In this document: positions 1 to 64,000 of the stretch, one piece after another
Numbering within the stretch: position 1 is the first letter of the stretch
Layout of the letters: every line of letters starts with the position of its first letter
From: a virus
Virus record (IMG/VR): IMGVR_UViG_3300046463_000164
Length of the DNA: 64,000 bases
Strand: one strand, 5' to 3'
The notes under the pieces: generated by a model
Told to the model about the DNA's origin: nothing
Seen by the model: only the letters and a program-made list of their open reading frames with translations
The model's database searches: none
Translations under genes and position numbers: made by a program

Positions 1-499
1 GGTGATATACCGGGAAGGTTCCTGCAGCACCTTGGACAATATTCCAGCTATCAGGAACCTGAGCAAATCCGATCATTCTCATTGGTTCATAATCAGAACT
101 GAAGGTGACTCGACCGGATGCGTTGTAAACCGTCAAACCTACGTGAGCTGGCGTAATGTTAGGCGTTTGGTCATAAATATAATAAGTGAATGACATCGGC
201 GCAGGTTGGCCTGACGAATTAAACGTCAAGAAGCAAAAGGTGAAGTTGTTTCCCGATTGCAACGTGTAATAGAAGCTGACCAATTGGCCCTTGGTATCGA
301 TACAGATAACAGGGCTGGTTCCGGTGTATGATACGGTAGCAATGTATGATGCCGGATTGGGGTCAACGTTGTTTGAGACAGCCACATTTTGATAAGACGA
401 AGTGACCCAGCCTTTAGTTATGAGAGCCATATTCACATAGTTTTGGTCAATCTGGACGAATCCGTGATCACCAAACACTTGAAGTCCTGCAGAAGACAT
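1..499 (-). CDS. Partial phage tail/virion beta-rich protein (runs off left edge)
   Basis: Translated by hand (absent from the ORF track): MSSAGLQVFGDHGFVQIDQNY...VGLTVYNASGRVTFSSDY, open to the window edge. AAGGAA RBS and a late-type TTAAATA at 533-539 (-). The repeated GLxVx..G..xF/IxS motif is typical of phage tail accessory proteins. Confidence 0.65.
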   Translation of the reverse strand, partial: MSSAGLQVFGDHGFVQIDQNYVNMALITKGWVTSSYQNVAVSNNVDPNPASYIATVSYTGTSPVICIDTKGQLVSFYYTLQSGNNFTFCFLTFNSSGQPAPMSFTYYIYDQTPNITPAHVGLTVYNASGRVTFSSDYEPMRMIGFAQVPDSWNIVQGAAGTFPVYH

Positions 500-551
500 A
501 GTATTTCCTTTTGTTTGAAACGGTAGTAAAAATATTTAATGGAGTAGGCAA

Positions 552-1013
552 ATGGTTAAGGTAGCATTTTTCAAAGGTCGTCACCCGTCGATTATCGATA
601 ACATCGGGTCAGACTTGGTTCGTTGGTGGACAAACGGACCATATTCACACGTTGAGATAATCACCAAAACTAATGATCAAGGACAAAGCTATACCTTGTC
701 GGCAGTTCTGAAAGCAAACGCGGTGCGTGGAGTTTGGCAGACTCTAGTGGATTCTGACTGGGACTTCGTTGAGTTGGATATTGATCCTGCTGTAGTAGAG
801 TCTTGGTTTGATGATAAGATTAAACAGGGTTGTAAATATGATCTGTTGGGTCTGATCGGTTTTGTCCTAAGACGCAATCAATATAGCAAGAATAAATACT
901 TTTGTTCAGAGACCGTTGCGGATTCTGTCGGTGTAGCTGAAGGATGGCGCTATGACCCGAACGCTCTCAAACCAATTATTGATAAACTTTCTACCTATAA
1001 CAAGGGAACCTAA
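552..1013 (+). CDS. Permuted papain-like (NlpC/P60, YiiX-like) amidase/peptidase
   Basis: N-terminal YSHVE and C-terminal YFCSE, with His before Cys as in the permuted fold; KYDLLG motif. Confidence 0.65.
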   Translation: MVKVAFFKGRHPSIIDNIGSDLVRWWTNGPYSHVEIITKTNDQGQSYTLSAVLKANAVRGVWQTLVDSDWDFVELDIDPAVVESWFDDKIKQGCKYDLLGLIGFVLRRNQYSKNKYFCSETVADSVGVAEGWRYDPNALKPIIDKLSTYNKGT

Positions 1014-1014
1014 T

Positions 1015-1389
1015 ATGTCACGTTTTACTCCTATTGATGCTGCCGATAAGGAAGCAATGAAGACTCGCGCACTAGCTCTAAAGCCCCGCGCATTGAATGT
1101 TGTTGCTTCTGCACAAGGTTGGTCGCAAGTTCGTCCTAATGGCTCCCTAGAATTGCTAGTATCGTATCGCGGTCTAGATGAATTGCTAGGTGATGCTACA
1201 AGCGATCAAGATTCATCTGCCGAGCCAGTTGAAGTCGCCGCAGAAGAAGTAGCGGTTGAAGATACCGTTGCGGATGCTGCTCCTGAGCCTGCTGCAGCCC
1301 CTAAGAAGGCTGGACGCCCGAAGCGGGTAGCGGAGCCAGTCGCAGTGGAAGCGGACGCTCCTGCTGAGTCTAAAGAGGCGGCTGAATAA
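1015..1389 (+). CDS. Hypothetical protein with acidic Ala/Pro-rich tail
   Basis: ATG at 1015 after AAGGGA; low-complexity C-terminus. Confidence 0.6.
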   Translation: MSRFTPIDAADKEAMKTRALALKPRALNVVASAQGWSQVRPNGSLELLVSYRGLDELLGDATSDQDSSAEPVEVAAEEVAVEDTVADAAPEPAAAPKKAGRPKRVAEPVAVEADAPAESKEAAE

Positions 1390-1757
1390 TGAAGACTGTT
1401 CAAGACTTCCTTCAGAAGTTAGTTGAAGATGCTGCCGGTGGTGATGGCGGTGAAGAAACATCAACTAATAACGTAAGCTCAGGCAATGTAGCATTGGTCA
1501 CTCCGCCAATGGGCGCTGTTCAGAAGCGTAAAAATCCGGTATCAGAGGACGTTTCAAATTCTACTGAAACCGACAACGCATTGGCAGATACCGTAGGTCA
1601 AATTCCTCTAGGCACGGTTTATGCTGATGGTGCCAAGGGCAAGGTTGATCCTAACACCGGAGAAGAAGTTGCTGCCCCGGTTGAAGATGAATGCTTAGTT
1701 ACGCGATTCATGCGACTACAACAATACCAAAACGATCAGATGATCAGCTATGCATAA
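1389..1757 (+). CDS. Hypothetical acidic protein (possibly virion-internal)
   Basis: Coupled ORF (TAATG) ending just before a terminator. Confidence 0.55.
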   Translation: MKTVQDFLQKLVEDAAGGDGGEETSTNNVSSGNVALVTPPMGAVQKRKNPVSEDVSNSTETDNALADTVGQIPLGTVYADGAKGKVDPNTGEEVAAPVEDECLVTRFMRLQQYQNDQMISYA

Positions 1758-1760
1758 AAG

Positions 1761-1790
1761 AATCCTCCAGAGAAATCTGGAGGATTTTTC
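1761..1790 (+). terminator. Rho-independent terminator
   Basis: ATCCTCCAGA-GAAA-TCTGGAGGAT followed by a T run. Confidence 0.8.
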
Positions 1791-1819
1791 TTTACTTTAC
1801 ATACTATCCCCGCTATAAT
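1791..1819 (+). promoter_or_regulatory. Early sigma70-type promoter
   Basis: TTTACT-N17-TATAAT upstream of the polymerase gene; the motif recurs throughout the window. Confidence 0.75.
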
Positions 1820-1864
1820 ATCGGTGAACCCTGTAGGAGTTAACGTTGTTTAATATGGAGAAAT

Positions 1865-4606
1865 ATGTCCGATAATTTTTACACGAACATCGATGTTCGT
1901 GGTAGCAAGATTTTTCTGCGCTATTTTGAAGATGATAAGCATAAGTCTGAGATCATCGAATTTGCGCCTGAGTTGTATATCCGCACTAATGATGCCGCCA
2001 AAGCCGACGCAATGTCGATGCACGATGAACCACTAGAGGCGGTTCAATTCTCTGATAGTAAGGAAATGAGAAGCTTCATCGAATCTTACAAAGATATCGA
2101 TGGTTTCGCCGTTTATGGTACTGAGAGTATCATGAATCAGTTCGTCTCCAAAGTTTATCCTGGTGAGATTAAGTATGATGGTGCAAAGATTAAGGGAGCG
2201 ATTGTCGACATTGAAACCTTTTCTGGAGATATTGAGGTTCTTCCTGACGGTACGATTGCGCCCATCGATGGTCCGTTTCCTAAGCCAGAAGAAGCAGCGC
2301 ACCCGATCAATCTGATCACACTGTATCATACGGTAGAGAAGAAGTATTACGTTTGGGGTCTGGAGTATTTCAAGGGCCAGTTCATCGGAACCTATAAACA
2401 CAATCCGGCTCATCCCCGCGTAGGTAAGCTGAACGTTGAGTATCGCGGGTTCCGTGAGGAATTCGATATGCTGAACGACTTCGTGGGACTATGGCAACAG
2501 AAGGCTTTCAACTTCTGGAGCGGCTGGTATATTGAGGGCTTTGATAATCCGTATCTGACGAACCGTATTGAGAAGGTTTGCGGAGAGGCGATGAAGAAGA
2601 AACTCAGTCCGTGGAACATGGTTAACAAGAATTCGATTAAGACTGGTTGGGGTGAAGAACAAACCGTCTATGAATTCTTCGGAACCCAGATGCTCGACTA
2701 CAAGCAATTGTTCGAGAAGCACGGCTATATGAATCCGGATGACACAAAGCTGGATACGGTTGCTCGTTTGATTCTGGGCGAAGGTAAGGTTGATTACGCG
2801 GATGAAGGTAATCTGAACACGTTGTATATTCGGAATTATCAGAAGGCTGTAGAATACAACTTGGTTGACGTCGATCTGATCGTTATGATGAACGCCAAGA
2901 AACGATTCTTCGAGTTGACGTACATTCTGGCATATCTATGTAAGGCGAATTATCAGGATACGCTTGGAACAGTGCGTCCGTGGTCGTCGCTGACGTATTC
3001 GATGCTGGTGAATCGCGGTCAACGTCCTAAGATCAAATCAGTCTATGAAGGTGATACGCAGTTTGGCGGTGGGTTCGTCCGGGAAATTAAGGGTGGCCGA
3101 TTCAAGTGGGTCGTATCTTGTGACTTGAATAGTCTATATCCTCACTTGATTCAGCAGTACAATCTCGGAGCGGAAACGATTGTTGAACCTGAAGATTTGC
3201 CGGTAGAGGTTCGGAATATTCCTAACTTCACACTAGATGATCTGGTCAACAAGCGAGTCGATCTGTCGGCGCTGAAGAAGTATAACTTGTGTATGACGGC
3301 GAATCGTGCTTTCTTCCGTCGAGGCAAGAAGTCTATCTTCAATGAAAAGACGCGGGAGATTTATGATTCTCGTAAGAAGGTTAAGAAGCAAATGCTTGCC
3401 TTCGAACAAGAGGAAGTGAATCTGAATGCTAAGATTGGCGACCGTGAGCCGACTCCTGAAGAAATGATGGTGTTGGAAGAACTAGCGATCAAAATCTCGA
3501 CATATGATGTTCATCAACACTCGTTGAAGATTCTGATGAACTCTCTGTTTGGAGCGATCGGCAATAAGTGGTTCCGTGAGTTCTTCGATATTCGGGTTGC
3601 GGAAGGTATCACGTTGTCTGGTAAGCTGTCGATTCTGTGGATCGCCCGTAAGCTAGACGAGTATATGAACAAGGTTCTGAAGTTGGGTGAAGTTGAGCAT
3701 AAGATTCACCACACTAACCGTCCGGCAGCTACAACCCTGGAAGTCGTAAGCGGTCACAACTTCGCAATCTATCAGGATACTGACTCGTGCTATCTGGATA
3801 TGTCTAAGCTGGTAGACAAGTTGTTTACTGAAGAACAGCAAAAGACCGAAGTTGAGAAGATTGTTAACTTCCTGGATAAGTTGTTCTCGGATAAGATTGA
3901 ACCTTATATCGACAGTTGCTATCAAGAACTGGCGGAGTATGTCAACGCGGACGATCAGCGTATGTTCATGAAGCGAGAAGTTATTGCGACTTCGGCAATC
4001 TGGTCTGCGAAGAAACGTTACACTATGTTGGTGGCCGACTCTGAAGGCGTTCGTTACTTCCCTGATCTGTATCATAAGACGGTTGGTCTAGATGCAGTTA
4101 AGGCGTCGTCTCCGAAGCATTGCCGGGACTGGATGTTGGAAGCATACAAGATTGCTCTTCAAGGAACCGAAGAAGAATTGCAAGACTTCTGCGCAGTGAA
4201 GAAGAAAGAGTTTATGTCTTTGCCGGTAGAACGGGTTGCAACTCCGTCGGGTGTGAATGGATTGGAGAAGTATTTCGATCCTGAAAACGTCTATACGAAG
4301 GGAGCACCGAAACACGTTAAAGCGGCTTTGTATCATAACTATATTATCCAGAAGAATAAGATTCCTGGCATAGCTAAGATTCAGTCTGGTGATAAGATTA
4401 AGTTTGTTGAGCTGAGACAGCCTAATCCTTATGGTTGCGAGTGTATCGCTTTCCAGGGTAAGTTGCCGCCAGAGTTTAAGTTGGAGAAGTATATCAACTA
4501 TGAGTCTAACTTCGAACGGTCGTTTACATCGTTGCTGGATAATCTGTTGAAATCTATTAATTGGAGTTCTACTCGTCAAGCATCTGTAATGGACTGGTTT
4601 AGCTAA
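1865..4606 (+). CDS. 43: Family B DNA polymerase (T4 gp43-like)
   Basis: Exo I DIET, Exo II GFDNPY, motif A DLNSLYP, motif B KILMNSLFG, motif C YQDTDS, KKRY. Confidence 0.97.
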   Translation: MSDNFYTNIDVRGSKIFLRYFEDDKHKSEIIEFAPELYIRTNDAAKADAMSMHDEPLEAVQFSDSKEMRSFIESYKDIDGFAVYGTESIMNQFVSKVYPGEIKYDGAKIKGAIVDIETFSGDIEVLPDGTIAPIDGPFPKPEEAAHPINLITLYHTVEKKYYVWGLEYFKGQFIGTYKHNPAHPRVGKLNVEYRGFREEFDMLNDFVGLWQQKAFNFWSGWYIEGFDNPYLTNRIEKVCGEAMKKKLSPWNMVNKNSIKTGWGEEQTVYEFFGTQMLDYKQLFEKHGYMNPDDTKLDTVARLILGEGKVDYADEGNLNTLYIRNYQKAVEYNLVDVDLIVMMNAKKRFFELTYILAYLCKANYQDTLGTVRPWSSLTYSMLVNRGQRPKIKSVYEGDTQFGGGFVREIKGGRFKWVVSCDLNSLYPHLIQQYNLGAETIVEPEDLPVEVRNIPNFTLDDLVNKRVDLSALKKYNLCMTANRAFFRRGKKSIFNEKTREIYDSRKKVKKQMLAFEQEEVNLNAKIGDREPTPEEMMVLEELAIKISTYDVHQHSLKILMNSLFGAIGNKWFREFFDIRVAEGITLSGKLSILWIARKLDEYMNKVLKLGEVEHKIHHTNRPAATTLEVVSGHNFAIYQDTDSCYLDMSKLVDKLFTEEQQKTEVEKIVNFLDKLFSDKIEPYIDSCYQELAEYVNADDQRMFMKREVIATSAIWSAKKRYTMLVADSEGVRYFPDLYHKTVGLDAVKASSPKHCRDWMLEAYKIALQGTEEELQDFCAVKKKEFMSLPVERVATPSGVNGLEKYFDPENVYTKGAPKHVKAALYHNYIIQKNKIPGIAKIQSGDKIKFVELRQPNPYGCECIAFQGKLPPEFKLEKYINYESNFERSFTSLLDNLLKSINWSSTRQASVMDWFS

Positions 4607-4612
4607 TCATAT

Positions 4613-4671
4613 GGCCCCTCAGTATATTCATACTGAGGGGCTTTACTTCGTCCGACTTTACATAGTATAAT
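4613..4671 (+). promoter_or_regulatory. Terminator hairpin overlapping an early promoter
   Basis: GCCCCTCAGTA...TACTGAGGGGC hairpin; TTTACT(4642)-N18-TATAAT(4666). Confidence 0.6.
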
Positions 4672-4694
4672 TTCGTACCTTAACTAAGAATGGA

Positions 4695-5240
4695 ATGGAT
4701 TCGGAAATGGAAACGGTTACCAAAGTTGATTTGCGTGATTTGTTTGAACTGTCGGCCGAACACCGGCAGTTGCTTGAGCGTGCTCAAATGTATGATTGGT
4801 GGTATGATCGCTGTGCATCGTTTGATGAAATGTTTTCTCTTTCTGAATTCAAGTCTAAGTACGATGCTGGTGATATCGGCAACTTTGTGTATTATCGTCC
4901 GCTGGATATCGTCTTTTCGACGCTGCGCCCGGCAGACCACGCCGACTTTATGTCGGGTATCTATTCTCTGCATCATCTGAAGCGAGGTATCTTGCCTATC
5001 GTTTTGGATTTCGATGAATATGAAGAAGAACGTCTGAGCCGGTACATGAACCGCCTGTTCTGCTCGAATTGGGATGGTCAGGATAACTTCCTGATCGAGG
5101 GTCTGGGCGCATATCAATCATCCTGTAACCGTAGCGTTTCCTATCATAGGAATTATCAACTCACAGCGCAAGAAAAGATTGTGTTTGCTGCGCTGGAACA
5201 TGAAGTATTCAACTGGGGTATGTCTGATGACAACAACTAA
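4695..5240 (+). CDS. Hypothetical protein
   Basis: 181-aa ORF directly after the promoter. Confidence 0.6.
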   Translation: MDSEMETVTKVDLRDLFELSAEHRQLLERAQMYDWWYDRCASFDEMFSLSEFKSKYDAGDIGNFVYYRPLDIVFSTLRPADHADFMSGIYSLHHLKRGILPIVLDFDEYEEERLSRYMNRLFCSNWDGQDNFLIEGLGAYQSSCNRSVSYHRNYQLTAQEKIVFAALEHEVFNWGMSDDNN

Positions 5241-5460
5241 TATGGAAGTGAAGGTGGTTGAAGATGCCGACTTGATCGATTTCGGCCAACTTGAATATGG
5301 GCAGGCTTTTAAGTTTGGTCATGAGATTTTTATCAAGTTCAACAATACGTTTGATTCCAGGGGTGATCTGAATGCGGTACAGATCGGGAAAGCAAATCGA
5401 ATTTGGATCAACAGTCACATCAAGGTTAAGCCGGTTAAATCTATTGTGATTAACCTGTAA
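5221..5460 (+). CDS. Hypothetical protein (start uncertain)
   Basis: Fills the gap before the topoisomerase; in frame with track ORF 5179..5460. Confidence 0.5.
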   Translation, partial: CLMTTTNMEVKVVEDADLIDFGQLEYGQAFKFGHEIFIKFNNTFDSRGDLNAVQIGKANRIWINSHIKVKPVKSIVINL

Positions 5461-5468
5461 GGAAGCAA

Positions 5469-7319
5469 ATGAGCGAAGTAGATTTGAGCAAGTTTAAACT
5501 GCTCGATGAGTTGGATATGATATTACTCAGACCTGACACGTTTGTTGGGGCTCTGGAAGCAAAGACGATCAACTCATATATTTTCAAAGATAACGGCGCT
5601 GACCCGGTTTTCCGGGACATCACCTATAGTCCGGCACTCTGGAAAATCTTCGATGAGATTATTCAGAACTGTTATGATCATCACAAGCGCCCAGAAGGCA
5701 AGACGTTGACTAAGGTTGACGTCACGATAAATCCGATTACCGGTATGATTTCGGTTAAGGATAACGCGGGCATTCCTGTAGCAAAACACCCCGAGCATGA
5801 TCTGTATATTCCTTGTATGATCTTCGGGATGCTTCGCTCCAGTAGCAACTATGACGATACGGAGCAGCGTGAAGGTGGTGGTCGTAATGGTCTTGGTTCG
5901 AAGCTGACCAACATCTTCTCGACGTTCTTCAAGGTTGAAACCTGCGACGGTAAGAACCGTTATGAAAAGACGTATGAGAATAATCGTCGTCAAGAATCAG
6001 TTCCTAGTATTAGCAAGGGTGTGACGAAGGGCACGACAATTACGTTCGTACCGGATTATGAGCGCCTTGGTTGTACTCTGGATGAAGACAACTACGGTAT
6101 GTTGGTTACGCGGATTTATGAAATTGCCGCGTGCCTTCCCGGAGTTGATGTTACGCTGAACGGCAAGAAGATTGATGTGAAAGGCTTCCAGAAATTCGTT
6201 GGGAAGTTTGGTGATGGGCTGTATACGGAAAACTCGCACTGGCGTGTCGGCGTTTTGGGTTCCGGTTCAGATGGCTTCAAGCACATCAGCTTCTGTAACG
6301 CTACGCACACTTGGTTGGGAGGTACTCACGTAGACTACCTGGCCGAACAGCTGGCGTATGGAGTTCGGGATTACATCAAGAAGAAAACGAAGCAAGACTT
6401 AAAACCTTCAGACATTAAGAATCATTTCTTCTTGATGGTTGACTGTACGGTCTACAATCCGAAGTTTTCGTCTCAGACGAAAGAGCACATGAACCTTGCA
6501 ATTAAGGATTATGGCACGACGTTTAAGTTTGATGATGCATTCTTCAAGAAGCTGATTAAGTCTCCGATTATCCAAGAGATTGTGGAGTGGGCGATTAATC
6601 GCAAGAAGCTCCAGGATATGGCGGACCTGAAGAGGCTGAGTAAGGATGCAGCTAAGACTTCACCTAAGACAATCGACAAGTACGAACCCGCTTCGCAAAA
6701 GACGAATCGTGAGGAATGTATCTTGTTCGTTTGTGAGGGAGACTCGGCAGCAAATCCGCTTATCTCCGCCCGTGATCCGAAGAAACACGGCGTGTTCGCC
6801 CTACGCGGTAAGCCTCTGAATATGGGTAACGCCAAGATCGATGCTATCAAGGCGAACGTTGAGATCAAGAACCTAATGGCTGCGGTGGGTCTGGAGTTTA
6901 ACACCAAGGCCGAAGATTTGCGGTACGGTAAGATTGTTCTTGCTACAGATGCCGATATGGATGGTATGCACATTCGCGCTCTGGCAATCAATAATTTTTA
7001 TCATAAATGGCCAGAACTTCTACGCGAAAATAAGATATACTATCTGCGGACCCCTATCGTGCGAGTAAAGATGGGAAAGACTAAGTATGAGTTCTTCTCT
7101 GAGGACGAATATCATACTTGGAGTGCGAAGCAGACAGGTAAGATGGAAGTCAAATTCCTTAAGGGGCTGGGCGGTAACTCTACTGAGGACTTTAAGAAGT
7201 ATATGTTTGACGAACAGTATCTTGTTCCGATTACACTTGAAGACGAGGAAGACATCCGGCTGTTGACGATGGCTTTCGGTGATCCAGACGACAAAAAGGT
7301 ATGGTTGAATCTTGAATAA
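5469..7319 (+). CDS. 39: Type II topoisomerase large subunit (gp39+gp60 in one ORF)
   Basis: LLRPDTFVG, EIIQN, SSNYDD, GGRNGLGSKLTNIFS (GHKL ATPase); EGDSA, LRGK, DADMDG, KGLG (TOPRIM). Confidence 0.95.
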   Translation: MSEVDLSKFKLLDELDMILLRPDTFVGALEAKTINSYIFKDNGADPVFRDITYSPALWKIFDEIIQNCYDHHKRPEGKTLTKVDVTINPITGMISVKDNAGIPVAKHPEHDLYIPCMIFGMLRSSSNYDDTEQREGGGRNGLGSKLTNIFSTFFKVETCDGKNRYEKTYENNRRQESVPSISKGVTKGTTITFVPDYERLGCTLDEDNYGMLVTRIYEIAACLPGVDVTLNGKKIDVKGFQKFVGKFGDGLYTENSHWRVGVLGSGSDGFKHISFCNATHTWLGGTHVDYLAEQLAYGVRDYIKKKTKQDLKPSDIKNHFFLMVDCTVYNPKFSSQTKEHMNLAIKDYGTTFKFDDAFFKKLIKSPIIQEIVEWAINRKKLQDMADLKRLSKDAAKTSPKTIDKYEPASQKTNREECILFVCEGDSAANPLISARDPKKHGVFALRGKPLNMGNAKIDAIKANVEIKNLMAAVGLEFNTKAEDLRYGKIVLATDADMDGMHIRALAINNFYHKWPELLRENKIYYLRTPIVRVKMGKTKYEFFSEDEYHTWSAKQTGKMEVKFLKGLGGNSTEDFKKYMFDEQYLVPITLEDEEDIRLLTMAFGDPDDKKVWLNLE

Positions 7320-7524
7320 TATTCGCAAGGAAATGGACGCATTGAAGATGGCCACGAGTCGCATTTATAGTGAGATTCGTAATCTTCAAAAGATCTGTAA
7401 GCATGTTAACGCTGAGAAGATTCCAAACTCAGATACAGGCAACTGGGATCGCGGACAGGATAGCTATTGGTATGATTGCTCTTGTCCCGATTGTGACAAG
7501 AGGTGGATGGAAGATCAGAAATGA
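7312..7524 (+). CDS. Small Cys-containing (Zn-ribbon-like) protein
   Basis: CKH...CPDC; overlaps both flanking genes. Confidence 0.55.
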   Translation: MNNIRKEMDALKMATSRIYSEIRNLQKICKHVNAEKIPNSDTGNWDRGQDSYWYDCSCPDCDKRWMEDQK

Positions 7525-8870
7525 AGATTGCAGATTTTATTGATAGTCAGTTTCGTGAGTATGCAAACTACGACAACGAGCGTAGCTTACCTCATATCAT
7601 GGACGGGCTGAAGACGACGCAACGTAAGGTTCTGAGCGCGTTCGTGGAGCATATTGGCTATTCGACTATCGTTTGTGATAAGGCCGGTATGCGAGCGGCT
7701 GACGTGACGAAGTATAAGCACGGCGCAACTTCGATGATCGGCGTATTGATCAACATGAACCAGGATTTTCCTGGTTCGAACAATATGCCTCTCTTTGAGA
7801 AGGAAGGTCAGTTCGGCACCCGCTTGAATCATAAGGCGTCGTCTGAGCGGTATATTTCTACCAAGCTTGGCGATACTTTCAAGAAGATGTTCGATCCTGA
7901 GGACAACTTCATCTTGGAAGAGCAGTTCGATGATGGTGATCGGATTGAGCCGCGTTTCTATATCCCGAAGCTGCCTATGCTGCTTATAAACGGCTCGGAT
8001 GGTACGGGTAATGGGTATGCCTCTACGGTCCTGCAGTACGATGCTAAGGACGTTAAAACGGCTGTAGAAGAGGTTCTAAAGACCGGTGTTGTGCAGACCC
8101 CGCTGACGCCGTTCCTTAAGGGTTACTATGGAGCGATCTCAAAGGATCATGCTAGTGGTCAGGTTGTGTTCGAAGGTCAGATTGAACGAGTCGGCGCAAA
8201 TAAGATCATCATTCACGAGTTGACCCCGAATCGTCAGCTTGCTGATTATAAGGCGATTCTGAATGCTCTGGTTATCGACAAGACAGGTCCGAATAAGGAT
8301 TTGCCTCCGTTCATCAAGGACTACGACAACGAATCGACTGAGGACGAATGGAAGTTTGTTCTTGACGTTCCGCGTAGTACGATGCAACTGTCTGATGAGG
8401 AACTGTTGGTGAAGCTCAAGCTGATCGAACGACAAACCGAAAATCTGACGGTTTGGTTGCCGAGCGGAAAGCTGAAGCGGTTCTCTAGCGTTGAGATGTT
8501 GATTCAAGAGTGGGTCGAACTTCGCTTGCGTTATTACGAAGTGCGCCGCCTAGATCAGATCGAACGTCTGAAGGTGGAATTGGATTGGTTGAATACAAAA
8601 GCCGCTTTCATCCGCTGGTGGAATAAGAATTCATCAGAGCTTGTAACTCTGAAGAAAGACGCCCTGAGGACTGCTATTGTAGTCCACGTAACTAAGAATG
8701 AGGATCAAATTGCTCTTTTACTTAACATTAGAATTAGCAACTTGGGGCTTGAAGAAGTGGAAGCTCTCACAAAGGAAATCGAGAAGGTAGAAGTTAAGGT
8801 CAAGACTCTGGAATCAACGACAAATAAGAAGATGATGTCGTCAGAGGTTAAGGCTCTGAAACTGGATTAA
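7521..8870 (+). CDS. 52: Type II topoisomerase medium subunit (gp52)
   Basis: RSLPHIMDGLKTTQRK, YKHG, GQFG, catalytic ERY, LPMLLINGSDGTGNG. Confidence 0.95.
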   Translation: MKIADFIDSQFREYANYDNERSLPHIMDGLKTTQRKVLSAFVEHIGYSTIVCDKAGMRAADVTKYKHGATSMIGVLINMNQDFPGSNNMPLFEKEGQFGTRLNHKASSERYISTKLGDTFKKMFDPEDNFILEEQFDDGDRIEPRFYIPKLPMLLINGSDGTGNGYASTVLQYDAKDVKTAVEEVLKTGVVQTPLTPFLKGYYGAISKDHASGQVVFEGQIERVGANKIIIHELTPNRQLADYKAILNALVIDKTGPNKDLPPFIKDYDNESTEDEWKFVLDVPRSTMQLSDEELLVKLKLIERQTENLTVWLPSGKLKRFSSVEMLIQEWVELRLRYYEVRRLDQIERLKVELDWLNTKAAFIRWWNKNSSELVTLKKDALRTAIVVHVTKNEDQIALLLNIRISNLGLEEVEALTKEIEKVEVKVKTLESTTNKKMMSSEVKALKLD

Positions 8871-8875
8871 AAGCA

Positions 8876-8904
8876 TAGACGAAAGCACATAGTAGGCGTA
8901 TAAT
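8876..8904 (+). promoter_or_regulatory. Sigma70-type promoter of the clamp operon
   Basis: TAGACG-N17-TATAAT. Confidence 0.65.
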
Positions 8905-8940
8905 ACTTTTACTATGTGCAGTACCTAACCGGAAATAGAA

Positions 8941-9162
8941 ATGGCAGATTTCAGTTCGATGCGCCCTAAACGTCAAGTGCCGCAGAAAGCAAATGTAAGG
9001 AAGTTTGTGTCCATTACACCGATGGTGGATGAGGATGGTAGCTATCTCGTCTTGCGTCGGTATAAGGAAAAAGAGAAAGTTGGCGAAGCTGTCCTTCATA
9101 TCGAGAAGGGCAACACGCCATCCGCAGTTCGTGAACAAGTTGAAGAATTTCGAAACCTTTAA
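8941..9162 (+). CDS. Hypothetical protein upstream of the sliding clamp
   Basis: 73-aa ORF between the promoter and gp45. Confidence 0.55.
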   Translation: MADFSSMRPKRQVPQKANVRKFVSITPMVDEDGSYLVLRRYKEKEKVGEAVLHIEKGNTPSAVREQVEEFRNL

Positions 9163-9175
9163 GGAAACCCCTAAG

Positions 9176-9859
9176 ATGTCTAAAGTTGTTAAGTTGTCGG
9201 CAGAAACTCTGCAAGTGTTGAAGATTGCATCTGGTATTAACAAGTCGCTGGCCTTCAAGGCGGGCAACGAGATCAAGACGGTTTCGGCAACCGGTTCGAT
9301 CGTCATGGAAGCAACGATCACTGAAACCTTCCCGGCTGACTTTGCGGTCTATGAACTGCCGAAGCTGCTTGGTGTTCTGGCGCTGCCGTCGTTCAAGGAT
9401 GCTGAGCTGGTGTTTGAAGACGGCGTTGATACGCATATGATCATCAAGGCCGGTTCGTCCAAGATCAAGTATTTCTACACCCCTGAAGACTTCGCCAAGC
9501 ATCCGGGCAAGTCTATCGTTCTGCCGAAGGTTGACGTTGAAGTCAATCTCCAGAAGGATACGCTGGAAGCATTCGAGAAGGCAGCTGCCGCTCTGGGCCA
9601 CAAGTTCATGAAGTTCGCCGTGAAGGACAAGGAATTGTTCCTGGTCGCGACGACTCCTGAACTGGATACGTCCAACGACTATATTGTCGATATGGGTGCT
9701 CAAGATTCGGACGACTTCGAAGCGATGGTGAAGCTCGAAAATCTGAAGCTGGTGCCGGGCGATTTCAACGTCCAACTCCTGAAGATGGGTGGCCGTGGTA
9801 TTAGTAAGTGGTCGCATCTGACCCGTAAAATTAACACGTTCATCGGTCTGGAGCTGTAA
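9176..9859 (+). CDS. 45: Sliding clamp (gp45)
   Basis: KLSAETLQVLKIASGINKS, FAVYELPKLLGVL, LKLVPGDF; AAGGA RBS; precedes gp44. Confidence 0.9.
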   Translation: MSKVVKLSAETLQVLKIASGINKSLAFKAGNEIKTVSATGSIVMEATITETFPADFAVYELPKLLGVLALPSFKDAELVFEDGVDTHMIIKAGSSKIKYFYTPEDFAKHPGKSIVLPKVDVEVNLQKDTLEAFEKAAAALGHKFMKFAVKDKELFLVATTPELDTSNDYIVDMGAQDSDDFEAMVKLENLKLVPGDFNVQLLKMGGRGISKWSHLTRKINTFIGLEL

Positions 9860-9938
9860 GTAGAAATGAGGGGCGCAAGCCCCTCTCTGTATTATGACCC
9901 TGAACCGGGTTGATTAACCAACAAACCGAAACTATACA

Positions 9939-10895
9939 ATGAGTGAAGTGTATCTCTGGGCAGAACGTTTCCGCCCGCAAACTCTTGACGATGTTATCAT
10001 CCCAGAAAATGTTAAAGTGCAGTTCAGGAAATTCATTAGCGAAGGCCAACTGCCGAATCTGCTTCTGACTTCCACGTCACCTGGTACCGGTAAGACGACC
10101 ACCGCAAAAGCGCTGTGCAACGAACTGGGTATCAAGCCTCTTTTCCTTAACGCCTCTCTCAACAACAGTATTGATGATATTCGTGTATTGGTTATGCAAT
10201 ACGCGACGACAACTGCAATCTCGATGTTTGGTGACGAGAAAGCAAATCACAAGGTTGTTATCTTCGATGAGGCTGATCGCCTGTCGCCGGCAGCAATGGA
10301 CGCGTTGAAGGGTATCATTGAGGAAACTCACAAGCACTGCCGTTTCATCCTCACTGCGAATACGAAGAGCAAGATCATTGATCCTCTGCAATCGCGTCTG
10401 ACCAATATCGAATTCCGCTTCAGCAAGGCTGATTCGGACAAGCTGATGGTGCAGATGCTGAAGCGAGTGTTTCATATTCTTGGTGAGACGAATACGCCTT
10501 ATGATAAACCGTCTGTAGCGGGTATCGTGAAGGCATACTTCCCTGATAACCGTGGTCTGCTGACGTTCCTTCAGATGGAATCGCAGGGCGGGGATATCGG
10601 TCCAGGTTCGCTCGCTAAAGCCTCAGCAGCGAGTCCCGAAGCCCTCATTGAAGCGATGAAGGGTAAGAAGTACAAGGAAGTTCAGACCTACGTTATTAAC
10701 AACGTGGACCGTATGCAAGATGACTTCTATGAGCGTCTGTTCCGTCTTATGGAACCGGCGATCACCGATCAGTCGATTCCGCAGGCGGTTCTGGTCTTGG
10801 GCGATTATCAGAAGTATGACCAAGTGGTGCCGAGTAAGTATCTCCATTTCTTGGCTCTGTGTACTGAACTGATGATGCAGGTACAATTCAAATGA
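9939..10895 (+). CDS. 44: Clamp loader large subunit (gp44)
   Basis: WAERFRPQTLDD, Walker A PGTGKTT, Walker B FDEAD, LQSR. Confidence 0.95.
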   Translation: MSEVYLWAERFRPQTLDDVIIPENVKVQFRKFISEGQLPNLLLTSTSPGTGKTTTAKALCNELGIKPLFLNASLNNSIDDIRVLVMQYATTTAISMFGDEKANHKVVIFDEADRLSPAAMDALKGIIEETHKHCRFILTANTKSKIIDPLQSRLTNIEFRFSKADSDKLMVQMLKRVFHILGETNTPYDKPSVAGIVKAYFPDNRGLLTFLQMESQGGDIGPGSLAKASAASPEALIEAMKGKKYKEVQTYVINNVDRMQDDFYERLFRLMEPAITDQSIPQAVLVLGDYQKYDQVVPSKYLHFLALCTELMMQVQFK

Positions 10896-11194
10896 TGCAA
10901 ACAATCCTAGATCAAATTACGTGGTCTCATGCAGCGGCGTTGTATTTGGGATTGTGCTTCGGTATCGCTTTGTGGTGGATCGGTCTTTGTGCGCATAGCG
11001 ACATATTCAAGGGTCCGGATCATAAGTTTGGATATAACTACAAATCGGCGTTCAGTTGGATTCTGCTTCTGTTCTTTGCTTGTCCCTTGTTGAATCTAGT
11101 AACCCTGACGGTGACTTTGTGGACTATGATGATCAGCCGGTTAGATAGATACAAAGAGAATCTGAGGAAGAAAGAATATGCCCAGTCTGTTTGA
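10892..11194 (+). CDS. Small membrane protein
   Basis: Two hydrophobic segments; coupled between 44 and 62. Confidence 0.6.
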   Translation: MMQTILDQITWSHAAALYLGLCFGIALWWIGLCAHSDIFKGPDHKFGYNYKSAFSWILLLFFACPLLNLVTLTVTLWTMMISRLDRYKENLRKKEYAQSV

Positions 11195-11591
11195 ATGGCT
11201 CGACAAGATCAACACCGGAAAAGATATTGCGCTGAATGAGGATGATCCCTACAAAGATTATCCCACCTTCCAAATTCTTCAAGGGCTGAGTCAGAATCTG
11301 GATACGATCCTGCTAGCCAATGAGATGAATAAACGTCCAGGGTTATCTAAGGAAATGCAATTCAAATTTCTAGATAAGTCCATTATCAAGAAGAAGCGGT
11401 TTGGTAAATGGGCTAAGGTTGAGGAAGAAGCCAATAAGGCTGATATCGAAGTTGTGTCTGAGTTCTACCAAGTTAATCGGAATAGAGCAAAGGAATATCT
11501 GAAGCTGATTAACCCGACTGAGTTGGATTATATGCGCAAGCGAGTCAGCAAGGGCGGGTCAGATACTATCGGTAAAGGACGTAAGAAATGA
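11178..11591 (+). CDS. 62: Clamp loader small subunit (gp62)
   Basis: LANEMN, KKKRFGKWAK, EYLKL, KGG; synteny 45-44-62-regA. Confidence 0.9.
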   Translation: MPSLFEWLDKINTGKDIALNEDDPYKDYPTFQILQGLSQNLDTILLANEMNKRPGLSKEMQFKFLDKSIIKKKRFGKWAKVEEEANKADIEVVSEFYQVNRNRAKEYLKLINPTELDYMRKRVSKGGSDTIGKGRKK

Positions 11592-12058
11592 TATGGTTGA
11601 AAGCGGTAGATATCATTGGTGCCGATTCTAAGGTTGATGATATCCTTCCTTATTTGGTAGAAGTGGAGTTGGTCGGGGATAGCTTTCTGAAGGTGAAGGA
11701 ATCGCTCACTCGCATTGGTATTCCAGGAAAGCCGGATTTTGAACACGGCTTTCCGACTCTCCACCAAACCTGTCATATTCTATATAAGCGCGGTCGGTAT
11801 TACATCTGCCACTTCAAGACCTTGTTTCTCCTAGATGGTAAGGAAAACACTCTGGTTGAGGCGGATATCGCACGACAGAATACGATCATCAATCTCCTTC
11901 AGGAATGGAACCTCGTCAAAGTGGTTTATCCTGATATGATTGAAAAGCCGGTTTGCTCTCTGAAGACCCTTAAGGTTGTGAAGTATTCGGAGCGGGACCA
12001 ATGGAAGTTTGTTAGTCGTTATGATGTAGGTTCTAATATGAGGAAAGAAGCCGCATGA
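11588..12058 (+). CDS. regA: Translational repressor RegA
   Basis: FLKVKESLTRIGI, LHQTCHILYKRGRYYICHFKTLFLLDG. Confidence 0.93.
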   Translation: MIWLKAVDIIGADSKVDDILPYLVEVELVGDSFLKVKESLTRIGIPGKPDFEHGFPTLHQTCHILYKRGRYYICHFKTLFLLDGKENTLVEADIARQNTIINLLQEWNLVKVVYPDMIEKPVCSLKTLKVVKYSERDQWKFVSRYDVGSNMRKEAA

Positions 12059-12348
12059 GCAGTTTGACAGAAGCACAGAAAGAACGGTTGGTGAAGTTGA
12101 TTGAGGAATGTTCTGAGATCCAAAAGGTGGCATGTAAGATTCTGCTCTGGGGTTATGACTCGGTCAACCCGTATGCTCCGCAAGATGGTACGAATCTGAA
12201 TCAGCTTCAACTTGAGATGGGTGATTATGACGCCATCTTTGCGTTGATGGCCAATAATGGCGATATTGATGTTGAGGCCGTCAACGAACGTCATCACAAG
12301 AAATATCAGATTTTGCCTCAGTTTCTGCATGAGGGGCATGAGTTTTGA
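12055..12348 (+). CDS. MazG-like NTP pyrophosphohydrolase domain protein
   Basis: LIEECSE...KIL.WG...LEMGD acidic helical motif. Confidence 0.6.
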   Translation: MSSLTEAQKERLVKLIEECSEIQKVACKILLWGYDSVNPYAPQDGTNLNQLQLEMGDYDAIFALMANNGDIDVEAVNERHHKKYQILPQFLHEGHEF

Positions 12349-12548
12349 TAGTTGAATATTATAGCAGGAAGTATGGCGCCGGTCATTCCAATATTGATAC
12401 GCTAGAATATTGGTATTATCAAGTCCCGGAGTTGCCGCTGCCGCGCCTGGGTGAGTACGTACAGTTTAGTTCACAAGATAGAGAAAGAAAGGTGATCCAC
12501 ATTGTACATCTAGTAGATCGTGGTGTTGTTCAAATCTTTGTCGTATAA
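12345..12548 (+). CDS. Hypothetical protein
   Basis: Coupled small ORF. Confidence 0.45.
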   Translation: MIVEYYSRKYGAGHSNIDTLEYWYYQVPELPLPRLGEYVQFSSQDRERKVIHIVHLVDRGVVQIFVV

Positions 12549-12560
12549 GGTTAATAGAAT

Positions 12561-13031
12561 ATGTTTGAAGCAGTATCAAGTCTTAACGTAGCATTCGGTA
12601 ATCTCGCTGGTGATCCGCTGAACCCTGATTGGGACCGTCTGAAGAGCCAAGCCCAGAATATTCTTGATGAATATAATGAGCTGATGGAAGACGGCATTGA
12701 AGCAAAGAATATGACGGAAGTCCGTGATGCTATTTGCGACATCCTCGTGTTTACCCTTGGTCTAGCCCACATGGCGGGCGTACCTGTCGTAGAAGATATG
12801 GATGAAGTGGACCGTTCCAATCGCTCCAAATTCTGCGCCGATCCGGGTCAACTCCTAGCAACCATTGACAAATATAACCAACTTGGTGTGGAAGTCGTTG
12901 TTGATGGCGTATATCCGATGAAGCGGGTTAAGTCGGCCAAGGAGCAGAAGGATAATAAAGGCAACAACTATCCGAAAGGCAAGATGCTGAAGTCGGTATC
13001 GTTTGTTGAGCCTAAGCTGCGCGATCTATGA
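12561..13031 (+). CDS. MazG/PRA-PH-like all-alpha dNTP pyrophosphatase
   Basis: LDEYNEL, DAICDILVFTLG, EVDRSNRSK, GKMLK. Confidence 0.8.
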   Translation: MFEAVSSLNVAFGNLAGDPLNPDWDRLKSQAQNILDEYNELMEDGIEAKNMTEVRDAICDILVFTLGLAHMAGVPVVEDMDEVDRSNRSKFCADPGQLLATIDKYNQLGVEVVVDGVYPMKRVKSAKEQKDNKGNNYPKGKMLKSVSFVEPKLRDL

Positions 13032-13225
13032 TCACAAAGATACAAAAGTATTGTACACAAATAGGTGAAGACCCTAAAGGTCATCGCCAATGGATGTATG
13101 AGGAAAAGACTAGCTATGGTTACAAGACAATTTCGTTTTGGTCTATGCCAGGCGATTACCCTTCAATTGGGGATACTATAGAGGAAGGATTGCTTGTTAA
13201 AAATAACAAAGATCAAGCTGGATAG
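13028..13225 (+). CDS. Hypothetical protein
   Basis: Coupled small ORF. Confidence 0.45.
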   Translation: MITKIQKYCTQIGEDPKGHRQWMYEEKTSYGYKTISFWSMPGDYPSIGDTIEEGLLVKNNKDQAG

Positions 13226-13493
13226 TAACAACCGGATGATCAGAGTAGGATTTGGGAAGCACGAAGGGGTTTGGTTCTTTCGTGCCGATTTTTGGTTTAA
13301 CGGTTATAGGATAACTCGTGACGACTTTTAAGGTGATGTTCAGGTCGCTATACGCAGGTAGTTTTGGAGTTAGTATCAGCACAGTAATTGAGGAATTTCC
13401 TACCAAAGAAGCAGCCGAGATTGCCATAAAGCAGGTAGACAAGAATCCTCTATCCGTTTACGTGAGCAGTCAAAGCATCCGACTCTATACTGT

Positions 13494-13727
13494 ATGAGCT
13501 ATCTTACGCAGCAACAACGCCGTAGGTTTCTAGTCGATATCACCAGAGCACAATGGGCAGTTGATGTTGGTAAATTGCTTGATGATATCGAAGTGGCTGT
13601 GGCCAACGCTATCCTAACTAAGCAAGCATCTGAGCGCAGATTCGCAGAGGCACCCGGAGAGCCAGAAAGAACTGGCTTGCCTCATTATGATATTGAACCT
13701 GAAGAAAATTGGGGATACGGAAATTGA
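13494..13727 (+). CDS. Hypothetical protein
   Basis: Coupled small ORF. Confidence 0.5.
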   Translation: MSYLTQQQRRRFLVDITRAQWAVDVGKLLDDIEVAVANAILTKQASERRFAEAPGEPERTGLPHYDIEPEENWGYGN

Positions 13728-14248
13728 AAACGTCTAAAGAATGGTGGGATGAAACGAAGTCGGATACAGTTAAGATCAATAACTGGCTCCAAGCTCAATA
13801 CACCGGAGAAATCACAGCAGCAGGACGTATTGTTGATTTCGGCGAAAAGTATGCCGCGACGGACAAGGAGAAGAAGATTCTCAACTTTATCGCGGATCAA
13901 GAGCGGACTCACGCAGATTGGATCAAGACTCTATTGGTGACCCGTGGTATCGAACCGAAGGTAGGAAATGCTAACAAAAGGTATTGGAAAGAAGCGTTGC
14001 CGGGTATCTCCGACTTTGCAACCGGTGCGGCAGTTGCGGCTCATGCGGAGGCAATGCGTCTTGAGCGAATTCGCGCGATTGCGGAGGATGAAGAGTCTCC
14101 AGCTGATATTCGCTTCACGTTCCTGAGAATCTTGGTGGACGAGATTGGTCATGAGCGCATGTTCCGTCGGCTGAGCAACGCTGAAGCTTTGGAAGCGACT
14201 CTTGGTCATCACGAAGCTGGGGCTAAATCTTTGGGTCTAGTTATCTAA
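13724..14248 (+). CDS. Ferritin-like di-iron protein
   Basis: Paired E...ExxH motifs (GEITA/QERTH; AEAMR/DEIGH); probable TTG start at 13724. Confidence 0.75.
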   Translation: MKTSKEWWDETKSDTVKINNWLQAQYTGEITAAGRIVDFGEKYAATDKEKKILNFIADQERTHADWIKTLLVTRGIEPKVGNANKRYWKEALPGISDFATGAAVAAHAEAMRLERIRAIAEDEESPADIRFTFLRILVDEIGHERMFRRLSNAEALEATLGHHEAGAKSLGLVI

Positions 14249-14280
14249 ATAATCAGAGATAACCAACCAAAGGAAGCAAC

Positions 14281-14733
14281 ATGAAACTCTCTATTCATCA
14301 CTTTATTGATATTCAAAAATATCACAAGAACAATCTGATTCTAGCGCCTGCTGGCAACTTGGGCATTTCCAGGAGCGACATGCCTCAGATTGATCGGGCG
14401 AATAGGGAGGATTTTATCAAGTGGCTTGAACTGCGTGGGATTAAAGTCCGTAATATAAGGATACCCGCGCGATCCCTTAAACTAGCTCAGGGTGAATATA
14501 ACCGCGATAAAGTAGGATCAATCATCGACAGCGGTCATGCCGGTGAAGACCCTATCTTTGTTAGCAAGGATGGATACGTTGTGGATGGTAACCACCGTCT
14601 CATTGCGCACCTCAACATGCCCGGCGCGAGTAAGTACATTCAGGTGACTGAGCTGGGACAAGATATTAAGGGGTTGTTGGATGAGATTAGCCACTACCCT
14701 AATGTTCGGTACAGAAATCTGAACAACGTCTGA
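14281..14733 (+). CDS. ParB/Srx-like domain protein
   Basis: SRSDMPQI, PIFVSKDGYVVDGNHR; late-type CTAAATA at 14245-14251. Confidence 0.7.
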   Translation: MKLSIHHFIDIQKYHKNNLILAPAGNLGISRSDMPQIDRANREDFIKWLELRGIKVRNIRIPARSLKLAQGEYNRDKVGSIIDSGHAGEDPIFVSKDGYVVDGNHRLIAHLNMPGASKYIQVTELGQDIKGLLDEISHYPNVRYRNLNNV

Positions 14734-14760
14734 GTTTCATAACACTTCATAAAAAAGTTC

Positions 14761-14789
14761 TTTACTTTCCGAAACTGTTTTACTATACT
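14761..14789 (+). promoter_or_regulatory. Early promoter
   Basis: TTTACT-N17-TATACT. Confidence 0.7.
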
Positions 14790-14916
14790 TTAATCATAGG
14801 CGGTCGGAAAGAAACTGCCTAGGGAAGAAAGGTAAGGTTGTAGTAAAGGGAGGTTGGTCGGGCTACTCATAAGCCCTTGTGAGAAATACAATATATTATG
14901 AAGGAAGGGAACTGTC

Positions 14917-15531
14917 ATGCAAACTCAAAACGCCATCAAGATGATCGCCTCGTTCAACCGTGGCATCTTCGTTCCTCTGATCGGAGCCCATCAGCAACCG
15001 GTCGCGGTGCACAACCTTCTTAAGGAGAAGGGTGCGCGAGTGAGCCTGGACCATGTCCGGGCAATGATGGAAGGCCGCGAGAGCGAGTTCAAGGACTTCG
15101 AAGTTGTTCAGGTGATCGGCCATCACGCCGGGGCTCAACAAGCTCAGGCGCAACAACCGGCACCGGTTCGTCGGAATCCGATGCCAAGTGGCCTACCGGG
15201 TCGCTTGGTGAATCCCGGAACCCAACAGACCAATTTGACATCGCCTGCTCCCGCACAAGCGCGTGGGCGCGGTCGTGAATACGCCCCGAGCGGCGTGATC
15301 AAACCGCTGAAGCGTAATACGACTTACGCAAAGCTCATGGAAATGCTCGTTAAGGGCGCGACCATGAAGGAGTTGCTTGCAGCAACGACGAATACGACCG
15401 CAGGCGGGGTCAATGACGTCTTGTCTTGGCAGATCAAGCAGCGTGGTTACGGCCTGCGCTTCGATCAAGGATCGGGCAAGTATTTTCTTGTGATGCCGGA
15501 AGGTCACAAGGAGTTGAAGTACGCGGATTGA
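14917..15531 (+). CDS. Hypothetical two-domain protein, possible C-terminal winged HTH
   Basis: Q/P-rich linker; LMEMLVKGATMKELLAAT...VLSWQIKQRGY followed by a beta hairpin. Confidence 0.6.
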   Translation: MQTQNAIKMIASFNRGIFVPLIGAHQQPVAVHNLLKEKGARVSLDHVRAMMEGRESEFKDFEVVQVIGHHAGAQQAQAQQPAPVRRNPMPSGLPGRLVNPGTQQTNLTSPAPAQARGRGREYAPSGVIKPLKRNTTYAKLMEMLVKGATMKELLAATTNTTAGGVNDVLSWQIKQRGYGLRFDQGSGKYFLVMPEGHKELKYAD

Positions 15532-15593
15532 TATAGTCCGCTCAACCAAGGGGAGACATATTGTCTCCCCTTTTTCATTTTATGGAGTCAATT

Positions 15594-15941
15594 ATGGCTA
15601 GGCCGCCGTTGAAGTCGATTGAGGAATACAACCAATCTGGAGGTTGGGCTTATCATAAGTTCCTTGATCACACTGAGGCAATTCTGAATGACCCACTTCT
15701 TGCTAAAGTTGCTAAGTTTGAAGTGACCGATAACATTTTGTATTTGAGATCGGGTGGGGCGTTGTTAAGCTTCATGGTACAACAAGATGGCAGAGCCAAG
15801 GAATACTTGACTATAGTCAACGGAATCAACCGGCAAGAGTTGGTAGAATTCCACTTTTCCGCAAGATCGGAGGATATTATAAGATCAATTTACCACATCT
15901 TGGATGTAAAGGAGGAAACAAATGACAAGCAGTTGGATTGA
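15594..15941 (+). CDS. Hypothetical protein
   Basis: GGAG RBS then MARPPLK; precedes gp59. Confidence 0.55.
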   Translation: MARPPLKSIEEYNQSGGWAYHKFLDHTEAILNDPLLAKVAKFEVTDNILYLRSGGALLSFMVQQDGRAKEYLTIVNGINRQELVEFHFSARSEDIIRSIYHILDVKEETNDKQLD

Positions 15942-16515
15942 TCATCAGAGAGAACAGGCTTTTGCAATATATCGCCGATATATTGCGATGAGTTTGCACT
16001 TTAAGGAGGGATCAAACTATGACTACACAATATACAATGGGGCTTCTAAGGTCTCCCTGAAGAGTTTCTTGACCAAGCCGCGAGAGGTAACAAGCTTCAT
16101 ACAACTATCCAATCGCATCAAAGGCATTGTCCCTGAGGAATTTCTATTCGCTCAAGCAAGACATGGCAACCTCTGCGTCAATAGGTTATTGGACAAAGAC
16201 GCCATGAAGATTTACAATGAGTGGAAGGGAAAGTACGGCGACTCTGGCGTGTTCCTGGAGAACGCGAGCGCTGAGCTTAAACGGTTCTCGCTGCTGCCCC
16301 TAGAGGCTGCTGAGGCGGACGTTACCGATATACTAGCTAACCTGCTGGCGACCGGAGAGGACTGCTATATAGAGCCTATCTCATGGATACTCCAGACGTA
16401 TCCAAGCGTGGGGACGGATATTCGCATGAGAGTCGCAGACAACGTTCTTTACAAGATGATGCTGGATAAGGTAATCAAGATGCAACGTTTCTATTCCTAC
16501 CTTTGCATTATCTAA
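15922..16515 (+). CDS. 59: Helicase loader (gp59-like)
   Basis: YRRYIAMSLHF...YDYTIYNG matches the gp59 N-terminal motif. Confidence 0.7.
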   Translation: MTSSWIDHQREQAFAIYRRYIAMSLHFKEGSNYDYTIYNGASKVSLKSFLTKPREVTSFIQLSNRIKGIVPEEFLFAQARHGNLCVNRLLDKDAMKIYNEWKGKYGDSGVFLENASAELKRFSLLPLEAAEADVTDILANLLATGEDCYIEPISWILQTYPSVGTDIRMRVADNVLYKMMLDKVIKMQRFYSYLCII

Positions 16516-16517
16516 AG

Positions 16518-16548
16518 AAAAAGCCCCTCAGAATCTGAGGGGCTTTTT
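16518..16548. terminator. Bidirectional terminator
   Basis: A run-GCCCCTCAG-AAT-CTGAGGGGC-T run between convergent genes. Confidence 0.85.
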
Positions 16549-16549
16549 G

Positions 16550-17044
16550 TTATGTCGGTAGGTCAGCGTCACGGTCGGTTTGATCAACAAAATCAAAACC
16601 GGTGAATGCAAACGTGGCTGTGCAGTGTACGTCCGTATCGCGTCCGTCTGTGTCGAATTCTAGACCTGAGAGCGCTATCGGAAACGCCTCATAAAATTCA
16701 ACTTCAATTCCCTGGAACTTCTTGTCATTGCTCACCAGGTGCACGAAGATAGACTGATATTCTTCAATACCTCTCTTGGCGTTATCCCTCATCCAGCTAT
16801 ACAACTTGATGTAGTTCAGTAGGTTCTCGTCTACAATAAACTCAAGCTCAAGGTTGTCATATTGAATATGATCACCCGAAGTTTGCAATACGAACTCAGT
16901 GCGGTTTCCGATAGCAGTTGGGTTAGCAGACACAGCAGGGAGCTCAAACTTTGTGAGCTTCATAACCAGTTCTTCTTGGCCTTGGATGAATGCAATCCAG
17001 TTAGAACTGCCAATATTATTGATTGTCGGAGTAGAAATATTCAT
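16550..17044 (-). CDS. 3: Tail tube terminator / sheath stabiliser (gp3-like)
   Basis: YDNLELEFIVDENL..Y..LYSWM, FYEAFPIALSGLEF; late CTAAATA at 17086-17092 (-). Confidence 0.8.
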   Translation of the reverse strand: MNISTPTINNIGSSNWIAFIQGQEELVMKLTKFELPAVSANPTAIGNRTEFVLQTSGDHIQYDNLELEFIVDENLLNYIKLYSWMRDNAKRGIEEYQSIFVHLVSNDKKFQGIEVEFYEAFPIALSGLEFDTDGRDTDVHCTATFAFTGFDFVDQTDRDADLPT

Positions 17045-17141
17045 ACGATGGGCCTTTACTTAGTATGTGTACATAGGTATAATTATATTTAGAGTAGATG
17101 TGATAAAGAATGTGTTCGGTACTAACCCTTGAAGTGAGAAA

Positions 17142-17855
17142 TTGATGTCGTCCCTGCGCGAAGCCCTGAAATCTGTGAAAAGCAATATCCGTGTAATGCC
17201 TGCTGCTCCGAAGAAGCCGGTGCCGACGCGCCAGGCGTCCAAGCCGAAGGCTGAAGTGATCCCCATTAGGCCGAAGCAATATATCTCCGGCCATGAAGTT
17301 CGTTGGACCGACTATGAAGGTAATAGCGGCAAAGTTCCTTTTATCTCTCATCAAGAAGATGAGGTTGGCTTCTATATAGCTTACCCGTCGAAGCGGGAAG
17401 ACATCAAGTTGCCTGAAGGTACGGTGCGGGCATCGTATAACTTCGCCAAGAAGCAAGTTGAGTATTTTAAGAAAGGCTCCAATGAGCCGATTCGTTTCGT
17501 GCGGAACGCGCGCCATGAGCCGCTGCCGGTTCCCTCGTATTTCGGTGAGTTGGAGAAGATTGAGGAAGTGTTCGATATCAACCTGGAAACCGGTGAGATC
17601 ACTGAAGAGATTCGTGTTGATGTATTGCCGGAAGGCGTGCACTGGAAGCTGCGTCTTCAAGAGTTTGAGAATCAACAGATCAAGGCGGGTGTTAGCGCAA
17701 AAGCGATTACTTTCCGTCTGCAACGGTATCTGAAGAACCTGGAAGCAATGCGCGGAGTGACGGTTGAAATGATTGCTCAACCGATCCCAGAAGCGATTGT
17801 TACTGCCATTCAATATGCAGAACAGAAGCGCCTCCAAATGGCATCCGGCGCGTAA
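17142..17855 (+). CDS. Hypothetical protein
   Basis: 237-aa ORF with phage-like codon use. Confidence 0.65.
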   Translation: MMSSLREALKSVKSNIRVMPAAPKKPVPTRQASKPKAEVIPIRPKQYISGHEVRWTDYEGNSGKVPFISHQEDEVGFYIAYPSKREDIKLPEGTVRASYNFAKKQVEYFKKGSNEPIRFVRNARHEPLPVPSYFGELEKIEEVFDINLETGEITEEIRVDVLPEGVHWKLRLQEFENQQIKAGVSAKAITFRLQRYLKNLEAMRGVTVEMIAQPIPEAIVTAIQYAEQKRLQMASGA

Positions 17856-18307
17856 TGATATATCTTAACCCATTTTTAGTAAAGGAAGCGGAAATGTCTG
17901 AGCTTGTAAAGATCAAGTTGACCAAAGAAAATGCGCCGGGTCAATTTGCGATTATTCAGGATCGAAACCGTGAAATTGCATCTGCGGTCCAAAAGCATCT
18001 ATTCCATGAGTTTGATGCGGTTTGGGCATTTGGTGGACCCCTCGTAAAATACCTGGAAGAGGAAGTGTTGTATGTCAGTCCGTCATCCGATGGAGGCTAT
18101 GTATTGGCTTATAGCACTTTGGATTACTACAACACCGGAGATCGGCGAGAACGCTTTCCAGAAATGTCGATTGAGGTAGAGGCGGTATATACCGTGTCGA
18201 TATACAACAATGTTCGCGCGGTGAAGATCGGAGGTAAGATGTATAACGAATCTGATATCATCCAGATTCTGAAATCCAACCCGCTCACTATTCCGGAGAT
18301 TGCGTAA
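17855..18307 (+). CDS. Hypothetical protein (start may be 17894)
   Basis: ORF ending at a terminator. Confidence 0.6.
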   Translation: MIYLNPFLVKEAEMSELVKIKLTKENAPGQFAIIQDRNREIASAVQKHLFHEFDAVWAFGGPLVKYLEEEVLYVSPSSDGGYVLAYSTLDYYNTGDRRERFPEMSIEVEAVYTVSIYNNVRAVKIGGKMYNESDIIQILKSNPLTIPEIA

Positions 18308-18318
18308 CCAAGTAAAAT

Positions 18319-18348
18319 AAAAGGCCCAAGAATTTCTTGGGCCTTTTT
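18319..18348. terminator. Bidirectional terminator
   Basis: A run-GGCCCAAGA-ATT-TCTTGGGCC-T run. Confidence 0.85.
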
Positions 18349-18351
18349 GCT

Positions 18352-19122
18352 TTATATCATTGCCAATATCTTGCCGGTGATGGTAAGGTTATTGGATAGT
18401 GTATTAACCACAAGATAGACGTTGTTCGGGTCAATCGAAGTGGTGAGGTTGAATAGACTCTGAGAGTTGCCTACCTCATTATATACTGAGATGTAGGTGT
18501 CTGTCCCTACATATGTAATCAATACTTCTTGAATTTGTCTGTTTGCTCCAGCAGCGTCGCAGACAGCAATCAGGCATTTCATCGCGGTGTATCGGGCGAT
18601 TCTGAATGAAAATAGATTAGTTGCCCCGGCAGATGCGATTACTTGAGGCTTGGTTCCGCCAGCATTGTAAAGCTGAATCTTCTTCCAGCTTCCCGTAGGA
18701 ACGTCCCAACGAGAAAGTTCTGATAGGTTATCCCCTGATCCATCATCTTGAATGAAGGTCAGTTCATTTCCAAAGTAGTTAGAATACTCATTTGAGATCG
18801 CGGCATCCCGATCAGCAGCGTTATTGAATACGCCTCTAAATGAAGTGGCACGACCTAGAAAGTTGAATTTAGAGTATTCCGCATCGGTTAGGACATGAGA
18901 ATCAGGGATGGACGTCAGCTGAGCTCTGATATTCGCCGGTTGGTTATTGGCGATGATATTGTTATTCAGAATCTTGGCAAGCTCAGCAGAAGCAACCTTA
19001 CCGGTTCCTCCAGAGAAGTCATTAACAATAAGCTGGGCGCTCAGGGCGCTGCGCATTTCGGAAATTGCCTGGTCGATTTCTTGTCCTGTATAGACAGAAC
19101 GATATACTGAATTGGTAGTCAT
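18352..19122 (-). CDS. Probable virion structural protein (tail/baseplate associated)
   Basis: YTGQEIDQAI N-terminus, N/S/T-rich beta C-terminus; late CTAAATA at 19184-19190 (-). Confidence 0.6.
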   Translation of the reverse strand: MTTNSVYRSVYTGQEIDQAISEMRSALSAQLIVNDFSGGTGKVASAELAKILNNNIIANNQPANIRAQLTSIPDSHVLTDAEYSKFNFLGRATSFRGVFNNAADRDAAISNEYSNYFGNELTFIQDDGSGDNLSELSRWDVPTGSWKKIQLYNAGGTKPQVIASAGATNLFSFRIARYTAMKCLIAVCDAAGANRQIQEVLITYVGTDTYISVYNEVGNSQSLFNLTTSIDPNNVYLVVNTLSNNLTITGKILAMI

Positions 19123-19203
19123 TTATATTCCTTTGTGAATGTGCCTTTCCATATCCAGGCAAATAAAGCATACGATTTACTAATATTTAGTCAGAACACA
19201 TAC

Positions 19204-19232
19204 TAGACTTAACATAGCCCATCGGCTATAAT
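19204..19232 (+). promoter_or_regulatory. Sigma70-type promoter of the glycosylation operon
   Basis: TAGACT-N17-TATAAT followed by AAGGAG RBS. Confidence 0.75.
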
Positions 19233-19256
19233 AGGAAGGTTAATAAAGGAGAAAGA

Positions 19257-20450
19257 ATGAAGATTGCTGCAATTTATTGGCCCACATCTTCAGTGGGCGG
19301 CATTAACACGTTGTTTGAGTCTCTACGGAAAGCGGCCATTGCCCAGGGTGATGAGTTCGACGTCATCCGTTGCGGTAATCTGAAAACCATCAAACCCGAG
19401 AAGTTTGCTGAACCGAAGTTGATTCGCGGTGGGGATACTTTCATTACGGTTCATGGCGATTCGTCGCATCACCCGGATCAGATCCAAGGCACGATCAAGT
19501 GGCTTGAAGAAAATTATGACGCGGTGTATTTCGGCTACTTGTGTCCGCACGAAAACAAGGCGTATGGCAGCGAGCCGGTATTCATGCCGATGTATACTGA
19601 TCTGAAACTTCCAAAGGTATCGTGTATTGTTGATGCCTATTGGGATTCGTATGCAGATTGGGCAATTCCCTGCTTCCCTCATATTAAGCGGACTGTGGTA
19701 TCGCAAATCGCCTACGCTGAACCGTTGGTGAAGATGGGTATGCCGGTAGAAGCGATCAAGGCTCCCATTACTCCGAAGCTGAATATTCAATCCGTTCGCA
19801 GCGACGAATCTCTGACGGTCTGGACTTCCCAATGGAAGACGATCAAAGGTATTGACAAGCTGCTTCCTCATATTCCGGCAATCTCGGAAGTCTCTAAGGT
19901 GGAGTTGTATTCCAATGGGATTCTGTACTATCAGATTCGGGAAGATGAAGAGTGGAAAGCTGCAGTCGGTAAGGATCACTTTAAGGAGTTCAACGGTTAC
20001 GGAAAGGCTGAGTTCTTTGGGTATGTTTCAACAGATGAAATCCCGGAGATTCTGACCCGTTCTTGGTTTATGATCGACCTTCAAGGTATTGGCAAGCCTA
20101 AGCATGAAGCATACCGGAATGGCGCTTACAACTATACGACCATCGAGGCGTTGCTGTATGGGTCTTGTCCTATCCTGCACGCTCAGGCGCTGAAGTCTAT
20201 TATCCCCAAGGAATTCTTCTTGACGATTGAGCATCCGAAGGAAATTGCAGAACTGATTCGTACCAGCAAGGATTTTGCTCTTGATCCGGTCCGTCAGAAG
20301 AACGCGCGTGAATGGGTATTGGACATTCACTCGGATTCAGCGACGTATAACGTCATCAAGGAGTCGTTCGCGCTCCCTGATCCGGTTGTGGATATCTCTG
20401 GTTTCTTGAAGAAAGATGAGCCAGCTGATCTTTTCTCTATGTTTGGTTGA
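19257..20450 (+). CDS. GT-B fold glycosyltransferase (GT4-like), soluble
   Basis: N-terminal VGGINT; WKTIKGID; FFGYV; C-terminal YTTIEALLYGSCPIL (EA-x-x-x-G-x-x-P); no TM segment. Confidence 0.8.
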   Translation: MKIAAIYWPTSSVGGINTLFESLRKAAIAQGDEFDVIRCGNLKTIKPEKFAEPKLIRGGDTFITVHGDSSHHPDQIQGTIKWLEENYDAVYFGYLCPHENKAYGSEPVFMPMYTDLKLPKVSCIVDAYWDSYADWAIPCFPHIKRTVVSQIAYAEPLVKMGMPVEAIKAPITPKLNIQSVRSDESLTVWTSQWKTIKGIDKLLPHIPAISEVSKVELYSNGILYYQIREDEEWKAAVGKDHFKEFNGYGKAEFFGYVSTDEIPEILTRSWFMIDLQGIGKPKHEAYRNGAYNYTTIEALLYGSCPILHAQALKSIIPKEFFLTIEHPKEIAELIRTSKDFALDPVRQKNAREWVLDIHSDSATYNVIKESFALPDPVVDISGFLKKDEPADLFSMFG

Positions 20451-20461
20451 GGTTGCTAAGT

Positions 20462-21061
20462 ATGAGTGTGAATAAGAAGGTTGTAGTTCTAGTTGAACCC
20501 CACGCGGATGACATCTATCTCAGTTGTCATCAACATGCTGTAGATTGGGTGAAGGAAGGAAAGGTTGTAGTGATCGTCACCGTCTTTTCGGGAACCCGGA
20601 AACGGGCGCGCGACGGCACCAGCTACGCAGATGCAATCGGTGCTACCTGGATCGGCTTAGGGTTTGATGAGTTCGCTGAGCCTGATATCCGCAATGCGTA
20701 TTTGAACACGCCGTTTGATCCCCTGCCGGGTAATCTCAGCCTGATCTATGAGGCTAGTGAGGTTCAGGTAGTTTCCCCGCTAGGTATCCAGAACCCCGAT
20801 CACCAGGCTGTTCGTGAGTGGCTAAAGGCTTCTAATGACCAGTTGCGCTATTATGCGGAGATTCCGTATTATACGAAGCTGAAGAATCAAGAAGAAGTCA
20901 ACGGACTGATTGTTGGCAAGGTGATTGATAGTATCAAGAAGCCTAAGCACACAAAGGCTGACGAGAAGTATTGGAAGTGTTTTAAGGATCAAGCGAAGTT
21001 TTTCCACTTTAACCCGCCGGAATCTTACAAGGATGTCCCGGAACTTTTGGTGACAGATTAA
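20462..21061 (+). CDS. PIG-L/LmbE-family N-deacetylase
   Basis: VEPHADD, VTVFSG, NPDH, YAEIPYY. Confidence 0.85.
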   Translation: MSVNKKVVVLVEPHADDIYLSCHQHAVDWVKEGKVVVIVTVFSGTRKRARDGTSYADAIGATWIGLGFDEFAEPDIRNAYLNTPFDPLPGNLSLIYEASEVQVVSPLGIQNPDHQAVREWLKASNDQLRYYAEIPYYTKLKNQEEVNGLIVGKVIDSIKKPKHTKADEKYWKCFKDQAKFFHFNPPESYKDVPELLVTD

Positions 21062-21714
21062 TGGCTGTAGTCAAGCATATACATATCATCGGAGCAGGCG
21101 GTCATGCCAATGTGGTGTTGGATATTGTTGAAGAGTTGAGGAAATATGTAGGAATCAACATCTATGCCGATTCCTATGATCCCGTAGCCAACAATAGATT
21201 TTGGGACTATCCTATCAAGGGATCGGCCACTGACTTCTTTTCAGAAGTCAAATACAACTGGAATCATGACTATATTGTGGCCATCGGAGACAACTCCGCT
21301 CGCGGTAGGTTGTCGGAGAGTTTCAAGTTGGCGACTAAGCGTAAGCCCGTCACCCTCATCCATCCTAAAGCTATAGTGAGCGATAGGGCCAAGATTGGCC
21401 ACGGCACGGTGATTATGGCAGGAGCAGTTGTTGGTCCTGGGGCTGTCATTGGCGATAATTGTATTATCAATCACGGAGCAACGGTTGATCATGATTGTAT
21501 GCTTGAAGATGCAGTTCATATCTGTCCTGGAGCGCATATTGCTGGTGCAGTCAAGGTCGGAAAGGGCGTTCAGGTCGGCATCGGTGCCAGTGTTATACAA
21601 GGCATAAGTATTGGTGAATATACCACCATCGGTGCCGGAGCAGCAGTTGTAAGTGATATCGCCGGTTGGGTAACAGCGGTCGGAGTCCCGGCCAAGGTAA
21701 TTAAGGAATATTGA
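21061..21714 (+). CDS. Sugar N-acetyltransferase, PglD/NeuD family
   Basis: IIGAGGHANVV, VAIGDN..R, IHPKA, hexapeptide repeats with VDHDC, VGVPAK. Confidence 0.92.
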   Translation: MAVVKHIHIIGAGGHANVVLDIVEELRKYVGINIYADSYDPVANNRFWDYPIKGSATDFFSEVKYNWNHDYIVAIGDNSARGRLSESFKLATKRKPVTLIHPKAIVSDRAKIGHGTVIMAGAVVGPGAVIGDNCIINHGATVDHDCMLEDAVHICPGAHIAGAVKVGKGVQVGIGASVIQGISIGEYTTIGAGAAVVSDIAGWVTAVGVPAKVIKEY

Positions 21715-21715
21715 A

Positions 21716-22900
21716 ATGTTGAATGCAGGTATTAGTCCGTGGCCGTTTTATGCTCAAGATGAACGTGATGCGGTTCAGAACATATTGATTTCAGGCAAGG
21801 TGAATCAGTGGACGGGCACGGAAGTCAAGGAATTTGAGAAAGAGTTCGCAGAGTATATTGGGACATCATATGCAGTAGCGGTATCAAACGGCACGGTGGC
21901 GTTGGATCTGATTCTCCAATATTGTTTGTTGGGTGCCATCGATGCAGAAGTTATTGTGACGTCCCGGACTTTTATTGCATCGGCTAGTTCCATTATCATG
22001 GCGGGAGCAAAGCCGGTATTTGTGGACGTTGATCCGAAGTCTGGCAATATCACTCCTGAAGCAATTCGAGCAGCGGTCACGGAGAATACTGTAGCAATCA
22101 TCTGTGTTCACTTGGCTGGTTGGCCTTGTGATATGGACCCGATCATGGAGATTGCAGCTGATAATGGACTGTATGTAATCGAAGATTGTGCACAGGCTCA
22201 TGGCGCGATCTATAAGGGTCGCAAGGTCGGTTCCATCGGTCACGCGTCTGCTTGGTCTTTCTGTCAAGACAAGATCATGTCGACAGGCGGTGAAGGTGGT
22301 ATGATCACAACCAACACGTCATTCATTTGGACCTATTGTTGGTCCAAGAAGGATCACGGCAAGAGTTATTTTGACGCCGTGATGCGTAAGGATCATGCTC
22401 CTGGTTTCCGTTGGTTGCATAGTAGTATCGGGTCGAATTACCGTATGACCGAAATTCAAGCCTCAATCGGTCGTATTCAGCTACGCAAGCTGGAAAGTTG
22501 GGTCAGCACCCGCAATTATATTGCGGACGAGTTGAATAAGGTGGCTTGGCCGCTTTCTGCTGTTCGTATTGAATGGTGCGACTTCCCCGATAGTCGCCAT
22601 GCTAAGTACAAGCATTATATGTATGTAAATCCTGAAGGTCTCAATGAAGGTTGGGATCGGGAAAGAATAATCAAGGAATTGATTGCCGAAGGAGTTCCCT
22701 GCTACCACGGTTCTTGTTCAGAAGTTTATCTGGAAAATGCGTTTGACGGACATTACAAAACTCTGCCGGTAGCAAAGGAGTTGGGTGAGACTAGCCTGAT
22801 GTTCTTGGTTCATCCGACCATTAACATGATGGAAGTCCACAATATGACTGAAGGACTTCGCAAGGTGCTCACAGCCGCTTCAAAATCTTGTAGAGAATGA
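21716..22900 (+). CDS. DegT/DnrJ/EryC1/StrS PLP sugar aminotransferase (PglE / Neisseria PglC-like)
   Basis: SNGTVAL, VHLAGWPCDM, IEDCAQAHGA, SFCQDKIMSTGGEGGM, GSNYRMTEIQA. Confidence 0.93.
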   Translation: MLNAGISPWPFYAQDERDAVQNILISGKVNQWTGTEVKEFEKEFAEYIGTSYAVAVSNGTVALDLILQYCLLGAIDAEVIVTSRTFIASASSIIMAGAKPVFVDVDPKSGNITPEAIRAAVTENTVAIICVHLAGWPCDMDPIMEIAADNGLYVIEDCAQAHGAIYKGRKVGSIGHASAWSFCQDKIMSTGGEGGMITTNTSFIWTYCWSKKDHGKSYFDAVMRKDHAPGFRWLHSSIGSNYRMTEIQASIGRIQLRKLESWVSTRNYIADELNKVAWPLSAVRIEWCDFPDSRHAKYKHYMYVNPEGLNEGWDRERIIKELIAEGVPCYHGSCSEVYLENAFDGHYKTLPVAKELGETSLMFLVHPTINMMEVHNMTEGLRKVLTAASKSCRE

Positions 22901-24018
22901 CGGATATAAGAATTAAGGACACTCCCAGCAATATTGCTGATATATTGATGGGACGTGATCCCGTTGAACCCGATGCAAAACTAATCCAAGAAAATATCAA
23001 AGACAAAGCAGTGTTGGTGACTGGCGCAGGTGGTTCCATCGGGTCAGAGATTTGTCGTCAAGTCGCCAACCAAGGTCCGAGTGTATTGGTATTGTATGAG
23101 TTGAACGAGTTTGCTCTCTATACAATCCACGTCGAGCTAATGCGAACTCACCCGCACGTTAAGGTCATCCCCGCTTTGGGCTCGATCTTGAATTGTTCGC
23201 GGGTGTCGTATTTCCTCAGCAAGTTTAACATCAATACCATTTATCATGCGGCGGCGTATAAGCATGTTCCAATGGTAGAGTATAATATCACTGAGGGCGT
23301 ATATAACAACTTTATTGGAACTGCTGCCTTGGTTACAACAGCAGACGGCAATGTAGATACTTTTGTGCTTGTGTCTACTGATAAGGCGGTTAGACCGACT
23401 AATGTGATGGGGGCAACTAAGCGTTTGTCTGAGATGTATGTTCAGGCCGTGCAGGAACGTCGTCATCGGACTAAGACAACGTTCTCAATGGTTAGGTTCG
23501 GGAATGTTCTTGGGTCCTCAGGATCAGTGATTCCGTTGTTTCTAGAGCAGATTGCAAGGGGAGAACCTTTGACGGTCACCCATCCTGATATCACACGCTA
23601 CTTCATGTCGATTCCTGAGGCTGCTCAGTTGGTTATTCAGGCAGGAGCAATGGCAACTGGCGGTGAAGTATTCGTCCTGGATATGGGTGAGTCTGTGAAG
23701 ATTGTAGATATGGCCAAGCGTTTGCTTCAACACTACAATCTACCTGAAAATCATTATGAGATCACTGGGTTGCGTCCCGGCGAGAAGCTGTATGAAGAGT
23801 TGTTGATTGGTGATTCGGTCGGAAACACATACCATCCTAGGATTATGAAAGCGAATGAATTTCATCCTTCATATTCCCGTATGCTCGACATTTACGATAT
23901 AATAGAAGAATGCTACCATAGTATGGATTTCAAGAGACTGTTTAACGTGCTAGAGCACAATGTTTCTGGATTCAATCATTCCGGCGAGATAAAGGATCAT
24001 TTGTATGAGCATAATTAA
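22897..24018 (+). CDS. UDP-GlcNAc 4,6-dehydratase, PglF/CapD/WbpM catalytic domain only
   Basis: TGAGGSIG, HAAAYKHVP, STDKAVRPTNVMGATK, VRFGNVLGSSGSV, GLRPGEKLYEEL; no N-terminal membrane domain. Confidence 0.93.
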   Translation: MTDIRIKDTPSNIADILMGRDPVEPDAKLIQENIKDKAVLVTGAGGSIGSEICRQVANQGPSVLVLYELNEFALYTIHVELMRTHPHVKVIPALGSILNCSRVSYFLSKFNINTIYHAAAYKHVPMVEYNITEGVYNNFIGTAALVTTADGNVDTFVLVSTDKAVRPTNVMGATKRLSEMYVQAVQERRHRTKTTFSMVRFGNVLGSSGSVIPLFLEQIARGEPLTVTHPDITRYFMSIPEAAQLVIQAGAMATGGEVFVLDMGESVKIVDMAKRLLQHYNLPENHYEITGLRPGEKLYEELLIGDSVGNTYHPRIMKANEFHPSYSRMLDIYDIIEECYHSMDFKRLFNVLEHNVSGFNHSGEIKDHLYEHN

Positions 24019-24469
24019 GGCGGTAGACCGCGCCTACAAAACGATGAAAGAGCGTAATTGGAACACCATCTATTGGGCGGTGGACCTACACGGCGTGTGT
24101 CTGAAGTCGAATTATCAGCAAGGTGGATACAGTTGGATCAATATCCACGCGCGTCGAGTATTGAAGCTCATCAGCCGACTTCCTGAAACTAAGATCATCT
24201 TGTGGTCGTCGGTGTATGATTTGGAGAAGGGAGATATCATCGACTTCTTTGAAGAACATGGTATTCATGTTTCAGACTTCAACAGCAATCTGAGCGAGGG
24301 CAATACTCACGTTTCTGATTTCTCGCAGAAGTTTTATTTCAGCGTCCTGTTGGACGACAAAGCGGGTTTCGATCCTGAAACCGATTGGTTGGCAATTGAA
24401 AACTATCTTTATGATAAAGGAATATTAAATGCAAACGAAGGAAAAGCCGGTAGTACATTACATTGGTGA
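24005..24469 (+). CDS. HAD-like phosphatase (phage type)
   Basis: YWAVDLHG, IILWSS, LLDDKAGF. Confidence 0.6.
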   Translation: MSIIKAVDRAYKTMKERNWNTIYWAVDLHGVCLKSNYQQGGYSWINIHARRVLKLISRLPETKIILWSSVYDLEKGDIIDFFEEHGIHVSDFNSNLSEGNTHVSDFSQKFYFSVLLDDKAGFDPETDWLAIENYLYDKGILNANEGKAGSTLHW

Positions 24470-24644
24470 ACTCTATAATATCAATCTAGGTCAGCGTTGC
24501 TGGCTTGATGAAGTTGTGGATCACCCGCATCTGGGCCGCTGTAAAGATGTGTCCACCAGCGGCGTTATTCGTATTGAGCCCAATACCGGAGTGTTTGAAA
24601 CCTACAACACTATCTACAAACCCCTGATTCAATTGAACGGTTAA
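24429..24644 (+). CDS. Hypothetical protein
   Basis: DHP.LG....TS.V......FETYNTIY small phage protein pattern; AAGGA RBS. Confidence 0.55.
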   Translation: MQTKEKPVVHYIGELYNINLGQRCWLDEVVDHPHLGRCKDVSTSGVIRIEPNTGVFETYNTIYKPLIQLNG

Positions 24645-24645
24645 T

Positions 24646-24891
24646 ATGGAACTGAAAGAACAAATTCGAGCATTGGGAATTCGCCGGGCGGCGCTTTCAG
24701 CCGAGGTTGAGGCGGTGGAAGAAAAGCTCAGCGTCATTGCAGCTGAAGCCAAAGCTATCAGCAAGGAAGCGCAACAGAAGCGCGAGAAACTCAATCATCT
24801 AGACTTCGCAATCAATAACTTGCGTACTGTGATTGAGTTGGAAGAACCCATCGCTGAAATTGTTGTGGTCGATCCTTGGGGTGAATCTTAA
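24646..24891 (+). CDS. Small coiled-coil protein
   Basis: Heptad-rich ORF. Confidence 0.55.
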   Translation: MELKEQIRALGIRRAALSAEVEAVEEKLSVIAAEAKAISKEAQQKREKLNHLDFAINNLRTVIELEEPIAEIVVVDPWGES

Positions 24892-25258
24892 TCTCCTGAG
24901 GTTCCACCGAAAAGCTAAAGTAATATATGACCGCGAGAATCTTAAAGACAATAGGCAGAGTGTGGTGGCCTTTGTTTTGGATTCTCGCGGTCGCATTCTT
25001 ACTGAAGGTTGGAACTCGTACACCAAAACCCATCCCATACAGAAAAAGGCTGCCGACGAAGCTCAAGACCCGCATAAGTGTTTCTTGCATGCCGAAATCC
25101 ACGCCCTTTCTCGTCTCAGCTATAAACAGCTATCAAAACAAGACACCATTGTCGTTCTGAGATTGGACGGTAAATATCGTCTCATGCCTAGCAAGCCTTG
25201 TCCTATCTGTCAAGACGTGATATGCCAGTACGGAATCAAGAATATTATCCACAGTTAG
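24881..25258 (+). CDS. Cytidine/dCMP deaminase-fold protein (start uncertain)
   Basis: GWN, LHAEIHAL, SKPCPIC zinc motif. Confidence 0.8.
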   Translation: MNLNLLRFHRKAKVIYDRENLKDNRQSVVAFVLDSRGRILTEGWNSYTKTHPIQKKAADEAQDPHKCFLHAEIHALSRLSYKQLSKQDTIVVLRLDGKYRLMPSKPCPICQDVICQYGIKNIIHS

Positions 25259-25274
25259 CTAAATAAGGGTATTA

Positions 25275-25538
25275 TTGGAGAATCCCATGAATCTTATTCA
25301 AGAGTATATTGACTATCTCACTGAGGTCAACCGTATTGTACAAGGACTATCGAAGCGCAGCGGAAAGCCCGCAGACCACGTCAATAGTATTTGGAGAGAA
25401 ACGGACAAGGAAGTTGTTGGTAAGCACAAGTATGGAGTTACCGATAAACAAAAAGCTATTGCTAGGATTGTAAGTGCAAAGCTTGGAGTTAAGCCTGAAC
25501 CCGACGAGGATGACGGCAAGGACGAACCACAAGAATAA
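25275..25538 (+). CDS. Small late protein
   Basis: CTAAATA at 25259-25265; followed by a terminator. Confidence 0.55.
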   Translation: MENPMNLIQEYIDYLTEVNRIVQGLSKRSGKPADHVNSIWRETDKEVVGKHKYGVTDKQKAIARIVSAKLGVKPEPDEDDGKDEPQE

Positions 25539-25539
25539 C

Positions 25540-25572
25540 AAAAAGCCTCTGGAGAAATCCAGAGGCTTTTTC
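25540..25572 (+). terminator. Rho-independent terminator
   Basis: AGCCTCTGGA-GAAA-TCCAGAGGCT followed by a T run. Confidence 0.85.
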
Positions 25573-25583
25573 ATATTATACGG

Positions 25584-25612
25584 TTTACTTTTCGTCTTAC
25601 ATCGTATATAAT
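25584..25612 (+). promoter_or_regulatory. Early promoter of the rII operon
   Basis: TTTACT-N17-TATAAT. Confidence 0.75.
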
Positions 25613-25662
25613 TCTTCTAACGGTTAACGAACCGTATGTAAACCTTAACACGGAGCTATATC

Positions 25663-25899
25663 ATGAAAAGTCTTCTGAGCGCAATCGCTACTGTCGTCAC
25701 CGCGTATCTTCCCAGCAAACAAATTGACATGGGATGCATTGGTGGCGGGGATTTCAAACAAGAACATCCCAGCGTCGTTAAGGCGCGCGCCGAGGCAAAA
25801 GAGAAGATGAAGCAATGGGGTCGCAAGACGGTTCTTGAAGGCGGTGCATTCTCCCGCAACCACACCGTCTTACGAGCGGAACGAAAAACAATGAACTAA
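25663..25899 (+). CDS. Hypothetical protein
   Basis: GGAG RBS, first gene after the promoter. Confidence 0.55.
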   Translation: MKSLLSAIATVVTAYLPSKQIDMGCIGGGDFKQEHPSVVKARAEAKEKMKQWGRKTVLEGGAFSRNHTVLRAERKTMN

Positions 25900-25908
25900 G
25901 GATCACGG

Positions 25909-28368
25909 TTGGCGATTACACAAAGTAGCGCACGCGATATTCAGCGTGGTGGGTTGATGGGTGAGAGACAGTTTGGTATCGCTCTCACCCCGAAGATGTA
26001 CAGTATGATGAGTGACCGATTGTACACTGACCGTGTTGGGTCAGTTGTGCGTGAGGTTTGCTCTAATGCCTGGGACGCTATGAAGATGCGATCTATCGCA
26101 TCTGGTCTCCCTCAGGAACCCTTCAAGGTCACTCTCCCAACCGATCTTGAACCTCACTTCATTGTTGAGGATACGGGCCCAGGTATGCCTGACGATGTCG
26201 CTCAGGATCTATATTCCACACTTGGTCTTTCCACAAAGGAAGATACCAACGATCAAATCGGTGCATTTGGTCTTGGTTCTAAATCCCCATTCGCGGTTAC
26301 TGATACCTTCACGGTAGAGAATACCTATGACGGGGTCACACATCACTATTTGTGCTTCAAATCAGAAAGCGGGTTGCCTAGTATATTGAAGACTGGCGAA
26401 ACCGTTGATGGTCGTCCGAATGGCGTGAAGGTTATGATTCCGGCCGCAGGTAATAAGTACGCGGAATACAAGCGTGCTCTAACCCGCCAGTTGATCGTCA
26501 TGGAACCGAAGCCGATCATCAACAATATTGAGGACTTTGAATTCGTCCAAGCACATAAGCTGGTTGAAACTGAGTATGGGTTCATTCTTGCTAACGCTCA
26601 AGACTTTGGTCTGAATACCAAGTCTGTCTATGCTCGTATGGGTATGGTGTTGTATCCGTTGGATGTTAATCAAGTTAACATCGCGTATAACAACCGTCTG
26701 TATGAACGACTGAATAGCCAGGCAACTTTGATTCTGGGATTCAATATTGGTGACCTGGAACCGCTGCCGTCGCGTGAAGGTTTGACGTATGATCAGAAAA
26801 CCGCAGAGCTAAGTCTGGAGCGCTATAACTTGTTCTCATCTGAGTATCGCAAGATGCTTAAGAAGCAAGTTGAAGAAGCACCCACGCCTCTTGACGCGTG
26901 GCGTAAGATGCGAGAACTGAAGACCAGCACCAACGTTGATTTATCGACTGAGCCTGTATATAATCTTGGTTTCGTAATTAATGATCGGGTGATTGATAAC
27001 GCTTTCCCGTTCTTCGATTATGATTACAAGAAGAAAGTTACGACCATTCCTCCAGTCAAGTATGATGAAGATGGTTATATCATCAATCAAGAGAATACGG
27101 TTGAGGAAGTAGATGCGACGATGAAAGTCTCGCAATTCTATATGGAGGAATTCGATAAGTCTGATTTGCGTCTGAATATCAAACGTGATGCTAAACCGAT
27201 GATGGTTAATTGGGACTTCATCGGCAGTATTGATAATGAAACATACCGATTCCTGCTGATTGACGAGCTTGATCCTAAGCATCGTATTGGTCGTATGAAA
27301 GCAGCGTTGAATTCGATGCCGAGAGGTTGGAGCAGTCGTACTTTCGTTGTTAGGGTTGACCCGCGCTTTCAGGGTAGCCATACGGACTTCAGCGAGTTCA
27401 TTAAGTGCTTTGAGGCTCTGCATCCTGGAATCACAAAGAAGAACGGCAGCGTTACTTTGTTCAGCTCAATTCCGCGTCCCGATATTGTCAAGCGAGCGCG
27501 TGAGGAAGATAAGCAACTGGAAGGCGTGACGTATGTGGGCGGACGAAAGAATTTGGAAGTTAAATTCCGTTGGTCCGAATTAGATGAAATGTATTCGCCT
27601 GATTGCGATCTTGAGGACGATGATTACGAGGAACAAGCCGAGAAGGCCAAGATTGAATTCTCCAACAAAACCTTCTATGTGACGGCTTTGCGTGATGAGT
27701 TGACGGACTATCCTGATATCAAGATGGATGTTTTGAAGAATTTTGCTGAAGCGTTTGGTTATAAGATGTTCATTGTCCGTAAGTCGGGTATGGGTCATCT
27801 GAAAGCATTGAAGGAATACGGCATCCGGGAATTCAAGGAAGTTGTCGCTGAGTTTCTGGACGGGTATGAGCCTAGTGATGATTACAAGAAGTATAACTCA
27901 GCGAAGAAAGTAGAGGCGAGTAATCCGCTTTGGTTCCGTTATTCTTTCAAGTCTCATGCCGAATCGCTGATGAAGGAGCTTGAGAAGAATCAAGAATATG
28001 TGCATCCCTTCTTGAAGGAGCGTCAACTTGTAGAAAGGTTGGCTAGTTTCGATAATCTACAGGCTAGTAGCACACCGCAAACTAGAATGATTGATCGGCT
28101 TCGTGCTGATGGGGTTATCAAGTATTTCGACGGTTATGAATGGTCGAAAGTTCTTGAGATTGACGTCTCAGAAGAATTCGAAAAGCTGGAAAATGATTTT
28201 GGAGCATACTATCCCGCTTTCGAATTGTTGGCGCGTCATACCGTATATACTGATGGAGTTGCTCCAAATTTGTATCAATATGTAGTAGACTATAACGCCC
28301 TGCGGGGTAACGATGTTAAACCTGAAGAGTTTGTTGAAGAAAAGGAAATTGAAGATGAAGTCGTATGA
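25909..28368 (+). CDS. rIIA: RIIA (GHKL ATPase domain)
   Basis: LYTD..SVVREVCSNAWDA, DTGPGM, STKEDTNDQIGAFGLGSKSPFA, PSREGL. Confidence 0.92.
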   Translation: MAITQSSARDIQRGGLMGERQFGIALTPKMYSMMSDRLYTDRVGSVVREVCSNAWDAMKMRSIASGLPQEPFKVTLPTDLEPHFIVEDTGPGMPDDVAQDLYSTLGLSTKEDTNDQIGAFGLGSKSPFAVTDTFTVENTYDGVTHHYLCFKSESGLPSILKTGETVDGRPNGVKVMIPAAGNKYAEYKRALTRQLIVMEPKPIINNIEDFEFVQAHKLVETEYGFILANAQDFGLNTKSVYARMGMVLYPLDVNQVNIAYNNRLYERLNSQATLILGFNIGDLEPLPSREGLTYDQKTAELSLERYNLFSSEYRKMLKKQVEEAPTPLDAWRKMRELKTSTNVDLSTEPVYNLGFVINDRVIDNAFPFFDYDYKKKVTTIPPVKYDEDGYIINQENTVEEVDATMKVSQFYMEEFDKSDLRLNIKRDAKPMMVNWDFIGSIDNETYRFLLIDELDPKHRIGRMKAALNSMPRGWSSRTFVVRVDPRFQGSHTDFSEFIKCFEALHPGITKKNGSVTLFSSIPRPDIVKRAREEDKQLEGVTYVGGRKNLEVKFRWSELDEMYSPDCDLEDDDYEEQAEKAKIEFSNKTFYVTALRDELTDYPDIKMDVLKNFAEAFGYKMFIVRKSGMGHLKALKEYGIREFKEVVAEFLDGYEPSDDYKKYNSAKKVEASNPLWFRYSFKSHAESLMKELEKNQEYVHPFLKERQLVERLASFDNLQASSTPQTRMIDRLRADGVIKYFDGYEWSKVLEIDVSEEFEKLENDFGAYYPAFELLARHTVYTDGVAPNLYQYVVDYNALRGNDVKPEEFVEEKEIEDEVV

Positions 28369-29545
28369 AATCGTAGCAGCAATCGTAGCTCGTAACGCAC
28401 TAGGCCGTCAACTGTCTTGGGCCGAACTTGGTGTTGTGTTTGAATTAAGCAAGGATGCGGTTCGTAGTCGCGTGATTCGCTTCAAAGAAAAATACAATAT
28501 TGTTGATGCCGATATTGTTCCTGGTTGGAACCGTACTTTCCTTGCTGCCCATACTCCGGAAAACGAAAAGGCTGGTCTTACCGGTTTGCGTTTGTATCCT
28601 GGTGATGTTACGGTAGATGAATCGGGTAATAAGGTTGTTTATTACAATCCGGATATGGAAGCAATTTGGCTTAATAGCGATGATAAGGTAGTGTTTGGGT
28701 TCACAGACTCGTATGATGAGTACACAGAGGAATCCATCAAGTTTGAGGTCGCTGAAGCAGTCCAAGCTGCCACTAAGCAGATCATCGAACCGCTACAATA
28801 TCTGATCACACCGGCAGTCTTGGTTGTGGTTCGTGACGGTAAGCCTTTGACTATCGATAAGACTCACAAGAACTTTGAAAAGATTCAGGCTTCGCTAGAG
28901 GCGGGTAATTGGCAAGACGTACTTGACTTCATCGACATGAAGAATACGCTTTCGCGCTATTCTAACGGGCGGGTGACGGTCGAGAACGGAAAGGTGACGC
29001 TAGATGGCGAGCCGGTCGCAGGTAAGGTCGTTCAGCGTCTAGTTAGCTCTCTATTAGAGGAAAATCTAGAGGCTCTAGAGGCGCTTTCTAGCTTCCTGGA
29101 TAAGTGTGACGAAAACCCTGACCATCGCGTCGTTTCGCGGATTTACGACTTCATTAGCCACAACGACTTGCGTTTGGATAAGGAAGGTTACGTGCTGGCC
29201 TATAAGGTAGTGCAACACAACTACCTGGATAAGTACACCAGCACCATGGACAATAGTCCGGGTCAACTGGTTAAGATGAAGCGTAACAAGGTGAACCCGC
29301 TTGATCACGAAACTTGTTCGTTTGGTCTACACGTAGCGGCTAAGGCGTATATTCCGCAATATGGCTCGCCCAGCTTGCGTACGGGTGGTGATCGGGTTGT
29401 TCTGTGTCGGGTTAATCCTAAAGACTTCGTGTCGATTCCGACCGATTACAATAGCATGAAGGCTCGCGTTTGTGAGTACGTGGTATTGAAGGACGTCACT
29501 GAGCTGTTCGTTAACAACGAGCTAGATGAAGGCATCGAAGCCTAA
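28355..29545 (+). CDS. rIIB: RIIB
   Basis: LAYKVV, MKRNKV, TCSFGLHV, VNPKDFVSIPTDYN..KARVCEY. Confidence 0.92.
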   Translation: MKSYEIVAAIVARNALGRQLSWAELGVVFELSKDAVRSRVIRFKEKYNIVDADIVPGWNRTFLAAHTPENEKAGLTGLRLYPGDVTVDESGNKVVYYNPDMEAIWLNSDDKVVFGFTDSYDEYTEESIKFEVAEAVQAATKQIIEPLQYLITPAVLVVVRDGKPLTIDKTHKNFEKIQASLEAGNWQDVLDFIDMKNTLSRYSNGRVTVENGKVTLDGEPVAGKVVQRLVSSLLEENLEALEALSSFLDKCDENPDHRVVSRIYDFISHNDLRLDKEGYVLAYKVVQHNYLDKYTSTMDNSPGQLVKMKRNKVNPLDHETCSFGLHVAAKAYIPQYGSPSLRTGGDRVVLCRVNPKDFVSIPTDYNSMKARVCEYVVLKDVTELFVNNELDEGIEA

Positions 29546-29791
29546 AATCCCAAATTATCGGTAAAAGCGACGGCGTATTTATTACCGTCGCTTTTTTACT
29601 ACTCATATAAAAATTCCTCCTTTTTACTTCCCTTTTAGCGTACTGAGAGTATAATATTACTTATCGGTTAGGGAGTAATTCGGGGGAAACGAGCCAGACT
29701 CTAATCGATCCCTGGACCGGGAGTTTTGGTTGACGCCTGAGGTAATAATTACCTAGGTTTAATTAACGCCTTTATATAAGGTATCAAGAAC

Positions 29792-30169
29792 ATGATCGCC
29801 GTCGAAAGCAAACAAAATGAAGTTGTTTCGGACGTTCAACAAAAGCAGACCAAGCAAGTATTCTTTGCTCAGATGATGGGCGTGTCGTTTGACCCCGACA
29901 ACACCATCGCAAAAAACGCAGAATTGATCAACATCATGAAGGCGGTGCCCGAAGGGGACATCGTTAAGGAGCAGAATCTTACAAGTTTCAGCATTCACCA
30001 TGCTGAGATGGGCTACCTTCTCCACAAGATTTACTGTAATACCCCTGAGGGTATGAAGTTGAATGTGGAGTACGATGGCATCTGGCCGTTTGAGGCCAAG
30101 GATGAAGACGGCAGCACCCGCGTTTTCAATGCGCAATTGATCACGATCAGCGAGCAACCGGTTCAATAA
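29792..30169 (+). CDS. Hypothetical protein
   Basis: Monocistronic ORF between a TATAAT (29650) and a terminator. Confidence 0.6.
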   Translation: MIAVESKQNEVVSDVQQKQTKQVFFAQMMGVSFDPDNTIAKNAELINIMKAVPEGDIVKEQNLTSFSIHHAEMGYLLHKIYCNTPEGMKLNVEYDGIWPFEAKDEDGSTRVFNAQLITISEQPVQ

Positions 30170-30193
30170 AAATCCCCGAAGTTCCAGACAAAG

Positions 30194-30226
30194 AAAAACC
30201 CTCCAAGCAATGCTTGGAGGGTTTTT
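30194..30226. terminator. Bidirectional terminator
   Basis: A run-CCCTCCAAGC-AAT-GCTTGGAGGG-T run. Confidence 0.85.
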
Positions 30227-30240
30227 GTCGTTTTAACTGC

Positions 30241-32436
30241 TTAAAAGTTGAGACCGTAGCCGTAAAGCGCTGAGGTGCTATCGTCGTTTCTAGTCTTCAT
30301 CTTCTGATTGACTAGCGTCGTGGAGTTGGTCTTCACGCTGTTGTCGGCAACTACTACCGCCTTGGCGTTGCCGTCCTTTTTGCTGTTCACGTCATCCTTC
30401 AGGTCGTTCACCGTATTCGTCTTATCCGTCAAGACTGAAGACGCGCTAGGTGAATTGTTCGGAACGACAGTACCACTTCCACCGCCCTTCCCGTAAGCCT
30501 GAAGCGATTTGGCGGTATCTCCCATTCCTGGGATATAGCTCAGCAAGTCACCAATCCCACCTACAATCCCTCTGAATCCGTCAAGAATAGCGTCAAACAG
30601 CTTGACCGCGTTTTTCTTGAAGCTGCCTTCAAGATCAGAGTCGAAACCTAGCCAGCCCGCAACCGTATCGAAGATTCCAAGGATAGAACTAACCACGTTC
30701 ACAAACCCGGAATAGATACGCTTGACATAATCGGAGTCAGAAACCTTCTCTCCAAACAGCGAAGATGCATCATTAAAGCCTTCGATGAACTTCCAAACGC
30801 CGCCGATAATCGCAGCAACTCCAGCAATTACAGGTAGGAATTCCGCCGCACCCAGAATCATGCTACCGATTCCCGAGAACGCACTAACGATTCCTGAGAA
30901 TAGCGAACCGATCCCGGAGATAATACCCGAGATAGACGGTAGCATCGATAGAATACCCCCGCCTGGCCCCTGCGTCGATCCTCCACTAGGTCCGTTAGAG
31001 GGTCCGTTGGCAGGCGCAGGAGCGGCCGAACTAGCCGCTGAGACGTGGGCTGCGTTATTCTGGTGAGCAAGCGCGGCTTTCTTCTCCTTCTTGTCCTTAC
31101 GTCCATCCAATATACCCTTAACGCCCTTGAAAATCTGAACGCCCGCAGCTAGTACAGGATTGTCTTCGGCAGCACCTGATTTGATCAGATTCTTAAAATC
31201 CTCTCCGTGCTTCACAGACTTGGCCAATTTCTGGTCCTTGTCCTTCAACGCCTTCTTCAAGTTGTGCGCCCGGATGATGCTTTCTTCCTTGTACTGATCT
31301 GTAATCTTCTTCATACGCAACTTATGATCTTGTTGCATATCCCGAATCTTTTGGATACGAGTCTTGTTCTTCGCTAGTTGATCAGCCTTCTGTTGAGCGA
31401 TACTGGCCTTGGCGTTTGCCATCTTGGTACGATGATCGTCGCGCAGGTCGTTCTTCAACTTCTTGATCTTCAAAGCAGCATCATCACGATCTTGTTTAAT
31501 CTTAGCCCGATCAGCATCATTCTTCAACTTCTGATCAGCCTTCTCTTGATCCAGCTTGGCCTTTCTAGCGTCGTTCTGTTGCTTGAGTTGGGTCTTCAGA
31601 TTGTCATAATTCTGCTTTTGCTTAAGCTTCAATGCAGCCAAGTCTTGCTTCTGCTGGACTACCTTAGCGTTGTGATCATCCTTTTGCTGCTTCAGCTTAT
31701 CGCGTCTAGCCTGTAGATCAATCTTCCGATCTTCCTCACGCTTCTTCAAATCGTCTTTTTGTTGTTTCAGAGAGTCTTTCTGCTTCTGTAATTGCTGTCT
31801 TCCTTCTTCCATCTTAGCAATATACTTGGCCTTTCGTTCTTCTGAAAGCTGTTTCATCTTCTCATTGTGTTCAGCAAGCATCTGCTTAGACACCAATTGA
31901 GCATCGGATACGATCTGTTTAGCTTTCGCCAGAGATTCTGCCTCTTGAGTCTTTTGGGCTTCCTTCAGCTTGAGCTTCTCGGCAGTCACTTCCCGCTTAG
32001 CAGCTTCCTTGATATTCTTAGCTTGGGTTTGAGCAACACTAAGAAGCATCATAGTTGCATTCTTAGTGTCTAGCGCAACACCATCAATATCAGCAAGCAA
32101 CTTGGTTCTACGCAGTTCTGTTACTTTGTCTGTTTTCTCAACAAAGTTACGAAATTCAAGTAGAGCCTTAGTTGCTTCCCGCTTGAAGGCAGCAGAATCT
32201 GACTTCTGAGACTTAGCGACTAGCTTCAAAGTATCCTTAGCAAACGCTGTGATGTCCTTTGAGGTCTCAGGTGAGTTCTTAGCGCTGAGAGCCTTAGCCA
32301 ACTCTCTCAGCCCCTTCGCCTCAGCCGTTTCGGTCTTGGGAGTTGCCTGAGGGGTTCCCTTCTTACTTTCTTTAGGAGTCTCTGATATGCGATTACCTGC
32401 TGACTTTGTGGACTTCTTTTCTAATACTTCTGCCAT
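30241..32436 (-). CDS. Tape measure / baseplate hub protein (gp29-like position)
   Basis: Long K/Q-rich coiled coil plus Gly-rich hydrophobic amphipathic C-terminal region; downstream of gp48-gp53-gp27. Confidence 0.65.
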   Translation of the reverse strand: MAEVLEKKSTKSAGNRISETPKESKKGTPQATPKTETAEAKGLRELAKALSAKNSPETSKDITAFAKDTLKLVAKSQKSDSAAFKREATKALLEFRNFVEKTDKVTELRRTKLLADIDGVALDTKNATMMLLSVAQTQAKNIKEAAKREVTAEKLKLKEAQKTQEAESLAKAKQIVSDAQLVSKQMLAEHNEKMKQLSEERKAKYIAKMEEGRQQLQKQKDSLKQQKDDLKKREEDRKIDLQARRDKLKQQKDDHNAKVVQQKQDLAALKLKQKQNYDNLKTQLKQQNDARKAKLDQEKADQKLKNDADRAKIKQDRDDAALKIKKLKNDLRDDHRTKMANAKASIAQQKADQLAKNKTRIQKIRDMQQDHKLRMKKITDQYKEESIIRAHNLKKALKDKDQKLAKSVKHGEDFKNLIKSGAAEDNPVLAAGVQIFKGVKGILDGRKDKKEKKAALAHQNNAAHVSAASSAAPAPANGPSNGPSGGSTQGPGGGILSMLPSISGIISGIGSLFSGIVSAFSGIGSMILGAAEFLPVIAGVAAIIGGVWKFIEGFNDASSLFGEKVSDSDYVKRIYSGFVNVVSSILGIFDTVAGWLGFDSDLEGSFKKNAVKLFDAILDGFRGIVGGIGDLLSYIPGMGDTAKSLQAYGKGGGSGTVVPNNSPSASSVLTDKTNTVNDLKDDVNSKKDGNAKAVVVADNSVKTNSTTLVNQKMKTRNDDSTSALYGYGLNF

Positions 32437-32447
32437 TTATTTTCTCC

Positions 32448-33665
32448 TTACATTGCCGTAACGTCGGCATCGAAACTGTCCTTGGTCAGTTCACAAGTCA
32501 TAGAATAGGTAGTCTTGGTGATCAGATGCTTAATTGATACCATAAGCCACTTACCTGAAGAGTATTTCTCAATATCCACACCCAAACCTGACCTGGAGGG
32601 AATCTCCATCCAAACGACATCGCCGGTCTTCACCGCGCTATCTCCAGGAATGTTGACCAATATCTTCAGGTTGGCCATCATACTCAGATTAGCTTTTCTC
32701 GTGTATCCGTTCAAGTGGGATTGGTCTGCTCTCCAAGGAATATACCCGGTTAATGATCTATTGTCCTTCATAGGATCATTCAAGGGATATTTATTCAGCT
32801 TGATATCCTTGGCGCTGAAGACGTCATCATAGGTGTTAACCGATTTACTAATGCGCTTGTTATTCAGATCAACCGAGTAGTTATTTGCACCAAAGGCATT
32901 ATCTGAATATTGTTGCAATCGGTTATTGCCTGATTCATAATCGAAATCATATACCGTGTTGAACATTCTATCAGGATCGCCCTGATCTGCCTGATTACGG
33001 CTTCCAATATAAAGAATCTTGTTATAGTCGGCCCGGTACAGTTCCTTCAGACTCTTAAACTGATACCCCATCGGAGTCTCCCAAAAGAACATTGGGGACA
33101 TCGACTGACTATTGGCTCTACCTGCGCAAAACTTCAGAGCCTTGAATATATTACAAGAAGGAGCAACGTAGGTAACAACCCCTACAGAAGTTTCCTTGGT
33201 TAGAGTCTTTTTGGTGCCGGTTGACTTTATGATACGTTCGATGATATCAGAATAGGTTCCATTGTAACCCGCTGAAGCGTCGTTGTTAGCTGCCCACCAG
33301 ACTTCAGGAGTGCAGAGCTTCAGGTGACTTACCTGAATGTTGCTGGTATCGTTCTCTAAGCCTCTATCGCCAATTCCATATACAATGAAGTCCAAAGATA
33401 TGACTTCTGTGTAGATCGGGGTCTTGTATGTGATGCTGACAGTCTCTCCGCCAACAATCGGAAACGTACCAACAAGGTTAATCTGGTCAGTTATGATAAG
33501 GTCGGCAGATAGAGCAGTCTGGAACAAGTCTTCATAAATGATGAGCTGCCCCAGTAAAGCCGATATATCCACAACTGTACCGGCAGGCTTCTTTAGCGTT
33601 AGAGTCTGAATCTCAATTTGATTTCCAGAATCATAAAGCGCTCCAGCCGTTTTAGTTGTAGCCAT
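32448..33665 (-). CDS. Baseplate hub protein (gp27-like)
   Basis: IYEDLF, PIVGGE, FFWET..GYQFKSL, IPGDS...GD, SGKWLMVSIKH. Confidence 0.75.
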   Translation of the reverse strand: MATTKTAGALYDSGNQIEIQTLTLKKPAGTVVDISALLGQLIIYEDLFQTALSADLIITDQINLVGTFPIVGGETVSITYKTPIYTEVISLDFIVYGIGDRGLENDTSNIQVSHLKLCTPEVWWAANNDASAGYNGTYSDIIERIIKSTGTKKTLTKETSVGVVTYVAPSCNIFKALKFCAGRANSQSMSPMFFWETPMGYQFKSLKELYRADYNKILYIGSRNQADQGDPDRMFNTVYDFDYESGNNRLQQYSDNAFGANNYSVDLNNKRISKSVNTYDDVFSAKDIKLNKYPLNDPMKDNRSLTGYIPWRADQSHLNGYTRKANLSMMANLKILVNIPGDSAVKTGDVVWMEIPSRSGLGVDIEKYSSGKWLMVSIKHLITKTTYSMTCELTKDSFDADVTAM

Positions 33666-33667
33666 GT

Positions 33668-34216
33668 TTATGCCCCTTGCATTGCTGCTTCGAATTGTGT
33701 TTGTACTGTACTAATAAAATCAGGATCAACAAGCTTGATATTACGTTTCTGCTCGTTCAATCCGAACTCAAAATCTTGAATGGTAATGGGTTCAAGACCG
33801 CCCAGATCGATAGCCTGACTATCGTCCGTCACCCCTAGAGCAATCCGGGTTGATAGCAGATCAGCCACCATTCCATCGCCGTTGACGTAGTGATGAACGT
33901 CCGTCACTGGATTGCTATTAGGATACTTCACGGCGATGTAGTCATTCAGTTGCTCATAACTACGCGGCCATTGATTATCAAAATCATAGATGTTATTCAT
34001 CATAAGGATGGTCCACCAATACTCTACCGAACCATACAAACGATATGAAATCATATGAGGGAGTTCGCCATCACGGACTGTATAAGGAATTTGGACTGTT
34101 GCGTCTTTCCTCCAAGCATCCGTGATATCAGCAAACGCCGTTAGATCGTTCATCAGGATGGTCGATCCATCAGGTTGATTCACCCAGACGTTGCCTAAAA
34201 ATTTGAAGAATGCCAT
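33668..34216 (-). CDS. 53: Baseplate wedge protein gp53
   Basis: YTVRDGELPHMISYRLYGSVEYWWTILMMNNIYD..WP; NEQKRNIKL. Confidence 0.88.
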   Translation of the reverse strand: MAFFKFLGNVWVNQPDGSTILMNDLTAFADITDAWRKDATVQIPYTVRDGELPHMISYRLYGSVEYWWTILMMNNIYDFDNQWPRSYEQLNDYIAVKYPNSNPVTDVHHYVNGDGMVADLLSTRIALGVTDDSQAIDLGGLEPITIQDFEFGLNEQKRNIKLVDPDFISTVQTQFEAAMQGA

Positions 34217-34228
34217 TGTCGTTTATCC

Positions 34229-35203
34229 TTAAAATGTGGAACCCGTATTGTTTGCATCCGTGCCCACAAGGTCTTTGTGTAGAACAGTAAGTTCATTGAA
34301 TTGTAGATCCAACGTGTAAGAGTTAGGTGAGCCGCCGGTTGTTTTGATGTATGAACCGTTAGGCGTGTAGTTGGTTCTAACATTAGTTAGCGCGCAGGTA
34401 CTGATACGCGGAATGTAACGGTTAGGCGCTCCATCCTGCCAAAACACAATATCGAAGCTAGATGGATACAATAGATAAGCATTACCGTTACCCACATCCT
34501 TGCGGAACTCAGGAAGCATGTGGAATCTAAACAAGCGAAGCATATTATCTAGTGCGTCGGCTTCACCTTGGTTTCTCGGAGTTAGAGTCCAGCTGAAGTG
34601 GAACGTGCGATTATCAACGTTCTTGAATAGAGTTTCTGCATAGTCATTAGCGACTGTAGCCGTTGCCAATGAAGCCAACTCCTTGCCCTTGATCGCACCG
34701 CCTGCTAGCTTGGATGCAATCGAACCCACCGTTGAAATAGCCATCTGCTTTACCAATTCTACGCCGCCGCTCAAGCTCAAATCCTTCATATCGGTGGCTT
34801 GGTCAATCGCCATACCTAGCTGACCAAAATCCGTCTTAGACCAGTTGGACTGTAGCGTAAAGTCTAGATTGTGAGGAATCGGCAATGTGATAGATTGGTT
34901 ACTACGAACGAATGTGTTGGAGAAAACCTTCGTGTTATTGCCGTTGTCTTTCTGTAGTCCGGTGGACACTTGAGAGATAACCGGCATCTCACCATAGGGA
35001 GATTTGATTGTATTCTTAGCGCTTGCGGTTCCGGTTTGGAACGTGACTTGAGATTTACTGTTCTTGATCGTATTGATGAAGAACGTCATTGACGCTCCAT
35101 CCTGACCCGGATTCAATAGGTCTGACGGGAAAATCAAATTTGTTGGGGTGGAATTAGAATCGGTTCCGTTTAGTTTTGCGACTTTGCTTTGTGCCGTAGC
35201 CAT
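34229..35203 (-). CDS. 48: Baseplate tail-tube cap gp48
   Basis: RTFHFSWTLTPRNQGEA, YPSSFDI, CALTNVRTNYTPNG, LQFNEL. Confidence 0.85.
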   Translation of the reverse strand: MATAQSKVAKLNGTDSNSTPTNLIFPSDLLNPGQDGASMTFFINTIKNSKSQVTFQTGTASAKNTIKSPYGEMPVISQVSTGLQKDNGNNTKVFSNTFVRSNQSITLPIPHNLDFTLQSNWSKTDFGQLGMAIDQATDMKDLSLSGGVELVKQMAISTVGSIASKLAGGAIKGKELASLATATVANDYAETLFKNVDNRTFHFSWTLTPRNQGEADALDNMLRLFRFHMLPEFRKDVGNGNAYLLYPSSFDIVFWQDGAPNRYIPRISTCALTNVRTNYTPNGSYIKTTGGSPNSYTLDLQFNELTVLHKDLVGTDANNTGSTF

Positions 35204-35213
35204 ACTCAATCCT

Positions 35214-35248
35214 TTAAATAAAAGGTGTATACAATATCTAATATTTAG
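35214..35248. promoter_or_regulatory. Pair of late promoters for divergent genes 48 and 4
   Basis: TTAAATA (+) at 35214-35220 and CTAAATA (-) at 35242-35248. Confidence 0.65.
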
Positions 35249-35257
35249 AGGAAACCA

Positions 35258-35740
35258 ATGAACAAGTGGCTGAAGGGCAAATTCACCTGCCAAAACCCCA
35301 AGAAATATAAAGGTGACGCGGGCAACATCACATACCGTTCTTCATGGGAGCGAACGTTCATGGTGTGGTGCGATACTGAGCCTGATATTCTGGCTTGGGG
35401 CTCTGAGGAAATTGCGATTTGGTATTTTGATCCGATTCAAAATAAGAAACGGAAATACATGGTAGACTTCCAGATAGTAACACGTAAGCCGGATGGTCAA
35501 TATAAGGTCACGATGATTGAGATCAAACCGTATAAGCAGACGGTCAAGCCTAGAGCAACACGAGCTAAGTCTGAAAAGACGATTCTCAGCGAACAGACTA
35601 CTTGGTTGACCAATCAGGCTAAATGGCGAGCCGCCATCGAATTCGCCAATCAGAAAGGGTGGTGCTTTAAGATTATCACTGAGCGGGAGTTATTCGGCGG
35701 AATAGATCGCGGATTTAAGCCGCAGAAACCCTCTAAATGA
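35258..35740 (+). CDS. 4: Head completion nuclease gp4 (TnsA-like)
   Basis: NPKKYKGD...YRSSWE, WGSEE, YMVDF, IEIKP, NQAKW. Confidence 0.92.
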   Translation: MNKWLKGKFTCQNPKKYKGDAGNITYRSSWERTFMVWCDTEPDILAWGSEEIAIWYFDPIQNKKRKYMVDFQIVTRKPDGQYKVTMIEIKPYKQTVKPRATRAKSEKTILSEQTTWLTNQAKWRAAIEFANQKGWCFKIITERELFGGIDRGFKPQKPSK

Positions 35741-35755
35741 GCTGCTAGAGCGTTA

Positions 35756-35788
35756 AAAAGCCCCGTCCATCTAAGGATCGGGGCTTTT
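35756..35788. terminator. Bidirectional terminator
   Basis: AAAAAGCCCCG...CGGGGCTTTT between convergent genes. Confidence 0.7.
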
Positions 35789-35815
35789 ATTATTAGAGGC
35801 TTAGAGGCTCATCTA

Positions 35816-36361
35816 TCACTCAGCGTCTTTACCGTTGACTTGAACTCTCAGAGTTGAGTAGAAGTTAATCCACCCATTCACTTGCTGTTGGCACTGGTAG
35901 AAACGTTTGTAATTACCGGTGATGACTTTGATTGCGTCGCCCGTAGTAACTGGAGGTTGCCCGGCACTACCATCAGCTGAGCTGGAGCTTCCGGCAATCG
36001 CGTCTTGATCGTAGGAACTGGCGGCACTGTCGTGCAAGCGCACAAACTCAGGATCAAGCCCAGTAGAAGAATTTTTGTCTTGTTGAACATAATGATTTAC
36101 GTCCTGGTTAATGGTTTTGTATTTCGTGATGATACGGTCTCTATACACGATAACTTGGGAAGCAGATTTATCCGCTGTGGCTTGGAGGCTATCATTTTGT
36201 TTGACAACCTTATCATCCGCCTTGATGACGGCTACTGCCTGAACTTGCTTCTGATGATCAATACCTTTCTCATATGAGAAGAAGGCGGTGGCCAACAAGG
36301 CAGCAATAGCGATAGCCCCGATGACCAAATACTTCCTAATGGAAGCGAGGAATAGTAACAT
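35816..36361 (-). CDS. i-spanin (Rz-like)
   Basis: Single N-terminal TM helix, coiled periplasmic domain, FVRLHD, C-terminal NY...YQC. Confidence 0.75.
   Translation of the reverse strand: MLLFLASIRKYLVIGAIAIAALLATAFFSYEKGIDHQKQVQAVAVIKADDKVVKQNDSLQATADKSASQVIVYRDRIITKYKTINQDVNHYVQQDKNSSTGLDPEFVRLHDSAASSYDQDAIAGSSSSADGSAGQPPVTTGDAIKVITGNYKRFYQCQQQVNGWINFYSTLRVQVNGKDAE
35878..36090 (-). CDS. o-spanin lipoprotein (Rz1-like), nested in the i-spanin gene
   Basis: MFNKTKILLLGLILSLCAC lipoprotein signal and Pro-rich mature part, in an alternate frame. Confidence 0.72.
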   Translation of the reverse strand: MFNKTKILLLGLILSLCACTTVPPVPTIKTRLPEAPAQLMVVPGNLQLLRATQSKSSPVITNVSTSANSK

Positions 36362-36372
36362 TTGATTCTCCT

Positions 36373-37380
36373 TTACTTACTGGGATACTTAGAGAAACCA
36401 CGAACATCAGTCTTCAAACTCCCCAGCTGATTCTTGGTGTCATTAAGAACTCCGACGACTTCATTACGAACGTCCTGAGGAACGTGAGCCAAGGATTTGA
36501 AGTCTTTCACGACTCCGTTGATTGTCTTAACGCCATCCAATACCTGCATCTTAGCATCACGTACTTGCTGCCTAACGTCATTAGCTACAGCCAGCGCTCC
36601 TTGTAGTTGTCCTCTGAATTCCTTGATAGTTCCAACCGCAGTCTGAACCGCTGAAGAGAAACTATCCAATCCAGGAATCGGCAATAGACGGTTCTTACCA
36701 GACCCAACCCCAGGAATAGCCGAAACCGGAACGCCTGAACCTGCCGTTGGATCTCCCGTACCGCGAGCATCATCACCATAAACGATTCTATGGAAGGCCC
36801 AATTGATATCTAGCAGAGTTTGTTGATTCTGAGATGTTCTGTCCAATCTCAACGCTCCCATGGAGGTCGGATAGGCTTCAAACAATGTGTACTTATAGAC
36901 GATGTTGTCTTGATTATCTAGGCATTCTACAATAACGGTAGACACATAGTTATCATAAAACTCAACGGAAGTATTAGATTCCTGATGGATGATATTGAAC
37001 CAAGCGTCAAATAGGCTTTTCTCGGCATACTTACCAGTTACCAAGAATGTGGTGCTGACGTCACCATATGTACGACCGTAAGCAATCTTACGGCTGTAGT
37101 TGCCGTATGCAAAGTCTGAGACGTTTTCTGATCTAGATGGGATATCGATCATCAGACAAGTAAGGCTGATGTTATTGCCTGTGTCTGTAGTCTGAGCCTT
37201 TCCCATAGTGTTCTTGGCATCGCCAATAATTTGCATATAGGATTCGCCGGGACTCAAGCTGGAAGCAGGCGCAGTCGTCAACGCCGATGGTAGGTTGAAA
37301 GTCACCTTGAATCGGTTGTTTTTAGCGATTCCAGTTTTCTTCACCAAATTAATGAAATCGCTTAGGGTATTTGTAGCCAT
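36373..37380 (-). CDS. 54: Baseplate tail-tube initiator gp54-like
   Basis: GIAKNNRFKV, FDAWFNII, FYDNYV, LFEAYPTSMG; GGAG RBS before ATG 37380. Confidence 0.78.
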   Translation of the reverse strand: MATNTLSDFINLVKKTGIAKNNRFKVTFNLPSALTTAPASSLSPGESYMQIIGDAKNTMGKAQTTDTGNNISLTCLMIDIPSRSENVSDFAYGNYSRKIAYGRTYGDVSTTFLVTGKYAEKSLFDAWFNIIHQESNTSVEFYDNYVSTVIVECLDNQDNIVYKYTLFEAYPTSMGALRLDRTSQNQQTLLDINWAFHRIVYGDDARGTGDPTAGSGVPVSAIPGVGSGKNRLLPIPGLDSFSSAVQTAVGTIKEFRGQLQGALAVANDVRQQVRDAKMQVLDGVKTINGVVKDFKSLAHVPQDVRNEVVGVLNDTKNQLGSLKTDVRGFSKYPSK

Positions 37381-37391
37381 GGAATCTCCGG

Positions 37392-37422
37392 TTAAATAAT
37401 GATGACCATTTATATTATTTAG
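37392..37422. promoter_or_regulatory. Pair of late promoters for divergent genes 54 and 2
   Basis: TTAAATA (+) at 37392-37398 and CTAAATA (-) at 37416-37422. Confidence 0.65.
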
Positions 37423-37431
37423 GAACAAGAC

Positions 37432-38136
37432 ATGGCTAGCAGTATTGACATTGATGATGAAGATTATATTCGTCCTGAAATTATACAATCATTCACAGAC
37501 AAATTTGCTGTAGCTTCTCAGAACGGGGCTGTAATGCAAAGACACAGCCGTGAAAGTCTTGACTGGTTCCGTAAGACCGTAATCAAGAACACCCGCTATA
37601 ATCGCAAGCGTATCATTAAGGGTAATGGGGATTACAAGATCAGAAAGGGTCGTGAAGGTAGAACGACTCTGGTTGGCCGACTCTATTATTTTGAGTACGA
37701 CGCACAGGAAGCAGGTGATCGTGAGCTGGGAGTTTACGACCGATACCCTATGGTATTCGTCTTCAACACATCGGTTTCTAAGGAAGGGCATAAGCTGGTA
37801 CATGCTATCAATATGCACTATCTTGTCCCTAGAGAACGCGCCCTAGTCTATCTGAAACTGATGAAGATTAGGAACAAGAAGGGATGGACTAACGCGACGA
37901 AGCTGAAAGCTAGTTGGGCTATATTGAAGCAAGTTGCCCAACATTCGCTATTGAAACGAGCCGTCCACACCTATCGGGTTGACCGGGTGGTGGGAAGCCG
38001 TATGGTGGAGATTCACGCCTATGACTGGGAAATTGCAATTTTCCTACAGTTGGCGCAATGGGTCAAACCGGGCAATCAGGAAACCGATCAGAGATCAGTC
38101 AAAGAGACTCACGCACGTAGAGCAAGAGCTACATAA
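37432..38136 (+). CDS. 2: DNA end protector gp2
   Basis: SLDWF, GRLYYFEYDA, YDRYPMV, INMHYL, W..AIFL. Confidence 0.85.
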   Translation: MASSIDIDDEDYIRPEIIQSFTDKFAVASQNGAVMQRHSRESLDWFRKTVIKNTRYNRKRIIKGNGDYKIRKGREGRTTLVGRLYYFEYDAQEAGDRELGVYDRYPMVFVFNTSVSKEGHKLVHAINMHYLVPRERALVYLKLMKIRNKKGWTNATKLKASWAILKQVAQHSLLKRAVHTYRVDRVVGSRMVEIHAYDWEIAIFLQLAQWVKPGNQETDQRSVKETHARRARAT

Positions 38137-38137
38137 G

Positions 38138-38167
38138 AAAAGCCCGACTCATTGAGTCGGGCTTTTT
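38138..38167. terminator. Bidirectional terminator
   Basis: AAAAGCCCGACTC-ATT-GAGTCGGGCTTTTT. Confidence 0.85.
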
Positions 38168-38766
38168 CATTTCTTCTTAGTGATCCAATCATGCGCTCGC
38201 TCAAAAATCCTTGGAGGGCAATTCCACTTAAGCAGAACATCTTCAGAGTTGATATCGATCACCGGGTGGAGACCGCCTTCCAATATCAGTGCGTTATATG
38301 CTCTGGGTCGAATGATACTCAACAAATCCGGGTTGGTAACAAACAGCCGGAAAATCTCAGCGAACCATTCCATCGTATTGGGAGCATACGAAGTGATGGG
38401 CTTCTCTCCAGATATCTTGCGAATCCGGTCTGAAAAGAAGTCGCCTGACTTGTTGCGGTAGACATCCAAACCAGACTTCACTTCATCCACATGGTGACCC
38501 AACTCGTGTTGAATCACCCCATACGGAGTCCGGTCTGAGATGAAGCCCGGCCAACTGTAGTTCGGATTGCCGAAAGCACAGGCAGGAATCGACACATGAA
38601 TATTGTTGCGCCGATAATATCCGCAGGTTCCGACTGCCTTGATCTTCTTGGATTCAGGATGATCGGCTTCCCGATAAATGTGAAACGCTGGAACCGCAAT
38701 GTTGTTCTTCGCGCAAAACATGCGAGCTATCAACAATCCAGTATCGGCCAGATGATTCTTATCCAT
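38167..38766 (-). CDS. Zincin metallopeptidase-like protein
   Basis: HELGHHVD plus distal SYA...EWFAE; GGAG RBS before ATG 38766. Confidence 0.7.
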   Translation of the reverse strand: MDKNHLADTGLLIARMFCAKNNIAVPAFHIYREADHPESKKIKAVGTCGYYRRNNIHVSIPACAFGNPNYSWPGFISDRTPYGVIQHELGHHVDEVKSGLDVYRNKSGDFFSDRIRKISGEKPITSYAPNTMEWFAEIFRLFVTNPDLLSIIRPRAYNALILEGGLHPVIDINSEDVLLKWNCPPRIFERAHDWITKKK

Positions 38767-39294
38767 AGCATTCTCCGTCAGTATGCTAGTTATTATACGC
38801 CATATTACATAAAAAGAAAAGCCCTCATTTCTGAGGGCTTTTTTCACATATAGACTAGGAACATCGCCAAGAGTCCTATCACCACCGAAGCACCAAACTG
38901 CTGAAACGCTTCGATTGACTTGCTACCGGCACACAGAAACCGGACGAACATCACGATCCAAACAATAAAGATAAGGAGTGACATCAACCAAACCTCTTCA
39001 CGACATTACCGCTGATCAGATAGCTCTTACCGAAGAATCGAACACATGTCTTGCCGGTGATGATACCAGTAAGAACAATTGCGTGATACTTAATCCATTT
39101 CATCTTGAGTTGAATCTCTCCGTTAGGTCAAAGGCGCGGGCAGCGCCGCAGCTATATGAAATCTTATGTTCCAATCCTTGGTGATGGCACATCGAATGAG
39201 TCGGGTCTTTATCATTCGCAAAGGCGCATCCAGCACGAAACGGACATACCGTATGGGGAGGAATATTTCCATTCCTCAATTTGCTATTGTTCAA

Positions 39295-39588
39295 TCAGAA
39301 CCCCGATTTATAGGGTTGACGGCGTTCATAGGGCATCTGCGACGAGATTGCGGAGTAGTGATCCATGATATCCTTCGCATCCTTCAGACCCAGAGACTCC
39401 TTATACTTCTCTTGATGCCACTCGCGCAGGAACTTAATGAACGAAACCCTGTCCGCAGCATAACCGGCTTTCGCCGCGACATCGAACGTCTTGATCATGA
39501 TCGTGCCGATATAATACGGGACTTCAACAATCGACGCGCCATCCGACAACTGAAAGCGATCATACTGGTTATCTACCAAAACTGCCAT
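39295..39588 (-). CDS. Hypothetical protein with ribosomal L7/L12 CTD-like motif
   Basis: RVSFIKFLRE...LGLKDAKDIMD. Confidence 0.55.
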   Translation of the reverse strand: MAVLVDNQYDRFQLSDGASIVEVPYYIGTIMIKTFDVAAKAGYAADRVSFIKFLREWHQEKYKESLGLKDAKDIMDHYSAISSQMPYERRQPYKSGF

Positions 39589-39600
39589 TTTCTTCTTCCT

Positions 39601-39909
39601 TTAAGTTGCGAGCCAATAGCCCAAATCGTCCAAAATTCCGCGTTTCTTCAGTTCATCCACAAACTCTTGCCCGGACAGAACTGCGATCGCCATATGACCC
39701 AAGTCTTCAGGCTTCGTGCCGCAAACGACATCCGGCCATTCCTTGTTGATATCCACAATCGCAGCTTCACGAGTCGGATAACCAGCAAACGATCCGGCCA
39801 AGGAGCCGCTGTCGCCGAAGCCATAGAACAAGTGCATTTCAACTTCAGCACCAGAGGTTTCATCCTTGAACCGGTTAGTCATTTTATACCTCTTTGACTC
39901 GATACTCAC
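39601..39909 (-). CDS. Hypothetical protein
   Basis: ORF in the early - strand array. Confidence 0.5.
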   Translation of the reverse strand: MSIESKRYKMTNRFKDETSGAEVEMHLFYGFGDSGSLAGSFAGYPTREAAIVDINKEWPDVVCGTKPEDLGHMAIAVLSGQEFVDELKKRGILDDLGYWLAT

Positions 39910-40117
39910 CTTGTTTCATCATCCCCATCGCGTCTACTGCATTTGCATATGAGGAAACGGGCGGAATCACATCAAACCAGACTCCATCATAACTCTCTTG
40001 TACAACATATCGGGATTGTTTGGCCGGCACAGCCGCCATCATCGAAACTTTCTTGCCCATCGTCACACGTCCACGATTCTGGACCAAACGACTCCAACCA
40101 GTATTCAGCATCGACAC
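39884..40117 (-). CDS. Hypothetical protein
   Basis: GGAG RBS; coupled to the next ORF. Confidence 0.5.
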   Translation of the reverse strand: MSMLNTGWSRLVQNRGRVTMGKKVSMMAAVPAKQSRYVVQESYDGVWFDVIPPVSSYANAVDAMGMMKQGEYRVKEV

Positions 40118-40162
40118 AATAACTCCAATATTAATGAAAGCGGGGGAAACCCCGCCAACCGA

Positions 40163-40699
40163 TTACACGTTGACCGTGAAGGACTTCATGACGTTTTCGT
40201 GGAGATCACCGAACAGTTGCTCTGCTTTGATGATCAACACTGCATCTTCTGCGTCGCCTTCTTCAAACGCGGTATGCACACGGCCCTTATGAAGGAAAAT
40301 ACGCGAGCGGATGAACGATTCGAACCATTGAGTCGACATCGTGCCGGCGATATCACGCCCAGCGATCTCAGCCAGCTTGGAGATCAGGATGATACGTGCG
40401 GCGGGCGTCAGCGTTGAGAAGTTCAGCGAGGGAATGCCAGCAGCCAACGCGATAGAAGCCAGTTCGGCTGCGGTATACACTTCAAGCGGAAGCAGGTTCA
40501 CAAGATTGTGACCAGCGACATCACGGCCATGCGACTTCACGAAGTTGTCGTTGCTATGGCACAGAGCGGGATGACCGATGATCAGATCGCCGTTTTCTTC
40601 AACCTTCCAAGCGACAGTAGCACCGCCCTTTTGTTCGTAGTGGCCGGTTGCCTTGTTGATATCGCGCAGATGAATGAAGTAAATCTTACCAATTTGCAT
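40163..40699 (-). CDS. Hypothetical phage protein
   Basis: KGGATVA...CHSNDNF.K..GR; follows promoter TTTACT-N16-TATAAT (40750-40777, -). Confidence 0.6.
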   Translation of the reverse strand: MQIGKIYFIHLRDINKATGHYEQKGGATVAWKVEENGDLIIGHPALCHSNDNFVKSHGRDVAGHNLVNLLPLEVYTAAELASIALAAGIPSLNFSTLTPAARIILISKLAEIAGRDIAGTMSTQWFESFIRSRIFLHKGRVHTAFEEGDAEDAVLIIKAEQLFGDLHENVMKSFTVNV

Positions 40700-40857
40700 T
40701 TAAATTTCCAGTTCGTTTCGGGTTAATCGATTCGCTATCGATACATAGTATTATACGCTGACTATGCTAAAAGTAAAGATGTCTTATATGAATTATGCGA
40801 TATTCATATGTAAACAGCTAACTGCAGCGGTCAACAAAATCGACAAGATAATGAGTT

Positions 40858-41394
40858 TCATTTTTCACCTAAGAGTGCCCTTGCTTTAATATAAGCTTGG
40901 AAGGTTAATCCATCATAACAATCGCATTTGACGTGGTAGTCTCCATACGGAGCAATATCAGAATCATCATCCAGGATAATAAACATCTTGGTGATGAGAT
41001 CGTTTCGCTTGAGCCAATCCTTGATCTCAGCCCCACGACGATTGTCCGGATCAGAGTAATTGCGTAAACTCTGAGCCGTTCTCCATTCTGTATCTGACCT
41101 TAGAACATAAGAACCAAGATTTGGACAGGCCGCATTTAGGATCGATGCAAACGATAGATAGTTGATATCACCCAAACGCCAGGTTGAAGAGATAACCAAC
41201 TTACAATCGAAGTCTTCACAGAGTCGCCGTAGCAGCAAACAAGCGATTGGATCTAGATACGACCAGCATCCAAAATTACCCGAAGCGATGCAGGCGCGTG
41301 GGGTACATAATACCCCGTCCATGTCCAGGAAGATGATATTGCTTGCAGTTTGATATTGGGCAAGATTAATTGCCTCTACTAATTCTTCTCGCAA
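40858..41394 (-). CDS. HAD-domain protein (Swiss-army-knife RNA repair-like HAD)
   Basis: IFLDMDGVL, VISSTWR, RGAEIKDWL, IILDDDSD. Confidence 0.8.
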   Translation of the reverse strand: MREELVEAINLAQYQTASNIIFLDMDGVLCTPRACIASGNFGCWSYLDPIACLLLRRLCEDFDCKLVISSTWRLGDINYLSFASILNAACPNLGSYVLRSDTEWRTAQSLRNYSDPDNRRGAEIKDWLKRNDLITKMFIILDDDSDIAPYGDYHVKCDCYDGLTFQAYIKARALLGEK

Positions 41395-41633
41395 GTATAT
41401 TCCTTACAAAATGCGTCTTTTTCTTCTTGAGTGGTGTATCTGGAAGCATCGCAAATCACGTCTTCATAATACATTGGTTGGAGGACGATAGTTGCGGTGT
41501 TTCCATTCATCACCGTGATCGGAACTAATTGTAGACCGGATTCGTGATGGCTCCTGATACATACCGTCTCAGGCGGGTGTCGAGCACAACCCGCCATAAC
41601 AAGTAGTATCAGAACGGTTAGCATTTTCTTCAC
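41379..41633 (-). CDS. Small lipoprotein
   Basis: MKKMLTVLILLVMAGC lipobox. Confidence 0.6.
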   Translation of the reverse strand: MKKMLTVLILLVMAGCARHPPETVCIRSHHESGLQLVPITVMNGNTATIVLQPMYYEDVICDASRYTTQEEKDAFCKEYTCEKN

Positions 41634-41851
41634 TTCAGGAATTCCTTCATTTGAATATCAGTAAGAGAATTGAGATGCTCTCTGATATTGTCCGTGTATC
41701 CGGCATGAGGGTGGATGAACGACTTTGTCTTGCCGGTCTGGGCGTCACGCAAAACCGACCTGAAGTCATCATCAACCAAAAGGAAATAAAACGAATACCG
41801 ATCAGAAGATTGTTTAATCATGGTTTCCACAACCAGCTCAATAGACCCCAA
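41630..41851 (-). CDS. Hypothetical protein
   Basis: Coupled ORF. Confidence 0.45.
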   Translation of the reverse strand: MGSIELVVETMIKQSSDRYSFYFLLVDDDFRSVLRDAQTGKTKSFIHPHAGYTDNIREHLNSLTDIQMKEFLK

Positions 41852-42093
41852 AGGGTTTGATTTCCGGTGTAATATGTATTGTAATAATAGATATCACCGA
41901 TGCCGATACCAACAATGGACAACATCATAATCCAAACGATTATACCTGCCACAAAGATATCCTGCAAGTCACCCTCGCGGACAATCAAGGTCATTATCCC
42001 GATGAAAATGCATACCAGAAAAATCGCCTGAGTCAAAAGACTGCACTTGATACCAATGACGACGCACAACAAGATAATTGGAATCATCAACAT
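41818..42093 (-). CDS. Small membrane protein
   Basis: Three hydrophobic segments; AAGGAG RBS. Confidence 0.5.
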   Translation of the reverse strand: MLMIPIILLCVVIGIKCSLLTQAIFLVCIFIGIMTLIVREGDLQDIFVAGIIVWIMMLSIVGIGIGDIYYYNTYYTGNQTLWGLLSWLWKP

Positions 42094-42105
42094 TTCATTT
42101 CTCCT

Positions 42106-42300
42106 TTAGCGGCTCAGCACGTGCTGGCAATACATCCATGAATGATCTTGGCGACACTCGTGCCAGATGTCGATGTCGTAGCTGATGCTGAGGTAGACTA
42201 TGGTGAATGTTGCTAGCAACACCAAACCCACAGCCAGCCACCCAATAAGTTTGTCCATCAACGAACGCTTACGTTTAACTTGTCTCATCATTTGCTCCAC
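42106..42300 (-). CDS. Small membrane protein
   Basis: One TM segment; overlaps the telA end. Confidence 0.5.
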   Translation of the reverse strand: MEQMMRQVKRKRSLMDKLIGWLAVGLVLLATFTIVYLSISYDIDIWHECRQDHSWMYCQHVLSR

Positions 42301-43427
42301 GAAAGCATTTCGGTTTTCATTTCATTCCGCAGAACATCGATTCGATTCGAAGCCTCAATACGTTCTTGATGGCCCTTCTCTTGGATGTCCTTCACGGCAT
42401 GGACGCTGTCGATCAGAGTCTTTTGCATGAACTCCAGGGTATCCATATCCACAACCGAGCGTTCGGATGCTTGGGCCACAGCGATTGCATTCTGGCCGTT
42501 CAGCTCAGCCGCCTTACGGAAGAATTCGTTTGTCTTGTCGTCCACTTGTGTGCTCAGTTCCGCATTTTCCTTCTGCTTGATCTTCAGAATTGTCATAGAC
42601 AATTGCTTTTTCCAAGCAGGGATAGTTGTATTAACCAGATCGCTGAACTTCTGATACAGCGCCGTATTACCGGATTGAATCTGGCGAATTTCTGGTGCAG
42701 TCAGGAGAGCAATCTGTTGAAGCCGCTTCAGACGGTCAACTTGCTTATCCCACAGCTTAATCCGCTGTTCAAGCTCATTGACTTCCTGGATGAAGAACTG
42801 ATCGGTTGACTTCTCAGCTTCAACCTTCTTGATCGCGTGTTCTTGACCGAGAACTTGAATCTCAGCTTCGATTTCAGCGATTGCTTTCTCAAGCCCGCGA
42901 TATTCTTCCAGATTGGCGTCATACAGCTTATCCAGAAACTCATTATCCTGCTCCATCGTCTTGCTGCGACTGGTTAGATCAGTGGCAACTTTGTCGATGG
43001 AGGTGCTGGTGTTCTCGAATTGAGCCAGAACTTCAACCCTTTTCTTCTTGAAGAAAGAAGTCACCCCGCCAAACCAACCGCCCTTCTTGTCTACATTCAG
43101 ATCAGCAACGTTGACCTGTGACGTCAGGGAAAGAATCTGGGTGATGCCATCCCCAAAGTCGCCCATCTTGCCGGTCGTAGTTTTCTTCACAACGACATCG
43201 GCCAGTTCAGCAATCTTCTTACCGTGCTCAGTGCCATACTCGCTGATCTTCATCGAACTCTTGATGCCATTCGACTTCACGAGAGCCGTCTGACGAACCT
43301 GAACCAACTGCTGATTGGTCGGAATGTCTTGCACAAACTGAACGTTATGCGGGTTGGTTCCTGTAACCGTTCCGGTCATAACAGGCTTGGTCTTAGGCAC
43401 ATCTTCAAACAAATTACCGTAACTCAT
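42288..43427 (-). CDS. TelA-family toxic anion resistance protein
   Basis: LDKLYDANLEEY, QQIALLTAPEIRQIQSGN, TTIPAWKKQL, VVDMDTL. Confidence 0.85.
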   Translation of the reverse strand: MSYGNLFEDVPKTKPVMTGTVTGTNPHNVQFVQDIPTNQQLVQVRQTALVKSNGIKSSMKISEYGTEHGKKIAELADVVVKKTTTGKMGDFGDGITQILSLTSQVNVADLNVDKKGGWFGGVTSFFKKKRVEVLAQFENTSTSIDKVATDLTSRSKTMEQDNEFLDKLYDANLEEYRGLEKAIAEIEAEIQVLGQEHAIKKVEAEKSTDQFFIQEVNELEQRIKLWDKQVDRLKRLQQIALLTAPEIRQIQSGNTALYQKFSDLVNTTIPAWKKQLSMTILKIKQKENAELSTQVDDKTNEFFRKAAELNGQNAIAVAQASERSVVDMDTLEFMQKTLIDSVHAVKDIQEKGHQERIEASNRIDVLRNEMKTEMLSWSK

Positions 43428-43436
43428 ATGTTTCCT

Positions 43437-43667
43437 TTAACCGCCTATAGGCACAAGCTTCAGTTGTTGCTTGGGCGGGAGATTGTCAATATACTGGTGA
43501 TCCTTCAACCAGGTCTGAATGAGGATAATCGACTTCGCGTCATCCGCATAGAACAAATCAGGCCACGTAACCTTGGGGATATAATAGACGATGAAGCGTT
43601 GCCCCATCCTCAAATGATCTCCCTTGTTCCGGTTATGCTCCTGCATGAAAAAGTTGAAGCTCTTCAC
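43437..43667 (-). CDS. Hypothetical protein
   Basis: LRMGQRF...WPDLFY pattern; coupled ORF. Confidence 0.5.
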   Translation of the reverse strand: MKSFNFFMQEHNRNKGDHLRMGQRFIVYYIPKVTWPDLFYADDAKSIILIQTWLKDHQYIDNLPPKQQLKLVPIGG

Positions 43668-44461
43668 AAAATTCCTTTCAGTGCCGTAGAAATATCTTGC
43701 AATCCATCCTTTCCGCTGATAACCGCCGATCTGATAACATTCTCAATAATCGGGATGACGGTCGATTCTAGTTCTTCAATGAACGTCTGGTTCTGCTTAC
43801 AGACTTTCTCCATATCATCCAATTGTCCCGCATTCAACTTCATCAGAGCGTAGGACTTCACAAACATCTGCTGACGTCTGATGACCAAATCCTTCAGGAC
43901 TGGATCTTTACAACGATCCGTTAGATAATTCAGAGCAAAGATCGTATCGTTCAGATTGTTATCAATCCGCTCCATAATCCTCTTAGCTTCTCTCAACCCT
44001 TCGATGAAAGGGTTGAGTTGGTATTGCTCCTTAATGCGAAACATTTCCAGCGCTTTGGTCAATCTAATCTTGACCTCATCCCGGATTTCCGCTGGGCTGG
44101 AATGACGCTTAGGACGACGCAGGAAGCCGATAAACCCTTTAGCCTTACTATCTCCCTCGATCAGCGCTAGAGCCTCTAGGATCAGCATTTTAGGCGGTTC
44201 TAGCGCATCCTTTAGTGCTGCGAAGTCGGTGACTACCTGATCAACGCACTTATTCGCTTCAGTTGCTTCAGCAATATTGAAATCACCAATGACCCCAACA
44301 TCGCTAGGCTTCAGATTGATCGGCTGAATCGAATTGAGAATGTAGTTGATTCGCTTCGCAGTCGTCTTAGTCGAAACGGCATTCAACCAATCCTTGATAT
44401 CTGCTAGAGGATCAATAGGCGCAGATTCAGCGCCAAACATTCCACTATAACGGCTCATCAA
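43664..44461 (-). CDS. Helical protein, possibly a divergent TelA-like partner
   Basis: All-helical; KGFIGFL and C-terminal TVIP echo TelA; lies in the same cluster. Confidence 0.5.
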   Translation of the reverse strand: MMSRYSGMFGAESAPIDPLADIKDWLNAVSTKTTAKRINYILNSIQPINLKPSDVGVIGDFNIAEATEANKCVDQVVTDFAALKDALEPPKMLILEALALIEGDSKAKGFIGFLRRPKRHSSPAEIRDEVKIRLTKALEMFRIKEQYQLNPFIEGLREAKRIMERIDNNLNDTIFALNYLTDRCKDPVLKDLVIRRQQMFVKSYALMKLNAGQLDDMEKVCKQNQTFIEELESTVIPIIENVIRSAVISGKDGLQDISTALKGIL

Positions 44462-44655
44462 TACCTCTTAACGTGAACCATATGACCGCAGGGCGGGCAG
44501 GTGATGAAATATTCGGTCTCGCTGCAGCCATCATAGTCCTTGTAGCGATGCTCTTGAATATCCTTCGGAATATATTCCAACGTCACGCCACAGTTACGAC
44601 AAACAACTTCCTTCACAACACTCGGATGCGGAGTTGTGGAAATAACCTTAACCAT
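44458..44655 (-). CDS. Zn-ribbon protein
   Basis: CRNC...CPPC. Confidence 0.6.
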   Translation of the reverse strand: MVKVISTTPHPSVVKEVVCRNCGVTLEYIPKDIQEHRYKDYDGCSETEYFITCPPCGHMVHVKRY

Positions 44656-44902
44656 TTGCTTCCTGCTCCTTCTTGACTTCAGCCTGAGCCATATGATACA
44701 AGGTCGTCAGCTTACGCAGCGGTTTCTCTCCGCTGATCATCATACCCGGCACACCAATTTGCTTCAGAGTTTCAACTACTTGTTCAGCAAGGGTCATATC
44801 TACCACGTCTCCATAAAACGTAAATGCTTCGTTGCGAGTACCGCCTTGGCTTACATTCTTCATAGATTCAGCCATAGCCTTGAAATACGGTAAAGCGGAC
44901 AT
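44648..44902 (-). CDS. Hypothetical protein
   Basis: GGAG RBS with a TATAAT upstream. Confidence 0.5.
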   Translation of the reverse strand: MSALPYFKAMAESMKNVSQGGTRNEAFTFYGDVVDMTLAEQVVETLKQIGVPGMMISGEKPLRKLTTLYHMAQAEVKKEQEANG

Positions 44903-44995
44903 ATTTTCTCCAGGGTAACTAAGGAAATTATACTATGGCGATGGATAAAAGAAAAGAGGCGACATAATGTCGCCTCTGATCCTAACTATGAAACT

Positions 44996-46039
44996 TTAAC
45001 GTACCGCATCACACCAATACAGCACTGAGCTACCTTGGAACAGCTTACGGTTAGTCGAAGTCGATTGGATGAAGATAGTGAACTTGCTGTGGTCACCAGG
45101 AACCAAGCGGACATCACCCGATTGCGGCAGACCCAAGAGATCACGAGCCGCTGCCCCGCCATACACAACCGCAGACTTCTTGTCCTTGATCACAATCTTC
45201 TTGTAATCTTGAACCCGGCGTTCAGTCTTGGTCAGCTCATAGAAAGCCGCACCCTTGACGTAAGGCTTGCCAGTGCGGGATTCAACAAACGGCATAATCT
45301 CCGTACCATCATCAGCAGCCAGAACCTTGTAGATATTCACTTGGTCCGAAATATCAGTCAGCGCCGCTTTCACGTCCTTGGTCTTAACATCAGACAAGTC
45401 TGTGTAGAACGTCGAAGTAGACTTGACGCCAGCTGAACGAGCCGCATAGAAGCCCTTCATTGCCTGAGTCGTAGCTGCGGTTGCAACTTCCACGCCCTTA
45501 GCCGTCTGATCCCATTCCAAGATATTGCCGCCAGGGATACCCAGCGCTTCCAGACGACGCTTGGAACCGCGCGGAACGCGGAACACGAACGTCCAACGAT
45601 CAGTAGCTTGCAGTCGAACAATCTCGCGTCCGATGGTCGAACCCGAATAACGTTTGGACGAATTGTCATCACCATCGGTAATGACCATCACGAGGAAAGA
45701 AACCGTCTCAAGATGAGCATCCGGCTGACGCTTAAATTGCTCGATCAGATCACCAACCGAGTCAAAAAGAGGCGTCGAGCTACCATCCGCCTTATAGGCT
45801 TGCGGATCAAGCGTCTTCAGAGCCGTGACGCTGGCGAGCGTTGTTTCGAACACGTTACTTGCCGGGCGACCAGTCCCACACTTAACTACGCTGACGATCG
45901 TGTCCTGACTGTAAGCAATTGCTTCTTCCTTAATGGTCGAGATATTGCTGTTATAGTCCTTAGCAGCCGCCGAAGCAATACCGCCCATCGAAGCCGAGTG
46001 ATCACGGCTGATACCAATGTAATTCTTAATCTGCGACAT
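44996..46039 (-). CDS. vWA-domain protein
   Basis: MIDAS DHSASM, STPLFDS, VITDGDDN. Confidence 0.85.
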   Translation of the reverse strand: MSQIKNYIGISRDHSASMGGIASAAAKDYNSNISTIKEEAIAYSQDTIVSVVKCGTGRPASNVFETTLASVTALKTLDPQAYKADGSSTPLFDSVGDLIEQFKRQPDAHLETVSFLVMVITDGDDNSSKRYSGSTIGREIVRLQATDRWTFVFRVPRGSKRRLEALGIPGGNILEWDQTAKGVEVATAATTQAMKGFYAARSAGVKSTSTFYTDLSDVKTKDVKAALTDISDQVNIYKVLAADDGTEIMPFVESRTGKPYVKGAAFYELTKTERRVQDYKKIVIKDKKSAVVYGGAAARDLLGLPQSGDVRLVPGDHSKFTIFIQSTSTNRKLFQGSSVLYWCDAVR

Positions 46040-46042
46040 TTC

Positions 46043-46219
46043 TTATTCCTTGTTAAAAATTCGATATAACCAACCAGATCCACTGTAGCCGTCATTGAAA
46101 TAACGACGCTCGACGGCTTCCAACCAAATCCATTGATGATCTAGGGTTTTGATTGGAAACCAAGCATACCATCTATTCCAGTGTTCTCTGATAATTGGAG
46201 GTTTTCCCTGCCATTGCAT
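46043..46219 (-). CDS. Small Trp-rich hypothetical protein (below the ORF-track cutoff)
   Basis: Translated by hand: MQWQGK...WNRWYAWFPI...WIWLEAVERR; coupled to the terD stop. Confidence 0.5.
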   Translation of the reverse strand: MQWQGKPPIIREHWNRWYAWFPIKTLDHQWIWLEAVERRYFNDGYSGSGWLYRIFNKE

Positions 46220-46827
46220 TAATAGCCCGGAACCTTGAACGCCGTGAAGAAGTCGCCCAGCGATTTGTTGAAACCTTCACCAACCGCTTGCATGACCCAC
46301 TCGCCGCTGCCGTTCTTCTTGAACTCCACAAACATCATAGCCACTGCCGTCGATGCGTCGTCGCTCAGGTTGTAGACAGCCAGTTCCTTATCCTTGTCGT
46401 CATACACCTTGCAGTAAGCATCATCGACCTGACCGAAGTTTTGGCCGCGTGCAACTGCTTCGTGGATGGTCACAACGATAGCGACGCGCGAGGCTTCAGC
46501 CGGCATCGCACCAAAGTTGATATTGATTTGCTCATCATCGCTATCTGCGCTGCTGCCGCCAGTACGGTCGTCACCGGAGTGCTTCGCAACTCCGCCCGGC
46601 AGTTCTTGTTGACCATAAAAGCATACCCAACCGTCTTCAGCGCCAGGCAGTGTGATAACACGACCAAACGGACTCCCATCCTCTTTAAGAACGAACAACG
46701 AAGCATCCAGGTCAAAGTCGGCCTGAGTGTCAAACTTCTTAGGCTTCCAGCCCAGACCAACGATTGCTTGCTTGAGACCGAACTCTTTGCTCAGATTGAG
46801 CTTTTGACCCTTCGACAGATTCAACAT
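46219..46827 (-). CDS. terD: TerD-family stress protein
   Basis: LSKGQKLNL, VGLGW, FDLDAS, HSGDDRTG, DDEQI, RGQNFGQV, AVGEG. Confidence 0.92.
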   Translation of the reverse strand: MLNLSKGQKLNLSKEFGLKQAIVGLGWKPKKFDTQADFDLDASLFVLKEDGSPFGRVITLPGAEDGWVCFYGQQELPGGVAKHSGDDRTGGSSADSDDEQININFGAMPAEASRVAIVVTIHEAVARGQNFGQVDDAYCKVYDDKDKELAVYNLSDDASTAVAMMFVEFKKNGSGEWVMQAVGEGFNKSLGDFFTAFKVPGY

Positions 46828-46842
46828 TTCTACAATTCCTTG

Positions 46843-47067
46843 TTACAAAAGTTTGTTGATACGATTAAACAACTTGTTAGCATACTTCGTTTCGCCGTCA
46901 CGAACGCCTTCATCATAAGCATTCATTACGCCATCTTGGAGATTTTCGTAAGGCGTGGGTTCATGATCTGGCCACGCGTCACTAATTACGTCCCTCAATA
47001 GACCCGTCAGTTCAACCGACAGGCCTAAAGAGCAGAGTTGAGCTTCTACTTCAGGCCGAATCCTCAC
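46843..47067 (-). CDS. Hypothetical protein
   Basis: Coupled ORF between the terC-like gene and terD. Confidence 0.45.
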   Translation of the reverse strand: MRIRPEVEAQLCSLGLSVELTGLLRDVISDAWPDHEPTPYENLQDGVMNAYDEGVRDGETKYANKLFNRINKLL

Positions 47068-48092
47068 GCAGTTACTGCCTTTGCTTCAGCCTTATTGGCA
47101 ATCAGAGAATGTACCACAGCGATGCCGAGAATGATTGCAGCCGACAACCCCGATACAACTTCAGGAATATCGACAACCGTACCAGCGAACATCATAGCCG
47201 TCAATACACCAATCGACCAGAACGCGCCGTGTTCGAGATATGGCAGACCGCCAAGCGTGTCCTTTTCAACCATATGAATGGTCATCGAGCGAACGAACAT
47301 CGAACCGATACCAAGACCCAGACCGATCAGGATGATGCTATTCGATACCGCAAATGCGCCAACCACACCGTCGAACGAGAAAGTTGCATCCAATACATTT
47401 AGGTAGATGAACATACCCAGACCGGACTTTGCTGCAGTCGATACACCCGCCCCACCACCAAGCTTTTCGCCAAGATATTGAACCGCAAGCCAGGATGCTG
47501 TGCCGGCAGAGGAAGCAACCGCGAACTCAAATCCTTGGTCGACCGGAATAACAAGATACTGGACAACGACTTCAATAATGCCAGCCAACAGAACGATACC
47601 CCAATTACCAAAACCGCTCAACTTACTCAGAAGCGTTTCGATGCCTGGAATCCAATGTTGCTCCTTTTCTTCATCCATCATAAAGGCCAGGAATACCATC
47701 AGCAAGAAAGAACCGCCAAAGCCAGCAATCTTCACATGAGCCACGCTAACCGTCGCTGCATATAATTGAGCATTCTCGAATGGGAGTGTCGCAGATTGCA
47801 CTAGCGATAGAGAACTTGTACCCCATACAATCAGGATCGGGAACAGTACCCGAACGAAGAACACCGAGAACACCATCCCCCAAGTCAAGAAGCGATGTCG
47901 CCAGGTATGATCCAGGTCTTTGAGAACTTTGGCGTTGACTACCGCATTGTCCAGAGACACCGAGGTTTCGAGAACCCCCAGAATTGCCGCAAGGAAAGCC
48001 CCTTGCAAGCCTGCGACTGCGTAACAGATCAGGATCGCAACAACCGTAAAGATGAAACTTCCAGTGTAATACTTCTTCAAAGTCGGAAACAT
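47064..48092 (-). CDS. TerC-like (DUF475) integral membrane protein
   Basis: LETSVSLDNAVVNA, RFLTWG, LDATFSFDGVVGAFA, YLEHGA; about 9 TM segments. Confidence 0.88.
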   Translation of the reverse strand: MFPTLKKYYTGSFIFTVVAILICYAVAGLQGAFLAAILGVLETSVSLDNAVVNAKVLKDLDHTWRHRFLTWGMVFSVFFVRVLFPILIVWGTSSLSLVQSATLPFENAQLYAATVSVAHVKIAGFGGSFLLMVFLAFMMDEEKEQHWIPGIETLLSKLSGFGNWGIVLLAGIIEVVVQYLVIPVDQGFEFAVASSAGTASWLAVQYLGEKLGGGAGVSTAAKSGLGMFIYLNVLDATFSFDGVVGAFAVSNSIILIGLGLGIGSMFVRSMTIHMVEKDTLGGLPYLEHGAFWSIGVLTAMMFAGTVVDIPEVVSGLSAAIILGIAVVHSLIANKAEAKAVTA

Positions 48093-48198
48093 TAGGTACA
48101 ACTCCTACATAAAAGGATGATGAATATAAAGAGGGCAACAACCGTACCGAGGTCCATTGCCACCGCAAACAGAGAGTCCACAAATGGGACTTCGGGAT

Positions 48199-48936
48199 TT
48201 ATCGGGTCTTGATCCAATCGCACAATTCGTCGTTCAGAAGTGTCCCATACATGAACTCGTCCGAGATATTGGCCAAGTCCGGGAAGGTCACGAAGCCTAC
48301 GTGATCATACTTGTCGGCCATCTTACGCAGGAACGCGAACTTGCTGTTACCCACACCAATGAGCTGAATGTACATGTTCATCGCGCCCAGATCGCGGATA
48401 TGGGCTTCAGCTTCAACCGCACTGCCTTGATCATCACCGTCTGTGATGAACATCAGGAATGCAGGCGCTTGCTTGGGCTTCTCGACCGGAGCAGGCTTCT
48501 TGCCGAACAGACTCTTGAAGCTACCGATCAGGCCGGTTTGGGATGCCGTAGGGCCGGCAATAACTTCTTCCCAATCTTCCTTGACCTTCTCCAGCGCGAT
48601 ACCGTATTCAGTACCCGACCAAAGGTTGCCGCGACTGACTTGCTTCAAGAACTTCTTGTTCACATAGGAACCGAAGTCCTTGGCGACGATATCTTCCACG
48701 CTCTCGACATTCGAGCCGAAAGCGTATGCTTCCAGAGCACCGTTGTCGTCAAAGCGCATCCCCACCGGGATCAGGCGGTCCACCAGTTCTTGCATCGTGC
48801 CGTTATCGAACATCCACTTGATCGAACCGGAAACGTCCAGGACCAACTTCACTGCCATCACGATGTCGGTAGGCACGTTCCGCTTTTCCAGCGACAAACG
48901 CACAATCTCTTGTTTCTTCTCAAGACTCAAAGCCAT
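48199..48936 (-). CDS. vWA (TerF C-terminal-like) protein
   Basis: LDVSGS, FDDNG, GTEY, FITDGD, IQLIGVG, FLRKM. Confidence 0.82.
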   Translation of the reverse strand: MALSLEKKQEIVRLSLEKRNVPTDIVMAVKLVLDVSGSIKWMFDNGTMQELVDRLIPVGMRFDDNGALEAYAFGSNVESVEDIVAKDFGSYVNKKFLKQVSRGNLWSGTEYGIALEKVKEDWEEVIAGPTASQTGLIGSFKSLFGKKPAPVEKPKQAPAFLMFITDGDDQGSAVEAEAHIRDLGAMNMYIQLIGVGNSKFAFLRKMADKYDHVGFVTFPDLANISDEFMYGTLLNDELCDWIKTR

Positions 48937-48963
48937 TACTTACTACTCCAGGTTGTAAAACGG

Positions 48964-49290
48964 TTATTGTTGTAATTCGGAGATAATGCCGCGAATCCAC
49001 TTGACTCGCAATTCATTCCTTTCTTCTTGCGACATATCGTTGATCTGATTGTCAGTAAATTCATCCAGGCTAATCAGATAGTCGGTGTAGGTATAATGGC
49101 CACACAAGCGTTCTTCAATGCCTTTCTGGATACGATGAACGACGTAACGATTCACAATACCGAATTCATCGCCCATATCAATACGATCAAGACAATGACA
49201 AACGAACTCATAAATAGGGATCAATTCGATCACGCGTTCCAGAATCCGAATACCGGTTCGGATATCATATCCATCCAAATCCTTGATCAT
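48964..49290 (-). CDS. Hypothetical protein (paralog of 49287..49664)
   Basis: Shared C..., RL, R..WI..(I/M)I.ELQ pattern. Confidence 0.55.
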   Translation of the reverse strand: MIKDLDGYDIRTGIRILERVIELIPIYEFVCHCLDRIDMGDEFGIVNRYVVHRIQKGIEERLCGHYTYTDYLISLDEFTDNQINDMSQEERNELRVKWIRGIISELQQ

Positions 49291-49664
49291 TGCAGTTCCT
49301 CAATCATAGAGTCGATCCAAGCCAAACGGTATTCACGTGATGTGAACGTTTTTTCGCTATACGCATCATCGCCCATCTCATTTTGAAGCCAAGACGTGAC
49401 GAAAGCCTCATCACCCAGACGACGATCAATCTCATCAATCAAGACATCGCCGATGATATGAGTTTGTCGGGTCTGTCCGAAGTCACCGCGGTGTTCGATG
49501 TGGACCGGATTGCTTACAACTCCGATGGCCAGACACGTCCAGTGCTCCTTTCCGGAGTCGATCAGGGTACGCGCATTTTGGAAGATGCTGATTGCCATCG
49601 ATCTTTCTTCCGGGGTCTTGATGCCAAATGCTACGGTATGCACTTTCGGAAACTTCATTTTCAT
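49287..49664 (-). CDS. Hypothetical protein (paralog of 48964..49290)
   Basis: First gene after promoter TTTACG-N17-TATAAT (49694-49722, -). Confidence 0.55.
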   Translation of the reverse strand: MKMKFPKVHTVAFGIKTPEERSMAISIFQNARTLIDSGKEHWTCLAIGVVSNPVHIEHRGDFGQTRQTHIIGDVLIDEIDRRLGDEAFVTSWLQNEMGDDAYSEKTFTSREYRLAWIDSMIEELQ

Positions 49665-49771
49665 CCTCTAGGTCGTTTCGTTACGATAAGAAGATTATAC
49701 TGGAACATAGTATGGCCGTAAAGCCCTTTCAGGAAATAAAAATGACTCCAGCTATGAACTGGAGTCATTGT

Positions 49772-49978
49772 TTATAGAATCGCTAGTTGAATTCCTGAGC
49801 GTAATACTTGGGTTCCATCTTCAAATTGTACCTGAACCTTGTTGTCGGTAAATCCTGTTACTTGAGCTACTCTCAGACAGAATTTGAAGTCATCATGGAT
49901 CGTAGCAACAAAGTGATACATCTGAATGACTCGATTTGCGCAATCCCTGAAGACGCGCGGTTGAACTTCATCCGTCAT
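49772..49978 (-). CDS. Hypothetical protein
   Basis: Coupled ORF ending at terminator 49738-49768. Confidence 0.5.
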   Translation of the reverse strand: MTDEVQPRVFRDCANRVIQMYHFVATIHDDFKFCLRVAQVTGFTDNKVQVQFEDGTQVLRSGIQLAIL

Positions 49979-50244
49979 TTAACAAGCACCCATTTGGTAG
50001 TAGTAACTTGTACTGGCCTTACTTCATAGCAGTAAGTATCGCCATACTCATAATCACTAAAATAGCTACCACTACGGGTTTGACAAATAGAATAGTATTT
50101 CCCTTCATATTCAACGACAGTTTCTTTATTGTCATATTTACCCTCGCTGATCCATTCGCCCTTCTCCATGACCTTCAGGGCGTCATCTTCTTCGTCCCAA
50201 AGTTCAAGAACCTTATCAATCGTTTCTTTATCAACCATCTTCAT
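49975..50244 (-). CDS. Hypothetical acidic phage protein
   Basis: GEWISEGKY...TRSGSYFSDY; start uncertain. Confidence 0.55.
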   Translation of the reverse strand: MKMVDKETIDKVLELWDEEDDALKVMEKGEWISEGKYDNKETVVEYEGKYYSICQTRSGSYFSDYEYGDTYCYEVRPVQVTTTKWVLVK

Positions 50245-50423
50245 CTTCCAATTGTTTAATAAACATATCAATATATGTTTCTATGATAGTTCTTGCTGCG
50301 GTATGTGTGATACCGACATTCATACCAACAATCCTTCGACACTCATCGACTTGATCTTCTGTTGGTGTGATAGAAACCAGAACATACCCTTCTTTGTCTT
50401 CCCAAACAATCTTATGTTTCTTG

Positions 50424-50705
50424 TTAGACAAGGTCTTGGCCTTCCACACCCCTAGCAGTACGGTTCTTTGTACGTTCTTCAAGAGCCTGTTTAGCCATCA
50501 CCAGTCCACATAGGGCACGGACATTCTCTGCACAACCAAACTTCTGGTTCAGGTTGTCGATACGATGGATAAGAACCGCAATTAGTTCCTCATTAGTGGT
50601 ACCATCATAGACCAGCTGACCATCTTGCTTCTTCATAAAGCGGACGTGTTGGTTACCTTCAAGCTTGTAGATGTGTTGCGCATCAATAGAATCGTTGACT
50701 TTCAT
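50424..50705 (-). CDS. Tad1-like cyclic-nucleotide sponge (anti-Thoeris/CBASS family)
   Basis: H.Y...F...GTTNEELIAVLIHR...F.CAEN..AL..L..A...L..R...R..RGVEG matches the recalled Tad1 pattern. Confidence 0.65.
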   Translation of the reverse strand: MKVNDSIDAQHIYKLEGNQHVRFMKKQDGQLVYDGTTNEELIAVLIHRIDNLNQKFGCAENVRALCGLVMAKQALEERTKNRTARGVEGQDLV

Positions 50706-50708
50706 TGC

Positions 50709-50927
50709 TTACCTCAGGTTGAGTTTTACTTCAATGGTTTTGTAGAAATAGATTCCGTTATCGTTGATAACGTCACCGCGTTGTGTGAGGGCATAGACTT
50801 GATCTAGGAAGTCTAGGGATTCAACAATGTTAAGCTCGATCAGGCCGATCTTTTTGTTGAACTCCTGAGCACAAGCAATCTGATGCTCAATCTCCCAGAT
50901 TACGTCAGATTCATAGATTACGTTCAT
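50709..50927 (-). CDS. Hypothetical protein
   Basis: Coupled ORF. Confidence 0.45.
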   Translation of the reverse strand: MNVIYESDVIWEIEHQIACAQEFNKKIGLIELNIVESLDFLDQVYALTQRGDVINDNGIYFYKTIEVKLNLR

Positions 50928-51115
50928 GGATTAAACCTCTGTCTAGCTTTGATGTATGCCAACTCATTCCGCAACGCAGTGATTTCAGAGCGAGCAGCGA
51001 AGATATCTGCCTGAAGTCGTTTAACTTCAAACGTTAATTCCGTATTAGTGAATACCTTATAGACATCTGCACCCGACTGAGGCTGTTCAATATCAATCAT
51101 TATCCAAAATTCCAA
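50924..51115 (-). CDS. Hypothetical protein
   Basis: Coupled ORF downstream of the helicase. Confidence 0.4.
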   Translation of the reverse strand: MEFWIMIDIEQPQSGADVYKVFTNTELTFEVKRLQADIFAARSEITALRNELAYIKARQRFNP

Positions 51116-52512
51116 TTGTTAATAGGGGATTCATCGCCTACACGACGACTAATCTGTTGTGCCGCTTGTTGAGGTTGAGGAATTTCGTTAGACATACCCA
51201 AAGCGGATAGTTCATCCTCACTCAGACCGGCAGCTTGACTGTCTACCTCGTAGTATTTTTGCTTATCTGGATTCAATCCTAACACAAACTTACCTTTGTA
51301 ACTGGCGTATCGATTCTTAATGATCTTACCAATCACCATTCCTCTTGCTACCATTTCCTCAGGAAGCAGAATCGCGTACATAAAGTCAGCCGTTGCTGCA
51401 ATACCAATAGCCAACGAGATATTACCCAAACCTGCATCGCTTGCTCCTTGTGTTGCTCTATCGAACTGAACTGCGGTCCAGATAGGAACACCCTGCTCTT
51501 GAGCGAACGCACGCAACTCTTCAGCAACGCTCGTGAAGTAGGTATTTGTGTTACCCTTGGCAGAAGCCGGCAGCTTGGAAGATGCACAGATCGTCAGATA
51601 GTCGATACAGATCAGCTTCGGAACAAACTTCTTCTTAATCTTCAGTTCTTGAAGAAGATGTCGGAAGTTACCAACGTGGGCCGATCCAGCCGGGAATTCC
51701 TTAACGATCAGACGACCATTTGTCTTCTTACGCAACTCGTTCACCCGGTTCATATACTGAACCTTCTGAAGAGCAAAGACCTGATCGAACGTCATATCCA
51801 TTGCTGCAACGTCGATACGCTCACGACAAGTGCTCTCGTCCATTTCCATGGAGATATAGAGAACATCTTCACCGCGAGTCAACCAATCGGCTGCTTGCTG
51901 AATCAAGTGGATAGATTTGCCGCCGTTAATCGGGGCTAGAACAACGTTCAACGTCTTGTCTTTGATCCCTCCCTTTGTGACCTTATTCAGAATCGGGAGA
52001 CTAAACGGATGACGCGCTTGATCGGAGTGGAGTTGATCGTAATGATGCTCTGCATCTTCCCAGTAATCGTGACCTATGTGTGAGTCGAAACTCACAGACA
52101 ATGCCTCCATAATCATACCAGGGATTGTATTCTGATCTACGTCCTTGATGTTCCCTTCAGCGATGTCGATTGCTTTGTACATTGCATTGAAAAGCGCCGA
52201 ACGCTTACAATGCTCTTCAGTCTGATCGACTAGCCATTGAAAAGAGGTTCCTTCAGGATCAGGCTCAAGCCCTTTGATGACCCCGATGACTTCGTCAAAA
52301 AACCCTTCATGAAGGTTGCTGTTGCTGACCGAAATAGCAAGCGCCTCTTTGGTTGGGGGCACGCTGTAGGTTGAGACAAAATTCTTAATTTCCTTGAAAA
52401 CGTGTTTTTCAGATTCGCTGCTAAAATACTCTTCAGCAAGAAACGGTAGTACAGTGCGGAGATACTTCTCATTATGTATGAGATTGCTGATGATAATTCT
52501 TTCAATCGCCAC
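51100..52512 (-). CDS. 41: Replicative helicase gp41
   Basis: SFDSHIGHDY, Walker A APINGGKS, YISMEM, IVKEFP, IDYL, AEELR, TADFM, KNRY; GTG start at 52512. Confidence 0.95.
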   Translation of the reverse strand: MAIERIIISNLIHNEKYLRTVLPFLAEEYFSSESEKHVFKEIKNFVSTYSVPPTKEALAISVSNSNLHEGFFDEVIGVIKGLEPDPEGTSFQWLVDQTEEHCKRSALFNAMYKAIDIAEGNIKDVDQNTIPGMIMEALSVSFDSHIGHDYWEDAEHHYDQLHSDQARHPFSLPILNKVTKGGIKDKTLNVVLAPINGGKSIHLIQQAADWLTRGEDVLYISMEMDESTCRERIDVAAMDMTFDQVFALQKVQYMNRVNELRKKTNGRLIVKEFPAGSAHVGNFRHLLQELKIKKKFVPKLICIDYLTICASSKLPASAKGNTNTYFTSVAEELRAFAQEQGVPIWTAVQFDRATQGASDAGLGNISLAIGIAATADFMYAILLPEEMVARGMVIGKIIKNRYASYKGKFVLGLNPDKQKYYEVDSQAAGLSEDELSALGMSNEIPQPQQAAQQISRRVGDESPINNWNFG

Positions 52513-52816
52513 TCTTACTGCTCGCTTTTTGATACTTGTTAAACACCAACAGTTCCTCAAGATTCGTCATGAGGATATGTCCTACATAATCTACAAACTT
52601 ATCTGACCTGGTATCCAGAAATCGCGGATTTTCAAAAACTTCATATTCGAACTTGACTCTGAGCTGTTCATCTTCTTCCAGAAGTTGAACCATACCGTAT
52701 TGGTATATAACTCCAGCATACGGCGAATCTCCTTTCAATATGATATGGTGAAAGTTCTCTTCACCCTTGTCGATGATATCATATTCATCGTCTGAAATCT
52801 TTTGTAGCTTCGTCAT
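52502..52816 (-). CDS. Small acidic protein, gp40-like by position
   Basis: Lies between uvsX and 41; GVIYQYG...VKFEYEV. Confidence 0.5.
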   Translation of the reverse strand: MTKLQKISDDEYDIIDKGEENFHHIILKGDSPYAGVIYQYGMVQLLEEDEQLRVKFEYEVFENPRFLDTRSDKFVDYVGHILMTNLEELLVFNKYQKASSKSGD

Positions 52817-52878
52817 TTATTCTCCATAATGCCGGGTTATCTATTATAACCCGGCTATGTGTTGTTTAGAAGCGCGTA

Positions 52879-53181
52879 TCAGCCGTTAGAGCGTTCTGTT
52901 ACTGTAACCTTAACGGAGTATAGATCCATAGGAGAATACCCGCCATAGCCATCGTCGCCACCGCAACACTCAAATACGATGCTCAAGCTAGCACCAACCG
53001 GCACTTCGATTTGATTTTTGATCAATTCCTTAAGTTGGTCCTTAGTGATAGTGTAAGAAGTTTCCTTCTTCACATCAGCCTTGAAAGGTTTGGTAGACTT
53101 ACTAGCCCCAAAGGGCTGATAGATAGACTCACTAGCCCCGAAGGGCTGATAAGTTTGTCCTTCAATAATCCGTCTTTCCAT
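52879..53181 (-). CDS. Hypothetical protein with internal duplication
   Basis: YQPFGAS occurs twice. Confidence 0.5.
   Translation of the reverse strand: MERRIIEGQTYQPFGASESIYQPFGASKSTKPFKADVKKETSYTITKDQLKELIKNQIEVPVGASLSIVFECCGGDDGYGGYSPMDLYSVKVTVTERSNG
53094..53151. repeat. 30-bp-period tandem duplication of a hairpin
   Basis: TAGACTTACTAGCCCCAAAGGGCTGATA / TAGACTCACTAGCCCCGAAGGGCTGATA. Confidence 0.85.
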
Positions 53182-53183
53182 GA

Positions 53184-54269
53184 TTATAGAATCTCTCCAG
53201 TTTCGCTATCAACTACCATAGAAGCCTCACCTTCACCACGTTCGTTGGGTCCGCCAAGCATATACATATCCTTCACCAATTTCTTGAATTGGTCGTTCTT
53301 CAACAGATCATCAAAGAACTTAGTATAGTTGGCTTCAATGTCCTTACGACGATACGACTTACCATCAACCCAACCATCTAGATTGAATTGGTAGAAACCT
53401 TGCTTTTCTGATTTCAGAAAGCCTGTTTCCATTGCCCATTCGAACATACCGGAGTATTTGAAGATGCCGCCTTCATACGTCACTAGAATGCTGAACTTGG
53501 ATTTCTCCTGTACATAGCGCGACTTCATTGCGCTGTAGTTGAAGCTCCAACCCAACAGTTCCTTTTCTTCCTTAACTTGCGAACGAGTGACCATCAGCAC
53601 AACGTCAGACGACAGGAATGCTTGCTTACCGCCCTTAACCGTAGCCTCAGCGTATTGGTTAACAATCGAATCGTAGTAAGAATTGATGAAGAAACAAGGA
53701 ATCTTCTTCAACATCAGTTTTGGAGTAACAATACGGAAGAATGAGTTGAGTTCACGAGCGCGAGTCAAGTCAGCTGCTGCGTTCTCATTCAAAGCATTCT
53801 CTACTTCCTTCTTGGAAGCCAACTGCGACACCGAGTCGATGAAGATCATTACCTTACCTTCACCCAACTGAATTTCGTCTAGCGCTTGAGCCATCTTGAA
53901 CTTCAGGTCTTCAATATTCTCCATCGCGTAGTGGATAATACGTGACTTATCTACCTTGAAGGAGTTAAAGCTACTCTTGGAGCCAAACTCAGAGTCGAAG
54001 AACAATACAACGTGTTCCGGGTCTTCATTCAAGAAGTCATCCACCAATGATACACAGAAATTGGTCTTAAATGTACGGGAATCGCCAACCACTTGATAAA
54101 GACCGGGAGTTACACCGCCGTCAAAATCCCCTGCCAGCATCATATTGATTGCTGGAGTGATTGAGCGGAAAATAACATCCTTATCGAAAAAGTGGGATTC
54201 GCTCAGTACCGAAATCTTATCATCCTTGCCCGCCTTTTTCAATAGACGAGACATCAAACTACTTGCCAT
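53184..54269 (-). CDS. uvsX: UvsX RecA-like recombinase
   Basis: GDSRTFKT, FFDSEFG, IDSV..LASKKE, ADLTRA, KSRYVQEK. Confidence 0.93.
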   Translation of the reverse strand: MASSLMSRLLKKAGKDDKISVLSESHFFDKDVIFRSITPAINMMLAGDFDGGVTPGLYQVVGDSRTFKTNFCVSLVDDFLNEDPEHVVLFFDSEFGSKSSFNSFKVDKSRIIHYAMENIEDLKFKMAQALDEIQLGEGKVMIFIDSVSQLASKKEVENALNENAAADLTRARELNSFFRIVTPKLMLKKIPCFFINSYYDSIVNQYAEATVKGGKQAFLSSDVVLMVTRSQVKEEKELLGWSFNYSAMKSRYVQEKSKFSILVTYEGGIFKYSGMFEWAMETGFLKSEKQGFYQFNLDGWVDGKSYRRKDIEANYTKFFDDLLKNDQFKKLVKDMYMLGGPNERGEGEASMVVDSETGEIL

Positions 54270-54336
54270 TTTATTTCCTTTGTTTCAAATTTTAGGGTTT
54301 GGTAGGAAAATAACATTGACCTACCTCAACGTCACA

Positions 54337-54933
54337 TTAGTGAATCTTTACAGCTTGATAATCATCTAGGATATCTGGATCAACTTCCTCAGCGATGCGC
54401 CTTACGGTATCAACCAAGCCGTTAACATTCAGATACGAATGAATATAGGCTTGTAGATTATCATAACGCACCTTCATACCGGTTGATTGAGCTGTCGTGT
54501 CTGCACACAAGTCAATGAGCTGAGACATCTGAGCTTCAAGGATAGCGATGGAGCGGGTCTGTTCTTGTACTTTGTTATGCAGATATTGGTTCATCTGCAT
54601 AATGCCCAACGGCACTTCTTCATCGAACAGACTCACTTCATATCTAGCGTCGCCAAATACTTCTTCCAACACTTCTTCGGCATCTGGGACAAAACCCGCT
54701 TCGACTGAGTCTAGTTGAACTAGACAGTTATTTAACTTCTCATCCTCAACCACCAGACCGATGGTGCCGATAGCATATGAACCTCTTGATCCATCAGTAC
54801 CATTGATGAACTTCTCATCTGCATAATAGTAGGCAGAAACGTGATCCACATTATTCTGGACCAACGCGGCGTATTTGCTCACCCCCTCCAAATTGACGGC
54901 AGAGAATGTGATTTCAATCAGACTTTGTCTCAT
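54337..54933 (-). CDS. Hypothetical protein with coiled coil
   Basis: 198-aa ORF within the operon; AAGGA RBS. Confidence 0.6.
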   Translation of the reverse strand: MRQSLIEITFSAVNLEGVSKYAALVQNNVDHVSAYYYADEKFINGTDGSRGSYAIGTIGLVVEDEKLNNCLVQLDSVEAGFVPDAEEVLEEVFGDARYEVSLFDEEVPLGIMQMNQYLHNKVQEQTRSIAILEAQMSQLIDLCADTTAQSTGMKVRYDNLQAYIHSYLNVNGLVDTVRRIAEEVDPDILDDYQAVKIH

Positions 54934-54942
54934 TGTTGTTCC

Positions 54943-55548
54943 TTACTTTAGTTGTTCCAATAGCTTGAGCTCAGCTTCTCTAGACTTATCATAAGTCCCT
55001 TGAAGTTGACCTCCTTCTACCCGCTTTGCATTCAGCTTATTCTTCATCCCATAAGCAACGAACAAATCTCCGGAATTCAAACCGCCAATCAACCAGCCGC
55101 CGGATTCAATAACATCCAATAGCATACTAATCGCCACTCGACAGTTGAAATTTACTCCCTTCAAGAAGTTAGCAACCGAATCCGAGAAATTGTCATGCGG
55201 GTCTCCCTGATAAACCTTCACAGAGGCTTCAGGTGGAATCCGTCGATTAATCTCTTGAATAATTTCCTCAGGAGAATATTGATGCAGGATCAACAAAAGT
55301 CCGAAGTGGATAGCATCGATCAGCTCAAAGATTGCCTTGTCTCTATCAATCGTCTTGGCTTGAGCCTTACCGGACCACCACTTCCAGGTAGGTTCCAGTT
55401 CACGAGCAAACTCAGATACCTCGTCCAGAAAGGCAATCTTTGCCTTCCCGCGAGATACTTGATCCCGCCAATCCTTTCCATTATATTTCTCGTTCAGTAA
55501 CTCCTGAGCAAGAAACATATAAATCAACTCTTTACTGTTTACGAGCAT
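54943..55548 (-). CDS. Dimeric all-alpha dUTPase/dNTPase (gp56-like fold)
   Basis: DEVSEF, WKWW, ELIDAIHF, KNKLN..R. Confidence 0.82.
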   Translation of the reverse strand: MLVNSKELIYMFLAQELLNEKYNGKDWRDQVSRGKAKIAFLDEVSEFARELEPTWKWWSGKAQAKTIDRDKAIFELIDAIHFGLLLILHQYSPEEIIQEINRRIPPEASVKVYQGDPHDNFSDSVANFLKGVNFNCRVAISMLLDVIESGGWLIGGLNSGDLFVAYGMKNKLNAKRVEGGQLQGTYDKSREAELKLLEQLK

Positions 55549-56092
55549 AATTGTCCTTAAACGCATTGAAGAACTCGTCAAACTCCGATGTTCCATTCAT
55601 CGAGTTAAGGAAATAGGCGTCATAGTCTTGAAACTGACGAACATATTCCTCAAAGTCGCTAGGCGGCAGATGACTACGATCTTCAAGCTCAATCTTGATT
55701 ACGGGAATTCTCGCGGCTTTCAAAAAGTCCCATTCATTCGGGGTTCTGAAATCGGTGATGATATACAGATTGTCTTTACGGAAACATTGATCCAAAATAT
55801 GATCATGGGTTTCAATGAACTGATTGACAAAGAAGTTTGGATCCACATCGCGAACCTTTCCTGCTACCAACCAAATATCCCTAGGCGTCAGGTTATTCGG
55901 ATTGTTTGGATGCGTGAAAGGCTGGTCTTTATTCTCAGGGCTGACATATACCGGCAACCAAGGAAAAAGCTGATTCGCAAGGACACGGACCTGATCGCTG
56001 AATGACAATCTAACCGCACCTTGCGTTTTGGCGAGATATTCTGCAAAGTAGTCTTTGCCAGACTTATACTCGCCCATAAACGCAAAAATCAT
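55532..56092 (-). CDS. Deoxynucleoside monophosphate kinase (gp1-like)
   Basis: GEYKSGKD P-loop, SFSD, TPRD, ITDFRTPNE. Confidence 0.85.
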   Translation of the reverse strand: MIFAFMGEYKSGKDYFAEYLAKTQGAVRLSFSDQVRVLANQLFPWLPVYVSPENKDQPFTHPNNPNNLTPRDIWLVAGKVRDVDPNFFVNQFIETHDHILDQCFRKDNLYIITDFRTPNEWDFLKAARIPVIKIELEDRSHLPPSDFEEYVRQFQDYDAYFLNSMNGTSEFDEFFNAFKDNYARKQ

Positions 56093-57178
56093 TTACACCT
56101 CTACGTCAAACTTACGGAAACTCGACTCATAGATCGAACGGGAAAGCTCAGCAGACAGTCCGGTGAGGTCTATCGCCGTAGTTAGTACGGTTCCCCGCTT
56201 AGAAGCGATGTAGTGAGCTACTAGCTGTGCGTACAGCCACAAAAGATTACCTTCCAGAGGCACGTTGAAGTTAATAAACAGATGACCCAGGTTATGGATC
56301 ATTGTGCCTAGAACAAAGTCAGGTTCATCAGTTGTAATGCCTTCCGTCAGCATCGCTACAATAGCACTGAAGAAACTCTTCCAATGAAGAATATCAGGAC
56401 CGATGATCGGCATATGATTTTCTTCAGTTGATGTCAGATAATTGCTTTTGTTCGCAATCGCCGCATCAGCCTGCTCCCTGGAAAAGTCGTACAGGTGAGC
56501 ATTGGTGACGTGCCAACGATACGGACCAAGTTTCAAACCTGGGTAGTTCTTCTTGATCTCGTTGAACATCAACTCATGCAGGAATGAGAATTCGAACGGA
56601 TTGATAGAACCGGTACCAAAGATGATATCGCCTGAGCGCTGGATGACCTTGGTGCAGAACTTATCTTCGCCTTCAACATAGAAGTTGATACCCAGGTTGC
56701 AAGGTCGATCCTTACCTAGTTCCCCATAACCAAAACGGTCTTCAATCGCTTCAGTCGAATCCTTATGGATATCGTGAATCGATACAAACGCGCGGCGAGT
56801 GTAGAGACTATCACGGCGGAATAGATCAGGCATAGATACAATCTGACGTTGGTCATAGAAACGCGGACCATAAGCGCCAGACCAAGTCACACCGTCATCT
56901 GAATACTGGGGCGCGCGTGGCAGGAAGAAGGACAGATAAGGGTTCACACGATCATCGCCCGCCATAACCCAAAAGGTTTCAGCGATCAAAGCGAAGATAT
57001 TAGATTTGCGACCTGCGAGAGAAAGGTGACGCGAGCGGGGATTTGTTACTTCAAAGGTTGTATCGAAAATTGAAGTGCAACCGCCGTTACGGGATGGCCG
57101 ATAATGGCCTTCATGGATGATTTTGTTGAAACCTGCGAGTACTACACTTGAAACGCTACTACCAGAAACCAAATGCAT
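56093..57178 (-). CDS. Thymidylate synthase homolog: dUMP hydroxymethyltransferase
   Basis: YSDDG.TW.GAYGPR, TRRA, catalytic PCN, QRSGD..FG...IN (Asn = dUMP specificity), HLY; resembles the SPO1/PhiW-14/ViI-type enzyme rather than ThyA. Confidence 0.82.
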   Translation of the reverse strand: MHLVSGSSVSSVVLAGFNKIIHEGHYRPSRNGGCTSIFDTTFEVTNPRSRHLSLAGRKSNIFALIAETFWVMAGDDRVNPYLSFFLPRAPQYSDDGVTWSGAYGPRFYDQRQIVSMPDLFRRDSLYTRRAFVSIHDIHKDSTEAIEDRFGYGELGKDRPCNLGINFYVEGEDKFCTKVIQRSGDIIFGTGSINPFEFSFLHELMFNEIKKNYPGLKLGPYRWHVTNAHLYDFSREQADAAIANKSNYLTSTEENHMPIIGPDILHWKSFFSAIVAMLTEGITTDEPDFVLGTMIHNLGHLFINFNVPLEGNLLWLYAQLVAHYIASKRGTVLTTAIDLTGLSAELSRSIYESSFRKFDVEV

Positions 57179-57217
57179 AGAACTGCTTAAGCCCCTATAT
57201 GGAATGTAAGGAGGGTA

Positions 57218-57246
57218 ATTATAGATGGAAAATGCGCTAAAGTCTA
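57218..57246 (-). promoter_or_regulatory. Sigma70-type promoter of the hmdU operon
   Basis: TAGACT-N17-TATAAT. Confidence 0.72.
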
Positions 57247-57272
57247 GCGCATATTTATGATTTTCAGATCAG

Positions 57273-57524
57273 TTATTTCTTGACGATCAGCTCATCGCCC
57301 GGTTGGAATTCACGGATGAACTTGACGTGATCCTCGTTCAAGTAAGCCAAATCCGAATGACAGATCACCCCGTCTGCGCTGAACCAAATTGCACGGTTGT
57401 CGCTGATGATCACAACCGAAACCTCTTTGTCATCCGTGTCCATGAAGATGAGCGGCTTCAGGTTAGGATATTCATGGTTGGTAACCTTGTCGCCTAATTG
57501 GGGCACTGTAATATTGTATTCCAC
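57273..57524 (-). CDS. Hypothetical protein (paralog of 57720..58001)
   Basis: DT...IWF..DG....SDL.Y.NE...IR...PGD.L. Confidence 0.6.
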   Translation of the reverse strand: MEYNITVPQLGDKVTNHEYPNLKPLIFMDTDDKEVSVVIISDNRAIWFSADGVICHSDLAYLNEDHVKFIREFQPGDELIVKK

Positions 57525-57713
57525 TTACTTGCTTTCCTTTAACATATATCGCACTTTGGCGAGTTTGAATGCATCAATTTTACGAGCGCAACGTTGAACC
57601 CGGTCCCAGACGATGACTTCATCGGTAGAATAGACGTATCCCGTTACGACCAATTCCCCTCTTGAGCCGTCAGCCGGAACATATACTTGATCTAATTCAA
57701 GTCCATATTTCAT
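57525..57713 (-). CDS. Hypothetical protein
   Basis: Coupled ORF. Confidence 0.5.
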   Translation of the reverse strand: MKYGLELDQVYVPADGSRGELVVTGYVYSTDEVIVWDRVQRCARKIDAFKLAKVRYMLKESK

Positions 57714-57719
57714 TAGCTG

Positions 57720-58001
57720 TTACTCTACCGCCCTGATCACAAGGGCATCGCCTGGACCGTATTGGCGAATCACCACATGGCGAGATTCGTTGAAATATTC
57801 CAGATCGGATTCACCAATATAACCATCTTCATCAAACCAGATAACCGATTTTTTGTCGCGGTTGATAAGCACCGTGGTTCGTTCGTCCACTTCGGTATCC
57901 AGCACCAGAATAGGAGTGAAACAAGGCAGATCATCCTTGGCCGAAGTGTTGGCGTGGACAACCGGCATTTCAATCTTAAAATCTACAGAGCGACCCATCA
58001 A
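57720..58001 (-). CDS. Hypothetical protein (paralog of 57273..57524)
   Basis: Same motif pattern as its paralog. Confidence 0.6.
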   Translation of the reverse strand: MMGRSVDFKIEMPVVHANTSAKDDLPCFTPILVLDTEVDERTTVLINRDKKSVIWFDEDGYIGESDLEYFNESRHVVIRQYGPGDALVIRAVE

Positions 58002-58183
58002 TAATCATCCTCAAGATAAAATTCAACATAGGCATCCTCGTCCATTTCGAGAATTTGCTTTTGGTGCAGCGAATCAATATACGTCCCATCCGAGTCGTAA
58101 AGATTCAATTCAAAAACCCGCGTCCCATCAGAAAGACGTTTACCATACTGCGTTGCTAACTCTTTAGCTCGATCAACTTGCAT
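57998..58183 (-). CDS. Hypothetical protein
   Basis: Coupled ORF. Confidence 0.45.
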   Translation of the reverse strand: MQVDRAKELATQYGKRLSDGTRVFELNLYDSDGTYIDSLHQKQILEMDEDAYVEFYLEDDY

Positions 58184-58206
58184 TTGTAACTATGTAAATT
58201 AAAACA

Positions 58207-58234
58207 AAGAAAAGGGCGCCAACTTCAGCGCCCT
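58207..58234 (-). terminator. Terminator after the tRNA-like RNA
   Basis: AGGGCGC-TGAAGTTG-GCGCCCT followed by TTTCTTT (- strand). Confidence 0.75.
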
Positions 58235-58254
58235 GAGACACCTACGGTAAAACT

Positions 58255-58344
58255 TGGTGGAGGCGACGGGACTTTAACCCGCACCCGGTCGTCCAAACGG
58301 ACCGTGCATCATCACGTGGGTTGGCCCACCAATACTACGCCCCC
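58255..58344 (-). tRNA. Atypical tRNA-like RNA (Ala-type acceptor stem, non-standard D and anticodon loops)
   Basis: GGGGGCG/CGCCTCC-A-CCA acceptor with G3:U70; T arm GCGGG-TTAAAGT-CCCGT; anticodon stem CGGTC/GACCG with a 9-nt loop; 22-nt D loop. Confidence 0.7.
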
Positions 58345-58351
58345 AATGACC

Positions 58352-58735
58352 TTACAGCGCTTTCCAAAGCATAGCGATGAGAGAGCACAGACCATCCAAG
58401 AAGGATATCAGGCCGCTCTTGAAAGCATCGCCTTGAGCCGGGAAGTGCTTCTGGAACACTTCGCAGACTTTGAGCAGCAGATACGCCCCAGCAAATATCA
58501 GCAGATACGTCTTAATACTTCCGCCACTGTCCGAGTCGTCAGAACTGCTCGAATGAGCACTTGAACCGCTAGGATAATCGAAACTACCCGGCTCCAACCC
58601 TCGCTGGCGATAGAGCATGTCAATCTCAACCGCCTTCCAGTTATCGGTATTGTTGCTTGCGAGGATTTCTTGTTCGCGGCGCTTGATTTCGATTTGTTCT
58701 GGACGGCTCAACTTTCCATTGACGATCATGCTCAT
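58352..58735 (-). CDS. Hypothetical membrane-anchored protein
   Basis: Ser-rich linker and hydrophobic segments; promoter TTTACT-N17-TATAAT (58792-58820, -). Confidence 0.55.
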   Translation of the reverse strand: MSMIVNGKLSRPEQIEIKRREQEILASNNTDNWKAVEIDMLYRQRGLEPGSFDYPSGSSAHSSSSDDSDSGGSIKTYLLIFAGAYLLLKVCEVFQKHFPAQGDAFKSGLISFLDGLCSLIAMLWKAL

Positions 58736-58875
58736 GATATATCCCCTTGAAGGAGTTAGGTTTAGTCTGCTTTCGCTCGACCTTTATACATATTATAACC
58801 GATAACACATACCCAGTAAAGAGGTTTATATGGAATTCATAAAATAAAAAATGGGAGCCGAAGCTCCCATTTTTG

Positions 58876-59601
58876 TTATGATGTCATCCAGCCTTGGATA
58901 GCACGCTTGATCGAAGTTGCGCCGCGTCCAGCAACCCTGTGGTATCTCTCCCATCCTGGAGTTCTCTTCAGAACGGTCTCAGCGTTGTGAGACATCTTCT
59001 GAGTCATACCAAAGATAGCGTCACAGGTTGAAATAGCCTTCACTTCGTCCGTTTTCTTGCCGTCTTCAACGAACTTGAATTCGAACTGAGGGAATTGCAT
59101 TTCCAACTCGTTGCCTTGTATCGGTAGCATTCCGATCACACCCACCTTGGTCTTGCGAGGCGTCGTTCCCCGATGATGCGAAACAACCGCATCGGATGGG
59201 GACTTATCGGTGTGACCCATCGCAAGCTGAATATATTCATCCAGCATAGGTTTGAGATGCTCGAAAACTTCCTTAGCCATCAATTCAGCCAAGGGAGCCA
59301 ACACGCTTTTGACGTCGTTTTTCTGACTTAGCTCTTGCTGCTTTTGAGCTTCATCGTGAGATCGACGGTCATAAGACTTGATGATGATCTTGAGGTTGGC
59401 CAATAATGTCGGCCGAGTCTGTGTCATGTTCATCGACACTCGCCAACGATCTGGCGACAAGGCTTTCTTCATTGCGGCGAAGACATCATAATCCTTGATG
59501 CCCATGAGGGTACTTGATCGACATTCAATGGGGTGATTTTGGAAAAGCTGTTCACAAACTGCCATCCATTCATCATCTTTCCATTGGACACGAGTAGCCA
59601 T
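58876..59601 (-). CDS. Hypothetical protein, C-terminal DUF2325-like alpha/beta domain
   Basis: KVGVIG...CDAIFGMT..MSH; own promoter TTTACT-N17-TATAAT (59671-59699) and terminator (58846-58874). Confidence 0.6.
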   Translation of the reverse strand: MATRVQWKDDEWMAVCEQLFQNHPIECRSSTLMGIKDYDVFAAMKKALSPDRWRVSMNMTQTRPTLLANLKIIIKSYDRRSHDEAQKQQELSQKNDVKSVLAPLAELMAKEVFEHLKPMLDEYIQLAMGHTDKSPSDAVVSHHRGTTPRKTKVGVIGMLPIQGNELEMQFPQFEFKFVEDGKKTDEVKAISTCDAIFGMTQKMSHNAETVLKRTPGWERYHRVAGRGATSIKRAIQGWMTS

Positions 59602-59794
59602 TGTTAGCCTCTATCTAGGGATTGTTAAAGATCGTACTACAGCCCCACTTTCCGTGAAGTGGTTAGTATTATTATATCCTGAACTCTGAAGGAAGTAAAG
59701 ACTTTACTTATTACGTAAAACCTAATATCCCAAACCGCCATCAGCAGGTCAGTTGTTCCTAAATAGATACAACACAAATCTATTTGGAGCAAGC

Positions 59795-60595
59795 ATGGAC
59801 AGAACGCCTTACACTTATCTGATCGGTTGGTCGCATTTGAATCTTTGGTATTATGGGGTTAAGTACGCCGTGGGTTGTCACCCAGATCAGCTTTGGGTAT
59901 CATATTTCACTAGCTCAAAATATGTTGCTGAAACCAGGGCTGAACACGGAGAACCTGACATTGTTGAAATCCGTAAAGTATTTGATGATACCAAGTCAGC
60001 TAGATATTGGGAGAATACGGTTCTAAGGCGTTTGAAGGTAGTATATGACGATAAGTGGCTAAACAAGACAGACAATAAATCCATATCGCCTGAATGCTGT
60101 AGTCATCAAAAATGTCTTGGTCTTAAACGTTCCGAAGAATCAAGAGCTAAGATGAGAAAATCTTGGGAGACTAGAGACCCAATTTCTGAAGATACGAGAG
60201 AGAAGTTAAGAGTTGCTGCTACATCTAAGCGCCATTCAGAAGAATCAAAAAAGAAAATTAGTGAAGGCAATAAAGGCAAAACTCTAACCGAAGAACATAA
60301 AGATAAGGTTAGACAAGCTAGAATTGGGTCAAAGGCTAGTGATGAGACCAGAATAAAGATGTCTGAATCGGCAACAGGTAGAAAGATGTCAGCCGAATCT
60401 ATTGAGAAAACTGCTGCTGCCCATAGAGGAAAATCTAAACCTAGCGAGAAAATCAAAGATCATGCTAGAAGGCTAGGTCAAATCAAAATGACGTGCCCTC
60501 ATTGCAATAAAGAAGGATCAATGGCCAACATGAAACGTTGGCACTTCGATAATTGTAAATCTAAACCTTCTGATCTATTTGAACTGTTCGAATAA
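59795..60595 (+). mobile_element. Free-standing GIY-YIG-like (Seg-type) homing endonuclease with NUMOD3 repeats
   Basis: YTYLI...WYYG, YFTSS, WE..L, WLN; repeats RSEESRAKM / HSEESKKKIS / SDETRIKMS; C-terminal CPHC...WH..NC; opposite strand to its neighbours; CTAAATA at 59759. Confidence 0.85.
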
Positions 60596-60967
60596 GTTGT
60601 TGGGTTCAACGTAAGTATATGGGTTATATACGAACACGGGTTTATTCAAGCTTTTCATAAACTTGATCATATGCTTCGTACCTCCCGATACTCCGTCATG
60701 TATCGCGCATAGGGCGTCCGCGTATCGACCCATTTCCTCATTACGCTCGAAACCCGCCAACTTGTTATATACACCTAGCGGATACCAATTAGGTCGGAAA
60801 GACTTAATGGCGATATTGTTTTGTCTAGCCCAAACCTTGCCTAATGTATCCACCCCTGTCGCTTCACCGCAGACCACTTCAGAAATAACAAAGCCCGCGA
60901 GAGAAATCCCAGTTTCAACATGTTTCATTTCTATAATTGATCTACTGCCCGCAATAATCACTTTCAT
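60575..60967 (-). CDS. YspA/SLOG-family protein
   Basis: MKVIIAGSR, VVCGEATGVD, AGFERNEEM, DGVSGGTKHMI. Confidence 0.85.
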   Translation of the reverse strand: MKVIIAGSRSIIEMKHVETGISLAGFVISEVVCGEATGVDTLGKVWARQNNIAIKSFRPNWYPLGVYNKLAGFERNEEMGRYADALCAIHDGVSGGTKHMIKFMKSLNKPVFVYNPYTYVEPNNLFEQFK

Positions 60968-61042
60968 CCAATAGTTCCTTTCCTTTAGTTCGACGCTTTG
61001 AAGGGTGTTCGCTATATTGGCAATTCCGCCAAAGAAGCTAGA

Positions 61043-62449
61043 TCAATTCGTCTTGCCGTAAATGGCTCCCAGACTAATAGCAGCTTGTTCGATTTGTTGG
61101 ATATTAACTAATGTATCCGCTTCATTCTTGTCTAGACGAATCTCAATAAATCGCGGCAGGAACAAGCTGAAGAATCCCCCGCCTTCGGGTGGCGGCGTAA
61201 TACCGTTAGCCTTTACTGTAATAATCCCATCAAGCAACTGATCGCGATGCTGATGCATCCACAAGCGATCCTTGTCCTTAATACCTGAGACGCTTGCTTT
61301 CAACTTACCGCATTCACTTTCGGTTTCGATTGAACCAAACGTCTTAGCGTTCTTAGACTTAGGATCAGCGGCCTTGAAGCCCTTGATCCTCAGCTCGACC
61401 TGAATCTCCAACTTTAGTTTGATCTTGTGGACAGCGCTGTCGCTATCTTCCCAGATGCCATACGGGTCGCAGATAACCGTGCCTTCCAACCCGCGAGCCA
61501 TTGCCTCTGCCGCGTGTGCGTAGGCTTCCTGAAGAGAATAGACCATCTTGTGTTCGATCACCCGGATAGCCGAATCTTCAGAGATACCCGCCAGAAGCGC
61601 CTTCAGACGTTCAACGCGAACCTTGTACGGCTCATTGAACTTATTCTTCGGCTTCGCTTCGCAAATCGGGATCATGTCCCAAACGTCATAGACCGGAGTG
61701 TGTCCCGGCGGCAATTCGCCTTCCTGAAGCAGCGCGTTGAACAAGCCGTTCCCTTCAGCGCGGGACATGATCTTGCCGTCTTTCAGCATCAGAAGCTCGC
61801 CGTGGGCCTGATACCCTTCGGGGATAAGCGCGCGAACGGCAGACACGACCTCTCCGAAGTATTCTAGAGGCATCGGTGAGCCTGACCGGCTTTCGATCGA
61901 TACCGACCCACTACCCTGGTGATGTGAGACGTTAGCGAACTGCCCGTCAGCCTTGATCTCAGAGTAGACGCCTTCTTCCCAGGCCCAGGTAGAAAGATCC
62001 ACCTTGTTGGCCAGATTACAACGCATGTACGGAACGTCCGTCACCAGACCGGGCCAAGCCTTGTTGATGGTACCTTTCGAGATACCGGCCTGGACATCGC
62101 GTTGGATCAGAAGCTGGAGCAACTCCTTGCTCCAGTCGCTGGTGAAGTTGTTATAGACACCGGACAACCAACTGCGGGCTTCGTTGCCAGTCTTTTCCCG
62201 TTTGGCGAGAGTCGCGTAAACAACATCAAGATCGTTGCGTTCAAAGTCGCACTCAACGAATCCGCCGAAGATACCCGGAGACATCTTGGGATCGACCTTG
62301 CTGATGTAGAAGTTCACGCGGGGTTCGTAGGTCAACCGCAGAAACTCCTTCAGGTCATCGTTGTCGCGGTTGGCCGTCAGAATTGCCAACTTCTCCTTGG
62401 AACTGGAGGTGGCCCGTAGCTGTTCGATAACATCAAATACTTTTTTCAT
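61043..62449 (-). CDS. 30: ATP-dependent DNA ligase (gp30)
   Basis: EIKADG, HGEL, VWDMI, EGTV, KLK, LFLPRF. Confidence 0.95.
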   Translation of the reverse strand: MKKVFDVIEQLRATSSSKEKLAILTANRDNDDLKEFLRLTYEPRVNFYISKVDPKMSPGIFGGFVECDFERNDLDVVYATLAKREKTGNEARSWLSGVYNNFTSDWSKELLQLLIQRDVQAGISKGTINKAWPGLVTDVPYMRCNLANKVDLSTWAWEEGVYSEIKADGQFANVSHHQGSGSVSIESRSGSPMPLEYFGEVVSAVRALIPEGYQAHGELLMLKDGKIMSRAEGNGLFNALLQEGELPPGHTPVYDVWDMIPICEAKPKNKFNEPYKVRVERLKALLAGISEDSAIRVIEHKMVYSLQEAYAHAAEAMARGLEGTVICDPYGIWEDSDSAVHKIKLKLEIQVELRIKGFKAADPKSKNAKTFGSIETESECGKLKASVSGIKDKDRLWMHQHRDQLLDGIITVKANGITPPPEGGGFFSLFLPRFIEIRLDKNEADTLVNIQQIEQAAISLGAIYGKTN

Positions 62450-62630
62450 AATTAAAAACTCTCGTTGAAATTCAGGGCCAACGCCTTCTGATCGCGTTGA
62501 TCTTCGTTGATCGCCTTGATTGCTCTTACGGCATCGATACGGTCGGTAAAATCAATCACCATTGTATTGATATCGACATGATTGGTGCTGCGCGATGCAA
62601 CCGTGGTGATCAAAACCTTGTAAATCATGA

Positions 62631-62861
62631 TCAGTCAGCCTTATGGAGTGTGTGGATTGCCCGGACAAGCTCGACAAACTCTTTCTTCTTCAGTTGTCGA
62701 AACCGGTTATAGAGTTCAAACGCTTCGATCCCAATGAACCATTTGGAATTGGAGCCATACCGGCTGTGCTCTCGTACCCAGATATAGAAATCTGTGGGTT
62801 CGCCAATGACGGCATAGTGACAAGGCGTCTTATAACTTCCTACCTCTAACATCGTAGCCAT
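62631..62861 (-). CDS. Hypothetical protein
   Basis: Small ORF upstream of the ligase. Confidence 0.45.
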   Translation of the reverse strand: MATMLEVGSYKTPCHYAVIGEPTDFYIWVREHSRYGSNSKWFIGIEAFELYNRFRQLKKKEFVELVRAIHTLHKAD

Positions 62862-62897
62862 ATTATACCTCGCTATATGTAAAAAGGAAAGATTATT

Positions 62898-63281
62898 TTA
62901 TGGCTGAAGCAGGGCGGGTCTTGGTCGCGTAGAGTCCGCAATGAGCCGCGCCTCCCAATCATCATTCCACTCTTGTAAGGCTTGATGGAAGTTAGCCATA
63001 GCCTTATCGCGCCGGTAATTATCCCCAAACACCATTGAGCCTGAGCGTTCTGCGCGTTCTTCGTTAGACGCGCCCCAGAGCCAAATTCTTTCGGATTGGA
63101 TATCCATCACCGAACGGGAGATAACCTCATAACCGTTGGTAGCTCTGAACGTGTGATAATCGCCGTCATCATCACCATCCCAAATGGTCATTTCGTTTTG
63201 CATAAGGATATCGAACGTCAGACGTTTTGTCGTCGGTATCAATACATAGTGTATCAGATCAAGCTTTATTATTTCATTCAT
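62898..63281 (-). CDS. Hypothetical protein
   Basis: 127-aa ORF. Confidence 0.55.
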   Translation of the reverse strand: MNEIIKLDLIHYVLIPTTKRLTFDILMQNEMTIWDGDDDGDYHTFRATNGYEVISRSVMDIQSERIWLWGASNEERAERSGSMVFGDNYRRDKAMANFHQALQEWNDDWEARLIADSTRPRPALLQP

Positions 63282-63296
63282 ATGTAAGTTAGATCA

Positions 63297-63503
63297 AAGA
63301 AAGAGCCTCCAAGAATCTGGAGGCTCAAAGGCGTTTAACACTCGCTTAATGCCAAACGCTATCCCAGAGGATGAGATTCACAACGTGCCGCAATAGTAGC
63401 CCGTAGGTGTGGTGAGTTTTAAGCGGGGTTCGTAAGCCTAGGTAAGGAACTGACCGGGGCAGCTCATCCTAAGCCACAGGAACCCGCTTAAAACTCAGGA
63501 GAC
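63297..63503 (-). ncRNA. Candidate structured non-coding RNA (about 200 nt)
   Basis: Own promoter TAGACT-N18-TATAAT (63510-63539) and terminator (63297-63326); 15-bp perfect stem; 12-bp GU-containing hairpin; no meaningful ORF. Confidence 0.55.
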
Positions 63504-63546
63504 AGAGCTATTATAACCTAAAGAATTCTCCGGAGTCTAGCCCTAA

Positions 63547-64000
63547 TCAGAACCAGTGCGGTATAGGCGTATCTGTCCAAGTAGCAATGCTTCTCTTACC
63601 TTTCGAGTAGTAGTTGCGGTAAGAACGCACTACGTCACCGGGAACCTTGTACTCATCAGGCATACAAAGCGGCGGCATTGTAAAGCCAATATCTTTCTGA
63701 TTAGAAGGTGCCTGAGATAACACCGCAGACAATCTACAAATTGTCTCGTGATCCCTCTCCTTTCGGTATCGCCTCACGAACTCATTGTTGAGTTCTAACA
63801 TTAGCTCGTAGAGCCAATAGTAATTCTGAGCCGATTCTCTAACCCAGACAGCACAACCGTGATTCACATGGGTTGAGGTATAGAGGGTTTGGTCCAGCGA
63901 TCTATCGGAATGCACAAACAACTTTCTCTGTCGCCCGTTGATTACTAAACTCTGCTCCTTACCATCCAATACCCGATGTGCGGTACACAATAATTGGGCC
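63547..64000 (-). CDS. Pyrimidine-dimer DNA glycosylase / DenV-family protein (5' end outside the window)
   Basis: AQLLCTAHRVLDG, H.NH..AVWVRES..NY.WL, PLCMPDEYK, YRNYY; open to the right edge. Confidence 0.8.
   Translation of the reverse strand, partial: AQLLCTAHRVLDGKEQSLVINGRQRKLFVHSDRSLDQTLYTSTHVNHGCAVWVRESAQNYYWLYELMLELNNEFVRRYRKERDHETICRLSAVLSQAPSNQKDIGFTMPPLCMPDEYKVPGDVVRSYRNYYSKGKRSIATWTDTPIPHWF

Follow-up and report, generated by a model that had tools for sequence, protein, structure and literature searches.

The window analysed here is a 64,000-nucleotide stretch of viral DNA (IMG/VR record IMGVR_UViG_3300046463_000164). Five closely packed genes at 19204-24018 had been proposed to make a bacillosamine-type sugar and transfer it to 5-hmdU in DNA. 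The region contains the following features:

19204..19232, plus strand: putative promoter-like site TAGACT-N17-TATAAT upstream of the operon (consensus scan, 10/12 matches)
19257..20450, plus strand: soluble GT-B glycosyltransferase (GT), AGT-like, 397 aa (AlphaFold2 model and structure comparison)
20424..20447, plus strand: C-terminal tail of the GT, ...ADLFSMFG, a putative sliding-clamp-binding motif
20462..21061, plus strand: LmbE/PIG-L-family de-N-acetylase, 199 aa (profile match, metal-site motifs)
21061..21714, plus strand: PglD/PglB-ATD-type 4-amino-sugar N-acetyltransferase, 217 aa (TIGR03570, NeuD/PglB/VioB, 202 bits against a cut-off of 160.8)
21716..22900, plus strand: UDP-4-keto-6-deoxy-GlcNAc aminotransferase-like protein, 394 aa (DegT_DnrJ_EryC1, 298 bits)
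22897..24018, plus strand: PglF-type UDP-GlcNAc 4,6-dehydratase, catalytic domain only, 373 aa (Polysacc_synt_2, 378 bits)
24005..24469, plus strand: HAD-like protein, 154 aa, overlapping the dehydratase gene by 14 bases (weak matches only)
24833..25258, plus strand: cytidine/dCMP-deaminase-family gene, start codon uncertain (PF00383, 42.2 bits against a cut-off of 25)
25540..25571, no strand assigned: symmetric GC-rich hairpin with a 14-pair stem and A and T runs at its flanks (terminator scan)

The five genes from the GT to the dehydratase lie where the original prediction placed them, and their junctions are tightly coupled (-4, -1, +1 and -4; the deacetylase ORF has an alternative TTG start at 20447). 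The early sigma70-type promoter proposed ahead of them is matched by the promoter-like site at 19204-19232. The window contains three copies of this variant where 0.02 would be expected, and one of them (57218-57246, minus strand) precedes the dUMP hydroxymethylase operon. The five-gene unit itself, previously drawn as 19204-24018, has to be extended, as it continues past the dehydratase through the HAD-like gene, several small ORFs and the deaminase-family gene to the first strong hairpin after the operon start, at 25540-25571. This hairpin is likely a bidirectional terminator, and is predicted to close the transcription unit. The HAD-like protein matches the BT0820 HAD phosphatase at 30 bits against a cut-off of 165 and PHROG 1238 at E 6e-6, and its homologues lie downstream of the cassette in T4-like relatives with or without Pgl genes (cluster 14). 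The homologue of the deaminase-family gene in the relative L009 likewise matches PF00383, and we infer that the enzyme would supply dUMP for hmdUMP. None of six operon proteins has a segment resembling a membrane span (highest 19-residue Kyte-Doolittle mean 1.65), and judged by sequence all six look soluble. The earlier observation that the window encodes no phosphoglycosyltransferase, flippase or oligosaccharyltransferase holds for the ORFs scanned or annotated, which include part of the small ORFs. The operon sits between tail-tube-like genes and rIIA/rIIB, away from the hydroxymethylase.

In bacteria, PglF, PglE and PglD serve protein and surface-glycan synthesis. The three genes assigned to this pathway were correctly recognised, as the best solved relatives of all three are characterised UDP-diNAcBac enzymes. 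The acetyltransferase also matches PglD_N plus Hexapep, and its best PDB matches are 4M98, a Neisseria pilin glycosylation protein (PglB-ATD, 130 bits), PerB (115 bits) and PglD (72 bits). The aminotransferase aligns over its full length with Pcryo_0638 (7L7X; 478 bits, E 2e-142), an enzyme that makes UDP-2-acetamido-4-amino-2,4,6-trideoxy-D-glucose (PMC8040287). The dehydratase, which has no membrane segment (highest 19-residue mean 1.28), is closest to C. jejuni PglF (WlaL, 5BJU), at 287 bits compared with 165 for CapD, 138 for CapE/FnlA and 132 for PseB. The Pgl cassette was found again, with a 79%-identical GT, in one related phage from another sample. The GT is also 63-64% identical to the GTs of relatives without Pgl genes, for which UDP-GlcNAc is the presumed donor; UDP-diNAcBac is therefore a predicted donor of the present GT, suggested by operon membership. 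In related T4-like phages the GT and deacetylase are kept and a second GT4 enzyme replaces the Pgl genes, which suggests that the cassette is a sugar module that can be exchanged for others within a broader thymidine-hypermodification system built on the GT and deacetylase.

The GT, predicted to be a DNA (hmU) amino-sugar transferase, gave no match in Pfam, NCBIfam or PHROG. Its AlphaFold2 model, built with 46 homologues as input (pLDDT 93), adopts a GT-B fold, and a structure comparison returned T4 alpha-glucosyltransferase (AGT) as the best match, with a Z score of 26.8 over 344 residues. BshA, MshA, PimA and PglA follow at Z 24-25, with 317 residues aligned for BshA. Given that identity to AGT is just 11-12% and that generic GT4 enzymes trail it by roughly 2 Z units or less, the fold alone leaves the acceptor unspecified. 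We identified 112 homologues of the GT in metagenomes; G14, G15, K194, K197 and E297 are invariant.

The C-terminal tail is a further feature of this enzyme. Tails of the ADLFSMFG type are present in 20 of 21 T4-like members of the GT family and in none of the 34 others, and DLFSMFG resembles the C-terminus of the T4 DNA polymerase gp43, SLDFLFG (as read from L036). Such clamp-like ends occur on only 4 of 95 genes in the window, the DNA polymerase among them. In T4-like relatives GT2 and HMUDK_hel carry similar tails, whereas PIG-L, TS and the kinase lack them. Residues 371-391 of the GT model have no regular structure (pLDDT 61-71). The window also encodes a candidate partner:

9176..9859, plus strand: gp45-like sliding clamp (gp45-slide_C match on the called gene and on homologues)

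We hypothesise that this clamp may be the docking partner of the GT tail.

The proposed identity of the deacetylase was upheld at the level of the profile. As a single sequence the protein scores 25.9 bits against PF02585, under the Pfam cut-off of 28.2, but a five-sequence profile matches the LmbE-family GlcNAc-pseudoaglycone deacetylases Dbv21 and Orf2* (E 7e-8). The PHADD and (N/H)PDH motifs are present, with H14, D16, D17 and H114 invariant; the latter motif reads NPDH here, the first His of HPDH being replaced by Asn in the T4-like versions. The characterised partners of the GlcNAc transferases BshA and MshA are LmbE deacetylases, and in the characterised GT and LmbE pairs (mycothiol, bacillithiol, GPI, teicoplanin and aminoglycosides) the GT acts first, followed by the deacetylase. 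An acetyltransferase and a deacetylase within one operon can be reconciled only if they act at different positions, which we assume to be N4 and N2 respectively.

The acceptor would be supplied from a separate locus:

54943..55596, minus strand: dimeric dUTPase-family protein, possible dUTPase/dTTPase (PF08761, 54 bits)
55532..56092, minus strand: gp1-like dNMP kinase, 186 aa (P-loop GEYKSGKD; weak DNMK match)
56093..57178, minus strand: dUMP hydroxymethylase, a TS homologue of 361 aa (42% identity to the PhiW-14 gp230 deoxyuridylate hydroxymethyltransferase)

The dUMP-type hydroxymethylase operon named in the original prediction (54943-57178) is real, as the TS homologue carries the dUMP-hydroxymethylase signature of Cys146, Asp143, Asp169 and Asn177 (E. 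coli numbering), in common with PhiW-14 gp230 and M6 gp58 and unlike T4 gp42. The gene occupies the T4 gene-42 slot: only three small genes separate it from a uvsX-like gene, in the region that in T4 is taken up by beta-gt and gene 42, following uvsX. We take the kinase P-loop to resemble that of T4 gp1, and the protein has no similarity to the M6 gp54 5-HMUDK. The dapT pathway likewise includes a dTTPase/dUTPase (PMC13458397). In a record containing the genes of the window letter for letter, genes for HMUDK_hel and for a dCMP deaminase lie ~7-10 kb upstream of the stretch analysed here. A 100%-complete relative encodes HMUDK_hel and a single TS homologue (77% identical) with no gp42-like gene, and no P-loop 5-HMUDK (PF18748) was found in either the window or this complete T4-like relative. 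We propose that this T4-like phage has replaced the hydroxymethylcytosine pathway of the T-even phages with one for hydroxymethyluracil.

The expected co-occurrence of the GT and PIG-L with a dUMP hydroxymethylase was evident across phages. Of 18 phage contexts, 16 have a PIG-L homologue next to that of the GT. The locus includes a TS homologue in 11 contexts and HMUDK_hel in 11 or more, and the dUMP-hydroxymethylase signature is carried by every one of the 11 linked TS homologues as well as by that of the window. In M6-like phages the pair lies between a Dda-like helicase and the HMUDK_hel, TS, HD-hydrolase and PolA genes, the slot that in M6 itself holds the thymidine-hypermodification genes gp51-53 (ADDT, PLP enzyme and radical-SAM enzyme). 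ADDT (PF18724) gave no match in five GT-bearing records. HMUDK_hel (PF18723) accompanies the pair in nearly all well-sampled genomes, and at least one cluster, L017, has a P-loop HMUD1-type kinase. Within the stretches covered, neither TS nor HMUDK_hel was seen in a prophage context (L002) or a partial T4-like record (L022/G005). In non-T4-like phages the GT family occurs within nucleotide-metabolism or replication modules and never in structural ones (18 contexts).

Taken with the AGT-like fold, these ties to thymidine-hypermodification genes in unrelated phages support the proposal that the GT places a bacillosamine-type sugar on hmdU. We consider it probable that this uncultured phage, known from metagenomes alone, bears such an amino sugar on hmU in its DNA, with one acetyl group removed, which would give the sugar a positive charge. 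The genes for supplying the base are present, and dCMP deaminase, dUMP hydroxymethylase, the gp1-like kinase and the dUTPase-family enzyme would act together to replace T with 5-hmdU before replication. Expressed from an early promoter of this same type, the PglF-, PglE- and PglD-like enzymes would convert host UDP-GlcNAc to UDP-2,4-diacetamido-2,4,6-trideoxyglucose (UDP-diNAcBac), as suggested by their best matches to characterised enzymes. The GT, probably docked on the gp45-type clamp through its DLFSMFG tail, would then move the diNAcBac sugar onto the 5-hydroxymethyl of hmU within double-stranded DNA, and the LmbE/PIG-L enzyme would strip the 2-N-acetyl group from the DNA-bound sugar. The resulting adduct, 2-amino-4-acetamido-2,4,6-trideoxyhexosyl-oxymethyl-dU, would be bulky, lie in the major groove and carry a single free amine. 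It would belong with the glycosylated hydroxymethylpyrimidine DNAs, distinguished by the bacillosamine cassette and the clamp-like GT tail. Our literature search found no paper on such a sugar-modified base, in agreement with the earlier statement, which knew of no described bacillosaminyl-hmdU. By comparison with putrescinyl-T and 5-NeOmdU, the adduct would likely shield the DNA from host nucleases and neutralise part of its charge; the anti-restriction or anti-CRISPR role suggested previously is drawn by analogy only.

We infer which exact linkage forms, which sugar is donated and what part HMUDK_hel plays. This family is associated with the phosphorylation of 5-hmdU and with group transfer, and simple O-glycosylation of hmU does not account for its partnership with the pair. 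Its constant presence means that a phosphate-dependent step is possible instead of glycosylation of the free hydroxymethyl, and a chemistry other than a base-J-like O-glycoside of diNAcBac, although rather unlikely, could take several forms. The sugar could be joined through phosphate after phosphorylation of hmU by a kinase acting together with HMUDK_hel, similar to the SP-15-type thymidines; the GT could use UDP-GlcNAc as its relatives do, consistent with its 63-64% identity to the GTs of Pgl-less phages, and leave the Pgl product to another enzyme; or the free amine of the deacetylated sugar could be the nucleophile that displaces phosphate from 5-PmdU. The thymidines of SP-15, YerA41 and Carin-5, which combine phosphate with sugars including HexNAc, provide a precedent, with a deacetylase in the Carin-5 sugar block (PMC12686479), and the HMUD1-type kinase of L017 points the same way. 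However, PF18748 was found in neither the window nor the complete relative, the operon has no second GT to take a different donor, and AGT, the closest solved analogue, glycosylates the free hydroxymethyl directly. In addition, M6 gp55, of the HMUDK_hel family, is dispensable for group transfer in vitro (PMC8989533).

The sugar might instead be destined for a virion protein, the host envelope or another phage protein, for example in receptor masking or capsid decoration. Virion proteins are glycosylated in some phages, the bacterial Pgl enzymes serve comparable ends, the operon lies beside tail-tube-like genes and not the hydroxymethylase, and the prophage context has the pair without visible hmU genes. 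We consider this improbable, as no lipid-carrier enzyme, flippase or oligosaccharyltransferase was seen among the ORFs scanned or annotated, the proteins look soluble, the GT family avoids structural modules in non-T4-like phages, and the operon shares its promoter variant with the hydroxymethylase operon and its GT tail with the DNA polymerase. The close structural matches to BshA and MshA and the pairing with an LmbE enzyme recall bacillithiol and mycothiol synthesis (BshA/BshB, MshA/MshB). The GT and deacetylase could thus make a soluble amino-sugar conjugate, which the HMUDK_hel-family protein would attach to activated hmU, or which might serve otherwise, for instance as a thiol or redox cofactor. 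PF18723 proteins have been listed as paralogues of the group-transfer enzymes (PMC5889632, Table 3), but a soluble conjugate seems very improbable: the later-step genes, a ligase and a cysteine-adding enzyme, were not seen, AGT aligns over more residues than BshA, and the GT's own clamp-like tail speaks for this enzyme, and not HMUDK_hel alone, working on DNA. The HMUDK_hel family was formerly grouped with the aGPT-Pplases.

The phage from which the window derives is uncultured and T4-like, encoding a gp43-type DNA polymerase, topoisomerase II subunits, the gp45/44/62 clamp and loader, RegA and rIIA/rIIB, as well as UvsX, a gp41-like helicase, baseplate and tail-tube genes and a DNA ligase. 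Metagenomic contigs of 145-174 kb carry genes of the window without a single letter changed; among cultured phages, the most similar DNA polymerase is that of Ralstonia phage RSP15, at just 40% identity. Phages of this lineage come from the samples JGI 3300047321 and SRR26076593. The five-gene operon put forward in the original prediction is present at 19257-24018, with all five ORFs on a single strand and their starts and stops overlapping or abutting. A predicted promoter, TAGACT-N17-TATAAT, lies 5' of these ORFs at 19204-19232, as had been claimed; the window has three copies of this variant where 0.02 would be expected, one of them immediately upstream of the hydroxymethylase operon. The proposed end of the operon at 24018 did not hold, since the unit continues to a symmetric hairpin:

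19257-20450 (+), soluble GT-B glycosyltransferase (GT), 397 aa
20462-21061 (+), PIG-L/LmbE deacetylase, 199 aa
21061-21714 (+), acetyltransferase
21716-22900 (+), aminotransferase
22897-24018 (+), dehydratase
24005-24469 (+), HAD-like gene, downstream of the dehydratase and within the unit
24833-25258 (+), cytidine/dCMP-deaminase-family gene (PF00383, 42 bits), inside the transcription unit of the sugar operon
25540-25571, symmetric hairpin, end of the unit

Two small ORFs separate the HAD-like and deaminase-family genes, and one more precedes the hairpin. None of the operon proteins contains a segment resembling a membrane span. The claim that lipid-carrier machinery is missing agrees with our scan, as among the scanned or annotated genes of the window we saw no PglC, lipid-carrier transferase, flippase (PglK), oligosaccharyltransferase (PglB/PglO) or nonulosonic-acid synthase. 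Searches of 50,697 deposited phage genomes by megablast and tblastn returned no match to the operon, the GT or the PIG-L protein.

A dUMP-type hydroxymethylase had been placed in the same genome, and the TS homologue at 56093-57178 (-) bears this out. The protein is 42% identical to the PhiW-14 gp230 deoxyuridylate hydroxymethyltransferase and keeps Cys146, Asp143, Asp169 and Asn177 exactly like PhiW-14 gp230 and M6 gp58, a signature that differs from that of T4 gp42 and from that of the D169N 5-hydroxycytosine synthases. A dCMP hydroxymethylase and a 5-hydroxycytosine synthase (D169N signature, PMC13326640) were both rejected, as Asp169 and Asn177 are retained. The gene sits just past the uvsX-like gene, where T4 has beta-gt and gene 42, and is followed by a gp1-like dNMP kinase and then a dimeric dUTPase-family gene. 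The kinase, a 186-aa P-loop protein adjoining the TS homologue, was also considered as the 5-HMUDK; this was rejected, as it has no similarity to M6 gp54 and its P-loop is gp1-like. A relative that is 100% complete encodes this one TS homologue only and nothing resembling gp42. The T4-like lineage of the window appears to have switched from hmC to hmU. Across 51100-56092 (-) and 56093-57178 (-) the order of gp41-like helicase, UvsX and TS homologue is T4-like.

The HMUDK_hel protein (PF18723, the M6 gp55 family) of this phage was reached by stepping upstream through exact protein matches. Together with a dCMP deaminase, it is found about 7-10 kb upstream of the window, on a record carrying the window's genes:

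L030:1-863, HMUDK_hel (PF18723; a 357-aa gene on records that carry window genes with no difference in sequence), ~9.5 kb upstream of window base 1
L030:2583-3080, second dCMP deaminase, upstream of the window

Searching the window with HMUDK_hel proteins by tblastn revealed no copy inside it, and neither HMUDK_hel nor M6 gp55 has a solved relative by sequence. T4-like relatives also carry HMUDK_hel, scoring 216 bits in viral record G001 and 209 bits in G002. The P-loop 5-hmdU kinase of the M6 gp54 type (PF18748) was found in one relative only (G004/L017) and went unmatched in the window and in G001, G002, G003 and G006, in a search that divergent kinases could escape. The model for the amino acid/amine:DNA transferase ADDT (PF18724) scores M6 gp51 at 160 bits; run against five viral records that carry the GT, one of which is 100% complete, it matched nothing, though an empty result of this kind is no proof of absence.

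The 397-aa GT matched nothing in Pfam, NCBIfam or PHROGs, and a family profile of 46 homologues found no chain among PDB sequences at E<=1. With 112 metagenomic homologues and no cultured representative, this is a family that current knowledge misses. A single-sequence AlphaFold2 model was unusable (pLDDT 37); the model built instead from the 46-homologue alignment (pLDDT 93, pTM 0.88) has a GT-B fold of two Rossmann-like domains. In line with the DNA-directed role originally proposed, the best structural match was T4 DNA alpha-glucosyltransferase (AGT; 1Y8Z, VIA-align Z 26.8, rmsd 4.1, 344 residues; TM 0.65 to 1Y6F by Foldseek), followed by HepE and TarM and then the GlcNAc transferases BshA and MshA, PimA and PglA, at Z 24-25. 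Among viral look-alikes are the GTs of phage SP-15 and proteins that carry the name DNA alpha-GT. The acceptor cannot be named from the modelled fold alone, and at 11-12% identity to AGT in the structural alignments the GT is, by sequence, outside the AGT family. Indirect support for the predicted transfer of a sugar from a UDP-sugar onto a 5-hydroxymethylpyrimidine in duplex DNA comes from linkage to dUMP hydroxymethylase and HMUDK_hel genes and from a clamp-like tail. The donor sugar we infer from membership of the operon.

The GT and deacetylase genes stay together in 16 of 18 contexts. At least 11 non-T4-like contigs have, no more than a few kb from the pair, a TS homologue that shares the dUMP-hydroxymethylase signature, the co-occurrence that had been suggested as a check. 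HMUDK_hel is present on these contigs too, and PolA and an HD or NT5C nucleotidase often accompany it. In phage M6, the place of the pair is taken by gp51-53 (amine:DNA transferase, PLP enzyme and radical-SAM enzyme), flanked on one side by a Dda-like helicase and on the other by gp55-family, TS, HD and PolA genes. No hmU genes were seen in the available sequence of one prophage context and one half-complete record.

Within the T4-like relatives whose GT is 63-64% identical, the slot order is GT, deacetylase, a second GT4 enzyme (GT2) and the HAD-like gene. In the window phage, and in a phage of different sample origin whose GT is 79% identical, the place of GT2 is taken by the three Pgl-like genes. 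Further additions, seen in other lineages, are a TAGT-like protein, a methyltransferase, a P-loop HMUD1-type kinase or a sulfotransferase-like protein. Such cassette swapping is the pattern expected for a glycan-diversifying DNA modification system. Genes for a SAM methyltransferase, an HMUD1-type P-loop kinase or a weak sulfotransferase-like protein occur at L017:11613-12218 and 13404-14027, in the GT homologue P0088 and at L023:2402-3022; in P0088 (589 aa) the methyltransferase is fused to the GT. Such variants suggest that the sugar, once on DNA, is tailored further. A protein of 270-285 aa adjoins the GT in some clusters of non-T4-like phages (L015:11107-11964, L019:9156-9974, L014:7379-8191); it weakly matches the TET-associated glycosyltransferase family (26.9 bits, cut-off 27.5) and may be a second DNA glycosyltransferase. 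In a related Pgl-carrying phage a 292-aa opposite-strand gene (L034:7866-8744, -), which may be a mobile element, separates the GT and deacetylase. The acetyltransferase is called as a shorter product of 197 aa, with no Pfam match on record, on a short contig whose GT is identical (L006:5196-5789); this may be a variant or an assembly difference.

Of 21 GTs of T4-like phages, 20 carry an unstructured C-terminal extension of ~30 residues that ends D(L/M)F(S/A/N)(M/L)F, a tail found in none of the 34 GTs from other phage types. It resembles the C-terminus of T4 DNA polymerase, SLDFLFG, the gp45 clamp-binding element. Ends of this kind occur in four of the 95 window genes: the polymerase, the GT, a NUMOD3-containing ORF and a YAcAr-domain ORF. 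The NUMOD3-containing ORF (59753-60595, +; C-terminus DLFELFE) is probably a homing endonuclease; the YAcAr-domain ORF (60575-60967, -; C-terminus NLFEQFK) adjoins the DNA ligase. T4-like HMUDK_hel proteins (L030:1-863, L024:1423-2490, L025) have a lysine-rich linker and a polymerase-tail-like end, VNLFEGF or VNLFDI, and GT2 of T4-like relatives (L009:10028-11254, L012:11786-13033, L013:11755-13026) ends SLFDLL, TLFDNWS or SLFNDWS. No clamp-like tail was seen on the deacetylase, TS homologue or kinase. A complex prediction for the gp45-like clamp (9176-9859, +) with GT residues 352-397 scored 0.00, which counts neither for nor against binding. The tails suggest how post-replicative modification could couple to the replication fork.

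The nature of the donor sugar is indicated by the remaining three enzymes, for which the PglF/PglE/PglD-like assignment was upheld by their closest solved relatives. The dehydratase (Polysacc_synt_2, 378 bits) is closest to the catalytic domain of C. jejuni PglF (5BJU, 287 bits), with only 132-165 bits to CapD, CapE/FnlA and the inverting PseB; it has no membrane segment and is predicted to be a PglF-type (retaining) UDP-GlcNAc 4,6-dehydratase. The aminotransferase matches Pcryo_0638 (7L7X) over its full length at 478 bits, the next-best match being 177 bits. Pcryo_0638 converts UDP-4-keto-6-deoxy-GlcNAc to UDP-2-acetamido-4-amino-2,4,6-trideoxy-D-glucose (PMC8040287), and the phage enzyme is predicted to act on the same substrate, giving the 4-amino gluco product. 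The acetyltransferase has a PglD_N domain and scores 202 bits with the TIGR03570 NeuD/PglB/VioB model (cut-off 160.8); its closest solved relative is the Neisseria PglB acetyltransferase domain (4M98), followed by PerB, VioB and PglD, and it is predicted to be a left-handed beta-helix N-acetyltransferase of the PglD/PglB-ATD type, though its acyl donor may be a different one. By homology, the three sequences jointly point to UDP-N,N'-diacetylbacillosamine as the product. Pseudaminic or legionaminic acid synthesis, which we also considered, was rejected because the dehydratase is far closer to PglF than to PseB and the operon contains no synthase or CMP-transferase gene.

The predicted bacillosamine route is one borrowed from bacterial glycan synthesis. 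It has the same three nucleotide-sugar enzymes as the Campylobacter/Neisseria pgl pathway, and the closest solved relatives of the dehydratase and acetyltransferase are pgl proteins; the closest relative of the aminotransferase is the O-antigen enzyme Pcryo_0638, whose substrate is identical to that of PglE. However, the membrane domain is missing from the phage dehydratase, the genes scanned or annotated in the window gave no PglC, PglA/J/H/I, PglK or PglB, and the proposed sugar would not be put on undecaprenyl phosphate. The phage system is not a member of the pgl protein-glycosylation system.

The deacetylase as a single sequence scores 25.9 bits with PF02585, below the cut-off of 28.2, and in its Atlas look-alike cluster 21% of the proteins have this domain. 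Five phage homologues combined into a profile matched, in two stretches, the LmbE enzymes Dbv21 (E 7e-8) and Orf2* (E 2.6e-6), GlcNAc-pseudoaglycone deacetylases that are its closest solved relatives. The LmbE metal-site motifs, defined from MshB, are (A/P)H(P/A)DD and HxDH, and a predicted metal site with both can be recognised, as EPHADD at residues 12-17 (H14, D16 and D17 invariant) and GIQNPDH, in which the last His (H114) is invariant. T4-like deacetylases have Asn in place of the first His of HPDH, which is kept in the rest. To our knowledge, the characterised LmbE enzymes that partner a GT4-type transferase all take off a 2-N-acetyl group after transfer, and from this family behaviour we infer which acetyl group would be lost.

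Four largely independent lines, namely the TS signature, the gene context, the other hmU genes and the C-terminal tail, support DNA as the target of the operon and hmU as the base. We propose that the phage would make hmdUTP before replication, that the Pgl-like enzymes would supply UDP-diNAcBac, and that the GT would place this sugar on hmU in DNA. The LmbE enzyme would then unmask the 2-amino group of the DNA-bound sugar, giving a primary amine in the major groove. The wider reading is that uncultured phages harbour a large class of thymidine hypermodification, so far uncharacterised, in which an AGT-like GT and an LmbE deacetylase, instead of an amine:DNA transferase, put a cationic amino sugar on hmU; that one T4-like lineage makes its own UDP-diNAcBac and so mono-N-acetyl-bacillosamine DNA; and that in this lineage the GT, GT2 and HMUDK_hel ride the sliding clamp by polymerase-like tails. 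Taken as a whole, we hold this reading tentatively, at a little under an even chance. The linkage between sugar and hmU could be a plain O-glycoside, in the manner of AGT and base J. It could also pass through a phosphate, because HMUDK_hel travels with the system and SP-15-type thymidines bear phospho-linked sugars. As in the original prediction, no described bacillosaminyl-hmdU came to light: in the literature searched, nothing linked bacillosamine or a deacetylase to hmU modification in phages, and hmU adducts with bacillosamine or another amino sugar were not found, while glycosylated forms of hmC and of 5-hydroxycytosine, amine-modified thymidines and SP-15-type oligosaccharide thymidines are described there.

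By analogy, the proposed system works like the hmC glucosylation of T-even phages moved to uracil and combined with the add-GlcNAc-then-deacetylate logic of mycothiol and bacillithiol. With the T-even system (gp42, gp1 kinase, AGT) it shares the T4-like genome backbone, the genes for a TS homologue, dNMP kinase and nucleotide pyrophosphatase beyond the uvsX-like gene, in the T4 beta-gt/gene 42 region, a soluble GT-B transferase with AGT as the top structural match and, as proposed for the phage, a hydroxymethylpyrimidine made before replication and glycosylated on DNA. It differs in that the base is uracil and not cytosine (the Asn177 signature), the GT has no detectable sequence similarity to AGT, the window phage would make its own donor sugar and later de-N-acetylate it, and the GT has a clamp-like tail, which T4 beta-GT lacks. 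The second half of the analogy is provided by MshA/MshB, BshA/BshB, PIG-A/PIG-L, teicoplanin tGtfA/Orf2* and the aminoglycoside GT/deacetylase pairs, in which a GT4-like GT-B enzyme is followed by an LmbE de-N-acetylase. There the 2-amino group is unmasked after transfer, as proposed for the phage, and BshA and MshA are strong structural matches of the phage GT. In contrast to these pairs, the proposed acceptor is a DNA base, and the phage deacetylase is shorter (about 190-200 aa) and falls in mostly viral clusters.

Phages M6, ViI, PhiW-14, SP10, PaMx11 and SH-Ab 15599, which use 5-HMUDK and ADDT (formerly aGPT-Pplase2), likewise have a dUMP hydroxymethylase, dCMP deaminase, dUTPase-family enzyme and HMUDK_hel. 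M6-like relatives share the cluster position and flanking genes, and the proposed end product similarly has a primary amine in the major groove. However, ADDT was unmatched and the P-loop 5-HMUDK was not found in the T4-like genomes searched, and the amine would derive from the amino sugar of the GT and deacetylase and not from an amino acid or polyamine. The system appears to stand outside the ADDT-type thymidine pathway. Kinetoplastid base J (beta-D-glucosyl-hydroxymethyluracil; JBP1/2 and JGT) has the proposed core, a hexose O-linked to 5-hydroxymethyluracil, but its hmU arises by oxidation of T in DNA, its sugar is plain glucose and its enzymes are unrelated to those of the phage as far as tested, whereas the phage would use hmdUTP made before replication and an N-acetylated diamino-trideoxyhexose. 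SP-15, YerA41 and Carin-5 also have thymidines bearing sugars, HexNAc included, and the sugar block of Carin-5 includes GTs and a deacetylase; unlike the proposed system, these phages use a pentyl-type linker with phosphate, PolA-UDG polymerases and other enzymes.

If correct, this proposal would add a new branch of phage DNA chemistry, with an amino sugar on a thymine replacement, and would put on DNA a bacillosamine derivative that is known elsewhere as a component of bacterial glycoproteins and O-antigens. It would mean that T4-like phages can shift their glycosylation strategy from cytosine to uracil and that sugar cassettes are exchanged as modules, the Pgl genes in some phages and a second GT in others. 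The phage would be the first T4-like phage with glycosylated hmU in place of hmC, and its enzymes the first clamp-tethered DNA-glycosylation machinery. A new bulky cationic base would be useful for studying escape from restriction, CRISPR and GmrSD-type defences, and also in enzymatic DNA labelling.

Elsewhere in the window, the early region contains Ter-type genes at about 42288-49000 (-/+; vWA-TerF-like, TerC and TerD by Pfam). A HAD_SAK_2 domain protein, a HAD domain of 'Swiss Army Knife' RNA repair proteins, is encoded at 40858-41394 (-; 65 bits), and a rubrerythrin-family protein lies among early genes at 13709-14248 (+; 31 bits).

Follow-up and report, generated by a model that had tools for sequence, protein, structure and literature searches.

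The minus strand at 58255-58344 of the window (i.e. the whole 64,000-nt stretch of phage DNA that was analysed) carries an RNA gene with the shape of a tRNA, the identity of an alanine tRNA, and loops that do not belong to either. The question that it raises is whether this is a tRNA that decodes in an unusual manner, the remains of one, or an RNA that imitates a tRNA to another end.

Structure and conservation of the element

The element is 90 nt long, with G1 at 58344 and A90 of its CCA at 58255, and its four paired stems and encoded CCA are present in the sequence as the initial annotation had written them. The 5' strand of the acceptor stem (58338-58344) pairs with 58259-58265, and the 3' side runs on through A73 and the CCA (58255-58265 in total), which gives a stem of 7 bp with a G3.U70 pair (G3 at 58342, U70 at 58261), followed by A73 (58258) and the CCA (58255-58257). 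G3.U70 and A73 are the determinants recognised by AlaRS. The D arm (58306-58335) is extended and closed: a possible D stem of 4-5 bp encloses 22 nt, which hold a 5-bp hairpin (58316-58329) with a CCAA loop (58321-58324), and the arm further has a 4-nt bulge. A single A separates the D arm from the anticodon-type arm (58286-58304), which consists of a 5-bp stem and a 9-nt loop without a conserved anticodon, and a 3-nt variable region lies between this arm and the T arm (58266-58282), which has a 5-bp stem and a 7-nt loop (58271-58277). Position 56 of the T loop (58275) is an A where tRNAs have C56. The extra hairpin in the D loop, the A at position 56 and the 9-nt anticodon-type loop, all of which had been remarked on before, are thus genuine features of the sequence. 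According to the fold, the anticodon-type loop of the window version can close further into a tetraloop hairpin, while the element as a whole does not surpass shuffled sequence in folding energy (z = -0.47).

Two homologs of the element were found. The protein encoded upstream of it (127 aa) has one relative with 82% identity, on contig L123, which carries the element at 1765-1853; the second homolog, at 1341-1429 of contig L148, was reached by searching with a conserved 61-aa downstream protein and then inspecting the contigs that encode it. The upstream protein of L148 is only 42-47% identical. The three sequences (window, L123 and L148) were aligned and scored on the cloverleaf structure (alignment A3), in which 97.5% of the pair cells of the 27 pairs are paired. 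Five of these pairs have changed on both sides: the D-region hairpin accounts for three of them, and the anticodon-type stem and the T stem for one each. Two further pairs show a G-C or G.U change on one side only. When the partners were slid by 1-3 columns as a control, 42-58% of the cells remained paired with no or one both-side change, and only one of 500 shuffles reached the observed pairing. Since there are only three distinct sequences, the covariation rests on few events.

The changes are unevenly distributed over the molecule. Six of the acceptor pairs are invariant and the remaining one (5-68) is either G-C or G.U, whereas in the anticodon-type stem pair 44-56 changes from U-A to C-G and pair 45-55 is lost in L123 and L148. 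Within the T stem, pair 50-64 changes from C-G to U-A in L148. Of the possible D stem, four pairs are constant among the three sequences and one, the fifth, has a change in a single partner (G.U to A-U). G3.U70, A73, the CCA, the CCAA loop and the junction nucleotides are the same in all three homologs, so that the alanine identity set on which the annotation had relied holds throughout. The T loop keeps U54, U55 and A58 in all three, with position 56 being A in the window and in L148, and G in L123. Outside the family, the same T loop with A56 also occurs in two ordinary phage tRNAs (L118 and L119). The anticodon-type loop of the window has 9 nt and that of L123 and L148 has 10 nt, and the two forms differ at seven positions; L123 and L148 share an identical loop although their flanks have diverged, and the loop may therefore carry some function. 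Between these two contigs the element as a whole is 91% identical, compared to 60.6% (DNA) and 47% (protein) for the upstream ORF. On this comparison of three sequences, the pattern is that of a structured RNA gene under purifying selection. The compensatory changes in the stems, found upon the check for covariation in related phages, and the better conservation of the element relative to its flanking gene are both in line with the earlier view that it is not a product of random decay.

The transcription unit and its insertion site

The element appears to be part of a short transcription unit on the minus strand, in the order promoter-like site, 127-aa ORF, 7 nt, RNA and terminator. The putative promoter is a sigma-70-type site (TTTACT-17-TATAAT, 58792-58820) that matches the consensus at 10 of 12 positions and sits just downstream of the terminator of the previous gene (58847-58874). 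The ORF (58352-58735), with one hydrophobic segment and no match in Pfam or PHROG, ends with its stop codon 7 nt before the RNA, and a promoter scan found no separate promoter between the two. An intrinsic terminator with a 9-bp stem and a T tract (58203-58234, or 58213-58234 in the narrower reading; terminator scan) begins 20 nt after the 3' end of the element, and at one of its stem pairs L123 and L148 have A-U in place of G-C, which is a compensatory change.

The unit lies within a run of minus-strand, early-type genes. On one flank are a DNA ligase, a SLOG-family protein, a homing endonuclease (on the other strand) and a 241-aa ORF, and on the other flank four small ORFs, a thymidylate-synthase-like protein, a dNMP kinase and a dUTPase. 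The source phage is uncultured, has a genome of ~170 kb and encodes the T4-type genes RIIA/RIIB, RegA, topoisomerase II, UvsX, clamp loader and baseplate gp53. For its DNA polymerase, identity to cultured phages does not exceed 40% (Ralstonia phage RSP15 being the closest), and for its DNA ligase it does not exceed 46%; judged from these genes, it is a distant T4-like phage. Neither an integrase nor SmpB was found among the Pfam families listed for the neighbours and 56 other ORFs. The phage also encodes an RNA-repair-type HAD protein. Within the window, no antisense match to the anticodon-type loop was found beyond chance.

A comparison of the same intergenic site in about a dozen related phage lineages shows that the element is present in three of them, and that it is absent from L137, L143, L144, L146, L147, L149, L150-152, L156 and the P0009 contig. 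Homologs of the 127-aa ORF occur in all related phages, with or without the RNA. The element-free relatives have a gap of 64-84 nt at this site that holds the terminator only, and other insertions are found there as well: L141 and L142 share an unrelated insert of ~150 nt (with no Rfam family and no fold signal), and L157 and L158 have a 28-aa ORF. Protein searches of IMG/VR yielded only one relative, which lacks the element. In alignment A6, what follows the CCA in the phages with the element corresponds by homology to what comes immediately after the stop codon in those without it, from which it follows that ~98 nt have been inserted between the stop codon and the terminator. In all three lineages with the element it begins 7-11 nt after the stop codon and is followed by the terminator. 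The "dedicated terminator" of the initial annotation is therefore real as a terminator, as the scan shows, but it is not dedicated to the RNA, because relatives without the RNA have a homologous terminator directly after the stop.

A canonical tRNA at this site in related phages, which would have marked the element as a pseudogene, was never found: they have either the same aberrant element or nothing of the kind. In G001, a relative with a complete genome of 170.7 kb, 24 tRNAs are clustered ~85 kb away, and one of them is a normal tRNA-Ala(UGC) with an acceptor stem that differs from that of the element. Derivation of the element as a copy of the lineage's own tRNA-Ala was considered and rejected, since the tRNA-Ala(UGC) of G001 is unrelated to it in sequence besides having this different acceptor stem. 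No copy of the element was found elsewhere in G001, where only ordinary tRNAs were hit, at 20-22 bits.

Likeness to tRNA and tmRNA

The annotation had proposed that tRNA and RNA-family searches be run on the element, and these do not return a tRNA. ARAGORN at default settings finds no tRNA or tmRNA in the 64-kb window, and when relaxed to 80% thresholds it draws only a poor alternative cloverleaf; Rfam calls nothing for the element at gathering thresholds. When E-value thresholds are used, tmRNA (RF00023) is the only significant Rfam match in the 64-kb window, at 22.4 bits (E=7e-7 for 1 kb and 4.5e-5 for 64 kb) compared to a gathering score of 47 bits, and the L123 element reaches 19.7 bits. 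The match runs from end to end, with the acceptor stem and T arm aligned at high posterior probability, and with 47 nt of the element in the place of 320 positions of the model. The D-loop analogue of the TLD (GG..UCGAC, with GNAC before the T stem), which is the core contacted by SmpB, is absent from the element and is left unaligned. Hence, of the suggested resemblance to tmRNA or Y RNA, the tmRNA part has gained a match in Rfam, although without the D-loop-analogue motif, while nothing resembling a Y RNA was found.

A covariance model built from the three-member family (R1) gives 106-113 bits for its members and at most 40 bits for every other sequence scored, i.e. 40 for tRNA-Ala (the best match outside the family), 38.6 for the RNA of mycobacteriophage DS6A discussed below, and 22-36 for short TLD-type RNAs from IMG/VR. 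From these scores, the element forms a small family of its own that is about equally distant from tRNA-Ala and from TLD-only tmRNAs. Pattern searches did not enlarge this family. Three exact or degenerate patterns taken from the sequence of the element gave no matches in IMG/VR, and a pattern of the T loop plus CCA end alone gave two, both ordinary tRNAs. A pattern of T loop plus acceptor gave six matches in a JGI metagenome set, all of which are intron-form tmRNAs in which the match spans the intron-exon joint, and none of which are family members. Among 185,579 genomes, a pattern of the 3' end matched three odd tRNAs in Actinomycetota MAGs, which gave no clue to the host.

The closest published parallel is the tmRNA of mycobacteriophage DS6A, which is described as 'TLD only' (Hudson, Lau and Williams, PMC4131195) and is listed as tmID 11587 in the tmRNA Website (PMC4131195, PMC11915505). 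Passages in these two papers that cite Mao et al. 2009 state that a DS6A-like molecule strongly inhibits tmRNA, perhaps by titrating SmpB (PMC4131195, PMC11915505). The DS6A RNA was located here at L153:28478-28560. Like the element, it is phage-encoded and short (83-90 nt for the two), with a 7-bp acceptor stem, G3.U70, A73 and a 5-bp T arm; both lack the mRNA-like domain and the pseudoknots, have a short capped helix where P2 of tmRNA begins, and match the Rfam tmRNA model from end to end below its gathering score. In contrast to the element, however, DS6A retains the D-loop analogue (UGG..UCGAC, with GCAC before the T stem), which is aligned by Rfam at a total of 43.2 bits, compared to 22.4 bits for the element without it. 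The element in turn differs from DS6A in its cloverleaf linkers, its possible D stem, its covarying CCAA hairpin and the A or G at position 56, and its CCA is fully encoded whereas DS6A reads CTA. Because it is without the D-loop-analogue motif, the element was not filed as a member of the TLD-only tmRNAs.

tmRNAs without a CDS are also known from organelles, namely jakobid mitochondria and Mallomonadaceae plastids (PMC11915505). These, here set against the element by their description, are likewise little more than an alanine-type tRNA-like domain. They are ~65 nt long in plastids and are homologous to neighbouring tmRNAs, unlike the element, for which no tmRNA homology is visible beyond the acceptor and T arms. 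With tmRNA in general the element shares the alanine-type acceptor and T arm that join the 5' and 3' ends, but not the mRNA-like domain (i.e. the resume codon and tag reading frame) or the pseudoknots. Several short TLD-type RNAs of 76-132 nt, which are not called by ARAGORN, were also found in phage contigs of IMG/VR (L018, L081, L046, L003, L093 and L016, among others). Like the element they have a T arm and a closed acceptor stem, whose sequence is the same; the UUCGAC...GGAC signature of the TLD, or something close to it, is present in most, and the CCAA hairpin in none.

The likeness to tRNA is of a different kind. The element has the helix order of a canonical cloverleaf, with a 7-bp acceptor stem, a 5-bp T stem and a 7-nt T loop, and shares with bacterial and phage tRNA-Ala the alanine identity set, the order of the helices, linkers of 2 nt and 1 nt, and a short variable region; its first ten nucleotides even match those of a phage tRNA-Ala (L038). 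What it lacks relative to tRNA-Ala are the 7-nt anticodon loop, a UGC or GGC anticodon, C56 and a D loop with G18-G19, in whose place there is a closed hairpin. Virus-encoded RNAs that are tRNA-like and do not decode include the stable RNAs of phage T4 (species 1 and 2) and the 3' tRNA-like structures of plant viruses, the latter of which can be aminoacylated and sit at the 3' end of an mRNA. As far as can be judged from sequence and predicted structure, the element has the traits of a TLD-only tmRNA (alanine identity, no message and no anticodon) and not its structural core, and it is a structurally distinct, rare variant resembling the tag-less "mini-tmRNAs" of a few phages.

What the element may do

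A decaying remnant, be it a tRNA-Ala pseudogene, an internally deleted tmRNA or an attP copy of the 3' end of a host ssrA or tRNA gene, would be expected to fall below every curated threshold and to have non-canonical loops, as is indeed the case here. Nevertheless, this origin is extremely improbable, given the compensatory changes in four helices and a conservation above that of the flanking gene; moreover, the acceptor stem is complete on both strands, where an attP copy would contain the 3' part only, and the window is of a T4-like, lytic type with no integrase among the Pfam families listed. Hardly more credible is a tRNA that decodes non-alanine or four-base codons as alanine, i.e. the mistranslating or frameshifting decoder put forward in the annotation. 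Such a decoder would account for the combination of an intact alanine identity with a non-alanine loop, frames with U33 and a purine at position 37 can be drawn (U-UGG-A in the window version, which is Pro-type, and U-UAA-G in L123 and L148, which is Leu-type), and relaxed ARAGORN does arrive at a cloverleaf of sorts. These frames have to be forced, however, leaving two to three surplus 5' nucleotides in loops of 9 and 10 nt; the putative anticodons differ between close homologs, as do the size and central letters of the loop, and a U33-NNN-R37 frame in a 7-nt loop is not shared by the three. With the D loop folded into a hairpin, the T loop has no G18-G19 as a partner, and an elbow pair between the two loops for transit through the ribosome is thus missing. 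The possible further closure of the window loop into a tetraloop hairpin also argues against decoding, and no tRNA finder accepts the element, neither ARAGORN at default settings nor Rfam at gathering thresholds. Two substitutes for tRNA-like contacts were considered and rejected: G16-U17 as stand-ins for G18-G19, because U17-A28 changes to C-G within the hairpin in L148, and a kissing interaction between the CCAA loop and the UUGG of the anticodon-type loop, because the complement exists in the window version and not in L123 or L148. It can therefore be said with considerable confidence that the element is a real, selected, non-decoding mimic of a tRNA.

For such a mimic several roles are conceivable. 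It might be a cis-acting 3' element of the upstream mRNA, which recruits RNase P to set the 3' end or stabilises the transcript, in the manner of tRNA-like punctuation or the viral 3' tRNA-like structures. Its place 7-11 nt past the stop codon and before the terminator in three lineages, with no promoter of its own found, would fit this role, but this placement is also common for ordinary phage tRNA genes, relatives have the homologous ORF without the element, and RNase P requires neither G3.U70 nor A73 nor an encoded CCA, all of which are invariant; a role in cis is accordingly quite unlikely. A bait or sponge for host immunity that attacks tRNA, or a block on a tRNA-sensing trigger, seems a somewhat better candidate, although still an improbable one. 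Phage tRNAs are documented to counter tRNA-targeting defences (PMC10264068, PMC11555353), and effectors that cleave tRNA tails are among those mentioned in PMC12851939. A non-decoding body with a normal acceptor end would draw off, or escape, effectors that target the tail, the acceptor or the aminoacyl group; it is the acceptor/T half with its CCA that is conserved, while the anticodon-type loop comes in two forms. Presence in some and absence from other close relatives is moreover typical of accessory counter-defence genes, and the RNA-repair-type HAD protein of this phage would also suit such a conflict. On the other hand, the element has no defence or counter-defence gene linked to it, the phage counter-tRNAs known so far do decode, taking over from cleaved host tRNAs, and are not mimics without an anticodon, a stoichiometric decoy is inefficient against an enzyme, and it would leave unexplained why alanine identity in particular is retained. 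That identity, together with features that disfavour the ribosome (no anticodon and no elbow pair of the G19-C56 type), would be accounted for by a dedicated alanyl donor for a non-ribosomal, aminoacyl-tRNA-dependent transferase of phage or host, in analogy to the non-proteinogenic tRNAs that feed cell-wall synthesis in some bacteria. Yet no Fem/MurM-type, MprF-type, L/F-transferase or cyclodipeptide synthase family is found among the 25 listed of the 41 Pfam families in the 64-kb window, nor in the neighbours of the element (the window being 64 kb of ~170 kb), and a donor function is considered very unlikely. More broadly, there is some chance, though a low one, that the element is the founder of a separate class of phage 'acceptor-end' mimics that is not derived from tmRNA, the members of which would be charged with alanine but be unfit for the ribosome (because of the closed D arm, the lack of an elbow pair and the lack of an anticodon), and would bait or blunt immune effectors or toxins directed at the 3' tails or aminoacyl ends of tRNAs, or hand alanine to a non-ribosomal transferase.

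The explanation that is tentatively preferred here, chiefly by analogy, is that of an alanine-charged, non-decoding mimic that interferes with trans-translation or with the factors acting on Ala-tRNA and tmRNA. Any transcript of tRNA shape that encodes its own CCA is matured by RNase P and 3' exonucleases, and a G3.U70 acceptor helix is sufficient for AlaRS. The element would thus be co-transcribed with the 127-aa ORF, upon which RNase P would free its 5' end and 3' trimming would expose the CCA, and host AlaRS, needing only the G3.U70 acceptor helix, could then charge it with alanine. Since there is neither codon pairing nor an elbow pair between D loop and T loop, it would most likely act through its acceptor/T 'minihelix' half, in competition with host tmRNA or Ala-tRNA. 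As a result, ribosome rescue and tagging in the host may be blunted during infection, as the DS6A mini-tmRNA reportedly does.

Partial support for interference with trans-translation is provided by tmRNA being the best, and only significant, Rfam match. The DS6A precedent and the short TLD-type RNAs in IMG/VR phages that ARAGORN misses likewise speak for it by analogy, as does the apparent organisation of the unit, with its promoter-like site and terminator. The main arguments against it are the absence of the D-loop analogue that forms the SmpB platform and the cloverleaf-type junction, as linkers of 2, 1 and 3 nt together with the possible D stem would leave no room for SmpB to replace the anticodon arm. 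It also counts against this explanation that R1 gives tRNA-Ala (40 bits) about the same score as TLD-only RNAs (32-39 bits), that the T loop is without C56, and that the folding energy is unremarkable.

Little work has been done on phage RNAs in which just the chargeable half of a tRNA is imitated, DS6A being the one published case, and yet they appear to be common in uncultured phages. In practice, both ARAGORN and the curated thresholds of Rfam miss such genes. The element described here would represent the same functional idea (alanine identity without decoding) on a different scaffold, which has no recognised SmpB platform. If it still inhibits trans-translation, the requirements for competition with SmpB and tmRNA would be looser than thought; if it does not, it would point to another use of alanine-charged mimics in the conflict between phage and host.

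The insertion site of the tRNA-shaped RNA

The gap that holds the 90-nt alanine-type RNA, between the stop codon of the 127-aa gene and its terminator, is occupied differently in related phages. On two of the contigs compared (L141:1279-1450 and L142:394-560) the corresponding gap contains an unrelated insert of ~150 nt, which gave neither an RNA-family signal nor a fold signal, while in a related phage (L157:303-390) the same gap carries a 28-aa hydrophobic mini-ORF. This intergenic gap appears to be a hot spot for insertions. Four Logan contigs of the L123-type phage, which carries a homolog of the element, all end 30-34 nt inside it (L120, L121, L122 and L124), which suggests assembly-graph branching, i.e. 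sequence variants of the middle part of the RNA in those samples.

Upstream DNA and other genes of the window

On the opposite strand (59753-60595, +), between a SLOG-family gene and a 241-aa gene, lies a 280-aa ORF that is missing at the corresponding place in L120-L122. It carries NUMOD3 motifs and is therefore likely a homing endonuclease. The only near-identical DNA match between the window and cultured phages is a 37-nt segment spanning the terminator of the 241-aa gene (58834-58870). Its counterpart, 97% identical, lies at a site that carries no annotation in 24 records of Vibrio phages (~125 kb), Pontus and Achelous among them.

At 17 kb from the element, the minus strand encodes a stand-alone 178-aa protein (40861-41394) that matches PF18143, the HAD domain known from RNA repair proteins of the 'Swiss Army Knife' type (E=8.6e-18), and for which a function in RNA repair is possible. 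The T4-like window further encodes a sugar-modification set (i.e. a Polysacc_synt_2 dehydratase, a DegT aminotransferase and a PglD-type hexapeptide acetyltransferase) and likewise the tellurite-resistance-type proteins TelA and TerC/DUF475, together located at 19257-24466 (+) and 42291-43427 (-).

A thymidylate-synthase-like protein of 361 aa (56093-57178, -) has a modest match to Pfam Thymidylat_synt (38.1 bits) and a strong match to a phage PHROG, and its gene is accompanied by those for a dNMP kinase, a dUTPase_2 protein and a dCMP deaminase. The protein is possibly a pyrimidine hydroxymethylase serving DNA modification. At the corresponding position, the P0009 contig of a relative that lacks the element has a 690-aa gene with intein and HNH domains.

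Alanine-type tRNAs and short or interrupted tmRNAs elsewhere

The complete alanine identity set (G3.U70 plus A73), with an acceptor stem identical to that of the element, was also found in tRNAs called as tRNA-Gly(ACC) by ARAGORN, 75 nt each, in three Actinomycetota MAGs, one of which is labelled Bifidobacterium breve (L138:628-702, L138:1013-1087, L139:2672-2746 and L140:2780-2854). These may be either mistranslating or mis-called tRNAs.

Intron-form tmRNA genes, which combine the Rfam tmRNA with a group I intron located around the T loop and adjoin tRNA genes, are present on five metagenome contigs (L131:45-713, L132:307-938, L134, L135:1912-2580 and L136), and ARAGORN called no tmRNA at these loci. 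Nor did it make a call for the short alanine-type RNAs of IMG/VR phage contigs (L018:1015-1091, L081:502-578, L046:1227-1302, L003:175-254, L093:2704-2792, and one of 132 nt in L016, whose 3' limit is that of a pattern match). With sizes of 76-132 nt, closed acceptor stems and, in most, the signature of the tmRNA tRNA-like domain (TLD) or a near variant, these RNAs are candidate TLD-only mini-tmRNAs, i.e. tmRNAs without the mRNA-like domain.
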